Below, in pieces: positions 1 through 64,000 of a stretch of 64,000 nt of DNA (positions within the stretch are counted from its first letter, which is position 1; the number at the start of each line of letters is the position of its first letter). Source of the DNA: Vicinamibacterales bacterium (GTDB taxonomy: Bacteria; Acidobacteriota; Vicinamibacteria; Vicinamibacterales; SCN-69-37); contig JAURFE010000001.1 of the NCBI GenBank assembly GCA_030827135.1, positions 430,368-494,367 on the forward strand. The letters run 5' to 3'. The position numbers were made by a program, and so were the translations under genes. The notes beneath the pieces are model-generated. The model was not told where the DNA came from, ran no database searches, and worked only from the letters and a program-made list of their open reading frames with translations.

Positions 1-913
1 TCTCGCCTTCGCCCAGTTTCAGCGGCGCGAGTTGGCCAAGGCGCTCGAGACCGGCCTGCGCGCGTCCGAGATTTATCCGACGAACGTCATCCGGCGGAAC
101 AACGCTGCGCTGTTTGCGATGTACGCCGGCAACTTCGATCAGGCCATCGCGCTCTCCAATGACGCGCTCCAGATCAACCCGGAGCGGGTCAAGGCGTATG
201 TGGCGCTGGGACTCTCCCACCTGGCCCTGGGTCACTCGGCGGACGCCGCAGCGGCCTGGGATCGGCTCGCCGCGCTCACGTCGGCAGACGCCAAGGCGGA
301 TGCGGCGAGCGGCCGCATCGACCTGGCCCTGTTCGAGGGGCGCACCGCCGAGGCGCTTGTGATGCTGGATGCCGCCATTGCCCGTGACCGGGAGGCCAAG
401 AACCTCGTGTCGGTGGGACGCCGGTTGGCGATAAAGGCCGAGGTGCTGCTGGCCCAGGGGAACAAGTCCGCAGCCCTGCGCGCGGCTCGCGAGGCGGTGG
501 CGGTCGGCCGTGAGGACGGGATTCTCTACACCTCAGCCAAGGTCATGATCGGGGCCGGCCAGGCGGCCGCGGCAGACGAGATTGCCGTCGAGATGGATAA
601 CCGGCTTGAGAATGACCCCCGCATCTACGCCGCACTCCTCAAGGGCGAGGCGGCCTTGGCGGCGGGCCGCTCACGAGAGGCGCTGACACACTTCGAAGCG
701 GCCCAGAAACTGGCGGACACCTGGCTGGGTCGTCTGAGTCTGGGCCGCGCGTATCTGGCGTTAGGCGCCTACCCGGAAGCGGCGTCGGAATTCGATCGCT
801 GCCTCGCACGCAAAGGCGAGGCGACGGCGGTGTTCCTCGATGACCTGCCGAGCTACCGCCTGATGCGCCCGCTCGACGATCTCCTGAAGCGCGCCCGCAC
901 CGGCCTCAAGTAG
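1..913 (+). CDS. TPR-repeat protein (5' end outside window)
   Basis: The reading frame is open from the window edge to the TAG at 911-913. The product is Ala/Leu-rich with roughly 34-aa helical repeats (e.g. AIALSNDALQINPERVKAYVALGLSHLALG, LGRAYLALGAYPEAASEFDRCL) typical of TPR. Confidence 0.6.
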   Translation, partial: LAFAQFQRRELAKALETGLRASEIYPTNVIRRNNAALFAMYAGNFDQAIALSNDALQINPERVKAYVALGLSHLALGHSADAAAAWDRLAALTSADAKADAASGRIDLALFEGRTAEALVMLDAAIARDREAKNLVSVGRRLAIKAEVLLAQGNKSAALRAAREAVAVGREDGILYTSAKVMIGAGQAAAADEIAVEMDNRLENDPRIYAALLKGEAALAAGRSREALTHFEAAQKLADTWLGRLSLGRAYLALGAYPEAASEFDRCLARKGEATAVFLDDLPSYRLMRPLDDLLKRARTGLK

Positions 914-928
914 GGCGTCGGCTCGTCG

Positions 929-949
929 GGCGCGGGCTTTAGCCCCGCC
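929..949. terminator. Candidate hairpin between convergent genes
   Basis: Imperfect GC stem ggcgcgggct / agccccgcc around a short loop, in the 52-bp gap between the TPR stop (913) and the giant-gene stop (966). There is no U-tract. Confidence 0.3.
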
Positions 950-965
950 GGATAGGCGGACGCGT

Positions 966-3900
966 TTAACGCGTCAGGGGCGGCACCGAGCTGCCGCTCG
1001 GCGGCGCTGCGACCTGAATCGTCACCGGGGCGCTGAACGCACTCGCGCCCTGACGAATGCGCACGTCGATCGGTCCAGGTGCGGCGCCACCTGGCACGTT
1101 GACCTGCACGATCAACCCAATCACGCCGTTGGACAACGCGACACCTGCGCCGACATCCCAGGTAGTCGCGCCCTGCGTGAAGCGCACCACCGCGCCAGTG
1201 GTGTCGGTGCCGTACGCCCCGACATAGATCGTACTGCCCGCCGCGACCGGCGCGGCAACCACGTTGAGGCTCCCGTCACGAATCGCCGTGATCTGCGGCG
1301 TGCCAGGCACGGCGGTGATGGTGATCGGGAAGGCGTTGGTCACAACCGTGCCGGCGTTATTGCGCAGCCGAACCGTGGCGGCCCCGAGCGGCATCGCGGG
1401 CAGTCGCACATACCCGGCGGTCGCCGACGACGGCCCGCCGAACCAGAAGCCGTTCGCTGTTGCGACCCCGTTGGTCACCTCGGCGACGACATCACCGGGG
1501 GTGGCCGGCAGGTTCGTGCCCTGGAGCACCATGAAGCCGTCGTTTGCCGCGCCGTTGGCGGGAGTCGCGGAGTTGATCGTCGCTCCCGACACCACCTGCA
1601 CGCACTGCGAGAACTCCGACGTGTTGCCGTTCCCGTCGGTGGCCGTCGCCGTCAGGAACTGACCGGCCGGCACCAACTCGTTCAGCACCGCTCCGACCAC
1701 AACCATGTCACCCGCGCCGTCACTGATCTGCTGGAACGAGCCGACGAGGCGCTCGCCCTCGCCGTTGCCGGACACGTCACACACGCTGTTGGCAAACACC
1801 TGAATCGTGTGCAGCGCATTGATCTGCAGACTGTCGAGCGTGTAGTTGAACGTGGTGGCCACGCCCGCGTTGGACACGTTGCTCAAAACCGGGAAGTTCT
1901 GCCGATTGTTGGGTCCCCCATCGCCATCACCGGCATCGTTCACCGTAATAAAGTCCGCGCCCAGATCAATCGCCAGACTGCTGTTGCTGTAGATCCGGTT
2001 GCTGAGCAATTGGTTTCTGACGTCGCCGGCGGCCGCGTTGTAGCCCACCTGGATGCCGATGCCGTTGTTCCGGATCAGATTGCCGTTGACCGCTGTGCCG
2101 CCCACCGTCGCGCCCACGGTGCCTTCGACCAACCAGACCCCGGCCGTGATGTTGTGCGCGATGGTGTTGCGCTCCACGCGCGTGCCGGACTGGTCACCGT
2201 AGAGCCCGATGCCGATGCCGTTTGCAACAGCCCCCGCCAGCGACCGGGTGATACCCACGAAGTTGCCGGTGATGACGTTGGGCGCCTCGCCCAACGTGCC
2301 ACCCGACCGGATGCCCGGGGATTGACTGTGCGTGCTGCTGCCGCCCACGACGTTGTCGCGCACGATGTTGTTCGGGGCGTCGACGAAGAGGCCGGTCATA
2401 CAGCAGCCGATCTCCGGCGTCCCACCCTGCGGCATCCAGGCATTCCCCAGTGCCGCGTTGCCCGCGGCATTCACACCCACGAGGTTGTTCTCGATCGTCG
2501 TGTTGCCGTTGGCAAAGATGCCATCACCGAGATTGCCGGAGATCACGTTCTCCTTGCCCTCGCCGGGCTCACCGATCACGGCGCTCGACCCCACCACTTC
2601 AATGCCGCGCCGGTTGCCGCGCTCGGCGGTGCCGGCCGCGTTGGTGCCGATCCGGTTGCCGAGCACCCGGACCGCAGCCCCCACCGGTCCGGTGATGTGA
2701 ATGCCCGCACCCGTGTTGCCGGACACCGTGTTACCAGAGGCGGTGTCGTTACCGATGATCGTGCCCGTGCCCCGCACCACCCGGATGCCGCCGCCGGTGT
2801 TGCCCCGGTTAACCGGACCGCCGTTGACCACCGCACCGGGGCCCAGCCAGTTCGGGCCGCCGCGGCTGATCAGATTGCCTGACGCGTCCAGACCGATGAT
2901 GTTGTTCGTGATGACGGTATTGGTCACATCCGCCAGCCCACCAGACTGCTGGATGTCGATGCCGTAGCCATTCGGCTGACCGACGGTGCCGTTGCCGGAG
3001 ATCAGGTTGCCGTCAATGATGGTCGCAGTCGCGCCGTCGTAGAGCGTGATGCCGTTGTCGAGGTTGGGCATGGCCGTCAGCCCGTCCGCGCTCATGCCGA
3101 TGCGGTTTCCGGTAATCAGCGTGCCCGACCCGCCGACGATCAGGATGCCGGACGTCTGTGACGAGGAAATCACGTTGCGCGCAATCACGTGATTGGTGCT
3201 GTAGTTCAGCTGCACGCCAACGTTGTTGGCCGGCCACGTCATCACACCGACGCGTCCGGCGCCGATGGCGTTGTCTTCCACGCGCACGTTGTTGGTGCCG
3301 TTGTTGACATACACGCCGGGTCCCGGGAAGCGGTTGATGCCAAGACCACGGATGGTCACGTCCGAGGCAGCCACTTCGAACCCGGGCGCCAGGCCGAGAT
3401 TGGTGCCTGGCTGGTCGTCGTTATTGTTCGAGACGAGGTTCAGCATGAACCGGCCGTCAAGGTTGATCATCGGCGCCATAGAGACCGTGCCCGGCTGCGA
3501 CAAGCCGTCGATGATGACCGGATTCGAGATGACCGGCAGCGGTGTGGCTGGGGCGATGTGGTGGACCCACGCCCCAGGAATCGCAAAGGTAATCGTGTTC
3601 AGATCTGCCGCCGCGTTCGCCGCAATCACCGCCGCGCGCAGCGACCCTGGACCGCCGTCCGACGCATTGGTAACCACGAACGGACTCGGATCCGTCGCGC
3701 CATTGACGACCGCGGTGAAGGTACCCTCGAGGGCATAGGTACTATCATAATGGCTGCCGGCGAGCCGGAAGCCGTAGGTATCGCCGGGCTGCACGACCAC
3801 CGACGTCACGCCGGCGAAGGCAAAACCTGCGCTTGGGTTGTTCAAGCCGACACAGGTGTCGGCGTACTGCACCAACGGCGCCGTGAAGACATCAAGTCCG

Positions 3901-6900
3901 CCGCGGTTGACGAACGACTGCAGCTGGACGGTGGACAAACAGTAGGAGTGGAAACCGGTCCACTCCCAGTCAAGCCGCACCGCGCCGGCTCCGCCGGCGA
4001 CGCTCGACAAGCTCCAGGCGCCGTTGAAGTTCGGGATGCCGTTGCGCTGATAGGTCATCCGCGGTGTCCCGCTGACGAGGCCGTTGTCGACGAGCGCGAC
4101 GATGCCGTCACCCGTGGCCGACCAGGCGGCCGGCGGCGGTGGTGGTGGCACCACCGCGCCAACACCGAACGCGTCTGACAGGATGGGCATTGCCTGCGCC
4201 GCCGCGGCGGACGCCGACAGCCGATAACCCGCGCCATCCCGATCGATCGAGAGGCCGCCAAATGTCGCCAGGCCGGCGGCATCAGTCAGCACCGTGACGA
4301 CGCCATCGAGTTTGCCGCCAGACGGATTAATCGCAATCGCGATCGTCACCTGCACCCCGGGGGCCGGGTTGCCACCGGTCACCGCACGCACGACGACATC
4401 AGGAATCGGGCCACCCGCCAGCGTATTGGCCGGCTGGGTGACGAACGACAACACCGTCGTGGTCGGCGACGGCGGGGCCGGCGGATCGGTCGGCAGCGGC
4501 GTCGCGGGCGGATTGGGCATCGGGTCATTCAGGTCCGGTGTATTCACCGCGAGCGACTGAATGACCGGGGTCACGTCCGTCACCGGATTGATCCCGATGT
4601 TGTCGGTGGGATTGGGATCGACGATACGCAGCGTGATCTTGCCTTCACCGCCGGGCTCGAGCCACAACGTGGTGTTCGAAATGTCGGGATTCGCGGGATC
4701 AAACGTCGTGTCATCCCCGGCCGTCAGGAACGTCGGGTTCAGCACGTTCGCCACGAGCACGGTCTGGGTCTGTGACTTCAGCACGCAGCCATCCGACACG
4801 GGCGTCTTGTACGTCTTGTGGACGACGAGCTGGGTCTTGATCCCGCCGGCCGTCGCCGCCTGATTGGCGATGAACAGGTTCACATTGAAGCTGGCCGTGG
4901 TGTTGCCGTCGTTCCGAATCGTCCACGTCACATCGGTCAGCGAGCCGTTGGAAATGTCGGGATTCGAGATGTCGGGATTCGAGATATCCGGGTTCGAGAT
5001 ATCGGGATTCGAAATGTCCGGATTGGAAATATCAGGATTCGAAATATCCGGATTCGCAATGCGGACGTTTGAGATGTCGGGATTGGAAATATCCGGGTTC
5101 GAGATGTCCGGGTTCGAGATGTCCGGGTTGGAGATGTCGGGATTCGAAATGTCGGGGTTATAGACCTCCGCATTCGAAATATCGGGATTCGAAATGTCCG
5201 GGTTGGAGATATCCGGGTTGGAGATGTCGGGATTCGAGATATCCGGGTTCGAAATATCCGGATTCAGGATAACCGTCGTCGCCAATCCCCCGCTGATCGG
5301 GAGGAAGTCGGCCAGGCCGACTTCAGTCACCGAGACCCGCACCTGTTCCTTCGCGTTGGTGGACGTCGCGTAGACCGTGCGCGTGACCATCGACCTCGGC
5401 GCGACCTTCACATCGACCGACAGCAACAGCGGCTCGGGCGTGGCCAGGCCGAGCTGGTTGAACGACGCACTGCCGCCGACCGGCTGATTCTCAATCGTGA
5501 GGCGGTAGGCCTTCGTCTGATACGTCAGGTTCTGCGCGAACACCACGAAGCCGCGCGGCGTGTCCGTGCTGAGCGGCTTGGTGTTGCCGGGCGAACCCGC
5601 GATCAACCCCATCGTGATGCGGGCGGAATACACGTTCTGATTCCGCATGCCGGTCTGGCCGTCGGCACAGCCGATCCCGCCCGGGGGGGTGTAGTTCTGC
5701 CAGTTGCCGTCCTTGGGCTTCTGCACGTCACGGTTGTCTGTCCACACCGCGTGAAACACCGGCGCGGAGGTATTCGCAGTGTTGTGGATCCAGGTGCCGC
5801 CCGCGTTCTGCACAAACGCCGGCGCGGGCGCCACGTCGATGTAGTCGCCCATGAACGGCACGGTGCCCAACTGGAACAGCGGCAGGTTCGGCGCGTTGAA
5901 CTGCAACTGCTGCGCTGAGGCCCCGGCGGCACCGCGCAGGTTGCCTATCAGGTACTGCGACACCATCGTCGACGCACCGAACACCGGCACGTCGCCCTTC
6001 GGCGCCTGTACAGCGCGTACGTCGATAGTGTGGCGCCGGTCGGCCACCGCGATCGCATCACGCTCGGACACAAACGGACCGAACACCCGCGAGACGTCCT
6101 GACGCAGGTCGTAATAGACGATGAGGAGTCGACCGCCCGAATAGGACATCGACGGCATCATCTGGTGTCCGGGCAGGTCGGTGCCGTCGGGCTTCGAGTC
6201 CACCGCACGCGGCGTGGTCCACACGCCCGGGATCTTCGAGGTGGCGAGCACCACGCGGGCATCGCCAATGAGCGGATCGGATCGCGCCCCGGCGTAGCCG
6301 CGTTCGGTCCACGCCAGATAGACGCGGCTTTCGTCGTCAATCGCGATCGTGGGATACGCGTTGGTGCGGAACCGATCTTCTCCGGTGCCGGAGTCGAACG
6401 GCCGAATCGAGACCAACTGATGCACGTCGCCGTGGCGATGGGCGCGCTGCAGTTTCGGCTGAATCGCGTCGGCCTTCGGGCCGGGCTTGAACTCGTGCAC
6501 CTTCACGGGCTTCTTCGCGACCTTGGCGCTGATGTCGGGCGACACCGTCATGATCGCGTCGGGCGCAGTGGCCGTCAGGCCGAACTGGCGCCATGCCACA
6601 TGCACGGCGCCCGTGCTGGGATCCACCGCGATGGTCGCGCCCTGATTGACCTTGTGCGCCGGGTCGCTGATCTGGACCGGCGTGGTCCACGTCGCGCCGC
6701 AATCGGCCGAGCGCGAGAACATGATGCGCGACTCGATGTCCGACGCGCCGGTCGCGAGGGTCGTCGTCGTGATCTGGGCGTACGCGACATACATCGCGCC
6801 CGCCAGCACCTGCTGCGAGATGGTCTTCGCAATCCCGGGAGTCGGCAACACGGTCGGCGTGCCCTTCGCGGTACGCGTCTCCGTGATTGTCTGCGCGGCG

Positions 6901-7691
6901 GTAGACACGGCGCGGCCATCGGCCCCCTTGCCGGTCGGCGTCACACCCGCGACCGCCCCCGCGACCTGCGGCGCCGGTTGCTGCGTGGTGATGCGGCACA
7001 CTTTGGCGCCGGCGCGCGGCACGTCCACGGCCATCCACGGCTTGTCGAGGAAGGCCGCCCCCGTCGAACTGGCCACGATCGATGTGGAGACGTACGCGAT
7101 CGGGTCGCCGTTCTCCTTGTTGTTGTTGTCCACAAACCGCGACACGAAAATCGCGCTCGCGCCACCTTCGCCGCGGTTAAACGCCAGACCCGCGTAATAC
7201 AGCAGACCGTTGGTGCCGGGCCGCACGACCGGGTCCGCACCGGCGTGATACGCCTTCAGCGGAGACGCCATGCCTTCCGCGGAGGTGTCCTGCGGATAGC
7301 CGGGCAGGAGCGTGCTCTGCCACCGTTCGCCGCCGTCAAATGACTTGAAGACGCCGAGCCACGCGTCGCCCGTCTCCCCGTCGTCGAAGTTACCGGGGAT
7401 GTCCACAGTCCGGTAATCGTTGGCGCCAGCCAGCAGGTGCAGCGGGTTGCGCGTCGAGGCTGCCACCGACGGCTCATTCTGACGCTGCAGATACGGGTCG
7501 CCGTTGGGCAATGTCTGCCCCGACACCATATTCACGTTGCGACCGACGACCAGGTCCAATCCGGGGTCCGCCACCTGAGCCGATGGCCACACGGCCCCGA
7601 GCACCAGGGCACCGCCTAGCGCGACAAGACCGGCCAAGGAACGTACGCGGGTGCCTGAAGGCTGAACACTTCGGCGTCTGTTTTGTGACAT
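966..7691 (-). CDS. Giant secreted multidomain protein (BNR/Asp-box propeller, Ig-like/CARDB-like modules, NPDIS pentapeptide array, parallel beta-helix, IPT/TIG-like C-terminus)
   Basis: One uninterrupted ORF. The preferred start is the ATG at 7691, preceded by AAGGA 8 nt upstream (the ORF-track start at 7730 is a GTG with no SD). The N-terminus is a basic region followed by the hydrophobic stretch LAGLVALGGALVLGAVW, i.e. a signal peptide. Asp-box motifs SFDGGERW and SADCGATW are present. A long run of beta-helix-like repeats follows (GIxI, NxIxGN). Other landmarks are a DGDGGPNNRQNFPVL motif, TATATDGNGNTSEFSQC and two Ig-like terminal modules. Confidence 0.85.
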   Translation of the reverse strand: MSQNRRRSVQPSGTRVRSLAGLVALGGALVLGAVWPSAQVADPGLDLVVGRNVNMVSGQTLPNGDPYLQRQNEPSVAASTRNPLHLLAGANDYRTVDIPGNFDDGETGDAWLGVFKSFDGGERWQSTLLPGYPQDTSAEGMASPLKAYHAGADPVVRPGTNGLLYYAGLAFNRGEGGASAIFVSRFVDNNNKENGDPIAYVSTSIVASSTGAAFLDKPWMAVDVPRAGAKVCRITTQQPAPQVAGAVAGVTPTGKGADGRAVSTAAQTITETRTAKGTPTVLPTPGIAKTISQQVLAGAMYVAYAQITTTTLATGASDIESRIMFSRSADCGATWTTPVQISDPAHKVNQGATIAVDPSTGAVHVAWRQFGLTATAPDAIMTVSPDISAKVAKKPVKVHEFKPGPKADAIQPKLQRAHRHGDVHQLVSIRPFDSGTGEDRFRTNAYPTIAIDDESRVYLAWTERGYAGARSDPLIGDARVVLATSKIPGVWTTPRAVDSKPDGTDLPGHQMMPSMSYSGGRLLIVYYDLRQDVSRVFGPFVSERDAIAVADRRHTIDVRAVQAPKGDVPVFGASTMVSQYLIGNLRGAAGASAQQLQFNAPNLPLFQLGTVPFMGDYIDVAPAPAFVQNAGGTWIHNTANTSAPVFHAVWTDNRDVQKPKDGNWQNYTPPGGIGCADGQTGMRNQNVYSARITMGLIAGSPGNTKPLSTDTPRGFVVFAQNLTYQTKAYRLTIENQPVGGSASFNQLGLATPEPLLLSVDVKVAPRSMVTRTVYATSTNAKEQVRVSVTEVGLADFLPISGGLATTVILNPDISNPDISNPDISNPDISNPDISNPDISNAEVYNPDISNPDISNPDISNPDISNPDISNPDISNVRIANPDISNPDISNPDISNPDISNPDISNPDISNPDISNGSLTDVTWTIRNDGNTTASFNVNLFIANQAATAGGIKTQLVVHKTYKTPVSDGCVLKSQTQTVLVANVLNPTFLTAGDDTTFDPANPDISNTTLWLEPGGEGKITLRIVDPNPTDNIGINPVTDVTPVIQSLAVNTPDLNDPMPNPPATPLPTDPPAPPSPTTTVLSFVTQPANTLAGGPIPDVVVRAVTGGNPAPGVQVTIAIAINPSGGKLDGVVTVLTDAAGLATFGGLSIDRDGAGYRLSASAAAAQAMPILSDAFGVGAVVPPPPPPAAWSATGDGIVALVDNGLVSGTPRMTYQRNGIPNFNGAWSLSSVAGGAGAVRLDWEWTGFHSYCLSTVQLQSFVNRGGLDVFTAPLVQYADTCVGLNNPSAGFAFAGVTSVVVQPGDTYGFRLAGSHYDSTYALEGTFTAVVNGATDPSPFVVTNASDGGPGSLRAAVIAANAAADLNTITFAIPGAWVHHIAPATPLPVISNPVIIDGLSQPGTVSMAPMINLDGRFMLNLVSNNNDDQPGTNLGLAPGFEVAASDVTIRGLGINRFPGPGVYVNNGTNNVRVEDNAIGAGRVGVMTWPANNVGVQLNYSTNHVIARNVISSSQTSGILIVGGSGTLITGNRIGMSADGLTAMPNLDNGITLYDGATATIIDGNLISGNGTVGQPNGYGIDIQQSGGLADVTNTVITNNIIGLDASGNLISRGGPNWLGPGAVVNGGPVNRGNTGGGIRVVRGTGTIIGNDTASGNTVSGNTGAGIHITGPVGAAVRVLGNRIGTNAAGTAERGNRRGIEVVGSSAVIGEPGEGKENVISGNLGDGIFANGNTTIENNLVGVNAAGNAALGNAWMPQGGTPEIGCCMTGLFVDAPNNIVRDNVVGGSSTHSQSPGIRSGGTLGEAPNVITGNFVGITRSLAGAVANGIGIGLYGDQSGTRVERNTIAHNITAGVWLVEGTVGATVGGTAVNGNLIRNNGIGIQVGYNAAAGDVRNQLLSNRIYSNSSLAIDLGADFITVNDAGDGDGGPNNRQNFPVLSNVSNAGVATTFNYTLDSLQINALHTIQVFANSVCDVSGNGEGERLVGSFQQISDGAGDMVVVGAVLNELVPAGQFLTATATDGNGNTSEFSQCVQVVSGATINSATPANGAANDGFMVLQGTNLPATPGDVVAEVTNGVATANGFWFGGPSSATAGYVRLPAMPLGAATVRLRNNAGTVVTNAFPITITAVPGTPQITAIRDGSLNVVAAPVAAGSTIYVGAYGTDTTGAVVRFTQGATTWDVGAGVALSNGVIGLIVQVNVPGGAAPGPIDVRIRQGASAFSAPVTIQVAAPPSGSSVPPLTR
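4950..5264 (-). repeat. 21 x 15-bp in-frame tandem repeat encoding (NPDIS)6-NAEVY-(NPDIS)6-NVRIA-(NPDIS)7
   Basis: Read directly from the sequence: units such as ggaaatgtcgggatt, cgagatatccgggtt and cgaaatatccggatt on the plus strand. Copies differ mostly at synonymous positions. A solitary NPDIS copy lies at 4688-4702. Confidence 0.95.
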
Positions 7692-7721
7692 AATTGTAAT
7701 CCTTGTACCAGGAACAGACTG

Positions 7722-7751
7722 ATTATGCACATAAAACTCTCAGGGTGCCAG
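7722..7751 (-). promoter_or_regulatory. Candidate sigma70-type promoter of the giant gene
   Basis: On the minus strand: CTGGCA, 18 nt, CATAAT (plus-strand attatg at 7722-7727). It lies in the only AT-rich stretch of the divergent region. It would give a leader of about 24 nt carrying the AAGGA SD. Confidence 0.35.
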
Positions 7752-7800
7752 TAGTTCCGCCGCTCTCGAACTGCTCAGGAGTCCTGGAGTACGATTCCGC

Positions 7801-8304
7801 ATGGCTTCGCAACCGTCCTTCGACATCACCTCAAAAGTCGACCTCCAGGAGGTCGATAACGCCATCAATCAGGCCAAAAAGGAGCTGGCCCAGCGCTTCG
7901 ACTTCAAAGGATCCAAGTCGACGATTGAGCTAAAAGCCAAGGAAAACCAGGTCGAGCTGGTCGCCGACGACAACTTCAAGATGGACGCCGTCTGGGAAAT
8001 CGTGCAGACGCGCCTGCACCGCCGGGGTGTGCCGACCAAGAACCTGAAGCTTGGAGACCTGGAGCCGATCGGCGGGGGCATGGTGAAACGGAAGGTCGAA
8101 TTGCAGCAGGGTGTCAGCGCAGATGCAGCCCGCGACATCATCAAGTTCGTAAAAGACCAGAAATTGAAGAAGGTGCAGGTCACCATTCAGGGCGACCAGC
8201 TCAGGGTCACCTCCGGCTCGAAGGACGAACTCCAGAATGCCATCCGCCTGTTGCGCGGGGGCGACTTCGGCCTCGAGCTGCAGTTCGGCAACTTCCGCGA
8301 ATAG
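7801..8304 (+). CDS. yajQ: YajQ family nucleotide/cyclic-di-GMP-binding protein (UPF0234)
   Basis: The N-terminus SFDITSKVDLQEVDNAINQAKKELAQRFDFKG and the length of about 165 aa are characteristic of YajQ. Confidence 0.9.
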   Translation: MASQPSFDITSKVDLQEVDNAINQAKKELAQRFDFKGSKSTIELKAKENQVELVADDNFKMDAVWEIVQTRLHRRGVPTKNLKLGDLEPIGGGMVKRKVELQQGVSADAARDIIKFVKDQKLKKVQVTIQGDQLRVTSGSKDELQNAIRLLRGGDFGLELQFGNFRE

Positions 8305-8336
8305 GTTCTGGCACCCGACTTGCTCCAGTCAGGAGC

Positions 8337-8711
8337 GTGCGACTGCTGGAATACCGTCAGAACACCGGAAAACTGGGCGAAGACCTCGCCACGGTGGAAC
8401 TCTGGCACCAGGGGTACGCAATTCTTGCCAGACGATATCGCACCCGGTACGGCGAAATTGACATCGTCGCCCAGGATGGCGAGACGATTGTGTTTGTGGA
8501 AGTGAAGGCGCGACGGACCGATCGCTACGGGACGGCCGCCGAAAGCGTGACGCCCTGGAAACAACGCCGCATCGCGGCGATGGCGCTCGACTACCTGGCG
8601 TGGTCACACAGGCTCGACGCCCCGTGCCGGTTTGATGTGGTCGCCATTGATGGCGTCGGCACCGAACGCGTCACGATTCAGCACATCAAGAGCGCGTTCT
8701 GCGCGGAGTGA
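8337..8711 (+). CDS. yraN: YraN family endonuclease-like protein (UPF0102)
   Basis: GEDLA...GYAILARRYRTRYGEIDIVAQDGETIVFVEVKARR matches the YraN core. The GTG start is uncertain because AGGAG lies only 1 nt upstream. Confidence 0.8.
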   Translation: MRLLEYRQNTGKLGEDLATVELWHQGYAILARRYRTRYGEIDIVAQDGETIVFVEVKARRTDRYGTAAESVTPWKQRRIAAMALDYLAWSHRLDAPCRFDVVAIDGVGTERVTIQHIKSAFCAE

Positions 8712-8724
8712 CCGCTTTACTGCT

Positions 8725-10137
8725 TTACTTCCGTTTCCAGCGGGTCCCGGCGGGACCGTCTTCAAGGATGATGCCGCGCGCGTCGAGGTCGACGCGAATC
8801 TGATCGGCAAGGGCGAACTGGCGATTGACGCGTGCCAGCCGCCGCGCTTCAACCAGCGCCGTGATCTCCGCGTCGTCGGCGGACGGGGTGGCGTCTTCCG
8901 CCCGTCTGAGGCTGATGACACCCAGCACCTGATCGAACTCACCAAACGCCGCACGAATCGCCTCGGCATCAGGCCGGCCCACGCCGCGGGCATCAATCGC
9001 CGCATTGAGCTCGCGGAGCACCTCAAACATCACGCCAAGTGCGCCGGGCACGTTCAAATCGTCGGCGATGTGTGTGCGAAACGCCCGCCGGGCCGCCTCA
9101 AGTCGGGCGAGCACCTCCGGGTGCGCGTCCCCGCCGGCCACGGCATCCACACGAGCCAGAAAGTCGGTCAGTCGCGTCAGGGCCGCGTCCGCCTGCGCCA
9201 GGATGTCGAAGCTGAACGTCAGCTGCTTGCGATAGTGCACCGACATCAGCAGGTAGCGCAGAGCCGACGGCCGGAAGCCACGGTCGCGAATGTCCTGGAT
9301 GTTGTAGACATTGCCGAGCGACTTCGACATCTTCTCGTGCTCGAGATTCAGAAACTCGACGTGCACCCAGAAGCGCGCAAACTGGCGCCCTGTCGCGCAT
9401 TCGGCCTGCGCGATCTCGTTTTCGTGGTGCGGGAAGATCAGATCGATCCCGCCGCCATGGATGTCAATCGGCCCGTCGCCCAGCAGACGCAGCGCCATCG
9501 CCGAGCACTCGATGTGCCAGCCGGGCCGGCCTGGACCGCAGCCGTAGTCCCAGGTCGGCTCGCCGGGTTTGGTGGACTTCCACAACACGAAGTCCCGCGC
9601 GTCATGCTTCGTGTAGGTATCGGCATCCACGCGCGCGCCCGCCTGAATCCCCTCGTGATCCAGTCGCGCCAGCTTCCCGTAATCGGGCATGGTCGCGATG
9701 CGGAAGTACGTGGAGCCTTCTGATTCGTAGGTGTGCCCACGCTCGCCCAGCGCCTGAATCATGCCGGTCATCGCACGCAGGTTGGCTTCATCGGTGGCGC
9801 GCGGATTTTCCTCAACCGCCTCAAGCCCGAGCGCGGCGCAATCCTCATGGAACGCCTGGATGTAACGGTCGGTGTACGCGCGAAGCGACACACCCGCCTG
9901 CGCGGAGGCCGTGATGGTCTTGTCGTCCACGTCCGTGAAGTTCACGACGTGACGCATGGCATAACCTTCCTGATGCCGGAGGGCACGACGCAACACGTCC
10001 AGCGCGACAAACGTGCGGAAGTTGCCGATGTGCCCGCGGGCGTACACGGTCAAGCCGCACGTATACATGCGCACGGTCTTGCCGTCGGCGGGTACGAACG
10101 TCTCTTCAGTTCTGGTGAGAGTGTTATACAGGCGCAC
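8725..10137 (-). CDS. cysS: Cysteine--tRNA ligase
   Basis: HIGN (HIGH-type) and KMSKS motifs are present, and the N-terminus VRLYNTLTR is typical of CysS. The GTG at 10137 is chosen as start because the upstream gene stops at 10140. Confidence 0.95.
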   Translation of the reverse strand: MRLYNTLTRTEETFVPADGKTVRMYTCGLTVYARGHIGNFRTFVALDVLRRALRHQEGYAMRHVVNFTDVDDKTITASAQAGVSLRAYTDRYIQAFHEDCAALGLEAVEENPRATDEANLRAMTGMIQALGERGHTYESEGSTYFRIATMPDYGKLARLDHEGIQAGARVDADTYTKHDARDFVLWKSTKPGEPTWDYGCGPGRPGWHIECSAMALRLLGDGPIDIHGGGIDLIFPHHENEIAQAECATGRQFARFWVHVEFLNLEHEKMSKSLGNVYNIQDIRDRGFRPSALRYLLMSVHYRKQLTFSFDILAQADAALTRLTDFLARVDAVAGGDAHPEVLARLEAARRAFRTHIADDLNVPGALGVMFEVLRELNAAIDARGVGRPDAEAIRAAFGEFDQVLGVISLRRAEDATPSADDAEITALVEARRLARVNRQFALADQIRVDLDARGIILEDGPAGTRWKRK

Positions 10138-10139
10138 GC

Positions 10140-10424
10140 TTACCCCTTCGGGGTCAGCACCGGATGCGTGACCACCGATGACCGGTCGCCGCAACGCACC
10201 GTCACCTCAACCTGACCGGCGAGGGTCCGGAAGTCCATCGTGACCGCGTCCAGGTCCCCGGCCGTCACCGCCACGGTCTCGACCGCCCCAGCGACGGCTG
10301 AGGCCACCGACGCCACGTCCGCCTCTGAGCCGCCCTGAGCCGCGCAGTACTTCCCCGCCAATTCCGCGCCGATCGCGCGAAACCGCGCGTCCAGCGGGAC
10401 AAGCAATTGCACTCGGTCCGACAT
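10140..10424 (-). CDS. Hypothetical 94-aa protein
   Basis: ORF between ribF and cysS, ending 2 nt before the cysS start. The ATG at 10424 is preceded by TAGAAT 8 nt upstream. I recognise no confident family. Confidence 0.5.
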   Translation of the reverse strand: MSDRVQLLVPLDARFRAIGAELAGKYCAAQGGSEADVASVASAVAGAVETVAVTAGDLDAVTMDFRTLAGQVEVTVRCGDRSSVVTHPVLTPKG

Positions 10425-10451
10425 CGGCAACGATTCTACCTCGGAGGTGCC

Positions 10452-11384
10452 TTACAGGCCCAAATCCGCCAGCACATGCCGGGCCGCCTGGCAGTCGTCG
10501 CCAATCTGCGCGGCCAGCGCCTCGAGTGACGAGTACTTCCGCTCCTCGCGAAGCCAGCGCACAAAGGCGACCCGCATCGACTTGCCGTAGAGGTCCATGG
10601 ACGCATTCAGCAGATACGTCTCCACCATCACACGGTTGTCGCCGATCGTGGGGCGGATGCCGACGCTCGTGACCGCGGGAAACACGACGCCGTCAATCAT
10701 CGCGACCGTGGCATAAATGCCGTACGCGGGGAGCTGCTCGTTCTGCGTCTGGAGATTCGCGGTGGGATACCCGAGCTCGCGCCCCCGGCCATCGCCGTGC
10801 ACCACCACGCCATCAAGCGCATAGTGGTGGCCCAGCAGATCGCCGGCCTCTTCCACCCGGCCCTCCGCGAGCAGGTGCCGGACACGCGTGCTCGAGACCA
10901 CAAAGTCCTTGAACCGGACCGGGTCGATCTTTTCCGCGCGAAAGCCCCGGTCCTCACCCAGAGCCTTGAGCAGCGTAAACGTGCCCATCCGATCGCGACC
11001 GAACAGGAAGTTCGCGCCGACCCACACTTCGGAGACACGCAACCACTCCACCAGCACCGTGTCCACAAACGTCTCGGGCTCCCACCGGGCCATCTCCGGC
11101 GTGAACTGGACGACCACCACCCCCTGAATGCCGGCCCGCCCGCAAGCCTCGATCTTCTGGTCGAGGGTCATCAGCAAGGGCGGGGCCTTGTCGGGACGCA
11201 CCACGCGGGGCGGATGGGGATCAAAGGTGACGACAACGGGCGTACCCGCACAACGGTCCGCCTGCCGGCACACCTGGTCCAGGATCTTCTGGTGCCCGCG
11301 ATGCACACCGTCAAAATTGCCGAGCGCAGCGACGGGCCGGGGCCAGAGCGGTGGGGCGTCGTTGGGGAACCGGGCTACGAACAT
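10452..11384 (-). CDS. ribF: Bifunctional riboflavin kinase / FMN adenylyltransferase
   Basis: GNFDGVHRGHQ motif, plus a C-terminal riboflavin kinase region (GYPTANL, TYLL). About 310 aa. Confidence 0.93.
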   Translation of the reverse strand: MFVARFPNDAPPLWPRPVAALGNFDGVHRGHQKILDQVCRQADRCAGTPVVVTFDPHPPRVVRPDKAPPLLMTLDQKIEACGRAGIQGVVVVQFTPEMARWEPETFVDTVLVEWLRVSEVWVGANFLFGRDRMGTFTLLKALGEDRGFRAEKIDPVRFKDFVVSSTRVRHLLAEGRVEEAGDLLGHHYALDGVVVHGDGRGRELGYPTANLQTQNEQLPAYGIYATVAMIDGVVFPAVTSVGIRPTIGDNRVMVETYLLNASMDLYGKSMRVAFVRWLREERKYSSLEALAAQIGDDCQAARHVLADLGL

Positions 11385-12142
11385 ACGAGACGCAAACCAT
11401 CGTATGCGAGCGTGACGCCTTCAGGAAGCGTCGCGCATGTGGCCGCGTGCCCAAGGTCGTGGCACATGTGCGTGAAGTACGTCCGCGACGCGCCGATGCG
11501 GCCGGCCATCTCCACCGCCTCAGTCAGCGAAAAGTGCGTGGGGTGCGGGCGATGGCGCAAGGCGTCAAGGACGAGGACCTCAAGACCGTGCAGTTGGGCC
11601 AGCGTCTCGTCAGGCACGCTGTTGCAGTCAGTCAGATACGCAAAACGGCCGACACGGAACCCCAGCACCGGTGCATGCCCGTGATACAGCGTGAGCGGTT
11701 CGAACGACAGGGCCCCAATCGAAAACCGCCCGGCGATGGGAATCAGGTCGGCTTGGGGGACGCCCCCGCCACGCGGCGCGTCAGGATCAAAGGCATAGCC
11801 GAACGTGCGCTGCAAACCGGCAAGCGTCGCCCGGTCGCCATGGACCCGCATCGCGCGCTTCGCCAGCACGTTGAAACGCCGCAATTCATCAAAACCCAGA
11901 ATGTGGTCGGCATGCGCATGGGTGTAGACCACCGCATCCACGCGCGCGATGTCGTGGCGCAGACACTGCTGGCGCAAATCCGGTGTCGTGTCCACCAGTA
12001 CCACCGTCCCATCGTCGCCTTCCAGCACAATCGATGGGCGCAACCGGTTATCCCGCGGGTCATCCGACCGGCAGACGGCACAGGCACAGCCGATCATGGG
12101 CACCCCGTGCGACGTGCCGGTCCCGAGAAACAGCACTTTCAC
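11375..12142 (-). CDS. MBL-fold metallo-hydrolase (PhnP/YycJ-like)
   Basis: MKVLFLGTGTSHGVP, a CxxC insert and THAHADH (the HxHxDH motif). Confidence 0.85.
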   Translation of the reverse strand: MKVLFLGTGTSHGVPMIGCACAVCRSDDPRDNRLRPSIVLEGDDGTVVLVDTTPDLRQQCLRHDIARVDAVVYTHAHADHILGFDELRRFNVLAKRAMRVHGDRATLAGLQRTFGYAFDPDAPRGGGVPQADLIPIAGRFSIGALSFEPLTLYHGHAPVLGFRVGRFAYLTDCNSVPDETLAQLHGLEVLVLDALRHRPHPTHFSLTEAVEMAGRIGASRTYFTHMCHDLGHAATCATLPEGVTLAYDGLRLVCS

Positions 12143-12188
12143 GCCTTACAGATTACAGGCGTTCGCACACTCTGTTACCTTCTTGGCC

Positions 12189-13037
12189 ATGCCTGTTTCG
12201 ACGCACACGCGCGCCGCACGCGCTGCTCGCGCGATGGCGCGATTGGTTCGCATCATGGCCACGCTCAGATCCCCGGATGGCTGTCCGTGGGATCGCAAAC
12301 AGACACACCGGACTCTGCGGCCCTTCCTGCTCGAAGAAACGTACGAAGCGCTGGAGGCCCTCGACCGCGAGGACCACAAGGCGCTGCCAGGAGAGTTGGG
12401 CGACGTGTTGTTCCAGGTTGTGTTTCACGCGCAAATCGCCGCAGAAAAGCGTCGCTGGGATATGGCGGACGCGCTGACCGCCATTGCCGACAAACTTATT
12501 CGCCGCCATCCCCATGTCTTCACGGCGTCTGGCCGCAAGCTGCCGCGGTCGCGTGGGCGGAAAGGCCGTACGCCGAAAACGCCGGCCGCCGTGCTGACGC
12601 AGTGGGAGCAGCTCAAGGCGGCCGAACAGTCGGGGCGAGGAGAACAGCGACGGGTCCTGGCCGGCGTTCCAAAATCGCTGCCCTCGCTCTTGCGGGCGCA
12701 TGAGATTGGCACTCGCGTGGCGTCGGTGGGCTTCGACTGGCCGGACACCGCCGGGGTCGTGGACAAGATCGACGAAGAAGTGCGCGAGTTGCGCGAAGCG
12801 GTGACCGAGAGTCCCGCGCGTGCGGCCGAAGAACTCGGTGACCTCCTCTTCTCGATTGCCAACCTCGCGCGCAAGCTCAACATCGAGCCGGAGTCCGCGC
12901 TGCGCGCTGCCAACGACAAGTTCTCGGCGCGGTTTGCCGCCGTGGAAGCCGACCTCGAAGCCCGAGGCTCCTCGGTCCATGCCGCGTCCGTTGAGGAGAT
13001 GGAGGCCGCGTGGCAACGCATCAAAGCACACGGCTGA
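12189..13037 (+). CDS. mazG: Nucleoside triphosphate pyrophosphohydrolase MazG (tandem MazG domains)
   Basis: LRSPDGCPWDRKQTHRTLRPFLLEETYEALEAL and a second EELGDLLFSI module. Start is the ATG at 12189. Confidence 0.9.
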   Translation: MPVSTHTRAARAARAMARLVRIMATLRSPDGCPWDRKQTHRTLRPFLLEETYEALEALDREDHKALPGELGDVLFQVVFHAQIAAEKRRWDMADALTAIADKLIRRHPHVFTASGRKLPRSRGRKGRTPKTPAAVLTQWEQLKAAEQSGRGEQRRVLAGVPKSLPSLLRAHEIGTRVASVGFDWPDTAGVVDKIDEEVRELREAVTESPARAAEELGDLLFSIANLARKLNIEPESALRAANDKFSARFAAVEADLEARGSSVHAASVEEMEAAWQRIKAHG

Positions 13038-13624
13038 CGGCGGCGGACCTGCCGGAGGTCATCGATGTCATGGCCGATGCGTTCCGCGACTACCCGGTCA
13101 TGCGCTATGTCGTCGGTCCGGGCGGTGATGTCGGAGCGAGAACGCGGCGCCTGGTCGAACTGTTCGTCACTCGTCGCCTCCGCCGCGGCGGGCCCATGTT
13201 CGGTGTCGTCGACCGCGACTCCGGCACACTGGCGGCGGCCGCGATTCTCACGTTGCCGACAGAGGCGCCTCCACCCGAGGACCTCGCACCCTGGGTCGAC
13301 GCGATCTGGACGGCGCTCGGATCGGACGCATTTGATCGGTACCAGCAGTACGCGGCGAGCTGGCCGGTCATCGAGGCCACGCCGCATCACCACCTGAACA
13401 TGATCGGCGTCCGCCGCGCCCACGCCGGATCCGGGCTCGCGCGCGCGCTCCTGACAACCGTCGCGGCTCTGGCCGATGCCGACCCGGGTTCATCGGGCGT
13501 CTCGCTGACGACGGAAGTGGCGCGCAACGTGCCGTTCTACGAACACTTCGGCTACCAGGTCGTGGGCCACAAGGTGGTGTCGCCACCGCTCGAGACGTGG
13601 GCGCTCCTCAGACGATGTCCATGA
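13010..13624 (+). CDS. GNAT family N-acetyltransferase
   Basis: Acetyl-CoA-binding-like segment IGVRRAHAGSGLARALL and a C-terminal FYEHFGY. The GTG start overlaps the mazG 3' end, so the start is uncertain. Confidence 0.75.
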   Translation: MATHQSTRLTAADLPEVIDVMADAFRDYPVMRYVVGPGGDVGARTRRLVELFVTRRLRRGGPMFGVVDRDSGTLAAAAILTLPTEAPPPEDLAPWVDAIWTALGSDAFDRYQQYAASWPVIEATPHHHLNMIGVRRAHAGSGLARALLTTVAALADADPGSSGVSLTTEVARNVPFYEHFGYQVVGHKVVSPPLETWALLRRCP

Positions 13625-16037
13625 CGCGGCCGCTGATCGATCGCAGGCGGACAACGCGCCCATCGGTCTCAATGATCACGGCACCATGCTGATCCGTGCG
13701 CAGGACGTGAACATCGCGGGCCGAGAACCGGCCCAGCACTTCGGCCGAAGGATGACCAAAGAGATTCCCCGCGCCGGCACTGATGATCGCGGCGTGCGGC
13801 ACGTACAGGTCAAGGAAGTGGTCGCTCGACGACGACCGGCTGCCGTGGTGGGCGACTTTCAGGATCCTGATGCGGGGCGGCGCCCCGGCCCGGTCAGCGA
13901 CGGGAGCCTGTGATTCGTACTCCGGTCCGGCGTCGCCGGTCAGCAGTACTGAGACATCGCCGTATCGCAGTTCCAGCACCAGCGAATCGTCATTGCGCAC
14001 ACGCACGCGCTGCCAGTCGGCTGGTGGCGGGTGTTGAACGGCGATGTGCACGGCACCGAGTTCAAGTTTGTGACCGGCCTGAAGTCGTCGCCAGCCCATC
14101 CCACGGTGCTGCGCGAGGGTGCGCAGGTCGAGCAACGTCGAATCGGCATCCACCGGAATGCCCTCCCACACTTCCCGCGGCGACAGGTCCTCGACGACGC
14201 GCCGGGCGCCGCCGGCGTGATCAAGGTCACCGTGGGTCACGGCAAACCAGTCGAGGCGTCGTTCGCCCAAGGCCCACACGGCGGGCGTCGTCACGCGGCC
14301 GCCCACATCAAACGAGCCGCCGGGCGTGCCGCCGGCATCGACGAGCAATGCGTGCCGGCTCGGCGTCTGTACAAGCACAGCCTCCCCCTGCCCGACGTCA
14401 AGGATGGACACCCGCAGCCACCCGGCAGCGGGCCGCCTGAGCGGCACCCACGGCGATGTGACGATGACGATGAGCAGACCCGCCGCCACGACGACCGCGG
14501 CGCGCCGCCACGACGGCCGGGGCCACACCAGTGCCAGCGCAAGGGCGGCGTAGTACGCGCTCACCCACGCGAGATTTGACGATGGCACACGCCAGGAGAG
14601 CCACGGTGCGAGATCAAGCGCCGCTGAGGATCCCAGCAGCACGGTCGTCGCGGAATGCGCCAGCCACGCGGCCGCCGCAGCCGCCGGCGCCGACACGATC
14701 GCCAGGAGGCAGACGGCCATTCCGGCAAGTTGGACAACACCCATCGCTGGAATGGCGATCAGGTTCAGCAGCAGCCCCGCCACCGTGACGCGGCCGAACA
14801 CCTGCGCACTCACCGGCATGATGATGAGTTCAGCGGCGACCGTGGCAAGGCACGCAACAACAAGCCAGTCCCAGGCCGCCCGCCATCCACGTGAGGGACG
14901 TGCGTGGCGCCGCGCCTGATCAATCAGGCGCGGCAGGACGACGATGAGTCCGAAGGTCGCGCCGAACGACAGCCAGGCCCCCACATCGAGCACGGTGAGC
15001 GGCGACCAGGCGACGCACACGGCAGCCACCACAGCCAGCAGGTTCACGGGCTTCGGCGGCACGCCGCGCAGGCGAAGACCGAGATAACACAGGGCCGCCA
15101 GCACCGCCCGGGTGACCGACGACTCGTCGCCGACGATCGCGCCGTACGAGGCGACGACGCCGATCGTGATCACCAGAGGCACGGTCTGCGAGCGCGTGAC
15201 CAGCCGCAGCCCGAGCAGACATGCCACAGCCAGCATCGCGACGTTGCCGCCGGAGATGGCGATGACATGGAAGGTGCCGGCCGCCTGCAGTCTGCGCACC
15301 AACGCCTCATCGAGCCCGGCGCGATCGCCAATCAGAATCGCCGTCACCACCGCGCGACTCGACTCTGCATGGGGGCCGAGGTACCTCGTCACACTGCGCC
15401 GGACATGCGCCCGCACCGACGCGGCCCGTTCCTGCCACCACGGTCCCGCAGCCACGTCCACCAGCGCGGCGCTCTTGATGGTGCCCAACAGATCAAACGG
15501 CTGCGTGAGGTGTTGCCAGTCCACCGGGGGCGAGCCCGGATTGCGCACCACATCGGGACGCCGAAACCGGGTGGGTGCGGTGAATGGCCGGCCGCGGGTC
15601 CACGAGGTAATGGCGGCCGGGCCGAGGGTGCCTGCCACCGTGACTCGCGCCCGTCGACCATCAATCAGGAGTTCAACCCGAACGCCTGTCCGCGACAGCA
15701 CCGCATCCGAGAGCAACACGCCGGTGACCACGCGGGGCGCATCCCCGAACATCTCGGGCGGCACTGGACGCAACACCGATACACGGGTCCCGGCTCCGTA
15801 GGCCGCCGCGGCGCTCGCCACCACCACCAGCGTCACCCGAGGGCACGGCCACACGAGCCCAACGGCGATTGTGGCCAGGCCAAGCCCGACCGCGGGGGCC
15901 AGTACTCCCTCCCAGACCACACCAATCGCGACACCCGCCACCCACACGAGGCATCCCCGCAACCCGGCAGACATGCCCCGAGCGACCTGCAACCCATGCC
16001 AGGCGCGCTCCCACGTCCGGACGTGGGGGCGTGGCAC
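13608..16037 (-). CDS. comEC: DNA internalization competence protein ComEC/Rec2
   Basis: Polytopic membrane core plus a C-terminal MBL domain (ILDVGQGEAVLV, THGDLDHAGG, VAHHGSRSS). The start could be the GTG at 16037 or the ATG at 15974. Confidence 0.9.
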   Translation of the reverse strand: MPRPHVRTWERAWHGLQVARGMSAGLRGCLVWVAGVAIGVVWEGVLAPAVGLGLATIAVGLVWPCPRVTLVVVASAAAAYGAGTRVSVLRPVPPEMFGDAPRVVTGVLLSDAVLSRTGVRVELLIDGRRARVTVAGTLGPAAITSWTRGRPFTAPTRFRRPDVVRNPGSPPVDWQHLTQPFDLLGTIKSAALVDVAAGPWWQERAASVRAHVRRSVTRYLGPHAESSRAVVTAILIGDRAGLDEALVRRLQAAGTFHVIAISGGNVAMLAVACLLGLRLVTRSQTVPLVITIGVVASYGAIVGDESSVTRAVLAALCYLGLRLRGVPPKPVNLLAVVAAVCVAWSPLTVLDVGAWLSFGATFGLIVVLPRLIDQARRHARPSRGWRAAWDWLVVACLATVAAELIIMPVSAQVFGRVTVAGLLLNLIAIPAMGVVQLAGMAVCLLAIVSAPAAAAAAWLAHSATTVLLGSSAALDLAPWLSWRVPSSNLAWVSAYYAALALALVWPRPSWRRAAVVVAAGLLIVIVTSPWVPLRRPAAGWLRVSILDVGQGEAVLVQTPSRHALLVDAGGTPGGSFDVGGRVTTPAVWALGERRLDWFAVTHGDLDHAGGARRVVEDLSPREVWEGIPVDADSTLLDLRTLAQHRGMGWRRLQAGHKLELGAVHIAVQHPPPADWQRVRVRNDDSLVLELRYGDVSVLLTGDAGPEYESQAPVADRAGAPPRIRILKVAHHGSRSSSSDHFLDLYVPHAAIISAGAGNLFGHPSAEVLGRFSARDVHVLRTDQHGAVIIETDGRVVRLRSISGRVMDIV

Positions 16038-16119
16038 AAATTGCCACGCGCGAATAAACGCCGGGGACGCGATCCGGTTGTGGGCGCGGTGCCATCCGGG
16101 AGTCGAGTCCGCTTGACAG

Positions 16120-16518
16120 CTAGTCCTCGCGCTTCACGCGACCGCGCGCCGACTTGATGCGCCCGCGAATGACCTTGTCGGCAATGCGCGCCTGTTTGGC
16201 GGACCGCGAGGGCTTCGTTTTGCGGCGCGACTTCGGGACGACATGCGCGAGGTCCAGGAGCGCGGAGAGACGCGCGCGGGCCGCCTCGCGATTCTGCGCC
16301 TGGGTGCGATATTCCCGGCTGTCAATCACCAGCACATCATCAGCCGTCAACCGACGGCCGGCGAGCACACGGAGGCGCAACTTGACGCCCTCGGCCAGCG
16401 GCGCCGCAGACACATCCAGACGCAGTTCCACCGCCGTGGCCACCTTGTTGACATTCTGACCGCCCGGGCCCGAGGCTCTGACGAAGCGCTCGGTGATGGG
16501 CAGTGCATCGAGGGTCAT
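16120..16518 (-). CDS. arfB: Alternative ribosome-rescue factor ArfB (peptidyl-tRNA hydrolase)
   Basis: [10 protein letters not shown] (GGQ motif) and a basic C-terminal tail. The start overlaps the carB stop (ATGA). Confidence 0.9.
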
Positions 16519-19500
16519 CTGCGAACCGCCTGGTGGTATTCCTGCAGGCTCTTCACGCTCAGGCCTTCCGCACGAATCGCCGTGATGGCACTCACCGCGG
16601 CCGACGCCCCGGTGAGCGTCGTGATGGCTGGAATGCCCTGCAACATGGCGGCGCGACGCACCGCGCGGTCGTCGAAAAACGACTCCCGGCCCAGCGGCGT
16701 ATTGATCACGAGGTCCACGTTCTTATTGACGATTTCGTCACCCACGTGTGGACGCCCTTCGTTGATCTTGAACACGATCTCGGCGTCGATGCCGTGCGCG
16801 CGCAGATACACCGCCGTGCCTCGCGTCGCCAGAATCTTGAAGCCGAGTTCCATCAAGCCACGAGCGATCGGCACCACGTTGGGCTTGTCATTGTTGTTGA
16901 CGCTGATGAAGACCGTGCCCTCCTGCGGCAGGTGCTGCCCCGCGCCCATCTGCGCCTTCGCAAAGGCGGACCCGAACGTCTCGGCGCCGCCCATCACTTC
17001 GCCGGTGGATTTCATCTCCGGGCCCAGCAGCGTATCGACGCCGGGGAACCGCACAAACGGGAACACCGGCGTCTTCACGAAGAAGCCCGAGACCGTCAGG
17101 TCCTCGGTGAACCCCTGCTCCGCCAGGGTCTTCCCGATCATCACGTTTGCGGCGATCTTGGCGAGCGGCACTCCGGTGGCCTTTGACAGATACGGGATGG
17201 TGCGTGACGCGCGCGGATTCACTTCGAGCACGTACACCACGTCGTCCTTGATCGCGAACTGCGCATTCATCAGCCCGACGACCTTCAGCGCGCGTGCGAC
17301 ACGACGCGCATAGTCCCTGATGGTGGCGACGTGTTTGTCGCTCAACTGATGCGGCGGCACCACACACGAACTGTCGCCGGAGTGAATGCCGGCCTGTTCG
17401 ATGTGTTCCATGATCCCGCCGATGATGACGTCGCCGGTCGCGTCGGCCACCGCGTCCACGTCGATCTCGGTTGCATCTTCGAGGAACTTGTCGATCAGAA
17501 TCGGATGTTCGGGCGAGAGCTGCACCGCCTGCCGCATGTAGCGGTCGAGGGAACCGGTGTCATACACGATCGCCATCGCGCGACCACCCAGCACGTACGA
17601 CGGACGCACCACCACCGGGAATCCGATGGACGAGGCGACCTCGCGGGCTTCCTCCGGCGAATGGGCCATGCCGCTTGCCGCCTGCGGAATCCCGAGTTCC
17701 CAGAGCAACTTCGAGAACCGCTCGCGGTCTTCGGCAAGGTCGATCGAATCCGGGGAGGTGCCGAGAATCCTGATGCCCGCCCCCTGCAGCCGTAGGGCCA
17801 GCTTCAGCGGGGTCTGGCCGCCATACTGCACGACGCACGCAACGTCTCCGCCACCCTGACGCTCGCGCGTCACGATCGCCGAGACGTCTTCGAATGTCAG
17901 TGGCTCGAAGTAGAGCCTGTCCACCGAGTCGTAGTCGGTGGAGACCGTTTCCGGATTGCAGTTGACCATCACGGTCTCGTACCCCTGGTCGCGCAGCGCA
18001 AACGCCGCGTGACAGCAGCAGTAGTCGAACTCCAGGCCCTGGCCGATGCGGTTCGGTCCGCTGCCCAGAATCACGACCTTGGCCCGCGGCGACGGCTCGG
18101 ATTCGCACTCGTCTTCGAAGGTGCCGTACATGTACGGCGTGAACGACTCGAACTCGGCCGCACACGTATCGATGCGCTTGTAGGCCGCGACCAGATTGTG
18201 CTCGAGACGACGGGCGCGGACGCTGTCTTCATCGATGCCGAGCAGTTGGGCGAGATCGATATCCGCAAAACCCGCCCGCTTCACTTCGCGAAGCAGGTCA
18301 GCCGACAGGTCACGGGCGCCGACCGCACGGACCTGATTGGCGAGTTCCGTCATCTGCCTGAACTGGGTGAGGAACCACGGGTCGATCTTTGTGAGGCGGT
18401 GGATCTCTTCAATCGTCCAGCCCCGCTCAAGCGCACGGAAGACGGCCCACATCCGGCGATCGGTCGGAATGCCGAGCGCGCGCTGCAGCGCCTGATCGTC
18501 TTCGTGCTCATGGGCCGAACCCGGGACCGCCTGACTGAAGAGGCGGCCGCTGCGGCCCAGTTCCAGCGACCGGAACGCCTTGAGGAAGGCCTCCTTGAAG
18601 GTGCGGCCGATGGCCATGGCCTCACCGACCGACTTCATCTGCGTCGTCAGAGTCCGATCGGCCGTCGGGAACTTCTCGAACGCCCACCGCGGCACCTTGA
18701 CGACGACATAGTCGATCGTTGGCTCAAACGAGGCCGGCGTCAGCCGGGTGATGTCGTTCTTGATCTCGTCGAGTCGGTACCCCAGCGCGAGCTTCGCCGC
18801 GATCTTGGCGATCGGGAAGCCGGTGGCCTTGGACGCCAGCGCCGACGAGCGGGAGACGCGCGGATTCATCTCGATGACAATCATCCGGCCGTCGGCCGGA
18901 TTGACGGCGAACTGGATGTTCGACCCGCCGGTTTCCACGCCGACGCGGCGGATGATGCGGCGGGCCGCATCACGCATCCGCTGGTACTCGCGATCGGTCA
19001 GTGTCAGGGCCGGAGCGACCGTGATGCTGTCACCGGTGTGCACGCCCATCGGGTCGATATTCTCGATGGAGCAGATGACCACGAAGTTGTCCTCGCAGTC
19101 GCGCATGACCTCGAGTTCGTATTCCTTCCACCCGATGACGGATTCTTCGATCAGCAACTCATGGACCGGGCTCATCGAGAGCCCGCGGGCGCAGATCTCC
19201 TTGAACTCCTCGACGTTGTAGGCGATGCCGCCGCCCACCCCGCCCATCGTGAACGAGGGACGGATAATCGCCGGAAAGCCGATCTTGTCGGACGCCTCAA
19301 GCGCCTGGTCGAGCGACCGCGCGTAGTAGCTCTCCGGCACCGCCACGCCGATCGAGCGCATCGCTTCCTTGAACTTCAGACGGTCCTCGGCCACCTTGAT
19401 GGCCGCGATGGAGGCGCCGATGAGCTCAACGTTGTACTTCCTGAGGACGCCGGCTTCGTCAAGGTCCACCGCCAGGTTCAGGGCCGTCTGCCCGCCGACG

Positions 19501-19766
19501 GTCGGCAGAATCGCATCCGGCCGCTCGCGCGCAATCACCTGCTCCAGCGCGGCCACCGTCAGCGGTTCCACATAGGTCCGATCCGCCAGTTCCGGGTCGG
19601 TCATGATCGTGGCGGGGTTGCTGTTGACCAGCACCACTTCGAGACCTTCGTCCCGAAGCGCCTTGCACGCCTGAGTGCCGGAGTAGTCAAACTCACAGGC
19701 CTGACCGATGACAATCGGCCCGGAGCCGATCACGAGCACACGCTTGATATCCGTTCGCTTGGGCAT
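16515..19766 (-). CDS. carB: Carbamoyl-phosphate synthase large subunit
   Basis: 1083 aa with duplicated ATP-grasp halves and the N-terminus [30 protein letters not shown]. Confidence 0.97.
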
Positions 19767-19775
19767 GAAATCCTG

Positions 19776-20909
19776 CTACGCCTTCTGAGTCATCGCACGC
19801 ACAAACTGTGCAAAGAGATAGTCCGCATCGTGCGGCCCCGGGGCCGCCTCGGGGTGGTACTGCACGCAGAACACCGGCCGGGTCCGATGCCGAAGTCCTT
19901 CCACCGTGCCGTCATACAGATTCAGGTGGGTGACTTCAACATCACCGGGCACCGTCGCCGGATCGATCGCAAAGCCGTGGTTCTGCGACGTGATTTCGAT
20001 TTTGCCGGACGACAGATCCTTCACCGGATGGTTGCCGCCGCGATGACCGAATTTCAGCTTGTAGGTCTTCGCACCCATCGCAAGACCCAGAATCTGGTGA
20101 CCGAGGCAAATCCCGAACACCGGCACGCCGGACTCCACCAGCACGCGCGTATTCGCGATCGCGTAGTCGAGCACGGCAGGGTCGCCGGGGCCGTTTGAAA
20201 GAAAGACGCCATCCGGGTTGATAGCCAGCAACTCACCGGCCGGCGCCGTCGCCGGGAACACCCGCACGTCGCACCCGTGCGCCGTCAGCCGGCGCAGGAT
20301 GTTCCACTTCATCCCGAAGTCATACGCGGCGACGCGCAACCGCCGGCCCGGCGCCGCTGTCATCGACACAAACTCGTCGAACTCGGTGGTGCCGTCCGAG
20401 GCCGGCCAGTCAAACGCCTCGGCGCACGTCACGCCGCGCACCAGATCCGCCCCCTCCATCGACGGCAAGGCCCGCGCCCGCGCCACCAGCTCGTCGGTCT
20501 TCGGAATCGTGCCGGTGGCGATGACGCCGCGCATCGCCCCCGCCGTGCGCAGGGTGCGTGTGAGCGCCCGCGTATCAATGTCGGCGATGGCGACGATGCC
20601 GTGGCGGACGAGGTACTCGCGCACCGTCCCCTCGGCGCGCCAGTTGCTCGCCGTCGGCGACTCGCTGCGGATGATGAACCCCGACACCCGGGGCGCCCGT
20701 GACTCACCGTCGTCCCCGGTGACGCCGTAATTGCCGATCTCCGGGCACGTCATGGCGACGATCTGCCCCGCGTACGACGGGTCGGTCAACACTTCCTGGT
20801 AGCCGGTCAGGCTCGTGTTGAACACCACTTCGCCGGCGGCGTCCGCCGGAGCGCCCATCGAGCGCCCCCGAAAACACCGGCCATTCTCCAACGCCAACAC
20901 TGCGTCCAT
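19776..20909 (-). CDS. carA: Carbamoyl-phosphate synthase small (glutaminase) subunit
   Basis: GICLGHQ catalytic Cys motif, a C-terminal HPE, and adjacency to carB. Confidence 0.97.
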
Positions 20910-20918
20910 GTTTTTTCC

Positions 20919-22655
20919 CTACATCACTTCCAACGACACGCGCACAGGCACCTGCTGCCCGGCCCGCACCACCACGGTGGTGGTCATGCTCTTGTGGCCC
21001 GCGAGATCGAGCCGAATCGTATGCGACCCCGGCGCCACATCCGGCACACGCATCGGCGTGGTGCCCATGAGGCGGCCATCAATTGTGACCTGTGCGCCTG
21101 ACGGACGGGTATCGATGTACAGCGATCCGGTGGACGCGGCAGGCGCCAGGGGGGCGGCGCGCCGCAGCTCCACGGTGATATCCCGCGCCGGCACGGTCCG
21201 GGAGAGGGTGACCCGCGCGATGCGCGGCCGGTAGCCTTCGCGCGACACCGTGACGTTGTATGTGCCAAACGGCAGGTCCCGCACGGTCGCGGGCGTCGTC
21301 CCGCGCGCGCGGCCGCTAATCATCACACGAGCTCCTGCGGGCACCGACCGCACCAGCAACCGGCCGCGCGTGGCCGACGGCTCGGCCTGGGCCACCTCGC
21401 CTGAAGGCGTCGTCTCTGCCGGCACCGTCGGGGGTTCGGTCACGGCTACGTCAGTGCCGACCGGAACGTCACCGACGACAGCCGCCGTTTCGAGCGCATC
21501 TGGCGCGCTGCCGGACGGGCCGCGCCACACATAACCGAGGGCCGCGCCGATGAGCACGCCGACGACGAAAAACGCCGCGGCGATCCCGCTTGAGAACGGC
21601 AGCGCGGGCGGGGGCACCGTGGGGCCCGCTGGGATTGAGCGCGCCACCGCAGGTCGTGTGGGCGCCGGAGGGCGCGCCGGGGTTGGGCGTGCCACGGAAG
21701 GTGATGTGGGTGACGTGGGCGCGCCCGCAGCAGGGCGCGCTGGGGTTGAGGGCGCCACGTCAACAGCCGGTGGAGCAGGAGGCGTGGGTGGGGTCGGCAC
21801 CGCCACAACTTCCACAACCTCTTTTGTGACCGAAGGCAACTTCTCCGTCTCAAGTGCCGCAAGAAACTCCGAGGGTGTGGCGTACCGGTTCGCGGGATCC
21901 TCGGCCAACACGCACGCGAGCGCGGCGCGAATCGCGACGCGCTGCGCGGGAGTCGTGCCTGTCGGCAGCGTCCAGTCCTGCTCCCCTGTGCCCGCCGGCC
22001 GTCGACCGGTCAGCAATTCGTGGGCGAGCACGCCAAACGAGTACACGTCCGCCCGGATGTCCCACGGGCGACCGGCCACACGTTCCGGTGCGGTGTAGGG
22101 TCGGCGCACCGGCGCCGTGATCCCAAGCGCCTCAAGTGCGGGCACCACGCCAAAGCCGGTGACGCGCACCTGGTTGGTGTCGCTGACAAACACGTCACGC
22201 GGATGCAACGCGCCGTGCCCCAGGCCCGCAGCCCATCCGGCCTCGATGGCCTCCGCGACCTGACGCAATATCGGTCGCGCGCGATCGATCGGTGCCGGTG
22301 CCAGTCGGCGCAGCGCCGCATCGAAGGTCTCGGAGGTGTCGTACTCGGATCCAAGAAAAGCCGTCAGGCCTTCCAGCCCGGCCGCGACCGTGGGCACGAT
22401 GCAGGGCGACTCCACGCGGACGGCCGCGAGACGCCGGAGGGCCTCGGCAAGCCGAGTGGTGACTTCAGGCACAATGTCGAGGCGGAAGGCCTTGACGGCG
22501 ATCAGCCGTTCACGCTGGGGTTCATAGGCACGGAAAACAGGTCCCAGAGCGCCGCTGCCGATTTGATGCAGGACGCGAAATGTGCCGAAGGCGGGGGGCG
22601 CGGTGAACCCGGCGGAGTCGTCGTATAGCAGTGCAGAAACTCCTGAAACGATCAC
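20919..22655 (-). CDS. Membrane-spanning Ser/Thr-kinase-like protein (predicted pseudokinase) with two extracytoplasmic PEGA domains
   Basis: The G-loop GSGALGPV, the beta3 lysine (IAVKAF) and APE are retained. The catalytic loop reads HGALHPRD instead of HRDLKPxN, and DFG is GFG. A Pro-rich linker, one TM helix (AAFFVVGVLIGAALGYVW) and PEGA-like repeats (VRSVPAGARVMISGRARGTTP, IDTRPSGAQVTIDGRLMGTTP) follow. Confidence 0.85.
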   Translation of the reverse strand: MIVSGVSALLYDDSAGFTAPPAFGTFRVLHQIGSGALGPVFRAYEPQRERLIAVKAFRLDIVPEVTTRLAEALRRLAAVRVESPCIVPTVAAGLEGLTAFLGSEYDTSETFDAALRRLAPAPIDRARPILRQVAEAIEAGWAAGLGHGALHPRDVFVSDTNQVRVTGFGVVPALEALGITAPVRRPYTAPERVAGRPWDIRADVYSFGVLAHELLTGRRPAGTGEQDWTLPTGTTPAQRVAIRAALACVLAEDPANRYATPSEFLAALETEKLPSVTKEVVEVVAVPTPPTPPAPPAVDVAPSTPARPAAGAPTSPTSPSVARPTPARPPAPTRPAVARSIPAGPTVPPPALPFSSGIAAAFFVVGVLIGAALGYVWRGPSGSAPDALETAAVVGDVPVGTDVAVTEPPTVPAETTPSGEVAQAEPSATRGRLLVRSVPAGARVMISGRARGTTPATVRDLPFGTYNVTVSREGYRPRIARVTLSRTVPARDITVELRRAAPLAPAASTGSLYIDTRPSGAQVTIDGRLMGTTPMRVPDVAPGSHTIRLDLAGHKSMTTTVVVRAGQQVPVRVSLEVM

Positions 22656-22711
22656 AGTACTTTACCACGCGGCCGAACCGTCTCCCTAGCCTCTGTAGTA
22701 AATTGACGGGC

Positions 22712-24370
22712 GTGCCCGCCCATCCCGACGTCCCTGCCAGCACCATCATTCGTGACGCGATCGACCTGAGGCGGTTTCCGTGGATTCGCCCGCTCGTGTC
22801 GGCGTATTCGACGGACTTTTCGAGCGTCGCCGGCCTGTTCAGCGGCAATCCGGCGGATCCGGCCGCGTGGACGCAGACCCTGGCGCGCGTGCAGCAGAGC
22901 CCGCGTGACCGCGCGGGTCTCGCCAGACTGCTCGGCGCGCAACTCGAACGTCGCGGCGCCCCGGCTCATGCGCGCGCCGCGGCGACACGACTCGCCGATC
23001 GCGAGACGGTCGCGATCGTCACAGGCCAGCAGGCCGGTCTTTTTGGCGGGCCACTGTATACGCTGCTCAAAGCGGTGACGGCGATTCGCCTCGCCCGCAA
23101 GGTCTCCGCGCGCCACGGCATTGCGGCGATTCCTGTGTTCTGGGTCGAGGCGGAAGACCACGACTGGGAAGAAGTGCGCACCTGCCGCGTGCTCGACGCC
23201 GAGCTCGCCCTGCACGAGATCTCGCTCGACTCACTCGAGGGGGCCGGCACACGCCCCGTGTCCTCGCTGGTGATCGACGACGGCATCGGCGATGCGCTCG
23301 GTGCACTCGAACAGGCGCTCCCCGCCACGGAATTCAGAGACGACGTCATGGCGCGCCTTCGCGCGCACTACCGCCCCGGCCAGCGGATGGGCACCGCGTT
23401 TGCGGCGTGGCTGGATGATCTGCTCGGTCGCTACGGCCTGGTCGTCTTCGAAGCGGCGGACCCCGCGGCCAAGCCCCTCGTCGCGTCCCTCTTCGCCAAG
23501 GAACTGGATACGCCGTGTCGCACGACCCATTTCGCCAAGACGACCGGCGACACGATGCGACACCTCGGCCACGAACCCCAGGTCGAACCCGGGGACGACA
23601 GCGTGGCCCTCTTCTACATGGGCGGCGGCGATCGCGTCTCCATCAAGCGGCGCGACAACGGCTACGCGATTGGTGATGTCGTCCGGCCGCTGGCCGACGT
23701 GCAGCAGGAAGCCGCCGAACATCCCGAGCGCTTCAGTCCCAACGTGCTGCTCCGCCCGCTCGTGCAGGACCGGCTTTTCCCGACCGTCTGTTACGTGGCC
23801 GGCCCCAGCGAACTCGCGTATCAGGCGCAGCTCGGCGCCATCTACCAGGACTTCGGCGTCGAAATGCCGCTGCTGTACCCGCGCGCGAACGCGACGCTGC
23901 TCGACTCAGCGGCCGTCCGGTTCCTCGAGAAATATCAGCTGCCGTTCGAATCCCTGCAGCCCCACGACGAGGCCGCCCTCAATCGCCTTCTTCAGAGCCA
24001 GCTCCCGCCAGGCCTCGAGGACGGCTTTGTGGCGACGGCCGACGACGTGCGCGCGCGTATTGAGGCGTTGAAGGTCGCCATCGCGTCAGTCGACCCGACC
24101 CTCGCCGGCGCCGCCGACACCACCGTCGAGCGCATGCAGGACACACTCAGGCACCTGCATGCGAAGGTCATCTCGGCCAGCAAACGCAAGGACGACACCC
24201 TCCGCCGCCAGTTCACGCGTACGCAGGCGCTCGCCTTCCCCGAAGGTCATCCACAGGAGCGCATCGTGGATCTCGCGTTTTTCCTGAACCGCTACGGCCA
24301 GGCGCTCTGCGAGCGGTTGATCGAGGGCTTGCCCCTCGACATGGGCAAGCACTTCCTCGTCACGCCATGA
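22712..24370 (+). CDS. bshC: Bacillithiol biosynthesis cysteine-adding enzyme BshC
   Basis: TGQQAGLFGGPLYTLLK and VFWVEAEDHDWEEV match the BshC (YllA) signature region. About 550 aa. The start could be the GTG at 22712 or the TTG at 22703. Confidence 0.85.
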   Translation: MPAHPDVPASTIIRDAIDLRRFPWIRPLVSAYSTDFSSVAGLFSGNPADPAAWTQTLARVQQSPRDRAGLARLLGAQLERRGAPAHARAAATRLADRETVAIVTGQQAGLFGGPLYTLLKAVTAIRLARKVSARHGIAAIPVFWVEAEDHDWEEVRTCRVLDAELALHEISLDSLEGAGTRPVSSLVIDDGIGDALGALEQALPATEFRDDVMARLRAHYRPGQRMGTAFAAWLDDLLGRYGLVVFEAADPAAKPLVASLFAKELDTPCRTTHFAKTTGDTMRHLGHEPQVEPGDDSVALFYMGGGDRVSIKRRDNGYAIGDVVRPLADVQQEAAEHPERFSPNVLLRPLVQDRLFPTVCYVAGPSELAYQAQLGAIYQDFGVEMPLLYPRANATLLDSAAVRFLEKYQLPFESLQPHDEAALNRLLQSQLPPGLEDGFVATADDVRARIEALKVAIASVDPTLAGAADTTVERMQDTLRHLHAKVISASKRKDDTLRRQFTRTQALAFPEGHPQERIVDLAFFLNRYGQALCERLIEGLPLDMGKHFLVTP

Positions 24371-24371
24371 A

Positions 24372-24462
24372 GGAATGAGGCGATGGAATTGCGCTAATTC
24401 CTGAATGGGTGAATGCCATGACCTCGATAACGGCCATTGCATTATCGCCCCATTGCCTCATT
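24372..24462. repeat. Nested inverted repeats filling a convergent intergenic gap
   Basis: Outer arms aatgaggcgatgg (24374-24386) and ccattgcctcatt (24450-24462) match at 12 of 13 positions. The inner perfect hairpin is ggaatt-gcgct-aattcc (24385-24401). The right arm overlaps the stop codon of the ArgH-like gene. Confidence 0.6.
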
Positions 24463-25918
24463 ACCCCATTGACATCGAAGCCGCCTTCAGGCCGCTCTCA
24501 GCGCCCAGCAGGCGCGCGCGTGTTGAGGCGATCCAGCCGGCGTCTTCGGCGAGGCGTGCGCGTGAGTCTGCGATCGCGGCACCGGTGATCTCCGGCGCGG
24601 GGCCGCCGTGTGTGCGGCGAATGGCCACGAAGTGTTCGGGGCTCAGGAGTTCGGCAAGTTCGGCCTCCGTGTACTCGATGGCCGTGCCGGTGACCTCGCG
24701 GGAAATCTCGGCGACGATCGTCGAGAGCGGCGCGTCGGGCCGTTCCTGGCGGCCGCGCACCAGGCGGGCGGCGATGGTGTGCCCGGCCTTGAATGGCAGC
24801 CCACGCTCGCGCGCGAGGGTGTCGGCCAGTTCCGTGACCGAGATCCAGTTTTCGCCGGCGCGCGTGCGCATCTTGTCGACATCCACATCGGCGCCGTCGA
24901 GCGCCACGGCCACGAGTGATACCGCACGGATGGCGTCCTTGAACATCGCGGCCACAAGCGGCTGCAGGTCGTCCTCGGTGTCCACAATGTCGCCGAACGG
25001 CGTGTTGTGCACCGCGACAGGAATGGCACCCGCTTGTGCAAAGGCCTTCGACGCGAGGGCGCGCGCATGCTCCAGCGCGACGGGATTGCGCTTCTGCGGC
25101 ATGATGCTGCTGACCTGCACAAACCCGTCGGTCAGCCGGAGGTAGCCGAACTCCATCGTGCACCAGAGCAGCAGATCCTGCACCAGCCGGCCGACGCCGA
25201 CCAGCGTGACGCTCGCCGCCGCCGCACTCTCCAGCAGATAGTCCACCGTCGCGATGCTGCCGTAGGTGTTGCCGGTCGGACCGTCGAATCCCAGCAGCAC
25301 GCTCGTCCGATCGCGATCGATCGGAAACCCGGTGCCGGTGATGGCGCAGGCGCCGAGCGGATTCTGATTGACGCACGCGTACGCCGCCTTGAGCCGTGTG
25401 CCGTCGCGCTCCAGTTGCTCGATGGCGCCCAGCAGATAGTGGGCCACCGTGGACGGCTGCGCGGGTTGCGTGTGCGTGTGCGCGGGAAACACGGTGTGCC
25501 GGTGGCGCGACGCCAGATCGAGCAGCGATCGGCGCAGCTGCACCGTCGCCTCGGCGAGCTTGAGCACAAACGCCCTGATGCACATCCGATACATCGTCAT
25601 GTCGATATCGTTGCGGCTGCGCGCGGTGTGCAGGCGCCCGGCGACGTCGGCGCCACACGCGGCCACCACCTGGCGTTCGAGATAGAAGAACAGGTCTTCG
25701 TACGACCCGTCGTAGGTCGCGGCGCGCACGGCCGCGAGATCGATGCCGTCGAGCGCGCGTCTGATTGTGCGCGCATCCTCGAGCGACACAATGCCGGTCT
25801 CACGCAGCATGCAGAGATGCGCGTAGTGGATGGCCATCAGCGGATCGAGGAACAACGCTTTCGCGTCCTCGAAGTTCTCGTTCAGGACGAGACGGACATA
25901 GTCGGGAGAAAACGGCAT
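24461..25918 (-). CDS. Argininosuccinate-lyase-family (fumarase/aspartase superfamily) protein, ArgH paralogue
   Basis: TARSRNDIDMT and SSIMPQKRNPVALE signature motifs are present. The N-terminus lacks the usual ArgH WGGRF segment. Confidence 0.8.
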   Translation of the reverse strand: MPFSPDYVRLVLNENFEDAKALFLDPLMAIHYAHLCMLRETGIVSLEDARTIRRALDGIDLAAVRAATYDGSYEDLFFYLERQVVAACGADVAGRLHTARSRNDIDMTMYRMCIRAFVLKLAEATVQLRRSLLDLASRHRHTVFPAHTHTQPAQPSTVAHYLLGAIEQLERDGTRLKAAYACVNQNPLGACAITGTGFPIDRDRTSVLLGFDGPTGNTYGSIATVDYLLESAAAASVTLVGVGRLVQDLLLWCTMEFGYLRLTDGFVQVSSIMPQKRNPVALEHARALASKAFAQAGAIPVAVHNTPFGDIVDTEDDLQPLVAAMFKDAIRAVSLVAVALDGADVDVDKMRTRAGENWISVTELADTLARERGLPFKAGHTIAARLVRGRQERPDAPLSTIVAEISREVTGTAIEYTEAELAELLSPEHFVAIRRTHGGPAPEITGAAIADSRARLAEDAGWIASTRARLLGAESGLKAASMSMG

Positions 25919-25934
25919 GCGGTCCTTTGCACAG

Positions 25935-27200
25935 TCAACGGGAACCCACGCGGCCCACCGCGCGGGAGGGGAACGCCGCGGCGTCGAGCCACGTCGCGAG
26001 CCGGCCCTCCGCGACTTCCATCGCGGAGTTGACGGCCCCCATCAATTGGGCGTCATCGCCCAGTGAGGAAATTTCGAGGCGCGGCAGGTTGGGCACAATG
26101 CGTGACACCACGCGGCGCAGCGGATGCAACAGCAGATCGCCGGCATGACTCAACCCGCCGCCAAACACGACCAGCGCCGGATCCAGCACCGCCACGATGT
26201 TGGCCACGGCGGTGCCGAGATACACGGCGAGTTCTTCAATCACGGCGGCGGCGCGCGCATCGCCGCCACGCGCCGCGTCGATAATCAGCGCGACAGCGCC
26301 CGCCCGATCGCCGCCGGGCACCGTCACGCCTTCCACCAGACGCTTCGCATGGTGCCACTGGGGAATCGCGGCGGCGCCGACGCGGCTCTCCAGATACCCC
26401 CGCTTGCCGAAGTCGGCTTCCCACTCGCGGAAGTCGAGGTTCATGTGGCTGATTTCACCCGCATACCAGTGATGGCCGCGGTGCATCCGGCCACCGACGA
26501 CGACCCCGGCGCCCACACCGGCGCCAAGCGCAATAAACACGAAGTCGCTGACGCCGCGGGCACAGCCGAGCCATCGCTCCCCCAACGCTGCCATGTTCGC
26601 GTCATTGTCCACACGGACAGGCGCGTTCAACCGCGCCTCGGCGAGTTCGCGCAGCGGGATGTCGACCCAGCCCGGCAGGTTCACCGCGTTGATGACGCGG
26701 CCGGTCTGCACATCGGTCATGCCGGGCGCGCCGATACCCACGGCATACAACTTTGCCCGATCGCGCTTCGTCCGCCGGAAAACCTCGTCCACCGCCGCAT
26801 AAATCTGGTCAAGCGTGGCGGAACCCGACGACGAGTCGGTGGGCTCCTGATGACGGGCGAGCACCTTGCCCTGCAGGTCGGTCAGCGCGACCCGCAGCGT
26901 CTGTGAGCCGACGTCCACACCAACCAGGTACCCGAATTCGGCATTGAACTGGAGCATGATCGGCGGGCGCCCGCCTTTCGACGTCCCGATGCCGACTTCG
27001 TGGAGCAGGTCCACCTCCTGGACGAGATCCTCCACCAGCGCGGACACGGTCGGTGGACTCAGCCGCGTGGCCTTGGCCAGACCGGCGCGCGAAATCGGCC
27101 CGGTCCGGCGCACGGCCTCGAGCAACCGTTGCCGGTTGACCCGCCGGGTGTTCAGGGTCCCCCCCGGCCCACCAGCCCCAAAGTCCACGTCTATCGTCAC
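25935..27200 (-). CDS. ROK family transcriptional regulator
   Basis: N-terminal winged-HTH (NRQRLLEAVRRTGPISRAGLAKATRLSPPTVSALVEDL) plus a ROK sugar-kinase-like body (GIGAPG, DNDANMAALGE). GTG start. Confidence 0.85.
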   Translation of the reverse strand: MTIDVDFGAGGPGGTLNTRRVNRQRLLEAVRRTGPISRAGLAKATRLSPPTVSALVEDLVQEVDLLHEVGIGTSKGGRPPIMLQFNAEFGYLVGVDVGSQTLRVALTDLQGKVLARHQEPTDSSSGSATLDQIYAAVDEVFRRTKRDRAKLYAVGIGAPGMTDVQTGRVINAVNLPGWVDIPLRELAEARLNAPVRVDNDANMAALGERWLGCARGVSDFVFIALGAGVGAGVVVGGRMHRGHHWYAGEISHMNLDFREWEADFGKRGYLESRVGAAAIPQWHHAKRLVEGVTVPGGDRAGAVALIIDAARGGDARAAAVIEELAVYLGTAVANIVAVLDPALVVFGGGLSHAGDLLLHPLRRVVSRIVPNLPRLEISSLGDDAQLMGAVNSAMEVAEGRLATWLDAAAFPSRAVGRVGSR

Positions 27201-27265
27201 AATCGCAGATGTCCGCCTTAGTTCACCTGATTAACAAAGTGAAGACTATACACTTTCACTGACGC

Positions 27266-29599
27266 ATGACCACTCGTTCCGCCAAGGGAGCCACCCGCCC
27301 CCCCAGCCCCCGCAGGCGCGACCTCGCCGGGTCGTTCATGGCCTTTTTTCGGGGGCGAACGCGCCTTGTGCGCGTGGTCCTGATTCCTCTCGGCATCCTG
27401 GCGCTGCTCTCCGGCATCACGCTCGCCTATCTCTGGTCGTCGTTTGCCGCCCAGATCGACGCCCGGCTGGCGGGCGAACAGCGCACGATTCCCCGGATTT
27501 TCGGCCGGCCGTTTGAATTGCGCAGCGGGCAGGGGCTGACGCCCAAACAACTGGAAGAACGGCTGAACGACGTCGGGTATGCCCGCCGCGACGCCATCGC
27601 AGGGAGCGGTGAGTTCGCGATCGACGAAGACGTGGTGCGGCTGGCGCCACGCACCGACAAGGACGGACTGCACATTGTGCGGGTGGAGTTCTTGAAAGGC
27701 GCCACCCCCGTCATCACGCGCCTCGTGGATGAGACCACCAACAAGCCGACCGGTCCGGTGACACTCGAGGCGCCGATGCTGACCGCGTTTGCCACCGGCG
27801 AAAAGCGGCGCTACACGCCGCTGGCCTCCATTCCGGAACGGATGCGGTACGCGGTGCTCGCCATCGAAGACCGCCGCTTCTACGACCATCCCGGCGTGGA
27901 TGTCATCCGCTCGGCCGGTGCGTTGCTGACGAATCTGTTCGGCGATCGCGAATACCTGGTGGGCGGCAGCACACTCACGCAGCAAATCGTCAAGAACACC
28001 TTCCTGACGCGCGAGCAGACGATGAAGCGGAAGCTGCAGGAACAGCTGATGGCCATCGTGCTGGAGTCGCGGCTGTCGAAGGATCAGATCTTCGAGCTCT
28101 ATCTCAATGACATGGTGCTCGGCCAGCGCGGCCCGTTCGCCATTCACGGCGTCGCGGAGGCCGCGCGGATCTTCTTCGGCAAGGACGTGCGGAACGTCTC
28201 GCTGGCGGAGGCGGCGACGATCGCCGGCCTGCTGCAGTCCCCGTCGCGGCTGTCGCCGTTCAGAAATCCCGACCGCGCGCTTGAGCGGCGGAACGTGGTG
28301 CTCGGTGCCATGGTCGACGCGGAGTACATCACGCCTGACGAAGCCGAGACCGCCCGCAAGGCCCCGCTGGGCCTCGCCGCCCGCGCCCTGGAGAACGAAG
28401 CGCCGTATTTCGTCGACTATGTCAGCCGGCTTGTCAGCGAACGGCACACGGGACTGTTTGAATCCGACGGCGCCGTGGATGTGTACACGACGATCGACAT
28501 GCACCTCCAGCGCATTGCCCAGGAAGCGGTCGGCGAGGGGGTGGTCGCCCTCGACAAACAACTCGCGGGCCGCAAGCGGACGGGCCAGGTGCAGGCGGCG
28601 ATTGTCGCCGTGGACCCGCGCACCGGCGAGATCCTGGCGCTGGTCGGTGGCCGGTCCTACAGCCAGTCGCAGTTCAACCGGGCGGTCACCACACGCCGGC
28701 AGCCCGGGTCCATCTTCAAGCCGTTTGTCTATCTCGCCGCGTTTGAGCACATGGTCGCGGAGGGCGCGTCCGGCCCCACGCCGGCGACCATCGTGCTTGA
28801 TGAACCCACCATCTTCATGGATGGCGACAAGCCCTATGAGCCGGGCAACTACCGCGACGAATACGACGGGCCGATTACCCTGCGCCGCGCGCTCGCGATG
28901 TCGCGCAACATCCCGGCGATCAAGATCGCGGAAGAAACCGGCTACCAGAATGTAGCGGACTTCTGGAAGGCAATCGGAGTCGGGACCCGGGCGCAGCCGT
29001 TTCCATCAATTGCCCTCGGCGTCTTCGAAACCTCGCCGCTCGATCTGGCGACCGCATTCACCATCTTCACCAATGGCGGCCGGCTGCGCCCCCTGCGCGC
29101 GATGACCCGCATCGTCGAAAACGGCAAACCGCGGCAGATCACGGCCGGATCGACCAAGGACATCGCGCGGCCGGACACGACATTCCTGGTCACGAACATG
29201 ATGCGCGCCGTGATGAACGAAGGCACCGGCGCCGGCGCACGATCGCAGGGCTTCCGTCTGAACGCCGCGGGCAAGTCCGGCACCACCAACGATCTGCGCG
29301 ACGCCTGGTTTGTCGGCTTTACGCCGGAGCTGCTCACGGTCGTGTGGGTCGGCTTCGATGACAACACGCCGGTCGGGCTGGGCGGGTCGCAGGCGGCGTT
29401 GCCGATCTGGACGTCGTTCATGAAACGTGCGCTCGCCGCGCGTGCCGACCAGCCGTTCAGCGTGCCCGACGGCATCGTCTTCGCCGACATTGATCCGCTC
29501 TCCGGTCAGCTCGCCGGCCCGTTCTGCCCGCGGCGCGTGGCCGAGGCGTTCCTCGAAGGCACCGACCCGTGGGAGCAATGCCACCTGCATCGCAACTGA
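27266..29599 (+). CDS. mrcA: Penicillin-binding protein 1A (bifunctional glycosyltransferase/transpeptidase)
   Basis: GT51 motifs AIEDRRFYDHPGVD and GGSTLTQQ; transpeptidase motifs SIFKP, SRN and KSGTT; N-terminal membrane anchor. Confidence 0.93.
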   Translation: MTTRSAKGATRPPSPRRRDLAGSFMAFFRGRTRLVRVVLIPLGILALLSGITLAYLWSSFAAQIDARLAGEQRTIPRIFGRPFELRSGQGLTPKQLEERLNDVGYARRDAIAGSGEFAIDEDVVRLAPRTDKDGLHIVRVEFLKGATPVITRLVDETTNKPTGPVTLEAPMLTAFATGEKRRYTPLASIPERMRYAVLAIEDRRFYDHPGVDVIRSAGALLTNLFGDREYLVGGSTLTQQIVKNTFLTREQTMKRKLQEQLMAIVLESRLSKDQIFELYLNDMVLGQRGPFAIHGVAEAARIFFGKDVRNVSLAEAATIAGLLQSPSRLSPFRNPDRALERRNVVLGAMVDAEYITPDEAETARKAPLGLAARALENEAPYFVDYVSRLVSERHTGLFESDGAVDVYTTIDMHLQRIAQEAVGEGVVALDKQLAGRKRTGQVQAAIVAVDPRTGEILALVGGRSYSQSQFNRAVTTRRQPGSIFKPFVYLAAFEHMVAEGASGPTPATIVLDEPTIFMDGDKPYEPGNYRDEYDGPITLRRALAMSRNIPAIKIAEETGYQNVADFWKAIGVGTRAQPFPSIALGVFETSPLDLATAFTIFTNGGRLRPLRAMTRIVENGKPRQITAGSTKDIARPDTTFLVTNMMRAVMNEGTGAGARSQGFRLNAAGKSGTTNDLRDAWFVGFTPELLTVVWVGFDDNTPVGLGGSQAALPIWTSFMKRALAARADQPFSVPDGIVFADIDPLSGQLAGPFCPRRVAEAFLEGTDPWEQCHLHRN

Positions 29600-30930
29600 T
29601 GTCCCTGATCATCCGGAACGCGTGCATCCTCACCATGAACGACGCCGGGGATGTCGTCTCGGGCGACGTCCACGTTGTGGATGGCCGCATCGTGGCGGTC
29701 GGCGCCCTCCCGGCCGGCACTCGAGCCGATCGCACGATTGATGCCGGCGGAGGCTATGTCCTCCCGGGGTTCGTGCAGACGCACATTCACCTGTGTCAGA
29801 CGCTGTTCCGCGGATCGGCAGATGACCTGCCACTGCTCGCGTGGCTGCGATCGCGCGTGTGGCCGCTCGAAGCCGCCCACACCGACGACTCGTTGCGCAT
29901 CTCCGCGCGGCTGGCCGCCGCCGAACTGCTGGCCGGAGGCACAACGACCGTGCTGACCATGGAGACGGTGCATGGCACCGATGCGGTGTGTGATGCGCTC
30001 GTCGCGACGGGACTGCGCGCGATTGTCGGCAAGTGCCTGATGGACGTCTCGGGCGACCAGCCGGCGCGCCTCCGCCAGTCCGCGTCAACCGGCCTCGAGG
30101 AAGCCCTGGCGCTGCATCGACGTTGGCATGGCGCGGCGAACGGCCGGCTGCGCATCGCCCTGGCGCCGCGCTTCGCGATTTCGTGCACACGCGATCTGCT
30201 TGCGATGACGGCAGCCGCGGCCGAGACCCACGGCCTGATCGTACACACCCACGCCTCGGAACAACGCGAAGAAGTGGATATGGTGCGACGGCTGACCGGT
30301 CTCGACAACATGGCCTACCTCGACTCGGTCGGCCTGGCGAACTCCCGGTTGTGTGCGGCCCACTGCGTGTGGGTCACGGAGGCCGAGCAGGCGATGATGG
30401 CGGAGCGCGAGGTCAAGGTGCTCCACTGCCCCGGTTCCAACCTCAAGCTGGGGAGCGGCGTGGCGCCGGTGCCCGAGATGCGTGAACGCGGCATCACCGT
30501 GTCGCTCGGTGCCGACGGCGCGGCCTGCGCCAACACCCTCGACATGTTTCAGGAGATGCGCCTCGCCGCGACGCTGCAGGCGATGCGGCTGGGTCCCGGC
30601 CACCTGACCGCGCGTGATGTGGTGACCATGGCGACCCGCGAGGGAGCCAGGGCGCTTGGCCTCGACGCCGACATCGGATCCGTCGAAGCCGGCAAAAAGG
30701 CCGACCTCATCGTCGTCTCCCGCGACGGCCTCCACCAGCAACCGGCCCTCGATCCGTACGCGACCCTGGTCTACGGCTCCCGGGCGTCCGATGTGCGATA
30801 CACGCTGGTGGACGGGCAGGTCATGGCCGAGCATGGCCACGCCGTCTGGGCAGATTCCGCGGCGCTTGTCGCGGAGTCGCGGGAGGCCGCCCGGCTCCTG
30901 AGGGACAGGGCCTGGGCTATACTGGGTTAG
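29599..30930 (+). CDS. Amidohydrolase (MtaD / chlorohydrolase / aminohydrolase-like)
   Basis: LPGFVQTHIHLCQT (HxH metal site), HASE and a C-terminal ADL segment. The start overlaps the PBP1A stop (TGATG). Confidence 0.8.
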   Translation: MSLIIRNACILTMNDAGDVVSGDVHVVDGRIVAVGALPAGTRADRTIDAGGGYVLPGFVQTHIHLCQTLFRGSADDLPLLAWLRSRVWPLEAAHTDDSLRISARLAAAELLAGGTTTVLTMETVHGTDAVCDALVATGLRAIVGKCLMDVSGDQPARLRQSASTGLEEALALHRRWHGAANGRLRIALAPRFAISCTRDLLAMTAAAAETHGLIVHTHASEQREEVDMVRRLTGLDNMAYLDSVGLANSRLCAAHCVWVTEAEQAMMAEREVKVLHCPGSNLKLGSGVAPVPEMRERGITVSLGADGAACANTLDMFQEMRLAATLQAMRLGPGHLTARDVVTMATREGARALGLDADIGSVEAGKKADLIVVSRDGLHQQPALDPYATLVYGSRASDVRYTLVDGQVMAEHGHAVWADSAALVAESREAARLLRDRAWAILG

Positions 30931-30953
30931 CAGTCGAAGACGCCGAGTGCTAA
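30927..30953 (+). promoter_or_regulatory. CIRCE operator (HrcA binding site)
   Basis: TTAGCAGTC-N9-GAGTGCTAA versus the consensus TTAGCACTC-N9-GAGTGCTAA. It lies 14 nt upstream of hrcA. A TATACT -10-like box is at 30918-30923. Confidence 0.88.
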
Positions 30954-30966
30954 CACTGCAGAAGCC

Positions 30967-32019
30967 ATGACGCCCACTGACCTGACCGATCGCCAACGCC
31001 GGATTCTTGCGCGCCTGGTCTCGGACTATATCGAGCAGGGCGAACCGGTGTCGTCCGCCTGGTTGGCGGAACACTCTCGCTTGGGCCTGTCGTCGGCCAC
31101 GGTGCGCAACATCCTGGCGCGACTAGAGGAACAGGGCCTTGTCCGCCAGCCGCACACCTCTGCCGGCCGGATCCCCACCGATGCGGGCTATCGCCTGTAT
31201 GTGGATTCCCTGCTGCAGTCGCGGCGCCGGGTGAAGTCGGGTCCGGACCTCGAGTCGCGGCTGCGCCGCACCGGATCGACCGGCGACCTGCTGGAAAGTG
31301 TGTCGCAGGAACTGGCGCGGGCCTCCCACCAGATCGCCTTTGCGCTGACCCCGTCGAGTCCGACGGTGCGCCTGCGCCACATCAACTTCGTCAGCCTCGA
31401 CAGTCACCGCGTGCTGGTCATCGTGGTGGCGACGGGCAATCAGATCACCCACAAGGTGGTGGAAACGGCCGAGCCGTACGACATGGGCGTCCTGCAGCAG
31501 GCGGCGCAGTACATCAACGCCGAGTTCGCGGGCCTGACCTTGATTGAGGCGCGTGAGGCGCTCGTCGCCAGAATGCATGAAGAGCGGATGCTCTATGACG
31601 CGCTGATGACCCGGGCGCTGCAACTGGCGCAGACCGGCCTGGATCTCGCGACGCCGGAAGAGACGGTCGTGATCCAGGGCACATCGTTCCTCTTCGAAGG
31701 CGCCATGGGTGCCGCCGGAGATCGCGAACAGCTTACGCTCGAAACACTGCGGGCGTTGTTCCGCCTGCTTGAAGAGAAACACCGCCTGGTCGAACTGCTC
31801 ACCTCCTATATCGAGTCCGACGGTCTGACGGTGGTCATCGGGTCGGAGCATGTGAGCCCGGACATGCATCCGTTCAGTCTGGTGGCATCCACCTTCAACG
31901 ACGGCCAGCGCTCCGGCACCGTTGGGGTGATTGGCCCGACGCGCATGCGGTATCAACGCGCCATCTCGGTGGTGGATGGCGTGTCACGGGCCGTGACCAG
32001 GGCCCTGGAAGGGCACTAA
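30967..32019 (+). CDS. hrcA: Heat-inducible transcription repressor HrcA
   Basis: LTDRQRRILARLVSDYIEQGEPVSSAWLAE and the context with CIRCE and grpE. Confidence 0.95.
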   Translation: MTPTDLTDRQRRILARLVSDYIEQGEPVSSAWLAEHSRLGLSSATVRNILARLEEQGLVRQPHTSAGRIPTDAGYRLYVDSLLQSRRRVKSGPDLESRLRRTGSTGDLLESVSQELARASHQIAFALTPSSPTVRLRHINFVSLDSHRVLVIVVATGNQITHKVVETAEPYDMGVLQQAAQYINAEFAGLTLIEAREALVARMHEERMLYDALMTRALQLAQTGLDLATPEETVVIQGTSFLFEGAMGAAGDREQLTLETLRALFRLLEEKHRLVELLTSYIESDGLTVVIGSEHVSPDMHPFSLVASTFNDGQRSGTVGVIGPTRMRYQRAISVVDGVSRAVTRALEGH

Positions 32020-32028
32020 CGCAGAAAT

Positions 32029-32544
32029 ATGACTGAAGAGACGACCGACACGCCGGCCAACGGCGAGGCACACGACCAGACGGCGCCTGACGTCGCCGCA
32101 CTCCAGCAGGATCGCGACGAGACGTACGACCGTTTGCTGCGACTCACGGCCGAGTTCGACAACTATCGGAAGCGCACCGATCGGGAACGCCGCGACCTGT
32201 CCGATTTCCTGACCATGGATGTCGTGCGCGACATGCTGCCGGTCATCGACGACCTCGAGCGTGCGATGGCTGCGGCGAAGGGACTGGAGACGAACCCGGA
32301 ACTGGCGGCTTACCACCAGGGCATCACGCTGATCCATCGGCAACTGCTCGATCAGTTGCGCAAGCGGAACGTCGAGCCGCTCGAGGTCGTGGGGGTGACG
32401 TTTGATCCGGGGTGGCACGAGGCGGTCGCCGATGAACCCGCCGAGGGCCGGCCGGATGGCCAAATCACCGCCGAATTCAGGCGCGGCTACCGCATCGGCT
32501 CGAAGCTGCTGCGGCCGGCGATGGTCAAGGTGGCCAAGGCGTGA
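32029..32544 (+). CDS. grpE: Nucleotide exchange factor GrpE
   Basis: [17 protein letters not shown] and a C-terminal [16 protein letters not shown]. Confidence 0.93.
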
Positions 32545-33677
32545 GCCGGCGGGATTACTACCAGGTCCTCGGCGTCCCGCGCACGGCCAGCGAATCGGAG
32601 ATCAAGAGCGCCTATCGCAAGCTGGCGCTGCAGCACCACCCCGATCGCAACCAGGGCAATCCCGAGGCTGAAGAGAAGTTCAAGGAGGCAGCCGAGGCCT
32701 ACTCCGTGATCGGCGACGCGGACAAACGCGCGCGCTACGACCAGTTTGGTCACGCAGGCGTGTCGGGCCCTGGCCAGGGCGGGCCCGGCATGAACCCCGA
32801 CATCTTTGGGGACTTCTCCGACATCCTCGGCGACTTCTTCGGGTTCGGTGGCGGAGGCGGCGGGCGGCGCGCCGGTCCCGTGCGTGGCAGCGACCTGCGG
32901 TTCGATCTCGAAATCGCATTCGACGAGTCGTTCCGCGGCGTCGAGACGCCCATCCAGATTCCACGCGAAGAGGCGTGCGAACCGTGCGGCGGATCAGGCG
33001 CGGCCCCGGGCTCCTCGCGCGAGACCTGCCCACAGTGTGCCGGACGAGGGCAACTGCGCTACCAGCAGGGCTTCCTCGTCGTCTCGCGGCCCTGCGGACA
33101 GTGCCGTGGCACCGGGCAGATCATTCCGAAACCGTGTACCTCGTGTCGCGGGACGGGACGGCAGATGCGCGATCGCAAGGTCACTGTGCGCATCCCGGCC
33201 GGCATCGCGGATGGGCAGCGCCTGCGTCTGCACGGCGAGGGCGAACACGGGGCGCAGGGTGGCCCCCCCGGCGACCTCTATGTCGTGGTGCACGTGCGTC
33301 AGCACGCGAATTTTGTGCGTGAGGGCGACGACCTCTACATGGAAGTGCGTGTGCCCTTCCCGATCATGGCGCTGGGGGGCACGTTCAAGGTCGAGGGGCC
33401 CGACGGGGCGATCGACGTCAACGTCTCCGGCGGATCGGCCAATGGCACCCTGGTCTCCTTCAAAGGCAAGGGCATGCCGAACGTGTCCGGCCGCGGGGCC
33501 GGAGCCCTGCATGTGCGACTCGTGGTGGATGTGCCGAAGAAGCTCTCGAAGGATCAGAAGAAACTCATCGAGCAGCTCGGCAAGACGATGCCCGTGGAGA
33601 TGCTGGCGGCGCGTGACGTCGAGGGTGACAGCGATGAGAAGCCGTTCTTCGAACGCGTGAAGGATCTCTTTGGCTGA
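32541..33677 (+). CDS. dnaJ: Molecular chaperone DnaJ
   Basis: J-domain ([13 protein letters not shown]), a G/F region and four CxxCxGxG zinc motifs. The GTG start overlaps the grpE stop. Confidence 0.96.
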
Positions 33678-34509
33678 GTCCCGCCCGGAACGCATGTACC
33701 CCGGTCTCGACGTCTCGGGATTCGGCGACCCCGATTTCGTGCTGGCCGCAGTGGACGACTGGTCCCCCACCGCCGTCGACGACTCCGGGGCCGCGCTCCG
33801 CATCTTCTTCAGCACGACGGAGGAGCGGCACGATGCCGAGGCGCACCTCCGCGCGGCAATGCCGCATCTGGTGTGTGCGGCGATTGACGTCCCCGACGAA
33901 CACTGGGCCGAACGAAGCCAGGCCGCGCTGACGGCCGTGCGCGTGGGCGCGCTCAGTGTCGCGCCGCCCTGGGACATCCCCACCGATGGGTCGCAGGTCA
34001 TCGTGATTCTGCCGTCGATGGGGTTCGGCACCGGTCATCACGCCTCGACGCGTTTATGCCTCGGTCTCCTGCAGGCCGGGGATCACGCGGGCCGCCGCGT
34101 GTGTGACGTCGGGACCGGATCCGGCGTGCTGGCCATCGCCGCGCTCCGCCTCGGCGCCGCCAGCGCCGTCGCCGTGGACTACGACATGGACGCGATCGTC
34201 TGTGCGCGAGAATCCGCCGAACTCAACCACATCACGTCCGGCCTCGACATCCGCCAGGTCGACCTCGACGTGGACGGGACGGTCGCCGGCGGACCGTTCG
34301 ATCTGGTCCTCGCGAACCTCACGGGCGGTCTGCTCATTCGCCTTGTGGACCGGCTCGTCGCCATGACTCTGCGCGGCGGTGCCCTCATCCTCAGCGGCAT
34401 CACGACCGCCGAGGCAGACGATGTCATCGCGGCGTTCGAGGGAGCCGGGTGTCAGATTCTCGAACGTCGCGACGAAGACGGCTGGGTGGGGTTGCGGCTG
34501 GGCTGGTGA
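33670..34509 (+). CDS. prmA: Ribosomal protein L11 methyltransferase
   Basis: SAM motif [28 protein letters not shown], and its position after dnaJ. The start could be the TTG at 33670 or the ATG at 33694. Confidence 0.85.
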
Positions 34510-34548
34510 GCGGATGGGCGGTTGGGCGGTTGACGGAGCACAAGGGCC

Positions 34549-35094
34549 TCAGCCCGTGTGACACAACTGCCTGGCGACAAATTCCACCACGTCCGGCAAT
34601 TGCCCATCCGTGAAGTGCCCGCGGTTCCTGAACTCAAAGTAGGAACACTTCAGCTGCGCCGCCACGTGGCGCGGCTCCGCGATCGGAATGTGAGGATCGT
34701 CAGTGGAGTTGAAGACTCCGATCCACTGCTGGTTGTCACGAATGGCTGACCAGCACCACGGGTCCCGGTAGTAGCCGCTCTGGGCTTCGAACGAGTCTCC
34801 CAGATCGGTATGACAGACACCCACGAGCACAGATCCCAGGAGGCGATGGGTCTCGGCATACCGCATGGCCGCCACCGCGCCTGACGAGTGACCAATCAGG
34901 ATGGTCCGTTCGTCGGCCCCCAGTGACTCCAGGAATGGCAGCCAATACGAGGCGCGCGCTTTCACGCTGTCGGGAAACTCGGTGTTGATGACGTCGAGAC
35001 CCAGGGCGGCGAGGCCCCGCTCGACGAACGGATACCAGGCGTCGCCCGGACTGCACCCGCCGTTGCCGGGGATCAGAATGGCCCTGGTGGCCAT
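34549..35094 (-). CDS. RBBP9/YdeN-like serine hydrolase (alpha/beta fold)
   Basis: 181 aa with ILIPGNGG and the nucleophile elbow GHSSG. The ATG at 35094 overlaps the rsmE stop (ATGA). The longer ORF-track version runs over rsmE and is rejected. Confidence 0.75.
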   Translation of the reverse strand: MATRAILIPGNGGCSPGDAWYPFVERGLAALGLDVINTEFPDSVKARASYWLPFLESLGADERTILIGHSSGAVAAMRYAETHRLLGSVLVGVCHTDLGDSFEAQSGYYRDPWCWSAIRDNQQWIGVFNSTDDPHIPIAEPRHVAAQLKCSYFEFRNRGHFTDGQLPDVVEFVARQLCHTG

Positions 35095-35843
35095 CACGTC
35101 CAGCCCCAGGCCGCCCACAGGAGGGTCAGGGCCACAGCGGGAGCGGACTCGGCCCGCAGGGTGCGCGGACCAAGCGACACGGTGTGCGCGCCTCGTTCCG
35201 TGAACATCGCGAGTTCCTCGCCGCTCCAGCCACCCTCCGGTCCGATCAGCAGCAGCGCCGCCGAGGGCCGTGCGGCCGTCCGCCAGTCGCGCGCCGTCCC
35301 CCCCTGCATCGCCGCCGGTTCGACACACGCCAGCGTCAAGTTCGCCGCATCCGGCGCGTCCGCCGTCGGCCACAGGCCGACGAGCGGGGTCACCGGGGCG
35401 ATGGTGGGGACGACGGCGCGACCACACTGCTTGGCGGCGGCGACGGCGACACGGTGCCAACGGGCCTGTCCACGATTGTCGCGCCAGGTCTTCGACGGCA
35501 CCGCGACGTGGTCGGTCACGACCGGCCTGATGGCCGTCACGCCCATCACCGTCGCGTCGCGTACGACGGCGTCCATCTGGTCGCCCTTAAGCAGGCCGAC
35601 CGCCAGCGTGACCCTCACCGCCGGTTCCGGAACCGGACTCACCTCCCGCTCGACGATCAGCGAAACCGACGACTTCGTGATCGCGCCGACCTGTGTACGC
35701 CATTCACGCCCGCGCCCGTCAAACACGCCAACGGAATCGCCCGCGCGTACGCGGAGGACACGCGTCAGATGATGCGCCTCATCGCCCACCACCTCGACAA
35801 CAAGCGTCTCAACCTGGACGTCGGGCACATACACGCGCGTCAT
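35094..35843 (-). CDS. rsmE: 16S rRNA (uracil1498-N3)-methyltransferase
   Basis: MTRVYVP...GDEAHHLTRVLRVRAGD N-terminus and a C-terminal LLIGPEGGWS knot motif. Confidence 0.9.
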   Translation of the reverse strand: MTRVYVPDVQVETLVVEVVGDEAHHLTRVLRVRAGDSVGVFDGRGREWRTQVGAITKSSVSLIVEREVSPVPEPAVRVTLAVGLLKGDQMDAVVRDATVMGVTAIRPVVTDHVAVPSKTWRDNRGQARWHRVAVAAAKQCGRAVVPTIAPVTPLVGLWPTADAPDAANLTLACVEPAAMQGGTARDWRTAARPSAALLLIGPEGGWSGEELAMFTERGAHTVSLGPRTLRAESAPAVALTLLWAAWGWT

Positions 35844-35847
35844 GCCG

Positions 35848-35915
35848 CCCAATCCCCGCTCCTCAATCCCTCAATCCAAATCCTCAATCCTCAATCCTCA
35901 ATCCTCAATCCTCAA
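35848..35915 (+). repeat. Heptamer array A: degenerate units, then CCAAAT, then (CCTCAAT)x5
   Basis: Five perfect TCCTCAA units at 35881-35915, preceded by cccaatc, cctcaat, ccctcaat and ccaaat. The plus strand is almost free of G. The array sits in the rsmE/kinase divergent gap and ends 8 nt before a TGaTATTCT extended -10-like box. Confidence 0.9.
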
Positions 35916-35938
35916 TGCCTCTGATATTCTCTCCGCAC

Positions 35939-36946
35939 ATGGTGTTTCGCGGCCAGACCCTGGGCAAGTATCGAATCGTCGAGCCGCTTGGCAGTGGTGG
36001 GTTTGGCACCGTGTATCTGGCAGAAGATACCTGGATCGACAAGCGGGTGGCGCTGAAAGTGCCCCACCGCCAGAATCTGGACTTCGGCGAACTGCTCAAG
36101 GAACCGCGCCTGCTCGCGGCGCTTGGTCACCCCAACATCGTCACGGTTATCACGGCGGAGAAACAGGACAACGTCTTCTTCATCGTCATGGAATACGTGC
36201 CCGGTGAGACGCTTGAGACCCTGATTGTGCACAAGGGCGCGCTGGAGTTGATGCAGGCGCTCGATTACACGGCGCAGATCTGCAATGCCGTGGAACACGC
36301 GCACAAACACAACATCCTCCATCGCGATCTCCGCCCCGCGAACGTGTTCGTCACTGAGAAAGGGTTGGTCAAGGTCGGCGACTTCGGCACCTCGCGCGTG
36401 CTCGAACTCGCGGCCCATGGCACCACGGTCATCGGCAGTCCCCCGTACATGGCGCCTGAACAGTTCGAGGGCCGCGCGGTGTTTGCGTCCGACCTCTATT
36501 CCATCGGCGTGACGATGTATCAGATGCTGACGGGGACCCTGCCGTACGACACGCCGGCGCCTGCGGATCTCGTACGTCTCAAACGCGGCGAACTCGTGAC
36601 CCCGCCACGCGAACGCAACAGCAGCATTCCGAAGGTCATCGACGACATCGTCATGCGGGCACTCTCGCCGGATGTCGGCACACGGTATCAGCGCGCGGAG
36701 GAAATGCTGAACGACCTGCTCGCGGCCAGGCGCGACCTCGTTCGCAAGCCGCCGCCGCAGGTCGCCACCCCACCGGCACCGGCAGGAGCGGGCGCGGCCT
36801 CACGACCATCGCCGGCCCCGCGTCCGGCGCCAACCCCCACCCGCCTGCGACCCCCAGGCCCTCCCACCGCGCGATTTTGCTGGCAGTGTCGAAAACCGCT
36901 GCCCGCGCGAGGCACTCGCTGTCCATTCTGTGGCGAAGCCCAGTGA
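35939..36946 (+). CDS. Ser/Thr protein kinase with C-terminal zinc-ribbon
   Basis: GSGGFGTVY, ALKV, HRDLRPANV, DFGTSR and APE are all intact. A Pro-rich tail ends in CWQCRKPLPARGTRCPFCG. An alternative start is the ATG at 35915, formed by the last repeat unit. Confidence 0.9.
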   Translation: MVFRGQTLGKYRIVEPLGSGGFGTVYLAEDTWIDKRVALKVPHRQNLDFGELLKEPRLLAALGHPNIVTVITAEKQDNVFFIVMEYVPGETLETLIVHKGALELMQALDYTAQICNAVEHAHKHNILHRDLRPANVFVTEKGLVKVGDFGTSRVLELAAHGTTVIGSPPYMAPEQFEGRAVFASDLYSIGVTMYQMLTGTLPYDTPAPADLVRLKRGELVTPPRERNSSIPKVIDDIVMRALSPDVGTRYQRAEEMLNDLLAARRDLVRKPPPQVATPPAPAGAGAASRPSPAPRPAPTPTRLRPPGPPTARFCWQCRKPLPARGTRCPFCGEAQ

Positions 36947-37019
36947 GTGACCGCCCCGATACCCTCCCGGAGGACTAGAATAAGGGGCGACAGTTGAGTT
37001 GTTGAAGGGAGTTCGAACG

Positions 37020-37961
37020 ATGGCATTCAGCGGCACCGGCAAAGTGTGGATGAACGGCAAGCTTGTGGACTGGGCGAATGCGACGATGCACGTTGCCGCC
37101 CACGTCATTCACTACGGCTCGGGCGTGTTTGAGGGTGCGCGGTGTTACAACACGCCCAAGGGGTCTGCCTGCTTTCGTCTGGATGCCCATATGAGGCGCC
37201 TCTATGACTCCGCGCGAATCTACCGGATGGAGTACGCCGTCGGCCAGGACGAGATGACCACGGCCGTGCTCGACACCATCAAGGCGAACGGATTGCCCGC
37301 GTGTTACATCCGCCCCCTCATTTACCGCGGGTACAACGCACTGGGCGTCAACCCGCTGCCCTGCCCGGTGGATGGGCTGATCCTCGTGTGGGAATGGGGC
37401 GCGTATCTCGGCGCCGATGCGCTGGAACACGGCGTGGACGTCCGCGTCAGTTCCTGGACGCGCAGCGCGCCCAACACGTTCCCGGCGATGGCCAAGTCGG
37501 TCGCCAACTACGCCAACTCCGGCCTGATCAAGATGGAGGCGGTGGTTGAGGGTTACAGCGAAGGGATCGCGCTCAATCCGGGCGGAATGCTCAGCGAAGG
37601 CAGCGGCCAGAACCTGTTCCTGGTCCGCGATCACATCCTGTACACGCCGACGATGTCGTCGTCGGTGCTGCCGGGCATTACGCGCGATTCCGTGATGACG
37701 CTGGCGCGCGATCTCGGCTTCGAAGTGCGGGAAGCCCAGTTGCCGCGCGAGATGTTGTACATCGCCGACGAGGTGTTCTTTGTGGGCACGGCGGCCGAGA
37801 TCACGCCGATCCGATCGGTCGACAAAGTCACGATTGGCTCCGGCACACGTGGACCGGTGACGGCGACGCTGCAACAGGCCTTCTTCGACTACATCAACGG
37901 CGCCGTCGAGGACCGCCACGGCTGGCTGACCTACGTGGACGTGCCCGTCGCGACCAGGTGA
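37020..37961 (+). CDS. ilvE: Branched-chain amino acid aminotransferase
   Basis: VWMNGKLVDW...HVIHYGSGVFEGARCY, with GGGAG 8 nt upstream of the ATG. Confidence 0.93.
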   Translation: MAFSGTGKVWMNGKLVDWANATMHVAAHVIHYGSGVFEGARCYNTPKGSACFRLDAHMRRLYDSARIYRMEYAVGQDEMTTAVLDTIKANGLPACYIRPLIYRGYNALGVNPLPCPVDGLILVWEWGAYLGADALEHGVDVRVSSWTRSAPNTFPAMAKSVANYANSGLIKMEAVVEGYSEGIALNPGGMLSEGSGQNLFLVRDHILYTPTMSSSVLPGITRDSVMTLARDLGFEVREAQLPREMLYIADEVFFVGTAAEITPIRSVDKVTIGSGTRGPVTATLQQAFFDYINGAVEDRHGWLTYVDVPVATR

Positions 37962-37965
37962 CACC

Positions 37966-39072
37966 ATGACACACCGGACGGCGTTTGATGCGCTTCTCGT
38001 CGAGGCGGCGGCCAGGCGGGCGTCCGACCTGCACCTGCGCGTCGGGCAGCCGCCGCTCGTGCGGGTGAATGGCGATCTCGAGCGCTGGACGTCGTCGCCC
38101 ATCGTCACGAGGGACGATCTCGAGTCGCTGATCAGCGTGTGGCTTGATGCCGATCAACTCACGCGGCTCGATCGCATTCAGGAAGTGGACTTCGCCTGGT
38201 CGCTGCCCGGCGTGGGCCGGCTGCGCGCGAGTGTCTTCCGTGAACGCGGCCAGCCCGCCGTGGCCCTGCGTCTGATTCCCGCGCACATTCCGCCGATGGA
38301 TTCGCTGGGGCTGCCCGCGTCAGTGGCGGCACTGGTCGGCGAGTCGCGTGGACTCGTGCTGGTGACCGGCGCCACCGGCAGCGGCAAGAGCACCACACTG
38401 GCCGCCCTCGTCGCGGCGATCAACCAGTCGCGCAAGGTGCACATCCTCACCATTGAGGACCCGATTGAGTTTGTCCATGTCGACGACCAGGCGGTGGTCA
38501 GCCAGCGCGAAGTCGGCATTGACGTGCCGTCGTACTCGGCCGGTCTGAAAAGCGCCCTGCGCCAGGACCCGGATGTGATCCTGCTGGGTGAATTGCGGGA
38601 CGCCGAGACCATTGAGACGGCGCTTGTGGCTGCGGAGACGGGACACCTGGTCCTGTCGACGCTGCACACCCTTGATGCGCCTGAGACGATCAACCGCATC
38701 GTGTCGGTCTTCGCACCGCACCATCAGGGCCAGATCCGTCATCAGCTTGCGCGCGTGCTGCGCGCGGCGATTTCCCAGCGGTTGTTGCCGAAGGCCGACG
38801 GCCAGGGCCGCGCGCTCGCGGCGGAAGTCATGGTCTCGACGCCGTACATCCGTGACTGCATCGCCGACCGCGACAAGACCTCCCTGCTGGCAAGCGCCAT
38901 CGTGTCCGGCTCACACGAATACGGCATGCAGAGTTTCGACCAGTCGATCCTCGCGTTGACACAGTCCAGCAGCGTTTCGGTCGACGAAGCGCTGCGCTGG
39001 GTCACCAACGTCGAAGAGTTCAAGATGCGCCTGCGCGGCATCACGCCCGGCAGCGCCTCCTTCCGCCGGTGA
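37966..39072 (+). CDS. pilT: Type IV pilus twitching-motility ATPase PilT
   Basis: Walker A GATGSGKSTTLAA, Asp box, His box (TLHT) and a length of about 368 aa. Confidence 0.93.
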   Translation: MTHRTAFDALLVEAAARRASDLHLRVGQPPLVRVNGDLERWTSSPIVTRDDLESLISVWLDADQLTRLDRIQEVDFAWSLPGVGRLRASVFRERGQPAVALRLIPAHIPPMDSLGLPASVAALVGESRGLVLVTGATGSGKSTTLAALVAAINQSRKVHILTIEDPIEFVHVDDQAVVSQREVGIDVPSYSAGLKSALRQDPDVILLGELRDAETIETALVAAETGHLVLSTLHTLDAPETINRIVSVFAPHHQGQIRHQLARVLRAAISQRLLPKADGQGRALAAEVMVSTPYIRDCIADRDKTSLLASAIVSGSHEYGMQSFDQSILALTQSSSVSVDEALRWVTNVEEFKMRLRGITPGSASFRR

Positions 39073-39512
39073 CCCAGACCCGCGTGGCGGCGTTGCGGAT
39101 GCTGACGCGCCGCGAGTACACGGCATTCGAGCTCCGCGAAAAACTGCTCAAGAAGGAACATCCCCCCGACGACATCACGGCGGCACTGGAGAGCCTCGCG
39201 GCTGACCGGTTGCTCGACGACCGCCGCGTCGCGATAAGTTTTGTGCGCGTGGCTTCGTCGGTGAAAGGCCGCGGCCGGCTCCGCATTGCCCGGGAGCTCG
39301 AGGCCCGCGGCATCAGCAAATCAATCATCCGCGAGGCCCTCGACACACTCCCGGCCGAGGACGAGGTCGACTCGGTCCGCCGCTTTCTGGAGCGCAAGCG
39401 CCTCCCCCGTCACCTGCCGGCCGCCGACCACCGGCGCCTCTTTGCCCAGCTGCTGCGCCGGGGCTTCTCGGCCGACGTCATCGCCCGCGTCATCAAGGAC
39501 CGCCGTACGTAG
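39069..39512 (+). CDS. recX: Recombination regulator RecX
   Basis: ALRMLTRREYTAFELREKL, helical repeats, and its position immediately upstream of alaS. The GTG start overlaps the pilT stop. Confidence 0.85.
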   Translation: MTQTRVAALRMLTRREYTAFELREKLLKKEHPPDDITAALESLAADRLLDDRRVAISFVRVASSVKGRGRLRIARELEARGISKSIIREALDTLPAEDEVDSVRRFLERKRLPRHLPAADHRRLFAQLLRRGFSADVIARVIKDRRT

Positions 39513-39556
39513 GGCCCGCTGCCGTACGTAGGGCCCGCTGAACGTAGGGCCCGCTG
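39503..39556 (+). repeat. Tandem 19-bp duplication spanning the recX stop codon
   Basis: ccgtacgtagggcccgctg occurs at 39503-39521 and again, perfectly, at 39522-39540. A third partial copy, acgtagggcccgctg, is at 39542-39556. Confidence 0.95.
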
Positions 39557-39598
39557 AACTGTAGCGGGCCTGCGTCAGCCCGTTACAACCCAACGGGC
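39547..39598 (+). terminator. Two consecutive GC hairpins downstream of recX
   Basis: ggcccgct-gaactgt-agcgggcc (8 bp) and gcccgtt-acaaccc-aacgggc (7 bp). There is no U-tract, so intrinsic-terminator function is uncertain. Confidence 0.4.
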
Positions 39599-39631
39599 CC
39601 CACATACCCGGCTGTACAATGTCCTCTTGTC

Positions 39632-42320
<2,689 letters not shown>

Positions 42321-42325
<5 letters not shown>

Positions 42326-42354
42326 GGCAATTCCGTTATTCGAATTGCCTCATT
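42321..42354. terminator. Perfect 13-bp hairpin between convergent alaS and the pilin gene
   Basis: aatgaggcaattc (42321-42333), loop cgttattc, gaattgcctcatt (42342-42354). The left arm contains the alaS TGA. There is no U-tract on either side. Confidence 0.5.
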
Positions 42355-42355
42355 C

Positions 42356-42874
42356 TTAGGAATAAGGCGTAGCCGGCGGGCCGAAGGGTTCGGTCGGGGC
42401 GGCGGCTGCGGAAATCTGCCAGAGTGTCGCGCTCTGGTTGGTCGCGAAGGAGCGGCCACCCGTCGAACCAAACGTCTGCGGCACTGCGGTCGCGTAGTAG
42501 GCCGTTTGCGTCGCGGTGCCATTGCAGTCGTTTGGGCCGGCGGACGCACCGGCGCCGGGCGCCAACGCAAACTCGTAGCCGGCCTTGAAGGGCGTCGGCA
42601 GGTGGAATTCCGGCGAAATGAACGACTCGGTCTGCCCGGGAGGCGGCGTCGCGAGCACCGTAAACGACGGCGCAAAACCCTGGTTGCCGCAACTCGAGGA
42701 GTACGACACCTCAGCCACGTTGATGACGCGGAGCGACCCCGCCGCCGAGGATTCGTTCCCGGCCATCCGCGACCGCAACAGCCCCGGCACCGCAATCGCG
42801 GCAATGATGCTGATGATGGCCACGACAATCAGCAGCTCAATCAGCGTAAATCCGTCTTCGTGTTGCCTGGTCAT
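42356..42874 (-). CDS. Prepilin-type N-terminal cleavage/methylation domain protein (type IV pilin / pseudopilin-like)
   Basis: GFTLIELLIVVAIISIIAAIAVPGLL class-III signal, with GGAG 11 nt upstream of the ATG at 42874. Confidence 0.85.
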   Translation of the reverse strand: MTRQHEDGFTLIELLIVVAIISIIAAIAVPGLLRSRMAGNESSAAGSLRVINVAEVSYSSSCGNQGFAPSFTVLATPPPGQTESFISPEFHLPTPFKAGYEFALAPGAGASAGPNDCNGTATQTAYYATAVPQTFGSTGGRSFATNQSATLWQISAAAAPTEPFGPPATPYS

Positions 42875-43022
42875 GAGTGAGGGTCTCCGACGCTTTTGAC
42901 GTCCGACCGGCACAATTGGACGTTCGAGCGCTGCTGAGCTGACGATAACACGCCCATCCGTCCGGTCCCTCTGGATTGGTACGTCAAAATGCCACCAATA
43001 TCAGATGGATGAACCATGAACC

Positions 43023-43667
43023 CTACTTCGCGAGGCCAGGCAGCAGCCCCGCGATGCCTCGTCCCAGCAGGCCAAAGGCGGTGGCCGTGACGAGGATGCC
43101 CATCACGCGCGTGATGATGTTCATGCCGATCGGGCCGAGGCGGCGCGCGATCGGACCGGCGGACCGGAAGGTGATCCACATGAGCACCGCGATGCCGAGC
43201 GAGATGCCGGAGATGATCATCAGGTCGCGCATGGAGTCGAACGTGCTGGCCTGAATGATGACCGTGGTGATGGTGCCGGCGCCAACCGAACCAGGAATCG
43301 CGATCGGCACCACGGCGAGCGCCTTCCAGTGCTCCTCGGACACTTCCTGCGCCGAGTCTTTTTCGTCCTTCGTCAGCTTGACGTCCTCAACCACCGTCAC
43401 CATCTTCATCCCGTAGTTGAGCAGGATGAGACCGCCGGCGGCCTGGAGCATCGGCGTCGTCAGCCCCATCAGCCCGAGGATCGAATTGCCGAGCCACGCG
43501 CATACGAGCAGAATGGTCAGAATCGCGAACGCACTCTGATTGGACATCCGATGCTGAATCGCGGGCGTGAACTTCCCGGCAAGCGCGGCGAACAACACGG
43601 CCGACGCCACCGGGTTCACAATCGCGAGAAGCGACGTCGAAAACAGAATCACGTCCTGCAGGGTCAC
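43023..43667 (-). CDS. MarC family integral membrane protein (UPF0056)
   Basis: Length of about 214 aa, six hydrophobic segments, and the N-terminus LLAIVNPVASAVLFAAL typical of MarC. Confidence 0.85.
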   Translation of the reverse strand: MTLQDVILFSTSLLAIVNPVASAVLFAALAGKFTPAIQHRMSNQSAFAILTILLVCAWLGNSILGLMGLTTPMLQAAGGLILLNYGMKMVTVVEDVKLTKDEKDSAQEVSEEHWKALAVVPIAIPGSVGAGTITTVIIQASTFDSMRDLMIISGISLGIAVLMWITFRSAGPIARRLGPIGMNIITRVMGILVTATAFGLLGRGIAGLLPGLAK

Positions 43668-43670
43668 CGC

Positions 43671-44093
43671 TCAGCCTTTCGTCAGCAGATACACCGCGGC
43701 GGCCGCACACACAAATCCCGCCGCCTGTCGCCCGGTCGGCACCTGGCCACCCGGCAGCGCCCATGCGAGCAGTGCGACCGCCGTGACCTGCAGGACCGAG
43801 ACCAGCACGAGAAACGCGGCGGTGGGCACAGTCGGGTCGGCGGCCTTCGACGCGTAGACGTACACCGCTCCGCCGTTGGCCAGTGCCGCGGTACCCAGCA
43901 ACCACCACGCACGGCCGGTCGGCAGGGTGGCGCCCAGTTGCGGTACGGCCAACAGCGCCACCGTCAGCGCTGAACCGGCCATCACGACCACACTCATCCA
44001 GGCACCAGTGGCCCGCGACTCACGTCCGAGCAGCGGCCACGCCGCAAATGCGAGCGCCACGAACACCGCGCTCAGAATGACGCCGGAGGTCAT
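43671..44093 (-). CDS. Small 4-TM membrane protein (EamA/DMT-half-like)
   Basis: Four hydrophobic helices. The family call is weak. Start is taken at the ATG at 44093. Confidence 0.5.
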   Translation of the reverse strand: MTSGVILSAVFVALAFAAWPLLGRESRATGAWMSVVVMAGSALTVALLAVPQLGATLPTGRAWWLLGTAALANGGAVYVYASKAADPTVPTAAFLVLVSVLQVTAVALLAWALPGGQVPTGRQAAGFVCAAAAVYLLTKG

Positions 44094-44100
44094 CGTCGGG

Positions 44101-44610
44101 TCACAGGCCGCTGGCCTCAAGCAGGCCCATGACCTGCTGCTCGAACCACTCGGGTGACGCCGAGCCGAGGTGTTTCAGGTAGACGGTGCCATCCGGCTTT
44201 ACGAACCAGGACACGGGATACGCCATAATCGCCCGGTACGCCTCCATCACATCGTCGCGATTCCGTGCGACAAACAACGGATAGTTGATACCGAACTCGG
44301 CCGCGAATGCCTTGATATCCTCCGGAGTGTCAGACACCGAGATGCCGAGAATGGTGAAGCCCTTGTCCTTGTACTTCTCCACCAGCTTGATGAACACCGG
44401 CGTCTCCTGCCGGCATGGTGGACAGGTGGTGTACCAGAAGTTCACGATCAGCGGGCGGCCGCGGTAATCGGACAGACGCACGTCTTCGCCGTCGGGATTC
44501 TTCAGAATGAACCCGAGGTCCGCGATGTCCTCCCGCTTCTCGGCCGGATTGCAGGCGGCGCCGAGCAGGAGTGCACTCAGGAGCCCTACGGTAATCTGAA
44601 GTCGGCGCAT
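44101..44610 (-). CDS. TlpA-family thiol:disulfide oxidoreductase (redoxin), lipoprotein-like
   Basis: LIVNFWYTTCPPCRQETP (CxxC), with the signal/lipobox-like LLLGAAC. Confidence 0.88.
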   Translation of the reverse strand: MRRLQITVGLLSALLLGAACNPAEKREDIADLGFILKNPDGEDVRLSDYRGRPLIVNFWYTTCPPCRQETPVFIKLVEKYKDKGFTILGISVSDTPEDIKAFAAEFGINYPLFVARNRDDVMEAYRAIMAYPVSWFVKPDGTVYLKHLGSASPEWFEQQVMGLLEASGL

Positions 44611-44638
44611 AGCCAATGATAAGGTGCTGACGGGCCCT

Positions 44639-45025
44639 ATGAGAATTGACGTGTGGCTGGATGTGGCGTGCCTCTGCAAGACGCGCACAGAGGCAAAGCG
44701 GTTTTGTGAAGGCGGCAAGGTCAGCCTCAACGGCCAGTCGGCCAAACCCCACCGCGAGCTCAAACTCGGCGATGTCGTCGACGTCAGCAAGTCCCCGGGC
44801 CAGCGCCTGCGGGTCATCGTGCGCGGCCTGACCGAGCAGCACATCCCCAAGGCCGAGGCCCGGAAACTCTACGAAGATGTGACACCCGAGCCCTCGCCCG
44901 AGGTCAAAGCCATGCTGGAACTGGCGCGGTTGGCCGGCCCCAGGCCCGCCCGCGGCCCCGCGGCCCCACTCGACAAATACGAGAAGCGCCGACGCCGTGA
45001 CGCCAAGGAACGGGGTGACGTCTGA
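44639..45025 (+). CDS. hslR: Ribosome-associated heat-shock protein Hsp15 (S4 domain)
   Basis: MRIDVWLDVACLCKTRTEAKRFCEGGKVSLNG S4 fold and a basic C-terminal tail, as in HslR. Confidence 0.8.
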   Translation: MRIDVWLDVACLCKTRTEAKRFCEGGKVSLNGQSAKPHRELKLGDVVDVSKSPGQRLRVIVRGLTEQHIPKAEARKLYEDVTPEPSPEVKAMLELARLAGPRPARGPAAPLDKYEKRRRRDAKERGDV

Positions 45026-45034
45026 GGCATGTAG

Positions 45035-45057
45035 GGCGCACTGGTTTGCAGTGCGCC
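45035..45057 (+). terminator. Hairpin after hslR
   Basis: ggcgcactg-gtttg-cagtgcgcc, a 9-bp perfect stem 10 nt after the stop. There is no clear U-tract. Confidence 0.45.
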
Positions 45058-45090
45058 ATGACACGGTTGTAAGACTGCCCCTCCCCCGGG

Positions 45091-45099
45091 TGGTATACT
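45091..45099 (+). promoter_or_regulatory. Candidate extended -10 promoter of rpsT
   Basis: TGgTATACT about 60 nt upstream of the rpsT GTG. The leader carries AAGAGG 10 nt before the start. Confidence 0.4.
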
Positions 45100-45159
45100 T
45101 CGGTGTTTCCGGGCAGCGCGGCTGTCCGCTTCCTACGGACATCAAAGAGGTTTCATCAC

Positions 45160-45432
45160 GTGGCTACTCGACACAAATCAGCACTCAAGGCGAACCGCCA
45201 GACCATCACGCGCACCGCGCACAACCGTGAACTGCGATCCAAGCTCCGCACGGGCCTCAAGTCCATCCGCGCGGCGATCGATTCGGGTGACACGGCGGCG
45301 GCCAAGGCGGCCCTGAGCCAGACCTTCTCGCTCATCGACAAGATGTCCAAGAAGAAGATCATTCACGACAACGCGGCCGGCCGGTACAAGTCGCGCATCG
45401 CGAAGAGCCTCACCAAAAAGACCTCGGCGTAA
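45160..45432 (+). CDS. rpsT: 30S ribosomal protein S20
   Basis: ATRHKSALKANRQTITRTAHNRELRSKLRT...IIHDNAAGRYKSR. 90 aa, GTG start with an SD. Confidence 0.93.
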   Translation: MATRHKSALKANRQTITRTAHNRELRSKLRTGLKSIRAAIDSGDTAAAKAALSQTFSLIDKMSKKKIIHDNAAGRYKSRIAKSLTKKTSA

Positions 45433-45464
45433 AGGGAGGCCGGACCTTCAGGTCCGGCCATCCT
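45433..45464. terminator. Bidirectional hairpin between rpsT and the M24 peptidase
   Basis: ggccggacc-ttca-ggtccggcc, a 9-bp perfect stem extended by aggga/tcct pairing. It fills the 33-bp convergent gap. Confidence 0.65.
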
Positions 45465-45465
45465 C

Positions 45466-46878
45466 CTACCGCCGGATCGTCTGCAGGATCCCGTCTTCCT
45501 TCATCAGCGCTTCGATCTCGGCAACCGTGCGCGGCGCGCCAGCCGAGAGCACCTCACGCCCGGTGGCGGTGATCGCGACGGTATCCTCAATGCGGATGCC
45601 AATCTCCTCGTCGATCCGGAACAGCTGAATATCACAGGCGAAGACGAAGCCGGGCTGCAGCACTTCGTCGGGGCCGCCAAACGTGCCCATCACGTCGTGT
45701 GTCGCCAGACCAATGGAGTGGTTGTAGCCCCCGTAGCGGATGATGCTGGCGAAGTCGGCCGCAAACCGCTCAAGCCCGTTGGCCTTGAGCGCCTCGTCCA
45801 TACGCTGCCCCACCTGACGAAGGGTGATGCCTGGCCGGTAGGCATCAATCGCCGCGTTGCGCACCACAAGCGCCGCCTCATACAACTCGCGTTGTCTCGC
45901 CGAAAACTTCCCTGACACGGGGAACGTGGTCGAAATATCCACGTGGTAATTGCCGACATCAGGCCCCGCATCAAGGATCACGAAGTCACCATCGGCCAGC
46001 ACCCGGTCGTAGGCGTGGTAGTGACCATAGGCGTGATTCTTCCCGGACATGATGATCGTGTAGTACGCCAGACCGCGGCTGCCGCCCAGCGCAGAGACGA
46101 AGTCGAACACGGCCGCCAGTGACCGTTCGGCGACGCCCGGCTGCGTCGACCGGATGAAGGCCTTGTGCGCCTCGACGCCCAGTTGCGCCGCCTCACGCAT
46201 GATGGCCAGTTCCGCCGCCGACTTGTACTTCCGCAGGTTCCAGACCAGCGGCGAACTGTCGCGCACGTCGGCCTGCGGGAACCTCTCGCGCAGCAGCTTC
46301 ACAAACTGCAGTTCCCGCGTCAGTCGCCCGTCCCACACATTCATCGTCATCGATCGCTGCAGCGCATTGAACTTCTCGTTACTGTTTTCCGGACCAATCT
46401 CTTCCGGCCGAAACAGGGTGTAGATCGGGGTGTTGCGGCGCACCAGGCCGGCGAGATACGCGTCAAACCCATCAACCGGCATGACGCGCTCGATGCCCGT
46501 GGTGGTGGTGGGCGCACGGACGAGGGCCACCGGAAGCCCCAGGCCATCGGCCTCCTTTTCGTTCATCGTAAAAAACAGGACGCTTTCCTTCCGCTGGCCG
46601 TCAACGACCAGGATGGCGTCCGGAATCTCCACGCCGGTCATGTAGAAGAAATCGTGTCCCTGCCTGAACGCCACGTCACTGGCCGGCGTCGTCGCCCCCC
46701 AGAAGATCGCGACCCCGTTGCCGATGTCGCCCATCAGACGGCTGCGCCGTGTGGCGTACTCTGCCGTATCGAGCGTCTCGAGTGCCCGGGCCGTGGGCGC
46801 CGCGGTTATCAGTGATACGGCCACACAGACAAGTACCGCCGCCAGAAGGTGTCGTCTCATCGCAAGTCTCCCCATCAC
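45466..46878 (-). CDS. Secreted Xaa-Pro aminopeptidase (peptidase M24B)
   Basis: Signal peptide, then an M24 pita-bread core (DFVILDAGPDVGNYHVDISTTFP, HSIGLATHD, IRIEDTV). The start could be the GTG at 46878, the ATG at 46875 or the ATG at 46860. Confidence 0.88.
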   Translation of the reverse strand: MMGRLAMRRHLLAAVLVCVAVSLITAAPTARALETLDTAEYATRRSRLMGDIGNGVAIFWGATTPASDVAFRQGHDFFYMTGVEIPDAILVVDGQRKESVLFFTMNEKEADGLGLPVALVRAPTTTTGIERVMPVDGFDAYLAGLVRRNTPIYTLFRPEEIGPENSNEKFNALQRSMTMNVWDGRLTRELQFVKLLRERFPQADVRDSSPLVWNLRKYKSAAELAIMREAAQLGVEAHKAFIRSTQPGVAERSLAAVFDFVSALGGSRGLAYYTIIMSGKNHAYGHYHAYDRVLADGDFVILDAGPDVGNYHVDISTTFPVSGKFSARQRELYEAALVVRNAAIDAYRPGITLRQVGQRMDEALKANGLERFAADFASIIRYGGYNHSIGLATHDVMGTFGGPDEVLQPGFVFACDIQLFRIDEEIGIRIEDTVAITATGREVLSAGAPRTVAEIEALMKEDGILQTIRR

Positions 46879-46920
46879 GGCGCATCATACGCGGGACGCC
46901 GCCCCGGCGTATCATGCGCC
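46879..46920. promoter_or_regulatory. Palindromic divergent promoter pair (two -10 boxes, leaderless geometry)
   Basis: Arms ggcgcatcatacgc (46879-46892) and gcgtatcatgcgcc (46907-46920) match at 13 of 14 positions as an inverted repeat. This gives TATGAT 5 nt before the minus-strand GTG and TATCAT 5 nt before the plus-strand ATG. Neither side has an SD. Confidence 0.5.
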
Positions 46921-48564
46921 ATGCGATTGAAGGCTCTCGTCCTCCTGCTGGTGCTCCTGGGTGGCCTCCCCCTGGCGGCCGATACCTACCCGCGTCAACC
47001 GCTCGATGTGGAGCACTACCGCTTCGCCCTCGGGCTCTCCGACACCACCGACCGCATCACCGGTACGGCGACGGTACGCGTCCGGATGCTGGCGGCGGGC
47101 GTGCGAACCGTGGCGCTGGACCTCGGGGGGACGACGACCGCGCGCGCCGGTCGCGGCATGACCGTCGAACGCGTCACCGTCGACGGCGCCTCGGCGACAT
47201 ATGCGCACACGGCCGATCGCCTGACCGTCACCCTTCCTGCGGCGTCGCGCGACCGGCAGCGCCTCGACCTCGTGATTCAGTACGCCGGCATTCCCCACGA
47301 GGGCCTGCAGATCAAGCCCAACCGCCACGGCGACCGCACGTTCTTCAGCGACAACTGGCCGGACAAAGCCCGCCAGTGGCTGCCGACCATCGACCACATC
47401 TCCGACAAGGCGACGATGGAGATGGTGGTGGATGCGCCGGCACACTACCAGGTGATCTCCAACGGCCGACGGGTGGAAGAAACAGACCTTCCGGCCGGCA
47501 TGCGTCGGACGGTGTGGCACGCGACGGTCCCCATTTCGCCGTGGCTCTACGCCCTGGGTGTGGCGCGGTTTGCCGTGCAACACGTCGGCGACTACAACGG
47601 CGTGCCGATCGAGACGTGGGTCTTCGCGCAGGACCGTGACGCGGGATTCCACGACTTCGCCGTGCCGACCCGCGAGGCGCTGGCCTTCTACAGCGAACGC
47701 GTGGGCCCGTACTCCTACGAGAAGCTGGCGAACGTGCAGTCCAACTCGGTCAGCGGCGGCATGGAGTCGGCATCGGCTCTGTTCTACGCCCCGGGCAGCG
47801 TGGTCGGCGACAGAAACACCCGCTGGCGAAACGTGGTCATCCACGAGATCGCCCATCAGTGGTTCGGCAACGCCGTCACCGAACACAACTGGGACGATGT
47901 GTGGCTGAGCGAAGGGTTCGCAACGTACTTCACCCAGCTTTTCATCGAACACGCCTACGGGCGCGACGAGTTTGTCGACAACATGCGCCGCTCCCGGCAG
48001 ACGATTCTCGACTTCTACGCCAAGACCCCCGACTACCGCATCGTCCACGACAACCTCAATGACATGTCGCGCGTCACCACGGGCATGACGTATCAGAAGG
48101 GCGCGTGGGTCCTGCACATGCTGCGGCAGCGGATGGGGGACGACCGTTTCTGGGCCGGCATCCGCACGTACTACCGGCGTTATCAGGACGCCAGTGCCTC
48201 GACGGCCGACTTCCGCGAGGTGATGGAGCAGACGTCCGGCGAGTCGCTGACGACGTTCTTCGACCAGTGGCTCTACCGTGGGGGCAACCCGCAACTGTCG
48301 GTCACCTGGGCCTGGGATTCCACCGCGCGCACCGTGACGGTCACCGTGACACAAACGCAGCCCGGTCCGCCCTTCGCGCTGCCCCTTGAACTGGGTGTGC
48401 GGACGGCCACAGGGGCGACACGCATTGAGCGCATCGACATGAACGGCGCATCCGCCACGGCGACGTTCAAGGCTGAGCAGGAGCTGGCGGCGATTGTCGT
48501 GGACCCGAACGTCCGTTTGCTCGCGGCGACGGAATCAGCCGCGAGCCGCAAGGAGAAGATGTGA
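46921..48564 (+). CDS. Secreted M1-family metallopeptidase (aminopeptidase N-like)
   Basis: HEIAHQWFGN plus WLSEGFATY (HExxH-18-E) and a signal peptide MRLKALVLLLVLLGG. Confidence 0.92.
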   Translation: MRLKALVLLLVLLGGLPLAADTYPRQPLDVEHYRFALGLSDTTDRITGTATVRVRMLAAGVRTVALDLGGTTTARAGRGMTVERVTVDGASATYAHTADRLTVTLPAASRDRQRLDLVIQYAGIPHEGLQIKPNRHGDRTFFSDNWPDKARQWLPTIDHISDKATMEMVVDAPAHYQVISNGRRVEETDLPAGMRRTVWHATVPISPWLYALGVARFAVQHVGDYNGVPIETWVFAQDRDAGFHDFAVPTREALAFYSERVGPYSYEKLANVQSNSVSGGMESASALFYAPGSVVGDRNTRWRNVVIHEIAHQWFGNAVTEHNWDDVWLSEGFATYFTQLFIEHAYGRDEFVDNMRRSRQTILDFYAKTPDYRIVHDNLNDMSRVTTGMTYQKGAWVLHMLRQRMGDDRFWAGIRTYYRRYQDASASTADFREVMEQTSGESLTTFFDQWLYRGGNPQLSVTWAWDSTARTVTVTVTQTQPGPPFALPLELGVRTATGATRIERIDMNGASATATFKAEQELAAIVVDPNVRLLAATESAASRKEKM

Positions 48565-50165
48565 TGCGACGCCTATTGTGGGTTCTGCTGGCACTCCTCA
48601 CCGTGAGCCCGCTGCTGCACGCCGACCGGCAGGCAGCGACGGGATATGCGGCACTGACAACACTGTTTGACGAGTGGCTGGCCTTCGAGCGCCCGGCCAT
48701 CGTGAATGGCGCGCCCGACTACAGTGCGCCCGCCATGGCGCAGAAACTCAACGGCCTCAAGGCGTTCCAGACTCGCCTTGCGGCCTTGGCGCCGGAGTCG
48801 TGGCCGCGCGAACAGCAGATCGACCACGCCCTCGTGCGCGCCCAGTTGAACGGCCACGAGTTCTATCTGCGTGTGCTCCAGCCCTGGGTCCGCGACCCCG
48901 CGTTCTACAAGACCCTCTGGACCGCGCAGTCCGATACACCGGAGCACGAAGGCCCAACGCATCACGGCGTGGTGGAACTGTGGACGTATACCTTCCCGCT
49001 GTCGCCGGCGGAGGAAGCCCGCCTCGCTGCGGAACTCCGGACCGTCTCTCCCCTGCTGACGCAGGCGCGCCGTAATCTCACCGGCAACGCCCGCGACCTT
49101 TGGTTGACCGGCACCGGCACGATGCAGACGCAGGTGGCCGACCTCGCACGACTCGCCGAACGCACGGCCACCGCCGGCCCCGCGCTGCGGGCGGCTGTGA
49201 CTGAGGCCTCGTCGGCCACCGCCGCCTTTGTCCAGTGGCTCGAATCGCAGGCGTCGTCGAAGACCGGCCCGTCAGGCATCGGCAAGGAGCAGTACACCTG
49301 GAGCCTGCGCAACGTCCACCTGGTGCCCATGTCGTGGGAAGAGGAAGTCGCACTGCTGACACGCGAACTCAATCGCGCCCACGCCTCATTGAAGCTTGAA
49401 GAACAGCGCAACAGGCACCTGCCGCAGCTGACGATGGTGCGGAATCAGGAGGAGTTTGCCGCGCGCGCCGATGCCGGAATCACGAAGTTCATGGCTTTCC
49501 TGAAGAACGCGCCTGTGCTGACCGTGCAGGACTACCTTGAGCCGGCGCTCCGACGGCACATGGGAGGCTTCGTGCCCGAGGCGAGCCGTAACTTCTTTGC
49601 GATCGCGACACACCATGAGCCCGTGACGCTGTACACGCACTTCTACCATTGGTTCGATCACGAGTGGCTGAAGGCGCTTCCCCACCCGAGCCCAATTCGC
49701 CGCAAGGCGTGGCTCTATAACGTCTGGGACAGCCGGTCCGAAGGCATGGCCACCGCGTTTGAGGAAATCGTCATGCACGCGGGGTACTACGACGACAACC
49801 CGCGCGCGCGTGAAATCGTCTGGATCATGCTGGCGCAACGCGCCGCTCGCGGCCTCGCTTCCCTCTACGCACAGGCCAACGAATTCGACATTGCGAAGGC
49901 CAAGGCGTTTCAGGTGCAGTGGACGCCGCGCGGCTGGATGCGGCCCGACCTCGATCTGCTCGGGTTCGAGCAGCAGCTCTACCTGCGGCAGCCCGGATAC
50001 GGCACGAGTTACGTGACCGGCAAGGCCCTGATCGACGACCTGCTGCGCACCCGCGCGCACCAGCTCGGCGATCGCTTCTCGCTCAAGGGCTTCTTCGACG
50101 ACGTGAACGGCGCGGGCATGATTCCCGTGTCGCTCATTCGCTGGCAGCTCATCGGCGAGCGGTAG
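48561..50165 (+). CDS. Secreted DUF885-like protein
   Basis: Signal peptide. The region EGMATAFEEIVMHAGYYDD...RPDLD...PGYGTSYVTG resembles the DUF885 C-terminal core. The start overlaps the M1 stop. Confidence 0.6.
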   Translation: MMRRLLWVLLALLTVSPLLHADRQAATGYAALTTLFDEWLAFERPAIVNGAPDYSAPAMAQKLNGLKAFQTRLAALAPESWPREQQIDHALVRAQLNGHEFYLRVLQPWVRDPAFYKTLWTAQSDTPEHEGPTHHGVVELWTYTFPLSPAEEARLAAELRTVSPLLTQARRNLTGNARDLWLTGTGTMQTQVADLARLAERTATAGPALRAAVTEASSATAAFVQWLESQASSKTGPSGIGKEQYTWSLRNVHLVPMSWEEEVALLTRELNRAHASLKLEEQRNRHLPQLTMVRNQEEFAARADAGITKFMAFLKNAPVLTVQDYLEPALRRHMGGFVPEASRNFFAIATHHEPVTLYTHFYHWFDHEWLKALPHPSPIRRKAWLYNVWDSRSEGMATAFEEIVMHAGYYDDNPRAREIVWIMLAQRAARGLASLYAQANEFDIAKAKAFQVQWTPRGWMRPDLDLLGFEQQLYLRQPGYGTSYVTGKALIDDLLRTRAHQLGDRFSLKGFFDDVNGAGMIPVSLIRWQLIGER

Positions 50166-50174
50166 GAGGGTCGG

Positions 50175-50816
50175 TCAGCGCGTGACAAGTGTCGCGCGCT
50201 GAATCCAATCCAGCTTCGGGAATTCACGCCTGAAGAACCCGGCGCCTTCCGCGAAGCCGGCATCCTGCTTTCCGGCACGAATGCCGCCGAGCCCCTCGCC
50301 GTACTCGGCGAAGAACCGGTCCGCTACGTCCATGCCCTCCACAACCCGGCCAAACGGGACAAACGGCTCCTTGTCGTGGGTCGCCGCGTTATCGGTCAGA
50401 TTGATGAACACCTGGGTCGTCCTGCCATGCGGCACCGCAAAGGCGAACGCGACCGTGCCGCGCGCATTCGTTTCGCGAAACGGATCATCGGGGAACGTCC
50501 GCTGCCGCCAGGCCTGCGCGACCTTGGGATCGCCCGCGATCCCGAATTGCACCCACGTCTTCGGGCGCACCCGAAACAGCGGCGCCTCGTCGTAGTAGCC
50601 ATGCCGCACGAGGTTCACGAAGCGGTCAGCACCCAACGGGGCCCATGCGCGCAGGACTTCAATGATGACGACGCCCGCGGTGGTGTCCAGGCGGACGCGC
50701 GACTGCTCCGGCGCGGGGGTCGTGAACGCCGGGTCGGAAGGCGTCAGGAGTCTCTGCCGGTCAGGCGGCGCCTGCCAGGTCAGGGCGGCAAGGAGCAGGG
50801 CCAAATACATGCGCAT
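50175..50816 (-). CDS. Periplasmic cyclophilin-type peptidyl-prolyl isomerase
   Basis: Signal peptide plus the cyclophilin core (FVNLVRHGYYDEAPLFRV, NARGTVAFA, HDKEPFVPFGRVVEGMDV). GAGG lies 6 nt upstream. Confidence 0.9.
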   Translation of the reverse strand: MRMYLALLLAALTWQAPPDRQRLLTPSDPAFTTPAPEQSRVRLDTTAGVVIIEVLRAWAPLGADRFVNLVRHGYYDEAPLFRVRPKTWVQFGIAGDPKVAQAWRQRTFPDDPFRETNARGTVAFAFAVPHGRTTQVFINLTDNAATHDKEPFVPFGRVVEGMDVADRFFAEYGEGLGGIRAGKQDAGFAEGAGFFRREFPKLDWIQRATLVTR

Positions 50817-50948
50817 GGGAACCTCGGGGGAATCGTAATCTGGATCGGCGCGACGCTGGCCGTCGGTGCCGTCTGTGCGCTTGTCGCACTCGCGGGCTTG
50901 TGGGTCAGTGTGAGGGGCGCTCGCATGACCGTTGGCAACACATAGCCG

Positions 50949-52019
50949 TCAGCGACGCCCGTAGCCCCCGCCGAAGGATCGCTTCGGGATCGCCCGGCCT
51001 GTCAGTTCAACAATGAGCCGCTCCATCAGCACGCGGTCTTCCCCGCCGGAGCTCTTGAGGGCGAGGTCGGTACGGAGCAACGCGTCCAGCGCGGCCTTCA
51101 CGCGATCCGGAGCCGACTCGACCAGGCGATTCGACACCCACCAGCGGAGTTGGCCGAGCATCTGATGCGGCGAGTCGCCGCGGTCGAACCTGAGCGCAAC
51201 TTCACGCAGGGCCTTCGCCGCATCGCCATCACCGATGGCATTGGTCAGGCCCCAATCGTCGAGTTGCGCGCCGCCAGTGGCGACTTCGTCCGCGTCGGCC
51301 ACGGTGATCGTCGCAGCACCCTGCGTGAGCAGCAAGAGGCGCTCGATGTCTCCGCGCAGTTTCGAAATGTCGCCGCCTGAGCGGGCGGTCAGGATCTTCA
51401 CCGCGCCGGGCTCAATGGTCCTGCCCTCGCGCACCATCTCTTCCTGGATGAACCTGGCCGCCCCGGCCTGCGCAGCCGCGATGTCCGACGCATTCGGCGA
51501 CCCTCGGGCCCCTTCCGCGCGGATGCCGCCAAACTCCACCACGTGCCCCTTCGCGACCAGTTGTTTGGTGAAGCGTCGCCCACGGTCGATCTCAGTCGCA
51601 ACAAACACCAGCGTCGCAAAGTCAGATGGTGCCGCGAGGTAATCCTCCAGCGGCGTCATGTCGCTTGCGGCAGAGTCCGTGTCGCCGGGGTCACCCGCTT
51701 CTTCCTCGTCCTCGTCGGACGACTTCCCGGCGCGTTTTGGCTTCAACAGCTTTTCGGCGCGCATGACAATGACGAGGCGGCGGTCGCCGAGCATGGGCAG
51801 GCTGCGACAGGAGGCGGCAATGTCGACAGGAAAGCCGCCCGGCTCCGCGGCATACACACGGTCCACCGCGAACGGCCGGTCGGCCTCGTCGACGGTGCCT
51901 TCGATCGCATCGACCATCTGGCCCGCGAGTTTTACGTCCTCGCCGACAAACAGATACACGCGCTGCAACTCGCGCTTCTTGATGTGGGTGCGGAGGGCGT
52001 CAACGTCGAGGTTCGGCAC
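50949..52019 (-). CDS. holA: DNA polymerase III delta subunit
   Basis: VYLFVGEDVKLAGQ N-terminus, about 356 aa, in the conserved leuS-lptE-holA order. Confidence 0.85.
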   Translation of the reverse strand: MPNLDVDALRTHIKKRELQRVYLFVGEDVKLAGQMVDAIEGTVDEADRPFAVDRVYAAEPGGFPVDIAASCRSLPMLGDRRLVIVMRAEKLLKPKRAGKSSDEDEEEAGDPGDTDSAASDMTPLEDYLAAPSDFATLVFVATEIDRGRRFTKQLVAKGHVVEFGGIRAEGARGSPNASDIAAAQAGAARFIQEEMVREGRTIEPGAVKILTARSGGDISKLRGDIERLLLLTQGAATITVADADEVATGGAQLDDWGLTNAIGDGDAAKALREVALRFDRGDSPHQMLGQLRWWVSNRLVESAPDRVKAALDALLRTDLALKSSGGEDRVLMERLIVELTGRAIPKRSFGGGYGRR

Positions 52020-52027
52020 GTCCCTAC

Positions 52028-52567
52028 CTAAAACGCTTCAAGAATCGACGTGACCACCGATCGGGAGAAGTTCTGCGAGAGGCGCTGCATCGCGTTGGTG
52101 TTCTGCCCGAAGAACGCGGTGACATCGGTGCCGGTTGTCGTCGACACGTCGTACTCCTCGCGATACTGCAGGGCGGCATTTGACCAGAGCACCTTGTTCT
52201 CGCGCAGGTCCCTGAACTCAAACGACGCCATGACGACCAGCGCCACGCGCGATGCCTGGCTGCCGGTGGTGAACGCCGTGGTATCGAGCCGCACACTCGT
52301 AATCGTGCCGGTCAACACCGCATCCACATTGGTGGCATCCGGCTGAACGGTGTACCGGCCACGGCCTGCGAACTCGCGACGCACGGCGTCGGTCAACACG
52401 CGGTCCAAATCGAATGTCGATGTCTGATTCACAAATGCCGGAACCCCGACAATACGGATGTACTCAGGCAGGAACGAACCGCGGCCGGCCAGCGCGTAGC
52501 CGCATGAGGACGCAGAGACGAGCAGGGGCAGGAGGAGAACCAGCGCCAGACTGCGACGCGCGCTCAT
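52028..52567 (-). CDS. lptE: LPS-assembly lipoprotein LptE
   Basis: Lipobox [10 protein letters not shown], then [20 protein letters not shown]. The start overlaps the leuS stop. Confidence 0.8.
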
Positions 52568-55074
52568 CCCTTCACCACGATGCTGATCGGCTGCTCGATA
52601 CGCGCGTGAATCACCTTCACGACCTGTTTGCCGTCGGTCCATTTCTTCACCTCAGGAGACGCCAGCGCCAGCGCGATGTTCGCCTCCGGTGTCGAGTCGG
52701 CCGGCACGGTGAGCCGTGCGCGGAGCTTGCCGTTGACCTGCACGGGAATCTCAATCGATTCTTCCCGCGCCGCCTCGTCATCACTCACCGGCCAGCCGGC
52801 GGCGACGACTCCTTCAGCATGCCCCATTTGCGCCCACAACTCCTCGCACATGTGCGGGGTGAATGGCGAGAGCATGAGGACCAGGGCCTCGATCGTTTCG
52901 CGCAGGACGGCGGCCGTCTCCACACGATCCACCGAGGCGCGCGGTTCATCATCCACACCCATGGGGCGCACACCGCGCAGCTCGGCGTAGGCATACAGCT
53001 CATTCACGAGTTCCATGAGTGCCGCCACAGCCGTGTTCAGGTGCACGCGGGGGTCGATGTCCTGGGTGATGCGGCGAATGGTGCTGTGCGTCTTCCGCCG
53101 CATGTTCCGGTCGGCGTCGTCGAACGAAAGCCCGGCGACCGGAGGTGCCGGCCGGATGACGTCGGTGCAATGGTCGGCGATGCGCCACACGCGATTGAGG
53201 AACCGGAACGCGCCCTCAAGGCCTGTGTCGGTCCACTCGACTTCCTTCTCGGGAGGCGCCACAAACATGACGTACAGGCGCAGCGCGTCCGCGCCGAACT
53301 GCCGGATCATGTCGTCGGGATCCACGACGTTGCCCTTGGACTTGGACATGACCGCGCCGTGGCGCAGCACCATGCCCTGGGTCAGCAGGCGTGTGAACGG
53401 CTCGTCGATGGTGACCAGACCGATGTCGCGGAACACCCGGCTGAAGAACCGCGAGTAGATAAGGTGCAGGATGGCGTGTTCGACGCCACCACTGTAGAAG
53501 TCCACCGGTCCCCAGTACGCGACCTTCTTCGGATCAAACGGGAGGCCGTTGTTGTGCGGGTCGCAGAACCGGAAGAAGTACCACGACGAGTCCACGAACG
53601 TGTCCATCGTGTCGGTCTCACGTCGCGCCGCCGTCCCGCACTTCGGGCACGGCACATTCACGAACTCCGGCACCTGCGCCAGCGGCGAGTCGCCGCGGCC
53701 GGTGAACTCGGTGATGGTCGGCAATTCGACCGGCAGATCCTTGTCGGGCACAGGCACCATGCCGCACGACGGGCAGTGGATGATCGGAATCGGCGTGCCC
53801 CAGTACCGCTGACGGGAAATGCCCCAGTCCTTCAGCCGGTACTGCACGGTGCCTTCGCCGATGCCACGTGTCGCAGCCTCCGCGGTCATCCGGCGGTTCG
53901 CCTCTGGCCAGGGCAGGCCGTTCCACTCGCCGGACTCCACGAGCGCGCCATCGCCGTCGTACGCCTCGGTCAGCGTGTCGCCATCAAGTGTGCCGCCCTC
54001 GGGCTGCACGACGACGCGTACGGGCAGGTTGTATTTGCGCGCGAACTCGAAGTCGCGCTGATCGTGCGCGGGCACGCCCATCACGGCGCCCGTGCCGTAA
54101 TCGCCGAGCACGAAGTTCGCCACCCACACCGGCACTTCCTTGCCGGTGAACGGATTCGTCACCGTGCGACCGGTGTCGAAGCCTTCCTTCTCGACCTCGC
54201 CCGTCATCCGCGCGGACTTGTCCTGTGCACGGAACTTCGCGGCCTTCGCGCGGAAGCCCGCCGGATCCGGCGATGCCGCCGCGAACTGCTCGACCATCGG
54301 ATGTTCAGGCCCGAGCATCACGAACATCGCACCGTAGATGGTATCGATACGGGTGGTGAAGACTTCAATGTCGCCGAAGCGAACGCGCGCACCCTCAGAC
54401 CGTCCGATCCAGTTGCGCTGCATCGTCAGCACTTTTTCAGGCCACTGCGAGAGCTCTTCTGCGGCGGTCAGCAGTTCATCGGCATACGCGGTGATGCGGA
54501 GGCACCACTGTTCGAGTTCACAGAGGGTGACCGTGGTGCCGCAGCGCCAGCAGCCGCCGTCGACGACCTGCTCATTGGCGAGCACGGTCTGGCAGCTCTC
54601 GCACCAGTTGACGTTCGAGCGCCGGCGGTACGCCAGCCCCTTCTCGAACATGCGGGTGAAGAGCCACTGGTTCCACTTGTAATAAATCGCGTCGCAGGTC
54701 GCGAGTTCGCGTTCCCAGGCGTAGCTGATGCCGAGGCGCTGCAGCTGCCCCTTCATGTGCGCGATGTTCGCGCGCGTCCACGTCTCTGGGTGCAGATTGT
54801 TCTTGATGGCGGCGTTTTCGGCCGGCAGGCCGAAGGCATCCCACCCGAACGGATGCAGCACGTTGAACCCGCGCATCCGCATGGTGCGGGCCATGATGTC
54901 GCCAATCATGTAATTGCGCACGTGCCCGACGTGGGCGTGCCCGGACGGGTAGGCGAACATCTCCAGGCAATAAAACTTCGGCTTGGACGGGTCTTCGGTC
55001 ACCTCGAACGCACGGGTATCCGCCCAGTGCTTCTGCCACTTCTGCTCGATGTCTTGGGGCTTATACGAACTCAC
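52564..55074 (-). CDS. leuS: Leucine--tRNA ligase
   Basis: [10 protein letters not shown] (HIGH-type) and VMSKSKGN (KMSKS) motifs. 836 aa, GTG start. Confidence 0.97.
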
Positions 55075-55083
55075 CCGGCTATT

Positions 55084-56016
55084 TTAGTCTCGAAGTCCCG
55101 AAGTCCCGAGGACGTTGATGGTCGCCTCGATGCCTTCCCGCAGGGCATTGAGGTCGTAGCCGCCTTCCGTGACCACGGCGATCCGGCCGCCACAGAGGCG
55201 GCGGGCGGCGTCACCGAGCATCCCTGAGAGCCGGGCGAATCCCTCGGTTGTCATCCGAAGTCCACCGAGCGGGTCCTTGTAATGGGCGTCGTACCCCGCA
55301 GAGACCAGCACGATGTCAGGCTGGAACGCATCCAGGGCCGGCAGCGCCTGCGCCTCGTACGCCCCCAGCACGTCGTCATCGCCGGCGCCCGCACGCATCG
55401 GCAGGTTCAACGTGAACCCTTCACCCGCGCCTCTGCCACGCTCGGTCTCGGCCCCACTGCCGGGCCAGAACGGGTACTGGTGGCTGGAGATGAACAACAC
55501 GGACGGATCGCTGTCAAACGCCGCCTGGGTCCCGTTGCCGTGGTGGACGTCAAAGTCCACGATCGCGACCCGTGCCGCCCCCTCGGCTCTGAGTGCCGCC
55601 GCGGCCACAGCGACGTTGCCGTAAAAACAGAAGCCCATCGCCTTGTGGGGCTCGGCATGATGGCCCGGTGGACGCACAAGCGCCATCGCCGCTTCCCCGG
55701 TGGTCCATGCATGACGCGCGGCTTCGATCGTCGCGCCCGCCGCAAGCCGCGCCACGTCATACGTCTCCGGGCTCGTATACGTGTCGTCGTCAATCATCAC
55801 CGCGCGATCCGCCGTCGCCTCAATCGAATCGAGATACGCCGCGGTATGGATGCGCGCGAGTTCCTCGCGTGTCGCCATGCGCGGTTCGCGGACGATGCCG
55901 CCACGGGCCGCGAACGAGACCGCGACAGCCTCCAACACTTCGCCACGTTCGATGCGTTCCGGATGGCCGGGCGGAGGACAGTGTTCGGAGAATCTGGGGG
56001 AATACAGGAGGAGCAT
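55084..56016 (-). CDS. Histone-deacetylase-family amidohydrolase (AcuC/HDAC class)
   Basis: PPGHHAEPHKAMGFCFYGNVAVAA, DFDVHHGNGTQ and EGGY motifs. The ATG at 56016 lies 2 nt after the DUF374 stop. Confidence 0.9.
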   Translation of the reverse strand: MLLLYSPRFSEHCPPPGHPERIERGEVLEAVAVSFAARGGIVREPRMATREELARIHTAAYLDSIEATADRAVMIDDDTYTSPETYDVARLAAGATIEAARHAWTTGEAAMALVRPPGHHAEPHKAMGFCFYGNVAVAAAALRAEGAARVAIVDFDVHHGNGTQAAFDSDPSVLFISSHQYPFWPGSGAETERGRGAGEGFTLNLPMRAGAGDDDVLGAYEAQALPALDAFQPDIVLVSAGYDAHYKDPLGGLRMTTEGFARLSGMLGDAARRLCGGRIAVVTEGGYDLNALREGIEATINVLGTSGLRD

Positions 56017-56018
56017 CG

Positions 56019-56729
56019 TTATTGAGGATTGAGGATTGAGGATTGAGGATTTGGATTGGGGGATTGGGGATTGAGGGATTGTTCCAGGCTCCGCAAGGCC
56101 GCTTCCAACTCCAGCCGTCCCTGCTCCACCGTCGCCTCCTCGGTGTTCGCGATGTACAGCGGTTCGCCGATATTGATCGCAATCGTCGCGCCGGGTTTGG
56201 GGATCTGCTGGCGGTCCCAGCTGCGCGCGGTCCACGACGAATCCGCCTCAAGATGAAACGGCACAATCGGATGACCAGTCGCGCCGGCGAGCCACGCGGC
56301 ACCGGGCTGCGCGACGCGAGCGGGGCCGCGCGGGCCGTCGACCGTGAAGGCGACCGGCCGCCCTGCCGCCAACGTGCGACGCATCTGTACCAGCGCTTTC
56401 GCGCCACCACGCGACGAGGAGCCACGCGCCGCGCCGTAGCCGAACTTCGCAATGATGCGCGCGATCCATTCGCCGTCAAAATTTTCACTGGTGATGACGA
56501 CAATGCCGCGGTCACGGAAGTACGGCACACCTTCGAGAATGCGGCCGTGCCAGAAGGCCAGAATCGGCACCTCGCCAACACGTGTGAGCGCGTCCAGGTG
56601 GCCGGCTCCCGTGGCGCGATAGGTCCACGTGCCCGCAAGCGCCTCGATGATGGGCCAGCCGAGGGTGGCGATGGCCGACACCTGCGCCCGTTTCGCCCGG
56701 GACTCACGCCAGGCGGAATCTGCAGCCAT
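56019..56729 (-). CDS. DUF374 / lysophospholipid-acyltransferase-family protein
   Basis: PILAFWHGRILE...SENFDGEWIARI...VAFTVDGPRGP is the DUF374 core. The last 20 or so residues (SLNPQSPNPNPQSSILNPQ) are encoded by heptamer array B. Confidence 0.85.
   Translation of the reverse strand: MAADSAWRESRAKRAQVSAIATLGWPIIEALAGTWTYRATGAGHLDALTRVGEVPILAFWHGRILEGVPYFRDRGIVVITSENFDGEWIARIIAKFGYGAARGSSSRGGAKALVQMRRTLAAGRPVAFTVDGPRGPARVAQPGAAWLAGATGHPIVPFHLEADSSWTARSWDRQQIPKPGATIAINIGEPLYIANTEEATVEQGRLELEAALRSLEQSLNPQSPNPNPQSSILNPQ
56021..56081 (-). repeat. Heptamer array B: on the minus strand CAAT-CCCTCAAT-CCCCAATC-CCCCAAT-CCAAAT-(CCTCAAT)x4
   Basis: On the plus strand, (ATTGAGG)x4 at 56021-56048 followed by atttgg, attgggg, gattgggg, attgaggg and attg. 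It shares the CCAAAT-(CCTCAAT)n core with array A. The array ends 4 nt (aacg) before the HDAC ATG. Confidence 0.9.
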
Positions 56730-58576
56730 CAGGTCCGATCTTCAGGCGCGCACTTGGGCTTGAGCGCCTTCATTTTGCCGTCCACGTAGGTCATCAGGTC
56801 CACCATCTGCACCGGCGCGTTGGTGGAGGCCTGCGCGCCCTTGAGCATGATCGAGCAGAAGGGGCACGCCATGACCACCGTGCCAGCCTTGGTGGCCTCC
56901 AGTTGCTCGAACCGTTCCTGACTGATGCGTTTGCCGGACTCGTGCTCCTCAAACAACAAGCCGCCTCCCGCGCCGCAGCAGAAGGGATTGTCGCCATGGC
57001 GCGCGGGCTCGGTCACTGTCGCACCGAATCGCTCAAGCAGCGCACGAGGCTCGGCGTGCACACCGGCATACCGGCCCAGATAACAGGGGTCGTGGTACGT
57101 CACGTTGTCCTTTTCGCCCCATTCGAGCAGGACGTCGCGGGTCAGTTCCTCGATGAGCGACGCCGAGTGCACAGCTTCGACCTCGTAGCCCATCAACTGA
57201 TAGTCGTGGCCGATCGTCTTCACGCAGTGCGGGCAGGAGGTGACGATCTTCTTGACACCCGCGGCCTTCAGGTCCTCGATGTTCTGGGTCGCCAGCTCCT
57301 GATACATGTATTCGTTGCCGGTGCGTTTTGCGACGTCCCCGGTGCAGCGTTCCTTCGAGAGCACGCCGAACGTCTTGCCGCGGGAGCGCAGCAGGTCAAA
57401 GAGCGAACGCATCGACTTCTGATAGTCGGCTTCAAATGCCCCGGCGCATCCCAGCCACACCAGGTATTCGTGTTTCGTCGGGTCGAACGTCTCAAGCGCC
57501 GCCGACTGCACGAACTTGGCCCGCTGGTCGTACATCAGCCCCCAGATGTTCTGTCGCCGCTCGAGGTTCGTGAACAGGGGCGTCAGGAACTCAGGCGCTT
57601 CGCCGTTGGAGACGAGGCCTCGACGGGCACCGATGATGTTCGGCAGGTGCTCCACGCCGACCGGGCACGCCTGCTCACAGGCGCCACACGTCGTGCACTG
57701 CCAGAGGACGTCCTGGTCGTAGACGTCCAGCAGGCGCTTGTCCATCTCCCCCGCCAGAAGGGCCGCTTCGTTCTGAAGCGGAATCATCTTCGGGTTCAGC
57801 CGCTTCCCCGTGCCAAACGCCGGGCAGTTGTCCTGGCAGCGTCCGCACTCCACACACGAAAACGCGTCGAGTACCGTCTTTGACGGCAGGTCCTTCACGG
57901 TCTCGAGCCCCACCTGCTCCTTTTCGAAATCCAGATTGGGAACGGTCCCGAGAATCGGTGACTTCAGAAACACCGTCGCCGGCGACAGAATCAGGTGGAG
58001 GTGTTTCGAATTCGGCACGAGCACCATGAAGACCAGGATGATGACCATGTGGACCCACCAGTTCACCCGCCCGATGGTATCGGTCTCGTACACGAAACTC
58101 ACGAAGTAGGTCACCATCAGCATCGCGATGAAAAACGCGATGAGCAGCGACTCTTTGGAGACAGTGGCGCCCAGCCCGGCCGGCCGAACAATGCCGCGGC
58201 GAATGGCCAGGCCGCTGATGCCGACCAACACGCCTGCGGCAAACGGCGCCAGCGCCCACTTGTAGACCAGAAACGGCGTGGTGTGGGTGACGTCCACGAG
58301 GCCCAACCCCCGCAGCATCTCCGCTGCGGTGTACCCGCCAAACGCCACGAACCCCCAGAAGACCGCCAGGTGCGCGATGCCTGCAGCCTTCCGAGCCGAG
58401 ATCACCTTTGACTGGAAGATCACCTCGCTGACGAACCGATCCAACCGGGCTCCGAGGTGGTCAAACGTGAAGTTGTTCGGCGCCGCCTGAATCAACTTCA
58501 GCCGCGTGGACATCTGCGCCAGAAACCCCGCCACAAAGGCGACAAATACGATCCGGAATGCCCAGACGTCGTTCAT
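56729..58576 (-). CDS. Membrane-anchored (Fe-S)-binding oxidoreductase (HdrD/GlpC-like, two 4Fe-4S motifs and CCG domains fused to a polytopic N-terminal domain)
   Basis: About five N-terminal TM helices, then CVECGRCQDNCP and CTTCGACEQACP, then cysteine-rich CCG-type segments (LGCAGAFE, TSCPHC, PFCCGAGGG, ACPFC). Confidence 0.85.
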   Translation of the reverse strand: MNDVWAFRIVFVAFVAGFLAQMSTRLKLIQAAPNNFTFDHLGARLDRFVSEVIFQSKVISARKAAGIAHLAVFWGFVAFGGYTAAEMLRGLGLVDVTHTTPFLVYKWALAPFAAGVLVGISGLAIRRGIVRPAGLGATVSKESLLIAFFIAMLMVTYFVSFVYETDTIGRVNWWVHMVIILVFMVLVPNSKHLHLILSPATVFLKSPILGTVPNLDFEKEQVGLETVKDLPSKTVLDAFSCVECGRCQDNCPAFGTGKRLNPKMIPLQNEAALLAGEMDKRLLDVYDQDVLWQCTTCGACEQACPVGVEHLPNIIGARRGLVSNGEAPEFLTPLFTNLERRQNIWGLMYDQRAKFVQSAALETFDPTKHEYLVWLGCAGAFEADYQKSMRSLFDLLRSRGKTFGVLSKERCTGDVAKRTGNEYMYQELATQNIEDLKAAGVKKIVTSCPHCVKTIGHDYQLMGYEVEAVHSASLIEELTRDVLLEWGEKDNVTYHDPCYLGRYAGVHAEPRALLERFGATVTEPARHGDNPFCCGAGGGLLFEEHESGKRISQERFEQLEATKAGTVVMACPFCSIMLKGAQASTNAPVQMVDLMTYVDGKMKALKPKCAPEDRT

Positions 58577-58582
58577 GCAGGA

Positions 58583-58588
58583 ATCATA
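58583..58588 (-). promoter_or_regulatory. Candidate -10 box (TATGAT) 6 nt upstream of the Fe-S oxidoreductase ATG
   Basis: The minus strand reads ctcgaTATGATtcctgcATG. No SD is present. Confidence 0.45.
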
Positions 58589-58600
58589 TCGAGAATCGTT

Positions 58601-58779
58601 GTTATTGAGGATTGAGGAGGGAGGATTGAGGATTGGCAATTGGGAGATTGCTGAATGGAGAGATTGATTGCAGGATTGCGGGGCCCAATCCCCCAATACC
58701 TCAATCAATCCCCCAATCCCCCAATTCCCCAATTGAGCAATTGCCAATCCTCAATCCTCCCTCCTCAATCCTCAATAAC
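58601..58779. repeat. Roughly 180-bp palindrome with perfect 42-bp arms built from heptamer words
   Basis: The left arm gttattgaggattgaggagggaggattgaggattggcaattg (58601-58642) is the exact reverse complement of 58738-58779. The 95-bp spacer is itself an imperfect palindrome centred near 58683-58686 (ggattgcggggcccaatcc). Confidence 0.95.
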
Positions 58780-58790
58780 GCGACAGTGAG

Positions 58791-58796
58791 TACAAT
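58791..58796 (+). promoter_or_regulatory. Candidate -10 box (TACAAT) 6 nt upstream of the pntA ATG
   Basis: gtgagTACAATgactccATG. No SD is present. Confidence 0.45.
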
Positions 58797-58802
58797 GACT
58801 CC

Positions 58803-60344
58803 ATGATCGTTGGCATCGCCAAAGAGGCCATCCCCGGGGAACGCCGCGTCGCAGCCACACCGGACTCTGTTACAAAACTTCAGTCACTCGGTTTCACAAC
58901 GCTTGTTGAATCGGGCGCCGGCCTCGCGGCCGGGTTTGCCGACGATGCCTATGTCACGGCGGGGGCGCGCATCGCGTCCACCGACGAGACCTGGGCGGCA
59001 CACGTCGTCGTCAAGGTCCGCCCGCCACAGGAGGCCGAGGTCGACCGGTTGAGTGCCGGCCAGACACTCATCAGTTACCTGTATCCCGCACAGAATGGGC
59101 CATTGGTAGAGCGGCTGATGGCGCGCGGCGTCACGGCTGTCGCCATGGACCAGGTGCCGCGGACCACCCGGGCGCAGAAGGTGGACGCCCTGTCCTCCAC
59201 CGGCAACCTGTCGGGATATCGCGCGGTGCTTGAGGCGGCCCACATGCTGCAGCGCCCGATGGGCGGCCAGACGACCGCAGCCGGCAAGATCCTGCCGTGC
59301 AAGGTGCTGGTGATTGGTGCCGGCGTGGCGGGGCTTGCCGCGATAGGCGCCGCCCGCGCGCTCGGCGCCATTGTTCGCGCCTTCGACACGCGTCCGGCCG
59401 TGAAGGAACAGGTCGCGTCGATGGGCGCCGAATTCCTGCAGGTGGAGATTGACGAGGACGGCACCGGGCAGGGCGGCTACGCCAAGGAAATGAGCCCCGC
59501 GTTCATTGCCGCCGAAATGGCCTTGTTCGCCGCGCAGGCCAAAGAGGTGGACGTCATCATCACCACCGCCCTGATCCCCGGCAAACGGGCGCCGGTGCTC
59601 ATCACCGCCGACATGGTGCGGTCGATGAAACGCGGGTCAGTCATCGTGGACCTTGCGGCGGAAATGCAGGGCAACTGTGAGTTGACGGCCCCTGGAGAGG
59701 CCGTGACCATCGACGGCGTCACCATCATCGGATACACGGACCTGCCCTCACGACTCGCCCTGCAGGCGTCGTCGCTCTACGCGCAGAACATTGTGCATTT
59801 GCTCGACGAGATGGGCGGCGCGGCCAGGTGCGGGATTGACGAGGCGAATGACATCGTGCGGCCGATGACGGTGGTCAAGGAGGGGGTGCTCTCCTGGCCT
59901 CCCCCTGCGGACGTGGCGCGCTCAACCCCAGCGCGCCCTACATCGCCCCCATCCGCCCAGCCGCGCCCAGCTGCCAAGCCGAGTAGCCACGGGGCCCCTG
60001 CGGGGAATACGTCGTGGACGGTCATTGGTGTGGTCGGAGTGGCGCTGCTTCTGATTGGCCTTGGCGCGCCGCAGAACTTCCTCACGCACCTCACGGTGTT
60101 TGTCCTCGCGTGCGTGATTGGCTACCAGGTCGTCTGGAGTGTGACGCCCGCGCTGCACACGCCGCTCATGAGCGTCACCAACGCCATCAGCGGCATCATC
60201 GTCATCGGGGGCATGTTGCAGATTGGTGGGGGCCTGACGTCCGCGGCCAGCATCATCGGCGCCATCGCCATCTTTCTGGCTGCCCTGAACATCTCCGGCG
60301 GCTTCCTCGTGACCCACCGCATGCTGAAGATGTTCCGCCGATGA
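58803..60344 (+). CDS. pntA: NAD(P) transhydrogenase subunit alpha (dI plus membrane dII-alpha part)
   Basis: MIVGIAKE...ERRVAATP, Rossmann motif [15 protein letters not shown] and C-terminal TM helices. About 513 aa. Confidence 0.95.
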
Positions 60345-61744
60345 CGATGACCACGTCGCTTCTTACTACGTCGTATCTCGCCGCAGCCGTTCTGTTCATC
60401 CTGAGTCTGAAAGGGCTCTCACACCCGGAGACCGCGCGGCGCGGCAATCAGTTCGGCGCACTCGGCATGTTGATTGCCGTGCTGGCGGTGGCCCTCCACA
60501 TGGGCATCCTGGTCTCGCCGACGCTGCTGGGCGTGCTGGCGGTGGCGTCCATCATCGGCGCTCTGGTGGCCGCGCGCGTGGCCATGACGGACATGCCGCA
60601 ACTGGTGGCGCTGCTCCACAGTTTTGTCGGCGCCGCGGCCGTGCTTGTCGGGATCAGCAACCATATGGCGCCGGCCGTGGAACTCACCGGCATCGACAAG
60701 ACCATCCACGATGTCGAGACGTACCTCGGCATCTTCATCGGCGCCCTGACCTTTACGGGCTCGATCATTGCCTGGGGCAAACTCCAGGGGGTGATCCGCA
60801 GCAAGCCGCTGCTCCTGCCGGGGCGGCATCTGCTGAACCTCGCGATGATCATCGCGTGTGTATGGCTCGGCTGGGTGTATCTGGGCAAGGGCCACGACGG
60901 CCTGCCGGAGCTTCTCATCATGACGGCCATCGCGGGCCTTATCGGCATTCACCTCGTGATGGCCATCGGCGGCGCGGACATGCCGGTCGTGGTGTCGATG
61001 CTGAACAGTTACTCCGGCTGGGCGGCGTCGGCGGCCGGCTTCATGTTGTCGAATGACCTGCTGATCATCACCGGTGCGCTCGTCGGGTCATCAGGCGCCA
61101 TTCTGAGCTACATCATGTGTCGCGCGATGAACCGGTCGTTTGTCTCAGTCATCCTCGGCGGTTTCGGCGCGGAGGAAGGGGCCGCGCCGGCCGGGGGTGG
61201 CGCGGCGATCACGGGGGATCTGGTCCCGACCTCCGCAGAAGAGGTCGTCGGCCTGCTGAGAGCCGCCACGTCTGTGATCGTCGTACCGGGCTACGGCATG
61301 GCGGTCGCGCAGGCGCAACACCCGGTGAAGGAGATCGTCCAGATTCTTCGCGAGGCCGGCAAGAACGTGCGTTTTGCGATCCATCCGGTCGCCGGCCGTC
61401 TGCCCGGCCACATGAACGTGCTCCTGGCCGAAGCCAATCTCCCGTACGACATCGTGCTTGAGATGGACGAGATCAACCAGGACTTCCCCACGACGGACGT
61501 CGTGCTCGTCATCGGCGCCAACGACATCGTGAACCCGAGCGCGCTCGATGATCCGTCGAGCCCGATCGCCGGCATGCCGGTGCTCCACGCCTGGGAATCC
61601 GCCGCCTGCATCGTCTTCAAACGCGGCAAGGGGGCCGGCTACGCAGGCGTCGAAAATCCGCTGTTCTTCAAGCCGAAGACCAGGATGCTCTACGGCGACG
61701 CGAAACAATCCGTGGACGCGATCCTCTCACTGCTGAAGGCGTGA
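60341..61744 (+). CDS. pntB: NAD(P) transhydrogenase subunit beta
   Basis: Polytopic N-terminal half and the dIII motif [13 protein letters not shown]...[19 protein letters not shown]. The ATG overlaps the pntA stop (ATGA). Confidence 0.95.
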
Positions 61745-61834
61745 CGGCGTGACTCCCGATGAAGCGGTCGCCGGGCTTCGACCCGGCGCGCGATGACCGA
61801 CCTCAGGCATTTCGACCTGGGGGTCTGACGCCGG

Positions 61835-61840
61835 TAGAAT
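61835..61840 (+). promoter_or_regulatory. Candidate -10 box (TAGAAT) 6 nt upstream of the M24 peptidase ATG
   Basis: TTCGAC, 18 nt, TAGAAT, then gccgcg, then ATG. No SD is present. Confidence 0.45.
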
Positions 61841-61846
61841 GCCGCG

Positions 61847-63169
61847 ATGGAACGTCCCCACGCCCGCACTGCGCTCGGCCTGCTCGCCCTGCTGGCCATC
61901 ATCGCCTCGTCGCTGACCGCCCACGCTCAGGAGGCGCGCCGCCGCTGGGAACTGCAGCGGCAGATTCGGCTCGACAAGTTCGAACAGATCCTGCCCAAGG
62001 CGATGCGCGACTCCGCCATCGACATGTGGATCGTGGCCGTGAAGGAAAACCACACCGACCCGCTGTGGGAGGATCTGGGCCGCGGGTACGTCACCGGCAT
62101 CGGCTACTACGTCTTCACGGTGCGGGGACCAGGGACGGTCGAACGCGCCGCACTTGGCCCCTCCGGCTACATGCTCGAACAGTCGGGCGCCTATGACATC
62201 TTCGGTCCCGCCTCGCAACTCGCCCAATTCGTCCGCGCGCGTGACCCGAAACGCATCGGCGTCAACATGTCGCAGGAAATGGGCACGGCCGACGGCCTGA
62301 CGTACACGATGCACGCACACCTGGTGAAGACCCTCGGCGAACCCTACAGCACACGCCTTGTCAGCGCCGAGCGGCTGGTCAGCGACTTCCGCTCGCATCG
62401 GGTGGCGTCCGAGGTCGTCGCCTACGGCGAGGCCGCCGGCATCGCCGTCCAACTGGCCGAACGCGCGCTCTCAAACGAAGTGATCACCCCGGGCAAGACC
62501 TCGCTGGAAGAGACCGCCTGGTGGTTGCAGGATCGCCTGCTCGAACGCGGCCTCGGGTCCTCGTTCGACATGCCATCGGTCTACGTCACCGGCCCCGATG
62601 GCATCGTGGCCACGTCAAGTGCGTACGTCGTGCAGCCGGGCGACGTGATCATGATCGACTGGGGCGTGGTCCTGATGAACATGGCGACCGATGTCAAGCG
62701 GGTGGCGTACGTCCTGAAACCGGGCGAGACGCGTCCTCCGGCCAGCATCCAGTCGGCGTTCGACAAGGCCATCAAGGTGCGGGACGCGATCAAGCCGGCC
62801 CTGTCTCCGGGCCGGACGGCGGCGGAAACGATGAAGGCGATGGACGCGGCCCTCGCGAAGGCCGGCTATGGCGTCATCGCGTTCAACCGGCCGAACGCCG
62901 ACGACAGGACCGACGTCGCCTACGGCTTCCACCCGGTGGGCAACGCCGGCCACGATGTCGGGCCCTCGATGACCACCTGGCAGCCGCTGCAGCAGACCTT
63001 CACGCTGCATCGTCAGCACATGCTATCGTTTGAGTACTTCGCCTACTCCCCGATCGCCGAGTGGGGCGGCCGGAAGTTGCGCGTGCCGATCGAAGACAGC
63101 GCCATCGTCATGGAGGATGGCGTGCAGTTCCTGCACGCTGCCAACCATCGCCTGCTGGTGATCAGATAA
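61847..63169 (+). CDS. Secreted M24-family metallopeptidase (Xaa-Pro dipeptidase/creatinase-like)
   Basis: Signal peptide LLALLAIIASSLTAHA plus M24-core-like segments (VQPGDVIMIDWGV...ATDVKRV, GFHPVGNAGHDVGP, MLSFEY). Confidence 0.8.
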   Translation: MERPHARTALGLLALLAIIASSLTAHAQEARRRWELQRQIRLDKFEQILPKAMRDSAIDMWIVAVKENHTDPLWEDLGRGYVTGIGYYVFTVRGPGTVERAALGPSGYMLEQSGAYDIFGPASQLAQFVRARDPKRIGVNMSQEMGTADGLTYTMHAHLVKTLGEPYSTRLVSAERLVSDFRSHRVASEVVAYGEAAGIAVQLAERALSNEVITPGKTSLEETAWWLQDRLLERGLGSSFDMPSVYVTGPDGIVATSSAYVVQPGDVIMIDWGVVLMNMATDVKRVAYVLKPGETRPPASIQSAFDKAIKVRDAIKPALSPGRTAAETMKAMDAALAKAGYGVIAFNRPNADDRTDVAYGFHPVGNAGHDVGPSMTTWQPLQQTFTLHRQHMLSFEYFAYSPIAEWGGRKLRVPIEDSAIVMEDGVQFLHAANHRLLVIR

Positions 63170-63181
63170 CTCCGCGCCCCG

Positions 63182-64000
63182 CTAGCCGAGCACCTGCCGG
63201 TAGAGCCGACCTACAGCCGCCGCATGGGCGGCATACGAGAGGTGAGCCACACTGGCCGGCGCGGCCTCTGCCATCCGGCCAGTGAGCGCCGGGTCGGCGT
63301 GCAACAGGCGCAGGCGATCGACCAGCGCGTCCACGTCACGTGCGGCGACGACAAATCCTGTCTCCCCGTCGCGAATCACCTCACTCGCCCCACTCTCGCG
63401 CGTGGCTACCACCGGACGTCCGCACGCGAGCGCCTGGGGAATCACCAGACCGAACCCATCCTCCACCGCCGCGTGGACGAGCACGGACGCGCGCCCATAG
63501 TGCTCGGCCACGGGTTCGCGATTGACGTCACGATGTTCGAGCCGGATCGCCGGGCATCGCTGCGTGTACTCCGCGACAATCTGTTTGCCCCAGCGATCAC
63601 CCGTGCCGCCAATAATCACCATCTCCGCGTTCGACAGGCGCGCGCGTTCAAACGCAGCCATCACATCGTGCACGCCCTTGCGTGGAGTGACTGACGCCAC
63701 CACCAGCACCCGGAACACGTTGTCGGCCTTCGGCATCGGCCTGAAATGGTCGAGATTGATCCCGATCGGAATCACGTGGACCCGGGCGGCCTCCACGCCG
63801 TGCTCCACAAACGTCCGGCGCGCCGCCTCGGAGCAGACCCGCACCGCAGACGCACGCTCCAATTCGTCGAGCACCCGGCGCACCATGCGGGGAGACACGA
63901 ACGTCGGCGCCGACGACCCCACCCGCCGCGCCTCGTCTCGCATGACGCGATCGAGATGCTGAATATGCGTGTTGAGGCTGGTCACAACGCGACGCGCGGA
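63182..64000 (-). CDS. Glycosyltransferase family 4 (N-terminus beyond window end)
   Basis: C-terminal GT-B half with VVATRESGASEVIRDGETGFVV (EX7E-like). The frame stays open to position 64000. Confidence 0.8.
   Translation of the reverse strand, partial: SARRVVTSLNTHIQHLDRVMRDEARRVGSSAPTFVSPRMVRRVLDELERASAVRVCSEAARRTFVEHGVEAARVHVIPIGINLDHFRPMPKADNVFRVLVVASVTPRKGVHDVMAAFERARLSNAEMVIIGGTGDRWGKQIVAEYTQRCPAIRLEHRDVNREPVAEHYGRASVLVHAAVEDGFGLVIPQALACGRPVVATRESGASEVIRDGETGFVVAARDVDALVDRLRLLHADPALTGRMAEAAPASVAHLSYAAHAAAVGRLYRQVLG

Follow-up and report, generated by a model that had tools for sequence, protein, structure and literature searches.

The 21 in-register pentapeptides encoded in the window, by which we mean the whole 64,000-nucleotide stretch of DNA analysed here, form a genuine conserved module, placed between two predicted β-sandwich domains in the conserved N-terminal half of giant secreted proteins of Acidobacteriota. 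The units of this array are of old origin and each has been inherited individually; selection at the level of the peptide, and not homogenisation of the DNA, has kept them identical. The explanation that we favour, tentatively, is that the array would serve as a selected, fixed-length and regular rod or solenoid-type spacer, which would be kin to the pentapeptide-repeat proteins in sequence but non-canonical.

The array occupies nt 4950-5264 of the minus strand and residues 823-927 of its protein, and reads (NPDIS)6-NAEVY-(NPDIS)6-NVRIA-(NPDIS)7, as the original prediction had it. Nineteen of the 21 pentads are exactly NPDIS, the others being unit 7 (NAEVY) and unit 14 (NVRIA), and TRF gives a 15-nt period with 20.8 copies. 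The pentad register, with Asn at position 1 and Ile, Leu or Val at position 4, runs on for one unit beyond the array (NGSLT, nt 4935-4949), and position 4 is still hydrophobic in the two units that precede it, SGGLA and TTVIL (nt 5265-5294). The full order in the window is SGGLATTVIL, six units, NAEVY, six units, NVRIA, seven units and NGSLT-DVTWTIRNDGNTT. The plus-strand ORFs that cross the array (e.g. 4864..5163) are mirror images of the repeat and not genes. The parts of the gene and its product are given below, the N-terminus, the blocks and the special pentads having been read from the sequence.

966..7730, minus strand: giant ORF of 2254 aa with a GTG start, from the ORF list, with full-length homologues (P0017-P0165)
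7569..7730, minus strand: N-terminal 54 residues, with a basic stretch, the hydrophobic stretch LAGLVALGGALVLGAVW and then AQVA
5265..5558, minus strand: predicted β-sandwich domain 1, residues ~725-822, with AlphaFold2 strands at pLDDT 70-90, kept in all homologues
5175..5264, minus strand: block A, six NPDIS units
5160..5174, minus strand: special pentad NAEVY (unit 7)
5070..5159, minus strand: block B, six NPDIS units
5055..5069, minus strand: special pentad NVRIA (unit 14)
4950..5054, minus strand: block C, seven NPDIS units
4551..4949, minus strand: predicted β-sandwich domain 2, residues 928-1060, with AlphaFold2 strands at pLDDT 65-83 and nearly invariant columns
4677..4691, minus strand: mini-array of a single NPDIS, residues 1014-1018, in the loop preceding strand NTTLWLEPGG of domain 2
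4455..4535, minus strand: Pro/Thr-rich linker behind domain 2, containing a 27-nt x2 tandem repeat (4461-4513)
2799..3371, minus strand: right-handed parallel β-helix region, matched by Pfam Beta_helix and NosD

The 2254-residue product looks like a giant secreted or surface protein, its putative signal peptide having been read from the letters and not taken from a predictor. A signal-like N-terminus is followed by about 700 residues that contain two Asp-box-like motifs (at residues 130 and 341), then by β-sandwich 1, the pentad array, β-sandwich 2, the Pro/Thr linker, further domains, the right-handed β-helix and a C-terminal tail. A BNR/Asp-box (sialidase-like) β-propeller would show repeated S-x-D-x-G-x-x-W motifs and a matching profile or fold; no Pfam match was obtained for this region, and residues 61-700, the N-terminal 640 residues, gave no PDB sequence match. 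Domain 1 terminates in a conserved GGLxxxVxL, its last ten residues (SGGLA TTVIL) lying already in the pentad register, and domain 2 opens with the in-register NGSLT followed by a near-invariant D-x-T-W...N-x-G-N-T motif. The C-terminal half, including the β-helix region, varies from one family member to another. All identified neighbours of the gene in the window are housekeeping genes, with no candidate secretion or modification partner or modifying enzyme among them, and the homologue loci have no neighbouring gene families in common.

A profile search beyond the window, which the original prediction had called for, uncovered a large family: 7838 matches reached E<=1e-3, and the 871 clusters that reached E<=1e-30 come nearly all from Acidobacteriota, P0017 being the top family match (1e-201). 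Every family member inspected contains an N-P-x-[IVL]-x array. The conserved layout is about five units, an xEV[Y/H/F] pentad, about six units, an N-V-x-V-A pentad, about seven units and NGxLT, and the window carries both the conserved flanks and the A / xEV[YHF] / B / NVxVA / C layout that define the family. Counted over clusters at most 50% identical, the block modes are A=5 (52/83), B=6 (29/59) and C=7 (39/59), and the modal array size is 21 pentads (34/109 clusters). Across family units, position 1 is N in 97%, position 2 is P in 83%, position 3 is D in 70% and position 4 is I, V or L in 98%; position 5 is variable, and units without Pro at position 2 mostly have A, V, T, S or L there, the residues of the published i-2 set (PMC8145042). 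The special pentad behind block A has the family-wide form N-x-E-[VI]-[Y/H/F], its x tolerating K, E, Q and H, and the second has the form N-[VIL]-x-[VI]-[A/L], with R, L, Q or V at position 3 in close relatives. The invariant skeleton of the unit is Asn at position 1 together with the hydrophobic residue at position 4. Positions 3 and 5 generate about 40 pentad types across lineages, with one uniform type per protein, although mixed arrays such as P0085 (A/E), P0030 (D/N) and P0106 (Q/R) exist; paralogues occur in two MAGs, one pair being of a single type and the other of different types (NPDIS and NPDIA). The register is not unbroken throughout the family, some members having interruptions of 3-4 residues.

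The array had been expected to be a hotspot of length polymorphism, and this holds for block A, which has 5, 6 or 7 units in close relatives, but not for blocks B and C, which are fixed at 6 and 7. The suspected tendency to collapse during assembly is likewise borne out in part: such arrays contain frameshifts or collapse in several public assemblies (P0013, P0016, L068, L071), but the 6-1-6-1-7 layout of the window recurs in three independent metagenome-assembled genomes (L007, L008, L009), and its copy number is therefore no artefact of the window's assembly. NPDIS had not been recognised as a described repeat, in agreement with our searches: the window array has no valid match in Pfam or NCBIfam, the literature search for NPDIS and related pentad strings returned unrelated acronyms only and no description of the repeat, and the NCBI names of family members derive solely from the C-terminal domain, the β-helix. 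The match to Pfam Extensin_1 (40-45 bits on the array against a cut-off of 105) was rejected as a compositional, periodic artefact, and those to HTH_24, Prok_Ub, GLTT and CfAFP were dismissed alongside it. Three further readings were set aside. Ca2+-binding repeats do not suit the NPRLQ, NPSIQ and NPAIS lineages, whose units have no acidic residue; skipping of the 2A-like NPGP kind would require another spacing and a G-P, and would have to take place on a bacterial ribosome; and a multi-core precursor of RiPP type does not agree with an array that is flanked by folded domains and has no processing genes in its vicinity.

At the level of DNA, the 19 NPDIS units comprise 15 sequences, and every difference among them is synonymous, with zero amino-acid changes, as had been noted at the outset (AAT/AAC 11:8, CCG/CCC/CCT 10:8:1, GAC/GAT 10:9, ATC/ATT 10:9, TCG/TCC/TCA 12:6:1). 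Synonymous sites of the window array are close to saturation. Third-position matches between the window and its relatives L007, L008, L009, L012 and L014 are above those of shuffled units (p=0.0008-0.018), and the units are orthologous position by position between the window and these relatives. Synonymous-site lag analysis revealed no neighbour effect, adjacent units being no more similar than far-apart ones, and TCN and AGY serine codons are mixed within seven NPDIS arrays. Near-saturation, positional orthology, the absence of a neighbour effect and the mixing of serine codons uphold the original argument for selection on the peptide over recent slippage. Within the NPDIS clade, 398 of the 400 N-P units are exactly NPDIS, whereas identity in the flanking domain 2 drops to 63% (L014, ungapped) and whole-match identity to 59-60% (L016-L018), making the array the most conserved part of the protein. 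Codon identity between the window and its relatives is about the same in the array as in the flanks. A superperiod of two or three units, which the higher TRF scores of the 30-nt and 45-nt periods would imply, is absent from the window by synonymous lag analysis, and pooled loci gave only a marginal bump at lags 6-7. Codon choice does not minimise DNA repeats either, the longest exact repeat (32 nt) being not below that of random codon draws. The T3 share is 0.30 in arrays and 0.23 in flanks, the array being higher in 45 of 55 loci; third-position usage in the arrays is relaxed or shifted, and we claim nothing beyond that.

An orphan NPDIS had been reported about 85 residues downstream of the array. 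It exists, beginning 87 residues past the array end, but it lies at nt 4677-4691 and not at 4688-4702. Among 127 family members, 47 have one to four units of their own pentad type in the same loop, against 0.6 expected with the type of another protein, and four units is the usual maximum. The mini-array does not compensate for the length of the main array, as the two are uncorrelated among family members.

AlphaFold2 modelled both flanking domains confidently and left the window array at a pLDDT of ~33 without secondary structure; the array of a NADIE homologue had a pLDDT of ~35 and no strands (33-36 over both runs, each a monomer prediction from a shallow alignment of 14-15 sequences). Structure prediction was a check set beforehand, with a disordered outcome named as refuting a fixed fold, and at the level of prediction this is the outcome that was obtained. 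AlphaFold2 usually recognises the pentapeptide-repeat fold readily. A Foldseek comparison of the model with the PDB was uninformative: it retrieved no pentapeptide-repeat protein, and its jelly-roll matches (e.g. to the head of influenza haemagglutinin, TM ~0.14) were all without significance.

In the mechanism that we consider most likely, the array would form a regular repetitive rod, a solenoid or spiral of β-turns, in which the Ile/Val/Leu residues would stack away from solvent and Asn would hold each turn. Positions 3 and 5 would then make chemically uniform surface stripes. Such a rod would hold the N-terminal module at a constant distance and orientation relative to domain 2, which carries the variable C-terminal payload, and the mini-array of the domain-2 loop may belong to the rod structure or dock on it. 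In the NPDIM, NPDIL and NPDLM lineages position 5 is Met or Leu, so that 40% of the residues are hydrophobic, which makes a disordered chain implausible there. Several observations run against an ordered rod: the low pLDDT of the array, a composition that forms turns and disorder (few residues favour these as strongly as N, P, D and S), the NPDI[SN] linkers found elsewhere and the register-breaking interruptions. The net charge of the array, -19 in the window and about -40 in NPDIE types, would also cause strong repulsion in a compact solenoid that lacks counter-ions.

A more specific form of the rod is the quadrilateral pentapeptide-repeat β-helix, with Pro (i-2) and Ile (i) facing inward and Asn (i+2) at the corners, which we regard as possible but on the unlikely side. 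The register originally proposed for this fold was recovered when HMMER was run against solved structures: the array aligns almost only to pentapeptide-repeat proteins, consistently with P at i-2, D at i-1 and I at i (4yfo at 1e-11 to 1e-14, 2j8k, 2o6w, 6omx and QnrB1), the E-values being inflated by the periodicity of both query and target. Pfam Pentapeptide models are matched by 5 of 37 homologous arrays, all of non-Pro types (best 6.5e-15); the sister arrays of NADIE, NSDIE and NGDIT type match Pentapeptide, Pentapeptide_3, _4 or _2, with scores again inflated by periodicity. The window array, however, falls under every curated threshold, as no Pentapeptide family is listed for the protein or the array at E<=0.1 and NCBIfam penta_Alr5209 gives 17.5 bits against a cut-off of 125. 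The published consensus from i-2 to i+2 is (A/C/S/V/T/L/I)(D/N/S/K/E/I/R)(L/F)(S/T/R/E/Q/K/V/D)(G/D/E/N/R/Q/K) (PMC8145042). Written as P-D-I-S-N, the unit fits this at i-1, i+1 and i+2, while Ile departs from the L/F expected at i and Pro lies outside the set for i-2, where it had indeed been expected to be atypical. In Alr5209 the β-turn spans i-1 to i+2, and the bonds described between coils at these turns are made by the carbonyl of i+1 and the amide of i+2 (PMC7337050), so the amide missing in Pro would not be needed. The usual mini-array maximum of four units equals one coil and the modal 20-21 pentads about five coils, but multiples of 4 are not favoured among the total unit counts, and the K, E, Q and H tolerated at x of xEVY would be odd for an inward-facing i-2. 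Moreover, AlphaFold2 folds neither array type: the NADIE homologue is the strongest candidate for such a fold, yet its array is left unfolded too.

It is conceivable, although unlikely, that the array is a new kind of repeat module, in which some 20 units and a distant mini-array keep to one lineage-specific pentad code without homogenisation of the DNA. This would imply either a new proline-cored solenoid fold whose uniform surface stripes match a periodic ligand, with a polysaccharide, mineral lattice or partner in self-assembly as candidates, or a co-evolving reader of every pentad, for which binding, modifying or N-P-cleaving activities are candidates.

We give slightly less credence to a disordered platform that is functionally read, like the RNA polymerase II CTD heptads or the NANP repeats of the malaria circumsporozoite protein, each pentad being a β-turn epitope that a partner would bind, modify or cleave. 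The pLDDT of ~33 would suit such a platform, as would N-P-D, the textbook Asx-Pro or type I turn sequence. With a partner that reads each pentad, it would follow that all units, identical although the DNA is not homogenised, and the mini-array must be of a single type that co-varies by lineage, and a per-unit reader is the simplest explanation of the shared type at a site ~85 residues off. However, no partner or modifying-enzyme candidate adjoins the gene, homologue loci are without common neighbour families, and paralogues with differing types in one MAG (NPDIS, NPDIA) oppose a single genome-wide reader. Docking needs neither the fixed 5-1-6-1-7 layout nor a conserved hydrophobic position 4. 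General O-glycosylation is contradicted by position 5, which is Ser or Thr in only ~40% of types, and N-P is not known as a glycosylation sequon.

Very improbable, in our judgement, is a plain flexible or entropic spacer, structureless and readerless, whose regularity would be a by-product of its origin. Low AlphaFold2 confidence, a composition rich in turn and disorder formers and the one-unit differences, up or down, in block A of close relatives all accord with it, as do the short NPDI[SN] runs that are plain inter-domain linkers in unrelated proteins. Nevertheless, a typical linker evolves fast and varies in length, the opposite of an array that outdoes the adjacent folded domains in conservation, that maintains its length and the places of its two special pentads across hundreds of clusters, that is 98% conserved as Ile/Val/Leu at position 4 and that in certain types has two hydrophobic positions in each pentad. 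Recent expansion by replication slippage, or an artefact of assembly, for which the perfect periodicity and the faulty assemblies P0013, P0016, L068 and L071 might speak, is refuted by the 15 DNA versions among 19 units with a longest exact repeat of 32 nt, by adjacent units being no closer in DNA than distant ones, and by a layout identical in three independent MAGs and an architecture conserved family-wide.

The family comprises hundreds of clusters of secreted proteins of 1000-5000 residues from soil and sediment Acidobacteriota, whose public names reflect the C-terminal β-helix only, the family-defining N-terminal half, array included, being uncharacterised. It offers an exceptionally clear example from nature of a perfect peptide repeat under purifying selection on each unit, in which the repeat type switches wholesale between lineages and is mirrored at a second site of the same protein. 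Identical old units combined with wholesale switches of type are hard to accommodate in the usual slippage and gene-conversion models, and the pattern is indicative of a rule, of structure or of recognition, by which each unit is read. Should the array prove to fold as a pentapeptide-repeat helix, proline at i-2 would have to be admitted to the sequence rule for this fold and a blind spot of current structure prediction would be exposed. A practical consequence is that such arrays give rise to frameshifts and collapses in public assemblies.

Known systems share individual features with the selected rod or spacer that we propose. The Ser-Asp R region of the staphylococcal Clf/Sdr adhesins is also a surface-protein spacer with degenerate third positions, but its repeats are dipeptides, highly variable in length, with neither a fixed architecture nor a hydrophobic position. 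The RNA polymerase II CTD, (YSPTSPS)n, likewise consists of many identical units under purifying selection on the peptide with differing DNA; it is, however, eukaryotic and lies inside the cell, and its readers and modifying enzymes are known, whereas for the array no reader is known or encoded nearby. Among β-turn repeats with Pro in second place are elastin VPGVG, flagelliform silk GPGGX and Plasmodium circumsporozoite NANP/NPNA. These resemble the array in their short tandem units, with Pro second and then a turn-favouring residue, and in their low structure-prediction confidence, and a stalk or spacer role in an extracellular protein would match; but their copy number varies widely and substitutions are tolerated, whereas number, layout and residues are conserved in the array and its hydrophobic position is invariant. 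The pentapeptide-repeat proteins (PF00805 clan; Rfr fold; MfpA, Qnr, Np275/276, Rfr23, Alr5209) have a strict five-residue period over at least eight contiguous units, as does the window with its 21 in-register pentads, or 22 counting NGSLT. Unlike them, the family arrays have Pro at i-2 in 83% of units and Ile in place of Leu/Phe at i, near-identical units within each protein, a fixed layout with two special pentads and a position between predicted β-sandwich domains of a giant secreted protein, while the window array falls short of the curated models and AlphaFold2 predicts no such fold for it. What the two have in common is Asp (i-1), a hydrophobic residue with a branched side chain (i), Ser/Glu/Thr/Gln (i+1) and Asn (i+2), and, with the sequence rule of pentapeptide-repeat proteins followed at four of five positions, we treat the array as a putative proline-type relative and not as a canonical member.

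The array is encoded in a 2254-aa ORF on the minus strand, and its sequence and positions reproduce the original prediction exactly. The features of this ORF are as follows.

Array and host ORF in the window
966..7730, minus strand, the 2254-aa ORF
4950-5264, minus strand, residues 823-927, the array (NPDIS)6-NAEVY-(NPDIS)6-NVRIA-(NPDIS)7
4677-4691, minus strand, residues 1014-1018, the orphan NPDIS, 11 nt from where it had been placed
7320-7343 and 6687-6710, minus strand, two Asp-box-like motifs, SFDGGERW and SADCGATW, in the N-terminal ~700 aa
4455-4535, minus strand, Pro/Thr-rich linker DLNDPMPNPPATPLPTDPPAPPSPTTT after domain 2
4461-4513, a 27-nt tandem repeat in two copies inside that linker (TRF)

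TRF on the window recovers a 15-nt period with 20.8 copies. The 19 NPDIS units comprise 15 distinct DNA versions whose differences are all synonymous. The pentad register (N at position 1, I/L/V at position 4) runs on into NGSLT, the opening residues of domain 2, and hydrophobic position 4 is retained in the two units preceding the array (SGGLA and TTVIL). Third positions are shifted towards T, with N/D/I codons at 31:29 T:C against 97:284 in the rest of the ORF (p=9e-5) and a GC3 of 0.68 against 0.84 elsewhere in it; 45 of 55 loci show the same T-ward shift. Exact DNA repeats in the array reach at most 32 nt, and since random codon choice gives no longer ones, active repeat avoidance is not claimed. 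Three plus-strand ORFs (4818..5072, 4864..5163 and 5069..5272, within window 4818-5272) and one out-of-frame minus-strand ORF (4937..5173) cross the array; we rejected them as genes, their products being periodic mirror peptides (e.g. EMSGFEISGF), by-products of the repeat.

The N-terminus of the protein is signal-like and may represent a signal peptide, and the ~700 residues after it gave no Pfam match and no PDB sequence match. In the AlphaFold2 model a beta-sandwich directly abuts the array on each side (domains 1 and 2, pLDDT 70-90), and domain 2 leads into the Pro/Thr linker, beyond which lie further domains and then a right-handed beta-helix that matches Pfam Beta_helix/NosD. The neighbouring genes (window 7801-20909) are all housekeeping, and no neighbouring gene families common to the homologue loci were found.

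Neighbouring genes in the window
7801-8304, plus strand, DUF520/YajQ
8725-10194, minus strand, CysS
10452-11384, minus strand, RibF
13608-16037, minus strand, ComEC
16515-19766, minus strand, CarB
19776-20909, minus strand, CarA

A word-indexed search returned 16 relatives, and an exhaustive profile search over 50%-identity representatives yielded 7838 proteins with E<=1e-3, of which 871 reach E<=1e-30. When GTDB species genomes were scanned, relatives turned up at 70 loci, nearly all of them in Acidobacteriota MAGs (Vicinamibacterales and relatives). The nearest (L007-L009) share 96%, 95% and 91% identity with the window protein, and the only name that NCBI gives to members is "right-handed parallel beta-helix repeat-containing protein". 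The constant part of the family is the N-terminal ~1050 aa including the array, which lies at the same site in every inspected member, those missed by initial parsing included. The C-terminal halves vary (for example L002:3334-11349 and L003:10460-16613), with CLIPPER, FG-GAP, Lectin_C, PKD and NosD/Beta_helix among the Pfam matches of downstream fragments.

Position by position, the unit in 109 representative proteins reads N (97%), P (83%), D (70%), I/V/L (98%) and then a variable residue (S 26%, E 23%, A 17%, T 14%, others). Some 40 pentad types serve as a protein's commonest unit (among them NPDIS, NPDIE, NPDIA, NPDIT, NPDVS, NPAIE, NPRLQ, NPSIQ, NPNIS, NPDIM, NADIE and NQDIA), to which a median of 80% of units per protein are identical. 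The following layout is kept between clusters at most 50% identical.

Family layout, in order
block A, mode 5 units
pentad N-x-E-[VI]-[Y/H/F]
block B, mode 6 units
pentad N-[VIL]-x-[VI]-[A/L]
block C, mode 7 units
NGxLT, then D-x-T-W...N-x-G-N-T

The pentad total has a sharp mode at 21 (34 of the 109; range 12-28), which is not what free linkers or repeats prone to slippage show. Paralogue pairs occur in two MAGs: L022 and L069, on one contig, share type NPDIS, though L069 is only 35% identical to the window protein, and L018 and L037 differ (NPDIS and NPDIA). Among the loci scanned, long arrays were found in the acidobacterial family only. Proteins unrelated to the family, from Onthoplasma, Pseudanabaena, a Desulfobacteraceae MAG and Anaerovibrio, contain runs of 3-5 NPDIS/NPDIN units that apparently act as inter-domain linkers (L073:615-797, L075:6001-6090, L076:6001-6099 and L074:5651-5806).

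The data establish the anatomy of the array, its family, its conservation and the way it evolves; its fold and spacer function we infer, and we tentatively favor a selected, fixed-length, regular rod, either a solenoid or a beta-turn spiral. Asn and Ile/Val/Leu would form its skeleton, positions 3 and 5 would be exposed as uniform stripes, and the rod would keep domain 2 and the variable C-terminal payload spaced and oriented with respect to the N-terminal module.

A specific sub-case of this rod, the canonical helix with four pentads per coil, is possible but doubtful. Among solved proteins, both the window array and the profile built from 37 diverse arrays hit hardly anything but pentapeptide-repeat proteins (4yfo at 1e-11 and 1e-14, 2j8k, 2o6w, 6omx and QnrB1), with DotG/IcmE and one phage tail-tip fibre as additional matches, and the register is that originally proposed (P=i-2, D=i-1, I=i, S=i+1, N=i+2). 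The array agrees with the published consensus at three of five positions, Pro (i-2) and Ile (i) lying outside its sets; non-Pro residues at position 2 are mostly A, V, T, S and L, the published i-2 set (PMC8145042). Five of the 37 arrays, with Ala/Ser/Gly at position 2, match Pfam Pentapeptide models (best 6.5e-15). In the Alr5209 study residues i-1 to i+2 define the turn, whose inter-coil bonds, as described there, use the i+1 carbonyl and i+2 amide (PMC7337050), so Pro at i-2 is not obviously forbidden. Against the pentapeptide-type helix, the window array fell below every curated pentapeptide model, and AlphaFold2 left both the NPDIS array (pLDDT ~33) and the NADIE array of the homologous protein P0008 (~35) without secondary structure; as these were monomer runs on alignments of 14-15 sequences, we take the low pLDDT as negative evidence and not as refutation. 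Foldseek found no match, and net charge is extreme, at -19 in the window array and ~-40 in NPDIE types.

A disordered but "read" platform, in the manner of CTD heptads or NANP repeats, seems to us unlikely, and a plain flexible spacer decidedly more so. The latter would have to accommodate an array more conserved than any other part of the protein, fixed in size and special pentads, 98% conserved at its hydrophobic position and, in some lineages, provided with two hydrophobic residues in each unit (NPDIM, NPDIL, NPDLM).

Close relatives of the window protein, at 79-96% identity, vary in block A (5, 6 or 7 units), whereas B always has 6 and C always 7, and the 6-1-6-1-7 layout recurs in three independent MAGs. 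Each of the 13 units of blocks B and C was compared at its third-codon positions with the unit in the same place in L007, L008, L009, L012 and L014, and matches exceeded those of shuffled units (p=0.0008-0.018); array codon identity (0.55-0.71) follows flank codon identity (0.54-0.75), indicating that units were inherited singly, without turnover; the positional signal saturates at deeper divergence. Adjacent units, pooled over loci, are no more similar in DNA than far-apart ones, the opposite of what slippage would produce. Of the 400 N-P units counted over 22 NPDIS-type loci, 398 are exactly NPDIS, with flank identity falling to ~60% over the same comparisons. In seven NPDIS-type arrays (L005, L014, L015, L017, L019, L020 and L052) serine is encoded by TCN as well as AGY codons, two families that no single synonymous change can bridge; in L005 the two nearly alternate, laying a 30-nt DNA period beneath the 15-nt peptide period. 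Position 3 of the N-V-x-I-A pentad varies among close relatives (R, L, Q, V). Synonymous-only variants, positional inheritance and the lack of a neighbor effect thus strongly support the proposal of selection on the peptide rather than recent slippage, and we give slippage or assembly artefact virtually no credence as the source of the array. The repeat is nevertheless a real hotspot of sequencing and assembly error in public data: long-read MAG assemblies carry frameshifts in or beside arrays (L068 ~6001-6897, L071 ~6001-7247 and protein P0013), for example NPDIE becoming NPGYRESRHRE. The suggested assembly and length hotspot holds for these frameshifts and for block A, but not for blocks B and C.

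The orphan NPDIS sits in a loop ahead of the domain 2 strand NTTLWLEPGG. In 47 of 127 family proteins this loop carries a mini-array of 1-4 exact copies of the protein's own pentad type, against 0.6 in a control using another protein's type, and the match spans more than 25 types, including mixed arrays (NPDIM/NPDIQ). No trade-off between mini-array size and the main array was found. Whatever sets the pentad type does so at both sites and, as no ongoing DNA homogenization is visible, we consider a structural or recognition constraint common to the two likelier than gene conversion. In the metagenome protein P0016 two NPDIS units run straight into NASLWLAPGE, fusing the main array and the mini-array, together with the opening four strands of domain 2, into one, through either a natural deletion between both repeat sites or assembly collapse.

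NPDIS was suspected to be an undescribed repeat, and indeed it has no model in Pfam or NCBIfam and no description in the literature searched. For specialists in repeat evolution, the surprise lies in a frozen, uniform peptide array combined with lineage-specific type switching and a distant mini-array of matching type. Among known kinds the array comes nearest to the pentapeptide-repeat proteins and may work like one of them, although we do not file it there given its departures from the consensus and from the curated models. Other probable analogues are the beta-turn repeats with Pro at position 2 (elastin, flagelliform silk and NANP), CTD heptads and staphylococcal SD stalks.

Follow-up and report, generated by a model that had tools for sequence, protein, structure and literature searches.

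Labile CCTCAAT heptamer arrays at gene junctions of a freshwater acidobacterium belong to a known class of G-rich heptamer repeats

Three arrays of the heptamer CCTCAAT, located within the 64,000-nucleotide stretch of DNA that was analysed (hereafter 'the window', at its full length), belong with the G-rich heptamer repeats, a class with earlier representatives in Xanthomonas and Nostoc, and bring to it a new unit, GAGGATT (that is, CCTCAAT as read on the other strand, where it is accompanied by minor GGGGATT units). One of these arrays, found ahead of a protein kinase gene, is a hypermutable simple-sequence repeat that displays whole-unit length polymorphism among nearly identical genomes, and comparisons with related species show that arrays of this kind arise, switch their unit and vanish at the same gene junctions. 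The most probable account, in which we place reasonable though far from complete confidence, is that they are slippage-driven and mostly tolerated repeats, the positions of which are shaped by orientation-dependent selection.

The array from which this study set out (array A; 35848–35916, plus strand) is composed of the degenerate units CCCAAT, CCCCGCT, CCTCAAT, CCCTCAAT and CCAAAT, followed by five perfect copies of CCTCAAT at 35882–35916. A preliminary description had portrayed the tract at 35848–35915 as almost devoid of G on the plus strand, and a base count over those 68 nt bears this out (A19 C32 G1 T16, a single G); the five perfect copies that it listed are likewise present, except that the fifth ends one base farther on, at 35916. 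The array occupies most of a 95-nt spacer that separates two divergent genes. On one side lies an rsmE-like 16S rRNA methyltransferase gene (35094–35843, minus strand), the ATG of which, at 35843, is approximately 6 nt from the degenerate end of the array, and for which the G-rich strand, reading (ATTGAGG)n, is the sense strand. On the other side lies a gene for a Ser/Thr kinase of 335 amino acids (35939–36946, plus strand; Pfam Pkinase), preceded by a −10-like box, TATTCT (35925–35930, plus strand), that is separated by 8 nt from the ATG at 35939, in an arrangement that appears leaderless or nearly so. The alternative ATG at 35915–35917 to which the preliminary description drew attention, formed by the last unit of the array and the G that follows it, does exist and shares its reading frame with the ATG at 35939, although public gene calls start at the latter position.

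The remaining loci that had been assigned to the same family were also found as described, with some additional detail. Near 56 kb, the core CCAAAT(CCTCAAT)n recurs on the minus strand as CCAAAT(CCTCAAT)4, within an array of the form CAATCCCTCAATCCCCAATCCCCCAATCCAAAT(CCTCAAT)4 (array B; 56021–56083), and the succession CCCTCAAT...CCAAAT(CCTCAAT)n is common to arrays A and B. Array B lies within an operon and is translated as the last 18 codons of a DUF374 open reading frame (...LNPQSPNPNPQSSILNPQ); the stop codon of that frame, TAA (56019–56021), consists of the final array unit plus AA, and is followed by CG and the ATG of an HDAC gene (56016–56014), such that the array ends 4 nt (AACG) ahead of that ATG, with no Shine-Dalgarno motif at this position. 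The related words reported from 58601–58779 prove to be a 180-nt palindrome (array C), in which a G-rich arm (58602–58683) is followed by a C-rich arm (58684–58779); the outer part of the arms, approximately 42 bp, is perfectly complementary, the inner units are degenerate (CCCCCAAT, TCCCCAAT), and each strand of the whole is predicted to fold into a near-perfect hairpin (−121 to −128 kcal/mol; z about −13). Array C is flanked by the −10 boxes of two leaderless genes that point away from each other: an Fe-S/CCG oxidoreductase gene (box TATGAT at 58583–58588, minus strand, then 6 nt and the ATG at 58576), which has the same box and spacing in the related loci L125 and L127, and pntA (box TACAAT at 58791–58796, plus strand, then 6 nt and the ATG at 58803), which has the same box in L125 to L128. 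The three arrays form one dispersed family, as had been proposed. A search for (CCTCAAT)2 with at most two mismatches returned 14 matches in the window, where shuffled sequence would give 0.22. GGGGATT and GGGGGATT are present as true units in arrays A, B and C, and GAGGATT differs from GGGGATT by one base. A related element at 42302–42360, an 8-mer hairpin with its G-rich arm first ((TGAGGCAA)3, loop, AATTGCCTCATT), overlaps the stop codon of an 897-aa alaS-like gene, and an orthologous element with different copy numbers is found in L125 (19029–19093). An Rfam scan of the window gave no family at gathering score, and a full-text literature search with the array sequence returned nothing relevant.

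The promoters beside which arrays A and C are found are of a type that is common in this genome. Genes were called with a simple codon-usage gene finder, the output of which agrees with the public gene calls. Among the 28 genes that have an upstream region of their own, 8 carry a TANNNT hexamer 5–9 nt ahead of the start, where about 0.005 would be expected per gene, and Shine-Dalgarno motifs are almost absent from the genes of the window; many of these genes therefore look leaderless. The −10 hexamers named in the preliminary description fit that layout well, and its observation that no canonical −35 element is visible at these promoters stands.

Tandem heptanucleotides are known from a variety of bacteria, and those of the cyanobacterial STRR type include the units CCCCA(A/G)T and others. 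The repeats to which the present arrays correspond most closely are those described by Rehm et al. (2015, PLoS One; PMC4692102), with the unit GGGAATC in Xanthomonas and GGGGA(C/T)T in Nostoc PCC 7120. Those repeats are mostly intergenic, have a mode of four units, and form 70–75 convergent inverted pairs per genome; they lie nearer to the ORF that is 5' of the repeat, whatever the orientation of that ORF, and are under-represented between divergent ORFs, while their two strands are about equally frequent between aligned ORFs; they occupy the same junctions with different length and sequence in related species; and they were linked neither to surface genes nor to mobile elements, with no function found (PMC4692102). 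The arrays described here resemble that class in their unit of 7 nt, which is G-rich at its head and ends in A/T (GGGGATT, a minor unit here, being the Nostoc unit itself), in being dispersed and mostly intergenic with a short distance to whichever ORF lies 5' of the G strand, and, in a sample of 114 arrays from other genomes, in their preference for four units, their convergent inverted pairs and their rarity between divergent ORFs. The absence of a strand preference between co-directional genes, the recurrence of arrays of differing lengths at the same junctions in relatives, and the absence of a link to surface genes or mobile elements are also shared. They differ in that the main unit, GAGGATT, has an interrupted G tract, and in that arrays A to C lack a canonical quadruplex motif; in their host, a freshwater acidobacterium that is probably a member of the Vicinamibacterales; in the location of arrays A and C, which are flanked by divergent genes and immediately precede −10 boxes of the leaderless type; and in the translation of array B as a protein tail.

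Other repeat systems offer more partial parallels. According to summaries of the survey of Mrazek et al. (2007), heptamers are the commonest long simple-sequence repeats (of those with units of 5–11 nt), and tandem heptanucleotides are enriched in large genomes of non-pathogens, many of them rich in G+C, their abundance being ascribed to a propensity for expansion by polymerase slippage and not to any function (PMC4679880, PMC4692102); as summarized there, neither that survey nor those of STRR sequences describe a CCTCAAT/GAGGATT unit or the Acidobacteriota. MacGregor (2015; PMC4679880) reported direct repeats of the heptamer TAACTGA, of 2–6 units, in marine Beggiatoaceae, cyanobacteria and Bacteroidetes, many of them a few nucleotides upstream of start codons without a Shine-Dalgarno motif. 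These are likewise dispersed heptamer arrays in which one unit appears in distant phyla without a visible mechanism of transfer, but TAACTGA contains sense-strand stop codons and CCTCAAT contains none, and nearly all TAACTGA arrays are forward direct repeats upstream of starts, with one inverted, whereas about 45% of the present arrays form inverted pairs and many follow stop codons. With regard to proximity to starts, array B lies next to an ATG of that kind, arrays A and C lie upstream of −10 boxes, and distances across the family are broad. Finally, the palindromes resemble REP/BIME elements and MITEs in being short and intergenic, in lying mostly beyond the 3' ends of genes and in being seldom found between divergent genes; unlike those elements, their arms are made of tandem heptamers, they show no target-site duplication, and in L127 the arms have remained with their flanking genes after a gene was inserted between them. 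Each hairpin has a loop of its own sequence and its own length, and the hairpins are therefore not copies of one element. A mobile element was rejected on account of these unique loops and because comparison of L125 with the window and with L127 revealed no target-site duplication at the junctions; in addition, similar neighbouring copies, seen at two loci (L064 and L122), adjoin genes that appear to be tandem paralogues.

Outside the window, (CCTCAAT)3 is present at more than 118 genome loci, where our own estimate of the chance expectation is about 0.3. Most of these loci are in Acidobacteriota (many of them Thermoanaerobaculia) and Betaproteobacteria, with further hosts among the Bacteroidota, the Planctomycetota, the cyanobacteria and other groups. 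A universal cross-phylum motif was considered and rejected: in viral contigs, triplets of three composition-matched control heptamers occur at 5, 2 and 26 loci, as against 9 for CCTCAAT, which indicates that exact heptamer triplets in general lie far above chance and that CCTCAAT is not special in this respect.

The layout of the family was established from the 114 arrays from other genomes, each of which was required to contain at least three perfect units and none of which lay at the edge of its locus; an array was counted as paired when a G-rich arm, with at most 4 mismatches in 21, was found within 130 nt. By that definition the G-rich arm lies upstream of the C-rich array in 51 of the 114 and downstream in one, the former being the order also seen in array C, and 63 arrays are single. 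Where the context of a hairpin could be classified, the flanking genes were co-directional in 27 cases, convergent in 7 and divergent in 1, and 34 of the 35 hairpins closely followed one stop codon or more; for the co-directional hairpins (top-strand set), the median distance is 6 nt from stop codon to G arm and 25 nt from C arm to start codon. One single array lies between divergent genes, and arrays of either kind do so in 2 of the 66 cases with classifiable context, while 19 of the 114 fall inside predicted ORFs. A common rule describes these arrangements, namely that the 3' end of the C strand (equivalently, the 5' end of the G strand) is near an ORF boundary: median gaps on the ORF-proximal side are 6–25 nt for hairpins and 12–36 nt for single arrays, compared with 72–129 nt on the far side of single arrays. 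If a unit is counted whenever 6 or more of its 7 positions match, 29 arrays have three units, 39 have four, 17 have five and 3 have six, a mode of four that is to be read with the sampling in mind, since at least three perfect units were needed and shorter arrays are hence invisible. In the window the perfect units adjoin the genes and the degenerate units are distal; directional growth was nevertheless rejected as a general feature, since single arrays split 28 to 24 and the trend among hairpins is reversed, at 8 to 20.

The position and stability of these hairpins are among the grounds for an explanation based on nucleic-acid structure, in which a cruciform, RNA stem, G-quadruplex or i-motif would mark where transcription units end, acting as a terminator, an insulator or a stabiliser of 3' ends, and in which the hairpin of array C, in particular, would separate two divergent promoters that otherwise overlap. 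We consider this rather unlikely. The placement of the hairpins just after stop codons would suit such a role, and their stems are predicted to be very stable (a mean of approximately −62 kcal/mol for about 120 nt, in addition to the value given above for array C); but no U-tract lies behind the stems, and with no T-run following the C arm an intrinsic terminator was rejected, and for the 27 co-directional hairpins the sense RNA was the more stable fold about as often as the antisense RNA (14 to 13; Wilcoxon p = 0.74), which gives no sign of selection on one RNA strand and led us to reject selection on RNA structure. Similarly, the mode of four units recalls quadruplex-forming repeats, whereas a regular-expression scan found no canonical quadruplex motif (tracts of at least three G, loops of at most 7 nt) in arrays A, B or C; the perfect heptamer carries GG only rather than G3, and one candidate, with a 15-nt loop, was returned from array C. 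A hairpin of some kind, different in sequence in each case, is kept by several relatives at the junction between the HDAC gene and the gene for LeuRS, and the −10 boxes of L125 are close enough together (13 nt) that additional spacing could relieve competition between the two promoters; set against these observations, more than half of the arrays (63/114) are single, and arrays are missing in close relatives.

The species is present in many metagenomes from fresh water, and the number of units in array A was compared between the window and ten such contigs, all of which encode an identical kinase protein and which are 99.6–99.96% identical over approximately 7 kb. Four perfect units are present in four of the contigs (L176, L178, L179 and L180), five in the window and in four others (L171, L173, L175 and L177), and six in the remaining two (L172 and L174). 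Nothing but the number of perfect units differs in the spacer between the rsmE-like gene and the kinase gene across these 11 sequences, and with every difference confined to the perfect run, all alleles share identical DNA between the kinase −10 box and about −45. Among the window and six contigs that span the other two loci, array C has one variant with an extra 8-mer (+8 nt, in L001) and array B is identical in all seven sequences; a change of a single unit in array B would shift the reading frame of the DUF374 tail. An unrelated 8-mer array 1.4 kb from array A, between convergent genes, is also polymorphic, with 2 or 3 copies, and since it is just as variable, variation would seem to be a general property of repeats in this genome.

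That last comparison bears directly on the possibility that array A is a contingency or tuning locus, at which slippage would vary the 5' leader of the rsmE-like gene, or the distance between the divergent genes, and hence expression. Three length alleles do coexist in near-clonal genomes from different lakes, and if transcription of the rsmE-like gene begins in the region of the palindromic TGATATTC, then the whole array would constitute its 5' leader, (AUUGAGG)n, with GAGG and UUG signals. In Haemophilus influenzae, heptanucleotide repeats in promoter regions are reported to give phase variation, and those of hmw1A and hmw2A, like array A, have a 7-bp unit upstream of the start and a copy number that varies in natural populations. 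The present arrays differ from them in having no link to surface or virulence genes, in not lying between promoter elements of the gene that they face, and in occupying many housekeeping junctions. The genes that flank the window's arrays (rsmE, the Ser/Thr kinase gene, pntA, the Fe-S oxidoreductase gene and the HDAC gene) are housekeeping genes, and judging from their sequences, together with the constancy of the kinase upstream DNA from −10 to about −45, the locus would not qualify as phase-variable in the usual sense. Given that the kinase core promoter stays the same in sequence at every copy number, that an unrelated array between convergent genes is equally polymorphic, and that Rehm et al. 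drew the same negative conclusion for the class as a whole (PMC4692102), this explanation is distinctly improbable.

Comparison of the same gene junctions in related species provides, in effect, a natural deletion series, in which the same leaderless promoters are found with no array, with different arrays, or with 4, 5 or 6 units. At the rsmE|kinase junction the spacer of the window measures 95 nt with its array; that of L181 is 83 nt long with mixed CCTCACT, CCCCAAT and CCTCAAT units, that of L182 is 65 nt long with a different array, and those of L183 and L184 are 41 and 44 nt long with no array. The sequence TGATATTCT around the kinase −10 box is kept in relatives with and without arrays, and the succession of TGATATT(C/G)T, 8–12 nt and the kinase ATG is retained in the window and in L181 to L184 whether or not an array is present. 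At the pntA|Fe-S junction, the closest relative (L125) has a 37-nt spacer with no array and with its −10 boxes back to back; L126 has a single (GGATGGA)8(GGATGGG)4 array, of another unit and in the opposite orientation; in L127 the arms still adjoin pntA and the Fe-S gene, with a 656-aa gene inserted between them; and L128 has a degenerate array only. At the DUF374|HDAC junction, relatives that are 65–90% identical have array-coded tails of changing unit and length (among them ...SILNPQ, ...SILHPPSSI..HPQ and ...NHQSPITNHK), tail-less DUF374 proteins end in LE(Q/A)SLK, and L128, which reads GCGTAAATG, has the junction TAAATG and no array. Array B and its orthologues always end in CCTCAATAAC(G/A)ATG or CACTAACATG, immediately before the HDAC start, and the resemblance of the tail-less sequence CA(A/G)TC(C/G)CT(C/A)AA to one and a half units suggests a local origin for the array at this junction. 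With the same promoters present both with and without arrays, the arrays are to be regarded as labile and dispensable, and the conserved parts of the promoters lie outside them.

These comparisons also weigh against the role put forward in the preliminary description, in which the array would be a cis-acting element of the promoter, either replacing the −35 element or offering phased sites for a cooperative activator or repressor. Arrays of heptad operators bound by ribbon-helix-helix dimers do exist, the 7-bp operators of the omega repressor being the example. Three heptads correspond to two helical turns, arrays A and C immediately precede good −10 boxes at which no −35 is visible, and deletion of a heptamer array in Nostoc altered the action of NtcA and LexA on the recO promoter, according to a preprint in which the basal activity of that promoter was left unchanged. 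The heptad geometry of omega-type operators is present, but the occurrence of the same promoters in arrayless relatives argues against any requirement for it: L183, L184 and L125 retain the same −10 box and ATG with no array, and L126 has another unit in reversed orientation in the same pntA|Fe-S spacer. The distance from array to box, which had been given as 8–12 nt, is 8 nt for array A but 14 and 15 nt for the two sides of array C (12–13 nt if the terminal TAA is counted), and the heptad phase is therefore not kept. A mimic of the −35 element was rejected in addition, the hexamer at that position differing between promoters (TCCTCA, ATCCTC) because the register of the array differs. Furthermore, the alleles with 4, 5 and 6 copies leave the DNA proximal to the kinase promoter the same over about 45 bp, array B is located within an ORF and is read through as the C-terminal tail of DUF374, and arrays of the family mostly follow stop codons and are seldom found between divergent genes. 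The preliminary description had also made the C-rich strand the sense strand of the downstream gene, and had named random orientation and location relative to genes as grounds for abandoning its proposal; the C-rich strand is indeed the sense strand for all four arms in the window, but no such rule holds in the 114 arrays, in which single arrays between co-directional genes are divided into 14 C-sense and 11 G-sense, and across the family it is location that is non-random while orientation does not follow the downstream gene. A promoter function for the arrays is, in consequence, very unlikely.

Equally hard to credit is the suggestion that a G-free sense array forms an unstructured leader that aids Shine-Dalgarno-independent initiation, chiefly in the case of array B ahead of the HDAC gene: although the genome is almost without Shine-Dalgarno motifs, (CCUCAAU)n contains no G, start codon or stop codon, array B and its orthologues invariably abut the HDAC start, and a comparable role was proposed for the TAACTGA heptamers of Beggiatoaceae (PMC4679880), the junction of L128 dispenses with an array, the distance from C-sense arrays to start codons elsewhere ranges broadly from 7 to 195 nt, some 45% of arrays (51/114) have a G arm as partner, by which the leader would be sequestered, and arrays A and C, being upstream of −10 boxes, are absent from the mRNA of the gene they face.

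The account that we favour is one of slippage and orientation-dependent tolerance. Replication slippage would be the likely cause of the gain and loss of whole units, the arrays would have no required role in neighbouring promoters, and they would persist at places where the harm they cause is small. In a genome with many apparently leaderless genes, the −10 boxes of which stand 6–8 nt ahead of the ATG, the free DNA between divergent genes would be found only upstream of −10 boxes; arrays A and C would for that reason sit there, and have the appearance of promoter elements. Array B, in turn, would be placed where an operon junction tolerates a G-free, stop-free extension of the upstream ORF. 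The layout of the wider family may be explained in similar terms. The G strand contains TGA in all three frames, together with GAGG/UUG pseudo-starts, and would therefore be harmless after a stop codon and harmful before a start, while the C strand, with no stop, start or G, would be harmless ahead of a start; tolerance of this kind would keep the 5' end of the G strand near an ORF and give rise to pairs in the order G arm, loop, C arm. The inverted pairs thereby gain a simple account, as two independent arrays, each beside its own ORF, with the unique loop as a probable remnant of the original spacer.

Several observations do not sit easily with slippage and tolerance. The arrays at the DUF374|HDAC junction persist in many species, and since a deletion bias is suggested by the short intergenic regions, such persistence hints at selection or at continual regrowth. 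Neither the peak at four units nor the 51:1 preponderance of the G-first order is predicted by slippage alone, and the tolerance argument offered for both is a proposal. That a genome should carry one and the same unit at several junctions, and that arrays A and B have a common succession of units, is poorly explained by independent local births, and gene conversion between arrays would be needed. These three features (the four-unit peak, the 51:1 order and the recurrence of the unit) are unexplained by the favoured account and leave room for a further function. The location of arrays A and C, two of the three loci in the window, between divergent genes is an exception to the habit of the family, and being rare elsewhere, it too counts against that account.

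One new point in these data is that arrays without a canonical quadruplex motif follow the published layout of heptamer repeats. That GAGGATT, without quadruplex potential, obeys the same positional rules weakens the explanation of those rules by quadruplexes; it is conceivable, if doubtful, that a layout of this kind in the absence of G3 tracts reflects a process shared across phyla, for which candidates would be a conserved protein, or a function in RNA decay or termination, by which heptad arrays at transcription-unit borders would be read. The natural deletion series speaks against a need for the arrays in promoter function, and for a type of repeat that is reportedly the commonest among the long simple-sequence repeats of bacteria (as survey summaries have it), the alleles and relatives of array A supply a natural set with 0, 4, 5 and 6 units.

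Some minor observations accompany these results. Those homologues for which a source organism is named indicate Vicinamibacterales, within the Acidobacteriota. The presence of LptE argues for a cell with two membranes, and against the label Acidimicrobiia that is attached to one relative with 89% identity. Arrays of this kind lengthen annotated ORFs, as exemplified by the DUF374 tail, and they also break metagenome assemblies, several of the matches being located at contig ends.

A hairpin with a G-rich first arm, at 42302-42360 in the window, overlaps the stop of the alaS-like gene (897 aa) and is built on the 8-mer unit GAGGCAAT, in the arrangement (TGAGGCAA)3, loop, AATTGCCTCATT. A matching element, with arms of approximately 2.5 and 4 units, is found at 19029-19093 in L125 (the closest relative), again at alaS. 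Between the recX-like gene and alaS, at 39502-39564, a 16-19 nt unit, GCCGTACGTAGGGCCCGCT, is repeated about three times in the window; part of this tract is complementary to, and can pair with, GTAGCGGGCC further downstream.

At the junction of the HDAC gene with leuS, the octamer array (GGGACTTC)3 (55086-55113) codes for the C-terminal residues of the HDAC protein and lies shortly ahead of the TAAAAT box of leuS. A hairpin, differing in sequence, is present at the HDAC-LeuRS junction of L125 and of two further relatives (L126 and L128), and that of L127, another relative, is short only. Long arrays of the GGGACTTC octamer, in inverted order, are found in L127 at 5892-5958 and 7969-8034, on both sides of the inserted gene that separates pntA from the Fe-S gene there.

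In two Burkholderiales/Betaproteobacteria MAGs (L080 and L115), a heptamer hairpin consisting of a G-arm and a C-arm lies immediately 5' of a serC-like gene (MSRVFNFSAGPA...); its presence at that gene in both indicates that array positions can be common to species outside the Acidobacteriota as well. In a Sideroxydans MAG (L088), a (CCTCAAT)3 array at approximately 3197-3224 is located in frame, after an ATG in the hairpin loop and ahead of the conserved RILGIDPG start of a RuvC-like gene; translation of the array would give the protein an N-terminal extension, the alternative being that the RuvC-like gene uses a non-standard start codon.

Copy number varies among near-identical contigs at a G-rich 8-mer array, composed of GGGCGGTT and related units, where the prmA-like and hydrolase genes converge (34494-34532): two copies of GGGCGGTT are present in the window, L172, L173 and L175, and three in L171, L174 and L176. 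An imperfect G-first palindrome of CCCCATT/CCTCATT-type units (24370-24480) also lies between convergent genes, a plus-strand one at 22631-24370 and a minus-strand one at 24464-25921.

Many genes in the window, examples being those at 7801, 44610 (-), 46921, 55074 (-), 58576 (-), 58803 and 61847, display a leaderless layout: TANNNT is found 5-9 nt 5' of the start codon in 8 of the 28 genes having their own upstream region, the chance expectation being about 0.005 per gene, and Shine-Dalgarno-like motifs are nearly missing from the window's genes. In L125, two such promoters stand back to back, with 13 nt between their -10 boxes. The gene order of L125 is that of the window, lptE included, and its proteins are 74-89% identical to the window's. 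Together with L039 and L050 it belongs to the Lake Tanganyika MAGs labelled Acidimicrobiia, L125 and the L050 MAG originating from one metagenome; the Acidimicrobiia assignment carried by the matching protein records is probably an error.

A final repeat, a 15-nt unit in about 21 copies (4947-5265; periodicity also at 30 and 45 nt, matches 75-77%), lies within a 2202-aa open reading frame (969-7577, minus strand) and presumably codes for a repetitive stretch of its protein.

Follow-up and report, generated by a model that had tools for sequence, protein, structure and literature searches.

The operon and its repeat arrays

Four minus-strand genes in the 64-kb window (the whole stretch of DNA that was analysed) form an operon in the order CCG-FeS, DUF374, deacetylase, LeuRS, with junctions of -1, 2 and 9 nt. 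The first gene encodes a CCG / 4Fe-4S protein of 615 residues (56729..58576), and its stop overlaps by 1 nt the start of a DUF374 / LPLAT-like gene (56019..56729; 236 residues; PF04028, E=1e-25), whose product ends ...SLEQSLNPQSPNPNPQSSILNPQ at the stop codon. A histone-deacetylase-family gene follows (55084..56016; 310 residues; PF00850, E=1.6e-90), and the last gene, encoding leucyl-tRNA synthetase (LeuRS; 52564..55074), begins 9 nt after the deacetylase stop. Searches of NCBIfam gave no family for the DUF374 protein or the deacetylase, and Rfam gave none at the junction between their genes. The start of the deacetylase (ATG at 56014..56016, minus strand) is one from which homologues align from residue 1 in most related loci. 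It lies 2 nt ('cg') after the DUF374 stop (TAA at 56019..56021, minus strand), and no promoter or terminator was found at this junction. Relatives have ATGA, TAGATG, TGAcATG or TAAcATG at the position where the window has TAAcgATG. The arrangement fits the geometry of translationally coupled cistrons and is conserved in relatives, although on this geometry the coupling itself is putative. It resembles known coupled junctions (ATGA, TGAnATG) in the closeness of stop to AUG and the lack of a promoter or terminator between them, but differs in that the upstream cistron ends in ~60 nt of non-conserved repeat and not in conserved coding sequence.

The repeat, array B, comprises ~8.6 heptamer units (56021..56081, minus strand; period 7, TRF score 76). 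Its 5' portion is degenerate, CAATCCCTCAATCCCCAATCCCCCAATCCAAAT, and is followed by four perfect CCTCAAT units (56021..56048, minus strand), which constitute the substrate for slippage. The first-pass annotation of this DNA had claimed that the array codes for the last ~20 residues of DUF374, that it ends in a TAA 2 nt before the deacetylase ATG, and that all three frames are open through it, CCTCAAT having no stop codon; the ORFs and their translations confirm each of these points. The tail reads QSLNPQSPNPNPQSSILNPQ, its TAA lies within a conserved cassette 3' end, CCTCAATAAC, and the three minus-strand ORFs that cross the array span 56019..56729, 55084..56235 and 55820..56707. Array B has neither G nor a stop codon in its sense strand; every frame of the antisense strand contains TGA. 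The CCTCAAT unit specifies the same periodic peptide, PQSSILN, from every frame. An earlier true end of DUF374 was considered and ruled out, since no in-frame stop precedes the TAA. Because the 61 nt preceding the deacetylase ATG hold no G, an SD-like motif is impossible there.

At least four CCTCAAT-type arrays are dispersed over the window, in which CCTCAATCCTCAAT (≤2 mismatches) has 14 matches against 0.22 expected, a number reached in none of 100 shuffles. Array A (35850..35921, plus strand), ..CAATCC-AAAT-(CCTCAAT)5, is the same cassette as B and adjoins the ATG of a Ser/Thr-kinase-like ORF. Array C (58604..58635, minus strand) is made of CCTCAAT/CCTCCCT units ending CCTCAATAAC and occupies the 5' leader of the CCG gene; array D (58745..58776, plus strand) is an inverted copy of C that faces a divergent transhydrogenase (PntA-like) gene. 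In all four, CCTCAAT reads along the sense strand and the array stops 0-35 nt short of a start codon. A and B share one set of cassette-specific variant units, and C and D another, while the 3' end CCTCAATAAC is common to B, C, D and the related loci L001, L164 and L194. A further array, of the octamer TCGGGACT in three copies (55086..55109, minus strand), codes for the deacetylase C-terminus, LGTSGLRD and the stop, 9 nt before the LeuRS GTG, and is a second read-through array at a junction of the operon.

A wider survey, like the junction statistics below, drew on a metagenome scan with the DUF374 protein, in which the matches listed are mostly 58-79% relatives and not near-identical alleles. 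Among these matches, 895 kb of related DNA hold at least 115 period-7/8 arrays, 61 of them no more than 60 nt 5' of the point where an ORF begins, a figure that is approximate because the GC3-based gene calling is crude (it puts array A on the wrong strand). The earlier assignment of array B to a family of arrays directly upstream of start codons is thus borne out in both window and survey. The unit sequences in the survey are lineage-specific and heterogeneous; with C exceeding G on the sense strand in 29 arrays and G exceeding C in 18, and 32 stop-free against 20 that are not, sense units are not always G-poor or stop-free across the order.

Unit number, reading frame and the DUF374 tail

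Simulated changes in unit number agree with the frame arithmetic put forward in the first-pass annotation. Gain of one unit gives an in-frame DUF374-deacetylase fusion of 550 residues (...SSITMLLLY...; ~60 kDa; the stretch of interest is ...SSILNPQSSITMLLLY...), and loss of two gives a fusion of 543. Loss of one unit (300 residues) or gain of two (307 residues) extends DUF374 out of frame by ~65 residues over the deacetylase 5' end, and changes of three in either direction leave the genes separate. Most array-bearing relatives, too, have one frame out of three in which the genes would be fused. Programmed ribosomal frameshifting was considered as a route to fusion and rejected by inspection, as CCUCAAU repeats contain no X XXY YYZ slippery site.

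The tandem units had also been proposed as a plausible substrate for slippage, and single-unit slippage is indeed seen at the homologous junction of a related lineage, where L194 has three units and L195-L199 have four between identical flanks; here a backup TAG absorbs the 7-nt shift. A non-coding array in the same contigs as array B has gained an 8-nt unit (L175) in one of nine assemblies. The other fixed length differences between relatives are divisible by three (15 or 21 nt), a single 7-nt step being found where the backup TAG exists. Array B is identical in all 13 independent metagenome assemblies of the window's population, anchored on the flanking genes; these are consensus sequences that mask length variants in the minority, so that a population may still switch at low frequency. 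Public metagenomes with the identical locus include SRR1577908/ERZ937064, SRR1582366/ERZ936983, the ERZ272515xx-ERZ272518xx series, and JGI 3300021961, 3300027079 and 3300027157. Anchoring on flanking genes only partly cures the bias of exact-protein-sequence look-ups, and a fused ORF is invisible to the deacetylase anchor. Unit number, on which the idea of a frame switch had been staked, is thus invariant within the population, which weighs against that idea, and variable among relatives, which does not.

Array-derived tails occur in 35 of 134 DUF374 relatives, in at least 11 lengths, all ≤247 residues and all ending at the junction. At the DNA level, nine of nine distinct alleles are in a terminating frame (P~2e-4 if the frame were free), a probability that is optimistic because these alleles, like the 35 tails, are phylogenetically related. 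The out-of-frame extension peptide expected after loss of one unit gave no match as a database query. Only lengths that end DUF374 at the junction persist.

Searching with the hypothetical +1-unit fusion retrieved three two-domain proteins (P0122, P0148 and P0153) and no near-identical fusion allele, though such an allele would rank top. Frame-resolved tblastn and pairwise comparison were used to judge the three. P0122 derives from an indel-ridden long-read contig, where LeuRS is broken across three frames and the deacetylase N-terminus falls in a different frame; in P0148 there is a frameshift within DUF374; P0153 is without the DUF374 C-terminus and deacetylase residues 1-44. None joins an intact DUF374 in frame to an intact deacetylase, and all three are artefacts of a frameshift, indel or deletion that lies elsewhere than at the junction. 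Fusion architecture, which the first-pass annotation had suggested seeking, is therefore present in databases but solely as artefacts, and DUF374-deacetylase "fusions" met there in annotation should be treated as products of assembly or frameshift.

The tail itself is disordered and dispensable. The closest relatives (92-94% identity: L002, P0004-6, P0242 and P0244) end ...LRSLE(A) and have no array. Alignment conservation of DUF374 ends at L215, and between lineages the tails differ in both sequence and length. In the AlphaFold model the last helix comprises residues 198-219 (pLDDT roughly 87-94), and the array-encoded residues 220-236 are coil, with pLDDT 46-48 over residues 221-236. In this clade, C-terminal tails of low complexity (...SSILNPQ, for example) should accordingly be annotated as repeat read-through.

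The deacetylase start region and the possible role of the array

Where relatives have no array, the stop of DUF374 adjoins the start of the deacetylase or overlaps it, as in the TGAcATG of L002. The predicted minimum free energy (MFE) of the region from -70 to +30 around the AUG is -3.3 kcal/mol with array B and -31.7 in L002. Over 97 homologous junctions among the matches listed, the mean is -9.2 with an array (n=12) and -28.7 without (p=1.7e-6), and the unpaired probability of the start region is 0.72 and 0.47, respectively (p=1.3e-5); the structural difference is a computed consequence of composition, the z-scores against shuffles being ~0.4. SD-like motifs occur at none of the 12 array junctions and at 18% of those without arrays, again among the matches listed. 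Because the junction seldom has such a motif even where it lacks an array, the case for the array 'replacing the SD' is weak.

In our view array B probably represents a single copy of a dispersed G-free cassette that chiefly serves the deacetylase, with the tail as a by-product and the fused and overrun states selected out. The cassette, as we picture it for this freshwater Vicinamibacterales (Acidobacteriota) lineage, consists of CCCCAAT/CCTCAAT units ending CCTCAATAAC and lies, sense strand forward, immediately 5' of start codons. At the present junction it fills the stretch from the final conserved codon of DUF374 (...LRSLE) to the AUG of the deacetylase. As the sense unit has no stop in any frame, ribosomes on DUF374 would run through the array to the cassette's terminal TAA and add the ~20-residue tail. 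The array most likely serves the downstream deacetylase and not DUF374: it would swap a strongly structured, GC-rich initiation region for an unstructured, SD-less leader, and termination would be kept beside the AUG, so that translational coupling would be retained. Replication slippage alters unit number, as it has done in relatives and in the neighbouring non-coding array. Because lengths terminating at the junction alone persist, we suggest that the fused and overrun states are mutational accidents purged by selection and not alternative expression states. As all natural sequences examined keep the two genes separate, the tail looks like a tolerated by-product of repeat read-through and not like a switch. 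If this explanation is right, a regulatory or structural repeat has invaded a tight operon junction and become coding by accident, and selection keeps in check the length of a repeat whose unit is out of step with the codon. Pairs of junctions with and without arrays would then offer a testable hypothesis, that arrays open the initiation region in a 66% GC genome.

It is possible, though we are doubtful, that these arrays are neutral or selfish simple sequence repeats (SSRs), which arise by slippage or copying and persist where they do least harm, with no role in downstream expression. Arrays are gained and lost among alleles ≥90% identical, their unit sequences are heterogeneous and lineage-specific, and 85 of the 97 homologous junctions among the matches listed work without them. 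An excess of heptamer SSRs in several large high-GC genomes has moreover been ascribed to polymerase slippage, as relayed in passages of PMC4692102 and PMC4679880 that cite Mrazek et al. What neutrality would leave unexplained is the strong bias in position and orientation, directly 5' of start codons, and the large, consistent predicted effect on start-site accessibility. In addition, different heptamers occupy the same junction in different lineages (L003, L010, L012, L053, L056 and L202), which suggests recurrent retention at the site.

That the G-rich antisense strand (ATTGAGG/ATTGGGG) is the functional one, as a G4-type or protein-binding DNA element affecting transcription or replication (a role that has been proposed for GGGGATT and GGGAATC repeats), seems to us unlikely. 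On the complementary strand the degenerate units of array B read GGGGATT, the same rule of strand and position is reported for Nostoc and Xanthomonas (PMC4692102), and a 2-tetrad G4 pattern is present. However, the antisense G-runs (GG five times, GGGGG, GGGG and GGG) include fewer than four tracts of ≥3 G, and no canonical G4 is predicted because ATTGAGG, the complement of the perfect units, breaks the G-run. The array is also internal to an operon, and there is no promoter-like site close to it.

Two readings would give slippage itself a function. In the first, which we think quite unlikely, the cassette is a copy-and-paste, SD-independent leader across Vicinamibacterales, and at operon junctions such as that of DUF374 and the deacetylase slippage makes its length a heritable three-state gate for the downstream gene (coupled, fused, or occluded by ribosomes that overrun), whose alternatives exist only in minority sub-populations hidden from consensus assemblies. 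The second, the frame switch originally proposed for this junction, is very unlikely in our judgement: unit changes by slipped-strand mispairing would act as a heritable, reversible contingency among separate, fused and overrun states. The exactness of the frame arithmetic, a unit that is not a multiple of three, the four perfect units and the potential for fusion in most array-bearing relatives all suit such a switch, as do the real one-unit polymorphism between L194 and L195-L199 and the one-unit change of the non-coding array in the same population. Yet the 13 assemblies show no variation, the 35 tails and nine alleles include no non-terminating frame, neither the -1 extension peptide nor a near-identical fusion was found in the databases, where the two-domain proteins are artefactual, and a backup stop cancels the effect of the sole single-unit change seen in nature. 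Four units (28 nt) make a short tract, and known phase-variable loci have longer ones. The operon, which includes LeuRS, is moreover of the housekeeping kind and not of the surface or restriction-modification type.

We find it barely credible that selection has made the tail a functional extension of DUF374, for example as a flexible linker or as a motif for interaction or localisation. Tails do recur among relatives, one periodic peptide comes from all three frames of the unit, and tandem repeats give rise to new disordered regions in Borg proteins (PMC9879509). Against this, the closest relatives lack the tail, neither its sequence nor its length is conserved, AlphaFold gives low-confidence coil, and what determines the peptide is a DNA repeat also found in non-coding leaders.

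Comparison with known repeats

Array B belongs with the start-codon-proximal heptamer arrays: it is one of a dispersed set, lies within ~50 nt of a start codon in fixed orientation, and has relatives that vary in unit steps. The repeats GGGGA(T/C)T of Nostoc PCC 7120 (cyanobacterial STRR type) and GGGAATC of Xanthomonas are dispersed 7-nt tandem arrays whose G-rich strand is the non-coding strand and which lie within ~50 bp upstream of ORFs; there are arrays that overlap stop codons and arrays in inverted pairs, and their length varies widely between close relatives (Rehm et al. 2015, PMC4692102). The arrays described here share with them dispersal, strand, start-proximal position, stop overlap, inverted pairs and length variation. 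The CCCCAAT units of array B's degenerate part are exactly complementary to Nostoc GGGGATT. The dominant unit here, however, is CCTCAAT, one base removed from CCCCAAT and without resemblance to GGGAATC or to the TAACTGA discussed below, and the phylum is different (Acidobacteriota, Vicinamibacterales). Nostoc and Xanthomonas repeats are reported to be under-represented between divergent ORFs, whereas two of the present arrays (C and D) share a divergent spacer. PMC4692102 does not describe translation of those repeats into a protein tail whose frame is constrained.

The TAACTGA direct repeats of marine Beggiatoaceae are in forward orientation, and most end one to a few nucleotides before a start codon. 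An SD is usually absent, the downstream genes follow no functional pattern and include ribosomal operons, 14 sets overlap an upstream ORF at its end, and a role in translation initiation or its regulation was proposed (MacGregor 2015, PMC4679880). Array B is alike in its position just before a start codon, the absence of an SD and the overlap with an upstream ORF, but the unit sequences and the taxa are unrelated. A further difference is that TAACTGA has stops in all three forward frames, so that the upstream ORF always ends and no frame problem arises. CCTCAAT has none, and the upstream ORF therefore reads the whole array, with one frame alone meeting the terminal TAA.

Like phase-variable SSR loci, such as the tetra- and heptanucleotide SSRs of Haemophilus influenzae (PMC2651432, PMC8262952), array B has a unit that is not a multiple of three, so that gain or loss changes the frame, and slippage is demonstrably possible. 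It differs from them in the lack of alternative states among genomes, the short tract and the housekeeping operon, and in lying at a gene's 3' end and junction, not near a 5' end or promoter. In Borg proteins, fast-evolving DNA tandem repeats add low-complexity disordered segments that are reportedly subject to strong selection themselves (PMC9879509). Array B likewise adds low-complexity, disordered peptide; it differs in its 7-nt unit, in a peptide that is apparently incidental and in the occurrence of the repeat outside coding sequence as well. Start-codon-proximal heptamer arrays are thereby extended from cyanobacteria, Xanthomonas and Beggiatoaceae to Acidobacteriota.

The array-encoded end of DUF374

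Array B, a period-7 CCTCAAT repeat, lies on the minus strand at 56021-56081 (TRF: period 7, 8.6 copies, score 76; minus-strand sequence within 56110-56000, ctggaacaatccctcaatccccaatcccccaatccaaatcctcaatcctcaatcctcaatcctcaaTAAcgATGctcctc) and includes four perfect units (56048-56021). Within the window, a two-unit heptamer pattern allowing at most two mismatches has 14 matches where 0.22 are expected, and none of 100 shuffles reaches that number. The array sits in a minus-strand four-gene operon encoding, in order, a CCG/4Fe-4S protein (615 aa), a DUF374/LPLAT-like protein (236 aa, 56729..56019; PF04028, E=1e-25), a histone-deacetylase-family protein (310 aa, 56016..55084; PF00850, E=1.6e-90) and LeuRS. 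Neighbouring genes overlap by 1 nt at the first junction and lie 2 nt and 9 nt apart at the next two, and the order DUF374 then deacetylase is kept in most of 80 related genomes. At the DUF374/deacetylase junction, we found no promoter-like or terminator-like site and no Rfam match. The names attached to related loci and homologues place the source among freshwater Vicinamibacterales (Acidobacteriota).

The first-pass annotation held that array B is coding and supplies the end of DUF374, that its repeats are stop-free with all three frames open, and that gain of one unit would fuse DUF374 to the deacetylase while loss of one would extend it by about 65 residues. This observation is confirmed throughout. 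The 236-aa ORF ends in SLEQSLNPQSPNPNPQSSILNPQ and a stop; the sense strand of the array lacks G and has no stop codon in any of its three frames (the antisense strand has TGA in all three), and all three minus-strand frames are open across it. Simulated unit changes match the frame arithmetic exactly. In-frame fusions of 550 and 543 aa result from +1 and -2 units; with -1 and +2 units, DUF374 runs on out of frame for ~65 residues, to 300 and 307 aa; and +/-3 units leave the two genes separate.

By the alignments and the structure model, the array-encoded tail is dispensable. It is missing from the relatives closest in protein sequence (92-94% identity: L002, P0004-6, P0242, P0244), whose C-terminus is ...LRSLE(A) (L002 junction ctggaggccTGAcATG, without array). 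It lies past the conserved region, which ends at L215 in a 37-sequence alignment, and in the AlphaFold model, residues 221-236 are coil (pLDDT 46-48) following a last, confident helix (residues 198-219). Array-derived tails occur in 35 of 134 relatives, in at least 11 lengths and built from differing units (the NPQ and HPP types among them); the homologous junction of L003 carries about 14 CCATCCT units, and L010, L012, L053, L056 and L202 have further heptamer or octamer variants there.

An octamer array, TCGGGACT x3 (55086-55109, minus strand), codes for the deacetylase C-terminus (last eight residues LGTSGLRD, then the stop) and ends 9 nt 5' of the LeuRS GTG; it is a second read-through junction array in the same operon. 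L164 also carries this octamer array (3518-3541).

Copy number and the search for fused states

Slippage of the array had been judged plausible, and one-unit changes are seen in a neighbouring non-coding array and at the homologous junction of relatives. The exact DUF374 protein was found on at least 22 contigs, and we anchored the population comparison of consensus assemblies on the flanking genes so that the array state was not presupposed. Every assembly spanning both anchors has a DUF374 of 236 aa and a deacetylase of 310 aa, and 13 independent samples agree at all 64 nt between the anchors. On the same contigs as the invariant array B, a non-coding spacer array has gained one 8-nt unit (AATTGGGG) in one of nine assemblies (L175), and therefore slippage occurs on the timescale of this population; L183, from the same population, has a SNP in the last unit of the spacer array. 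Unit counts, invariant in the population, do vary among relatives. In L194, with three units, DUF374 terminates at the TAA of the cassette. The five assemblies L195-L199, with identical flanks, have four units, and their shifted frame ends three codons on, at a TAG inside a 13-nt spacer (...tca ata act TAG). Here the homologous junction has genuinely changed by one unit, and a backup stop renders the change harmless. Other fixed length differences among relatives are 15 nt (7+8) or 21 nt.

We computed the fate of all three frames for nine distinct DNA alleles. In each, one frame terminates (in L194 and L195 two do), one fuses the genes, and usually one overruns by 21-74 codons. All nine use a terminating frame (P~2e-4 under random frame), and all 35 array-tailed DUF374 proteins are 247 aa or shorter. 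The -1 extension peptide had no match in 5.8 billion protein clusters; the best match to the fusion query was the 310-aa deacetylase, with no near-identical fusion, which would rank first. The three two-domain proteins from the database search for natural DUF374-deacetylase fusions are all artefacts. P0122 comes from a long-read contig in which LeuRS is spread across three frames, and has deacetylase residues 1-29 in frame 2 and 40-301 in frame 1. In P0148 the frame shifts within DUF374, between residues 154 and 158. P0153 passes from DUF374 (about residue 200) straight to residue 45 of the deacetylase, lacking both junction ends and a contig. Of the proposal that copy number acts as a switch between separate and fused genes, the coding status, family pattern, frame logic and slippage stand; the functional frame-switch or fusion claim finds no support in the population evidence, which is at the level of consensus assemblies, or in the comparative or database evidence.

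L161 (contig_96241_np1212, a 428 kb long-read MAG contig) contains multiple indel errors, with LeuRS in three ORFs, and the artefactual 531-aa 'fusion' P0122 derived from it sits in NCBI/ENA protein sets. L001 and L011, MAG records close to the window locus, carry the label 'Acidimicrobiia bacterium', and L080 that of 'Bifidobacterium sp.', probably through mislabelled taxonomy or faulty binning.

The heptamer family and the deacetylase start

Array B fits the family pattern of arrays directly upstream of a start codon, as had been noted. Arrays A (35850-35921, plus strand), C (58604-58635, minus) and D (58745-58776, plus) are CCTCAAT-type heptamers in sense orientation, with 3' ends 0-35 nt 5' of a likely start codon. 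Because A and B have in common the sub-structure CAATCC-AAAT-(CCTCAAT)n, and C and D share CAATTGCCAATCCTCAATCCTCCCTCCTCAATCCTCAATAAC, the arrays look like copied or homogenised cassettes. The odd CCAAAT unit directly 5' of the perfect run in both A and B suggests that a 40-70-nt cassette has been copied or has spread through gene conversion, rather than that the arrays expanded independently in situ. The cassette 3' end, CCTCAATAAC, which contains the DUF374-terminating TAA, is conserved. Together, C and D make up an 81-nt inverted repeat with 80% complementarity in the spacer between the divergent CCG and PntA-like transhydrogenase genes (58576-58810), which is almost wholly repeats, with CCCAATCC-type octamers between the two.

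Among the matches listed, 115 period-7/8 arrays occur in 895 kb of related DNA; their units are lineage-specific, and by crude gene calling about half of the arrays lie no more than 60 nt 5' of an ORF start. Such arrays are pervasive in Vicinamibacterales (~1 per 8 kb), often as inverted pairs in divergent spacers and often adjoining start codons, and units differ between lineages at homologous junctions. Examples from loci L003-L160 are L010 4502-4603, L033 7059-7147, and L073 345-423 and 2173-2264, with others in L075, L104, L108 and L121. Elsewhere in the window, a long tandem array at 4947-5265 (period 15/30/45), in which a ATGTCCGGATTCGAG-like unit recurs ~21 times with 75-77% matches, probably codes for a pentapeptide-type repeat and has no kinship with the heptamer family; 39502-39564 holds ~3 tandem copies of a 16-19-nt, ACGTAGGGCCCGCTGA-like unit.

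Folding predictions leave the 100 nt around the deacetylase AUG nearly unstructured when the array is there (-3.3 kcal/mol); the matching region of the array-less L002 has a predicted fold of -31.7 kcal/mol in which the AUG is part of a stem. Across 97 homologous junctions among the matches listed (12 with array, 85 without), mean MFE over -70..+30 is -9.2 versus -28.7 kcal/mol (p=1.7e-6) and unpaired probability over -15..+15 is 0.72 versus 0.47 (p=1.3e-5); SD-like motifs occur in 0/12 versus 18% (n.s., Fisher p = 0.20). The predicted difference is a compositional effect, since the z-score against shuffles is ~0.4. We infer that, in a genome of 66% GC, the G-free array may give the downstream gene an initiation region that is open and does not depend on an SD. 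Holding DUF374 termination beside the AUG would preserve translational coupling, which would account for the persistence of frame-preserving lengths only. Most likely, the repeat cassette serves, or is tolerated before, the deacetylase start and is translated by accident into a disordered tail of DUF374, with purifying selection acting on array length.

Relation to known repeats

Array B shares its frame logic with classical phase-variable SSR loci but not the evidence; unlike them, its tract is short, its operon is housekeeping and no alternative states are seen. The TAACTGA heptamers (MacGregor 2015, PMC4679880) end one to a few nt 5' of start codons, mostly without an SD, and 14 sets overlap upstream ORF ends. 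Unlike CCTCAAT, TAACTGA units have stops in all three frames, so read-through and frame pose no problem there. The closest match is provided by the heptamers of Nostoc, GGGGA(T/C)T, and Xanthomonas, GGGAATC (Rehm et al. 2015, PMC4692102). The CCCCAAT units of array B are complementary to Nostoc GGGGATT; the perfect CCTCAAT unit interrupts the G-run, and array B has no predicted canonical G4. The published repeats lie on the non-coding strand up to 50 bp upstream of ORFs, some overlap stop codons, and their length differs between close strains.

Follow-up and report, generated by a model that had tools for sequence, protein, structure and literature searches.

We analysed a 64-kb stretch of DNA (the window) in which a membrane Fe-S oxidoreductase gene and pntA point away from each other across a 226-bp divergent region. 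The Fe-S oxidoreductase gene is the first gene of an operon that also contains DUF374 and deacetylase-family genes, and pntA is followed by pntB (Table 1). The region between the two start codons contains a quasi-palindrome of approximately 180 bp, whose outermost 42 nt on each side are perfect arms: they are exact reverse complements of each other, with no pairing just outside them. Reading from the left, the Fe-S oxidoreductase start codon (CAT, 58574-58576) is followed by 6 nt, the sequence ATCATA, 12 nt and the left arm, and then by a 95-nt centre, the right arm, 11 nt, TACAAT, 6 nt and the pntA ATG. The outer end of the left half is thus 24 nt from one start codon, and the outer end of the right half is 23 nt from the other. 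If complementarity is relaxed to 80%, the repeat finder lengthens the arms to 81 nt, leaving a centre of 17 nt. As single-stranded DNA, the interval 58595-58785 folds with an energy of -70.5 kcal/mol, compared to -25.3 +/- 3.4 for shuffled sequences (z = -13.2).

Table 1. Genes, putative promoter elements and repeat arrays in the window.
Feature	Coordinates	Strand	Description
Third array	35847-35916		(CCTCAAT)5 plus degenerate units, in a 95-bp divergent region
Second array	56021-56084		Sense (minus) strand (CCTCAAT)4 AAC G ATG, directly 5' of the deacetylase-family gene
Fe-S oxidoreductase gene	56729-58576	-	Membrane protein with CCG and 4Fe-4S dicluster domains, 615 aa; synteny
-10-like box TATGAT	58583-58588	-	6 nt 5' of Fe-S oxidoreductase ATG; putative leaderless core promoter
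Left half, G-rich array (+ strand)	58601-58681		ATTGAGG ATTGAGG AGGGAGG ATTGAGG ATTGGCA, then degenerate units
Left perfect arm, 42 nt	58601-58642		Exact reverse complement of 58738-58779
Right half, C-rich array (+ strand)	58683-58779		Inner units CCCCCAAT/CCCCAAT, outer units CCTCAAT, terminus CCTCAATAAC
Right perfect arm, 42 nt	58738-58779		Exact reverse complement of left arm
-10-like box TACAAT	58791-58796	+	6 nt 5' of pntA ATG; putative leaderless core promoter
pntA	58803-60344	+	AlaDh_PNT_N/C and PNTB_4TM domains
pntB	60341-61744		Follows pntA

This geometry, including the coordinates, the exact 42-nt arms and the spacing of the boxes, is as described in the original prediction. The prediction had also raised the possibility that the palindrome was produced during assembly. 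We rule this out, because the palindrome is reproduced in six contigs from independent freshwater metagenome assemblies (L001-L006). These contigs are near-identical, with two differences in the palindrome: one contig (L001) has an extra 8-nt unit (CCCCAATT) in the right half, and another differs by one SNP in its left arm.

Tandem heptamer units and the origin of the symmetry

The arms consist of tandem 7-nt units, ATTGAGG in the left arm and CCTCAAT in the right, and the centre contains CCCCCAAT-type units. TRF reports a period of 7 with about 4.6 copies per arm (at 58604-58635 and 58745-58776), and a period of 8 in the centre. Head-to-tail 7-nt units with a strong asymmetry of G versus C between strands are what characterises heptameric SSR arrays. 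The tandem make-up of the arms went unremarked in the original prediction.

Because the arms are oppositely oriented arrays of one unit, much of their complementarity is automatic. Parsing the arms into units shows that the irregular units AGGGAGG and ATTGGCA are common to both, so the outer 42 nt are true mirror copies, and we reject independent slippage as the sole origin of the symmetry in this part. Other array pairs, parsed in the same manner, do not show such mirroring. Since the irregular units are mirrored over 42 nt, a duplication or conversion step must be assumed in addition to slippage. We suggest that replication slippage creates the arrays and alters them, that the outer 42 bp were made identical at this locus by inverted duplication or by conversion between the arms, and that the central CCCCCAAT-type units are older units that have degenerated.

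CCTCAAT-type arrays are present at two further loci in the window, and they share both the palindrome's unit and its CCTCAATAAC end. All three array loci in the 64-kb window are at gene boundaries, and there are more arrays in the other contigs of a relative's MAG (L039, L125). The array at 35847 lies between an RsmE-like methyltransferase gene (minus strand) and a Ser/Thr kinase gene (plus strand, ATG at 35939). The array at 56021 has four perfect units and ends 4 nt before an ATG; the DUF374 ORF reads through it as its C-terminal tail, ending in a TAA stop 2 nt before the next ATG. Three lineages share this deacetylase-gene junction with 100% identity over the array's proximal 33 nt, whereas their flanking coding DNA is only 74-83% identical, which points to constraint or homogenisation of the array and suggests that the array family may not be neutral.

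An array family at gene boundaries

Exact matches to (CCTCAAT)3 occur in more than 118 stretches of species-representative genomes, from many phyla. The matches listed come from Acidobacteriota, Betaproteobacteria, Bacteroidota, Planctomycetota, Cyanobacteria (Anabaena, Oscillatoria, Microcoleus and Pelatocladus), Acidimicrobiia and others, and together they place the exact CCTCAAT unit in more than 10 phyla. Compared by BLASTN, these genome matches contain no long, near-identical counterpart, only short array matches and gene fragments of approximately 65-71% identity. Heptameric arrays of the Xanthomonas and Nostoc type have G3+ tracts able to form G-quadruplexes and favour four units. Four perfect units are present in most Thermoanaerobaculia arms, as in the 56021 array, and in neither arm of the palindrome. 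A literature search for the unit sequence itself found only irrelevant primer and plant matches. In viral contigs there are 9 matches to (CCTCAAT)3, compared to 2 and 3 for composition-matched controls and 29 for the reversed unit TAACTCC. CCTCAAT is therefore enriched in viral contigs but not unique, and we set aside a phage vector for the arrays because these counts give no pointer to phage transfer.

The paired layout seen in the palindrome recurs at other loci, as a G-rich array followed by an unrelated spacer of 13-87 nt and a C-rich array. Among the loci compared, the polarity of these inverted pairs is near-absolute: 17 pairs are G-rich then C-rich and none the reverse under strict criteria (28 versus 1 under permissive criteria), and for the different heptamer TAACTCC in viral contigs the counts are 7 versus 0. 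Both the pair in the window, which is also G-rich then C-rich, and these counts show the convergent orientation of inverted pairs. Pairs make up about 14-24% of array loci, which is far above the expectation from independent placement, so pairing itself may be favoured.

Single arrays also have a preferred orientation. In 59 single arrays, the median distance to a gene boundary is 17 nt for the 5' end of the G-rich strand and 99 nt for its 3' end, and the 5' end is the nearer one in 45 of the 59 (p = 6.5e-5); gene boundaries in this comparison were taken from a crude GC-frame gene caller, applied with the arrays masked, which recovered the known genes of the window. A gene-boundary rule, in which the G-rich strand is the non-coding one upstream of starts and the coding one after stops, has been reported in Xanthomonas and Nostoc (PMC4692102), and our results extend it to another unit across phyla. 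The arms of the palindrome, at 23-24 nt from the start codons, have the G-rich strand within about 50 nt of an ORF and the C-rich strand on the sense side.

We propose that in each array the G-rich strand has its 5' end next to the nearest gene boundary. The sense side of gene starts would then have the strand that is free of G and lacks start and stop codons in all frames, and gene ends would be followed by the other strand, which carries TGA in every frame. Under this placement rule, two arrays that flank one intergenic region are necessarily inverted, in the order G-rich then C-rich. This 'benign orientation' argument acts at the level of RNA and translation, yet the arrays at the palindrome appear to be upstream of the transcription starts.

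A bolder reading, to which we give only a small chance, is that G-rich strands with a 4-nt Shine-Dalgarno-like core (such as GAGGATT and GGAGTTA) serve as pan-bacterial gene-boundary 'punctuation' of strict polarity. The unit would then be kept across phyla by interaction with a universal machine (the ribosome, S1 or Rho) and not by descent, and the palindrome would be such an element recruited into a divergent leaderless context. If this were true, the arrays would supply TGA in all three frames after stop codons and a G-free, structure-free, ORF-neutral strand before start codons, and paired arrays would form a hairpin extending from the stop of one gene to the start of the next.

The orthologous site in relatives and its two promoters

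We found different states at the orthologous site in relatives. L125 and L127, with 90% PntA identity, have the same genes separated by a 37-bp intergenic region with no array, in which only 13 bp lie between the two -10 boxes, so that the core promoters are back to back. L126 has a one-directional (CCCCCAT)4(CCTCCAT)8 array. L128 and L129 have an unrelated palindrome that reaches both -10 boxes; it is REP-like, and recurs elsewhere in L129. Only a remnant is present in L131. The -10 boxes are conserved through all the relatives compared, whatever the state of the repeat between them. Length and sequence at the site thus vary both between strains (the additional 8 nt in L001) and between relatives (absent, one-directional and remnant states), which shows that the site is permissive with fast turnover, and that unit number varies within the population. 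One orthologous site in four states among close relatives, with both putative leaderless core promoters unchanged, amounts to a natural experiment on the effects of arrays on promoter output.

These comparisons bear on the proposal in the original prediction that the palindrome is a symmetric upstream element shared by two redox functions, in which a transcription factor or nucleoid protein bound to the identical arms would co-regulate the Fe-S oxidoreductase operon and pntAB. The 42-bp perfect symmetry does give both promoters identical DNA from about -24, and the different palindrome in L128 and L129, reaching both -10 boxes, suggests that symmetric elements may be tolerated or useful at this site. 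However, a palindromic operator should be conserved at the orthologous site in relatives that keep both genes, and it is not conserved in L125, L127, L126, L128/L129 or L131; the closest relatives have no such element, and one relative has a one-directional array of another unit. Moreover, the number of units varies, and the repeat adjoins kinase, methyltransferase and deacetylase-family genes as well as, across many phyla, a large number of unrelated ones. We therefore consider a shared regulatory element to be improbable.

Insertion of a mobile element, as a MITE- or REP-like palindrome between the two genes, would account for the sharp outer boundary of the structure, for the approximately 190 bp by which the region exceeds that of L125, and for the terminal motif GTTATTGAGG...CCTCAATAAC that is present at both ends and also ends the 56021 array and the Solibacteraceae pair L031. 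That a REP-like palindrome occupies the same site in L128 and L129, and recurs elsewhere in the latter, is compatible with this idea. We nevertheless judge it very unlikely. There is no target-site duplication (the flanks are CGTT and GCGA), and the flanks differ from the empty site, so there was no clean insertion. The spacers are unrelated among the 16 other pairs, arm lengths vary in 7-nt steps, and the core of the arm occurs at one locus: the 42-nt arm is absent elsewhere in the window and in the compared loci, except for L001-L006, which are the same locus. The palindrome consequently lacks the features of a MITE. It also differs from REP/BIME elements in being composed of 7-8-nt tandem units of variable number, whereas a REP is an imperfect palindrome of 20-40 nt with a fixed sequence and a conserved head tetranucleotide. 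Related repeats have no association with mobile elements (Rehm et al. 2015, PMC4692102).

Conservation of the boxes in relatives supports the predicted leaderless transcription of both genes. On the Fe-S oxidoreductase side, TATGAT-N6-ATG is kept in L125 and L127, and L126 has TATCAT-N6-ATG. On the pntA side, GAGTACAAT-N6/7-ATG is kept in L125, L126, L127, L130 and L131, and pntA is preceded by TACAAT, at 6-7 nt from the ATG, in relatives whose PntA is 72-90% identical. In one of these relatives the start codons are only 37 bp apart and a Shine-Dalgarno sequence is lacking. In the window, TANNNT is located 5-8 nt upstream of 6 of the 48 called starts, compared to 0.44% of random positions, an enrichment of about 30-fold. 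From the names in 90% protein clusters we place the host in the Acidimicrobiia, as a freshwater bacterium with a small genome, and both this host and the TANNNT enrichment fit leaderless transcription. Judged by sequence, the two flanking boxes, and not the palindrome itself, look like leaderless actinobacterial core promoters. Given the predicted leaderless starts, and its position between about 24 and 200 bp ahead of each start codon, the palindrome is probably outside either mRNA. The leaderless reading in the original prediction is thus upheld by the sequence comparisons, and its corollary that the palindrome is not transcribed appears probable from the conserved box-N6-ATG geometry.

A transcribed structured RNA, in the form of a hairpin leader, a terminator or insulator, or a GGA-rich protein sponge, is accordingly the explanation that we regard as least credible. 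At other loci paired arrays are found between convergent or co-directional genes, where they are necessarily transcribed and would make RNA hairpins of 28-60 bp beginning immediately past a stop codon and ending immediately ahead of a start codon, and most such repeats are transcribed in Xanthomonas (Rehm et al. 2015, PMC4692102). At the palindrome, by contrast, both neighbours are transcribed away from it, from conserved -10 boxes 6 nt from the ATGs, and the hairpin is not followed by a U-tract. No Rfam family reached its gathering score within the window, and a scan for sequence patterns detected no sigma-70-like promoter there and only one terminator-like match, which is inside the Fe-S oxidoreductase coding sequence and neither in the palindrome nor beside it. 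A CsrA/RsmA-titrating sRNA, which would be an independent transcript with GGA motifs in hairpin loops, likewise has no support: there is no Rfam match, promoter or terminator for it, and a stem of 40-80 bp would bury the GGA motifs; the doubt that the original prediction expressed about a CsrA role, given the same lack of a family match and of signals for a separate RNA, was reasonable.

The palindrome might instead act as non-B DNA (a cruciform, slipped structure, G-quadruplex or i-motif) that forms under negative supercoiling and insulates or tunes both promoters. The intrastrand hairpin is very stable (the -70.5 kcal/mol fold above), G4Hunter scores rise to 2.28 in the inner CCCCCAAT/GGGGGATT units, and G4 and i-motif structures have been observed in vitro for related repeats (PMC4692102). 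Furthermore, with the -10 boxes only 13 bp apart in an array-free relative, separating them must alter promoter competition. On the other hand, the GAGGATT arms have GG tracts only and a G4Hunter score of 0.79, under the usual threshold, so the G-quadruplex is weak as a unifying property. Nucleation of a cruciform would be hindered by the incomplete complementarity of the central 95 nt; close relatives manage without the palindrome; and such repeats are under-represented between divergent genes (Rehm et al. 2015, PMC4692102). Overall we think a functional non-B structure unlikely.

The palindrome is probably a repeat structure that is specific to its lineage, prone to slippage and inserted between two core promoters lying back to back. 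We consider it probable that it is an inverted ('convergent') pair of heptamer SSR arrays and not a specific operator, and that it belongs to a dispersed family of the same type as cyanobacterial STRR1 (CCCCAAT) and the GGGAATC repeats of Xanthomonas. Because close relatives are array-free at this site, the locus is better described as an expansion of repeat DNA between promoters than as a dedicated redox switch. About 190 bp of repeat DNA would separate two leaderless promoters that otherwise overlap, giving both the same upstream DNA from about -24, and the palindrome would be dispensable for basic expression of either operon. An unsupported idea of a symmetric redox operator is thereby replaced, at this locus, by a documented class of repeat DNA.

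Comparison with described repeat families

Heptameric intergenic repeats have so far been described in few genera. The palindrome resembles REP/BIME and Correia-type elements in that all are dispersed intergenic palindromes with stable hairpins, found at permissive sites and gained or lost between relatives. REP/BIME and Correia-type elements, however, are of fixed sequence, carry typical heads or terminal inverted repeats and have transposases of their own, whereas the palindrome is made of tandem 7-nt units, and we saw no such heads or terminal repeats in it.

Among cyanobacterial repeats, the name STRR1 and the unit CCCCA(A/G)T reportedly go back to Mazel et al. in 1990, and STRR sequences have been described as a marker of heterocystous cyanobacteria. 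The palindrome's central units CCCCAAT/CCCCCAAT are the STRR1 unit itself. In contrast to the cyanobacterial repeat, the unit type here is in an actinobacterium, with CCTCAAT spread over more than 10 phyla among the matches listed. Three tandemly repeated heptanucleotides are known in Calothrix PCC 7601, as cited by Rehm et al. (PMC4692102).

Direct repeats of the intergenic heptamer TAACTGA have been found in marine Beggiatoaceae, Cyanobacteria and Bacteroidetes (MacGregor 2015, PMC4679880). As in our family, these heptamer arrays are located a few nucleotides 5' of start codons (4 nt for the 56021 array), the neighbouring genes have no functional theme, and the spread across phyla is patchy. 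They differ from the palindrome in their unit and in being nearly all direct repeats, with one indirect repeat in 170 sets (PMC4679880). TAACTGA repeats have been proposed to act in the 5' UTR (PMC4679880), whereas the genes flanking the palindrome appear to be leaderless.

The closest described counterparts of the palindrome are the heptameric repeats GGGAATC of Xanthomonas and GGGGA(C/T)T of Nostoc PCC 7120 (Rehm et al. 2015, PLoS One, PMC4692102). Common to both cases are 7-nt units composed of a G/C-rich tetramer and an A/T-rich trimer with strong strand asymmetry, an intergenic distribution, apparently dispersed, in a genome of about 65% G+C, variation in unit number and sequence between close relatives, and inverted pairs in convergent orientation. 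There are 70-75 such 'convergent' pairs per Xanthomonas genome (PMC4692102). In contrast to GGGAATC or GGGGATT, the unit here is GAGGATT, which has GG tracts only and poor G4 potential, and the host is read as a small-genome freshwater member of the Acidimicrobiia. The palindrome also lies between divergent genes, a context that is under-represented in the earlier study (PMC4692102), and it is distinguished from the Xanthomonas and Nostoc pairs by arms that are long, mirrored and perfect over 42 nt, and by a spacer that consists entirely of decayed units.

Structure of the palindrome

We found that the palindrome consists of heptamers repeated in tandem, forming arrays that are inverted relative to each other. 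It lies between the −10-like boxes of the Fe-S oxidoreductase gene and pntA, whose start codons are 226 bp apart, in a window of 65.6% G+C. The outermost 42 nt of its two sides are perfectly reverse-complementary, as originally predicted, with no pairing directly beyond them, and a repeat finder recovers longer arms, of 81 nt with 80% complementarity. The fold computed for the region as single-stranded DNA has an energy of −70.5 kcal/mol (z = −13.2 relative to dinucleotide shuffles). We can rule out an assembly artefact: the same palindrome is present in six contigs from independent assemblies of freshwater metagenomes, all encoding identical PntA. An extra 8-nt unit is present in the right half in one of these six contigs, and a single SNP in the left arm in one of the six; copies of the palindrome in the population differ by one unit.

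Tandem Repeats Finder detects a period of 7 in both arms (ATTGAGG in the left, CAATCCT in the right) and a period of 8 in the centre (CCCAATCC). Parsed into units from the outside inwards, the G-rich strand of both halves reads GTT ATTGAGG ATTGAGG AGGGAGG ATTGAGG ATTGGCA, and the inner units degrade to ATTGGGGG, ATTGCAGG and the like. The palindrome is therefore a single heptamer family arrayed twice, in opposite directions, with the two arrays meeting at their inner ends. The original prediction was correct about the arms, which are true mirror copies over their outer 42 nt, but the imperfectly palindromic "spacer" that it placed between them is not a separate part: it consists of older, degenerate heptamer units.

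Features of the window and of the corresponding site in L128 and L129, two contigs from related genomes
Feature	Position	Strand	Basis or context
NPDIS-repeat ORF	966-7730	-	2254 aa; very large, apparently secreted protein
(CCTCAAT)5 and degenerate units	35847-35916		95-bp divergent region between RsmE-like methyltransferase gene and Ser/Thr kinase gene
Deacetylase-family gene	55084-56016	-	
DUF374 ORF	56019-56729	-	
(CCTCAAT)4 on sense strand	56021-56084		directly upstream of deacetylase-family gene
Fe-S oxidoreductase gene start	58576	-	sequence
ATCATA (TATGAT on - strand)	6 nt from Fe-S start codon	-	sequence
Palindrome	58601-58779		between the TATGAT and TACAAT boxes
TACAAT	6 nt from pntA start codon	+	sequence
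pntA start	58803	+	sequence
L128/L129-type palindrome	L128 2683-2743; L129 3931-3991		pntA-upstream site

The window also contains repeats of other kinds. The pentapeptide NPDIS is encoded by a 15-nt unit that is repeated in tandem about 21 times (4947-5265). At 39502-39564, a 16-19-nt unit (CCGTACGTAGGGCCCGCTG) occurs three times in tandem at a gene end; an inverted copy of GGGCCCGCT…AGCGGGCC comes next, and about 50 nt further on there is a TACAAT, 11 nt ahead of an ATG. This small intergenic repeat is distinct from the heptamer arrays.

The orthologous site in related genomes

The LeuRS and Fe-S proteins of the window fall into 90%-identity clusters with proteins named "MAG: Acidimicrobiia bacterium". 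The decisive comparison is with the orthologous site in relatives. L125 (GCA_016871335.1, an Acidimicrobiia MAG from a lake, with an Fe-S protein that shares the 90% cluster of the window's protein) and L127 (a contig with 90% PntA identity to the window) retain the gene order pntBA <-> Fe-S-DUF374-deacetylase-LeuRS, and have no array at the Fe-S/pntA site, with 37 bp between the start codons (CAT-GGAGGA-ATCATA-ACTGGGCCGTGAG-TACAAT-GTCCCG-ATG). L126, from the same Fe-S cluster, has a one-directional (CCCCCAT)4(CCTCCAT)8 array with its C-rich strand on the pntA sense strand. L128 and L129 (82% PntA identity) have an unrelated perfect palindrome with 23-nt arms (ATACGACCTCAGAGGTCGTTTCC) and a spacer of about 15 nt, extending to both −10 boxes, and L131 (73%) has a mere remnant, GAGGATGGAGGATCGG. 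N-terminal over-extensions (MEDGG...) of other cluster members indicate GGAGGAT-type arrays in further relatives. The palindrome is thus absent or different in close relatives, and we conclude that it is no conserved operator but a lineage-specific addition, at a site that is permissive and changes fast; the idea that it is a dedicated redox regulatory element was not upheld. The L128/L129 palindrome is itself suggestive of a REP-like dispersed element, or of an operator; its core, CGACCTC[AT]GAGGTCG, occurs again in L129 at about 404-440, some 3.5 kb away.

The core promoters flanking the palindrome are conserved. A TANNNT box lies 6-7 nt before the pntA ATG in all relatives compared (GAGTACAAT in most, TATCAT in L128 and L129). 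On the Fe-S side, L125, L126 and L127 retain TATGAT or TATCAT 6 nt ahead of the ATG, and in more distant relatives the distance from a TANNNT box to the start codon is 7-9 nt. The 37-bp version of the region (L125 and L127) contains no Shine-Dalgarno sequence, and TANNNT occurs 5-8 nt upstream of 6 of the 48 called starts in the window, compared to 0.44% of random positions. Taken together, these sequence features make it very probable that both genes are leaderless, in line with the original prediction. Because the palindrome is about 24-200 bp from each start codon, we conclude that it is upstream of both likely transcription starts. Operon-leading genes with TANNNT 5-7 nt upstream include those for LeuRS and an M24 peptidase (window 55074, 61847, 46921, 7801 and others), and none of these starts is preceded by a Shine-Dalgarno-like motif, which suggests that leaderless transcripts are common in the window's genome. 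In the array-free relative the −10 boxes are 13 bp apart, and two RNA polymerases could hardly bind both core promoters together; a local effect of the palindrome would be to set them about 200 bp apart with identical upstream DNA.

Placement and polarity of heptamer arrays

Two further arrays of the palindrome's heptamer are present in the window, and the one at 56021 shares the terminus CCTCAATAAC with both palindrome ends. This array stops 4 nt short of the deacetylase-family ATG, and the DUF374 ORF runs through it, adding a tail of about 20 residues (ending in SLNPQSPNPNPQSSILNPQ) that terminates at the TAA of CCTCAATAAC, 2 nt ahead of that ATG. In more distant relatives, which lack this array, the DUF374 stop is a few nt from the deacetylase ATG or overlaps it. 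The window, L125 and L126 agree at every one of the gene-proximal 33 nt (ATCCTCAATCCTCAATCCTCAATCCTCAATAAC) of this junction, whereas identity in the flanking coding DNA is only 74-83% and the distal units are not the same, which points to constraint on the gene-proximal units or to their homogenisation toward a consensus. The array family is therefore not clearly neutral. In contrast, the pntA-upstream site changes state between these same genomes.

By an exact search for (CCTCAAT)3 with one genome per species, we found at least 118 genome stretches, and the true number is higher. The matches listed, none of them from the window's own genome, come from Acidobacteriota (many of them Thermoanaerobaculia), Betaproteobacteria (Gallionella, Burkholderiales), Bacteroidota, Planctomycetota, Verrucomicrobiota, Cyanobacteria, Acidimicrobiia, Gemmatimonadota, Armatimonadota, Campylobacterota and others, at loci of 35% to 73% G+C. 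In viral contigs this 21-mer has 9 matches, compared to 2 and 3 for two composition-matched permutations, and the reversed unit TAACTCC (G-rich strand GGAGTTA) has three times as many (29 stretches, L216-L244); CCTCAAT arrays are therefore enriched, yet are one of several favoured units.

The arrays have a strong polarity. When we defined pairs strictly, as G-rich and C-rich arrays no more than 130 nt apart, the order was G-rich then C-rich in 17 pairs and the reverse in none, among the matches listed plus the window; a permissive definition gave 28 versus 1 among the matches listed, and pairs of the independent unit TAACTCC in viral contigs gave 7 versus 0. Among the matches listed, the pair spacers are 13-87 nt of unrelated sequence, and the arms mostly have four units whose irregularities are not mirrored, unlike those of the window palindrome. 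In pairs from Thermoanaerobaculia and other Acidobacteriota (L008, L018, L030, L064, L070, L100 and L101), an arm very often consists of exactly four ATTGAGG units, in agreement with the four-unit preference reported for Xanthomonas repeats, and the pairs lie between a stop codon, often overlapping an array TGA, and the next gene.

To locate gene boundaries we used a simple GC-frame gene caller, which recovers the window's known genes. In the 59 usable single arrays among the matches listed, the median distance to a gene boundary is 17 nt for the 5' end of the G-rich strand, compared to 99 nt for its 3' end; in 45 of them the 5' end is the nearer (binomial P = 6.5e-5), and forty 5' ends but only nine 3' ends are within 30 nt of a boundary. 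For boundaries formed by a stop codon, these matches have a median distance of 4 nt, and the array itself often provides the stop. Both palindrome arms and the 56021 array obey this rule. On the top strand it makes an array bordering the left gene G-rich and one bordering the right gene C-rich, so it predicts pair polarity by itself. Pairs are, however, commoner than expected from independent placement, and this excess, together with the mirrored outer 42 nt in the window, means that inverted duplication or conversion between arms must also occur.

Properties of the unit offer a plausible account of orientation for transcribed arrays. The (ATTGAGG)n strand carries TGA and TTG in every frame and a GAGG Shine-Dalgarno core, and so is harmless right after a stop codon and potentially disruptive right before a start. 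The (CCTCAAT)n strand has no start codon, stop codon or G in any frame; before a start codon it would be unstructured and ORF-neutral, but it lengthens any ORF that enters it, as the DUF374 tail illustrates. This account does not obviously fit the palindrome, which appears to be upstream of both transcription starts. The palindrome probably arose and turns over by replication slippage, with an inverted duplication or conversion that made its outer 42 nt identical, and it probably persists because its site and orientation are tolerated.

Relationship to known repeats

The palindrome does not qualify as a MITE, a REP element, a conserved operator or a CsrA sponge. The last result, and the absence of any Rfam family at gathering score anywhere in the window, bear out the doubt already expressed about a CsrA-titrating RNA. 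We file it with the known heptameric intergenic repeat arrays, such as the GGGGA(C/T)T repeat of Nostoc, which we take to be the STRR1 unit. The cross-phylum polarity and boundary rules of such arrays merit a proper genome-wide study.

According to Rehm et al. (2015; PMC4692102), the GGGAATC repeats of Xanthomonas and the GGGGA(C/T)T repeats of Nostoc are dispersed intergenic heptamer arrays that prefer four units and obey the gene-boundary rule set out above. Each Xanthomonas genome has 70-75 pairs "with convergent orientation", which could form stem-loops or cruciforms; repeat length varies among close relatives, the repeats have no link to mobile elements and are under-represented between divergent ORFs, and no function was identified for them (PMC4692102). 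MacGregor (2015; PMC4679880) reported TAACTGA arrays that lie shortly before start codons and are scattered patchily across phyla, and cites Mrazek et al. (2007) for heptanucleotides being the commonest of the long simple repeats in most genomes, perhaps as a result of polymerase slippage. The palindrome resembles these arrays in architecture and positional rules, but differs from them in its unit (GAGGATT, of poor G4 potential; G4Hunter 0.79), in its host, in lying between divergent leaderless genes and in having long mirrored arms.
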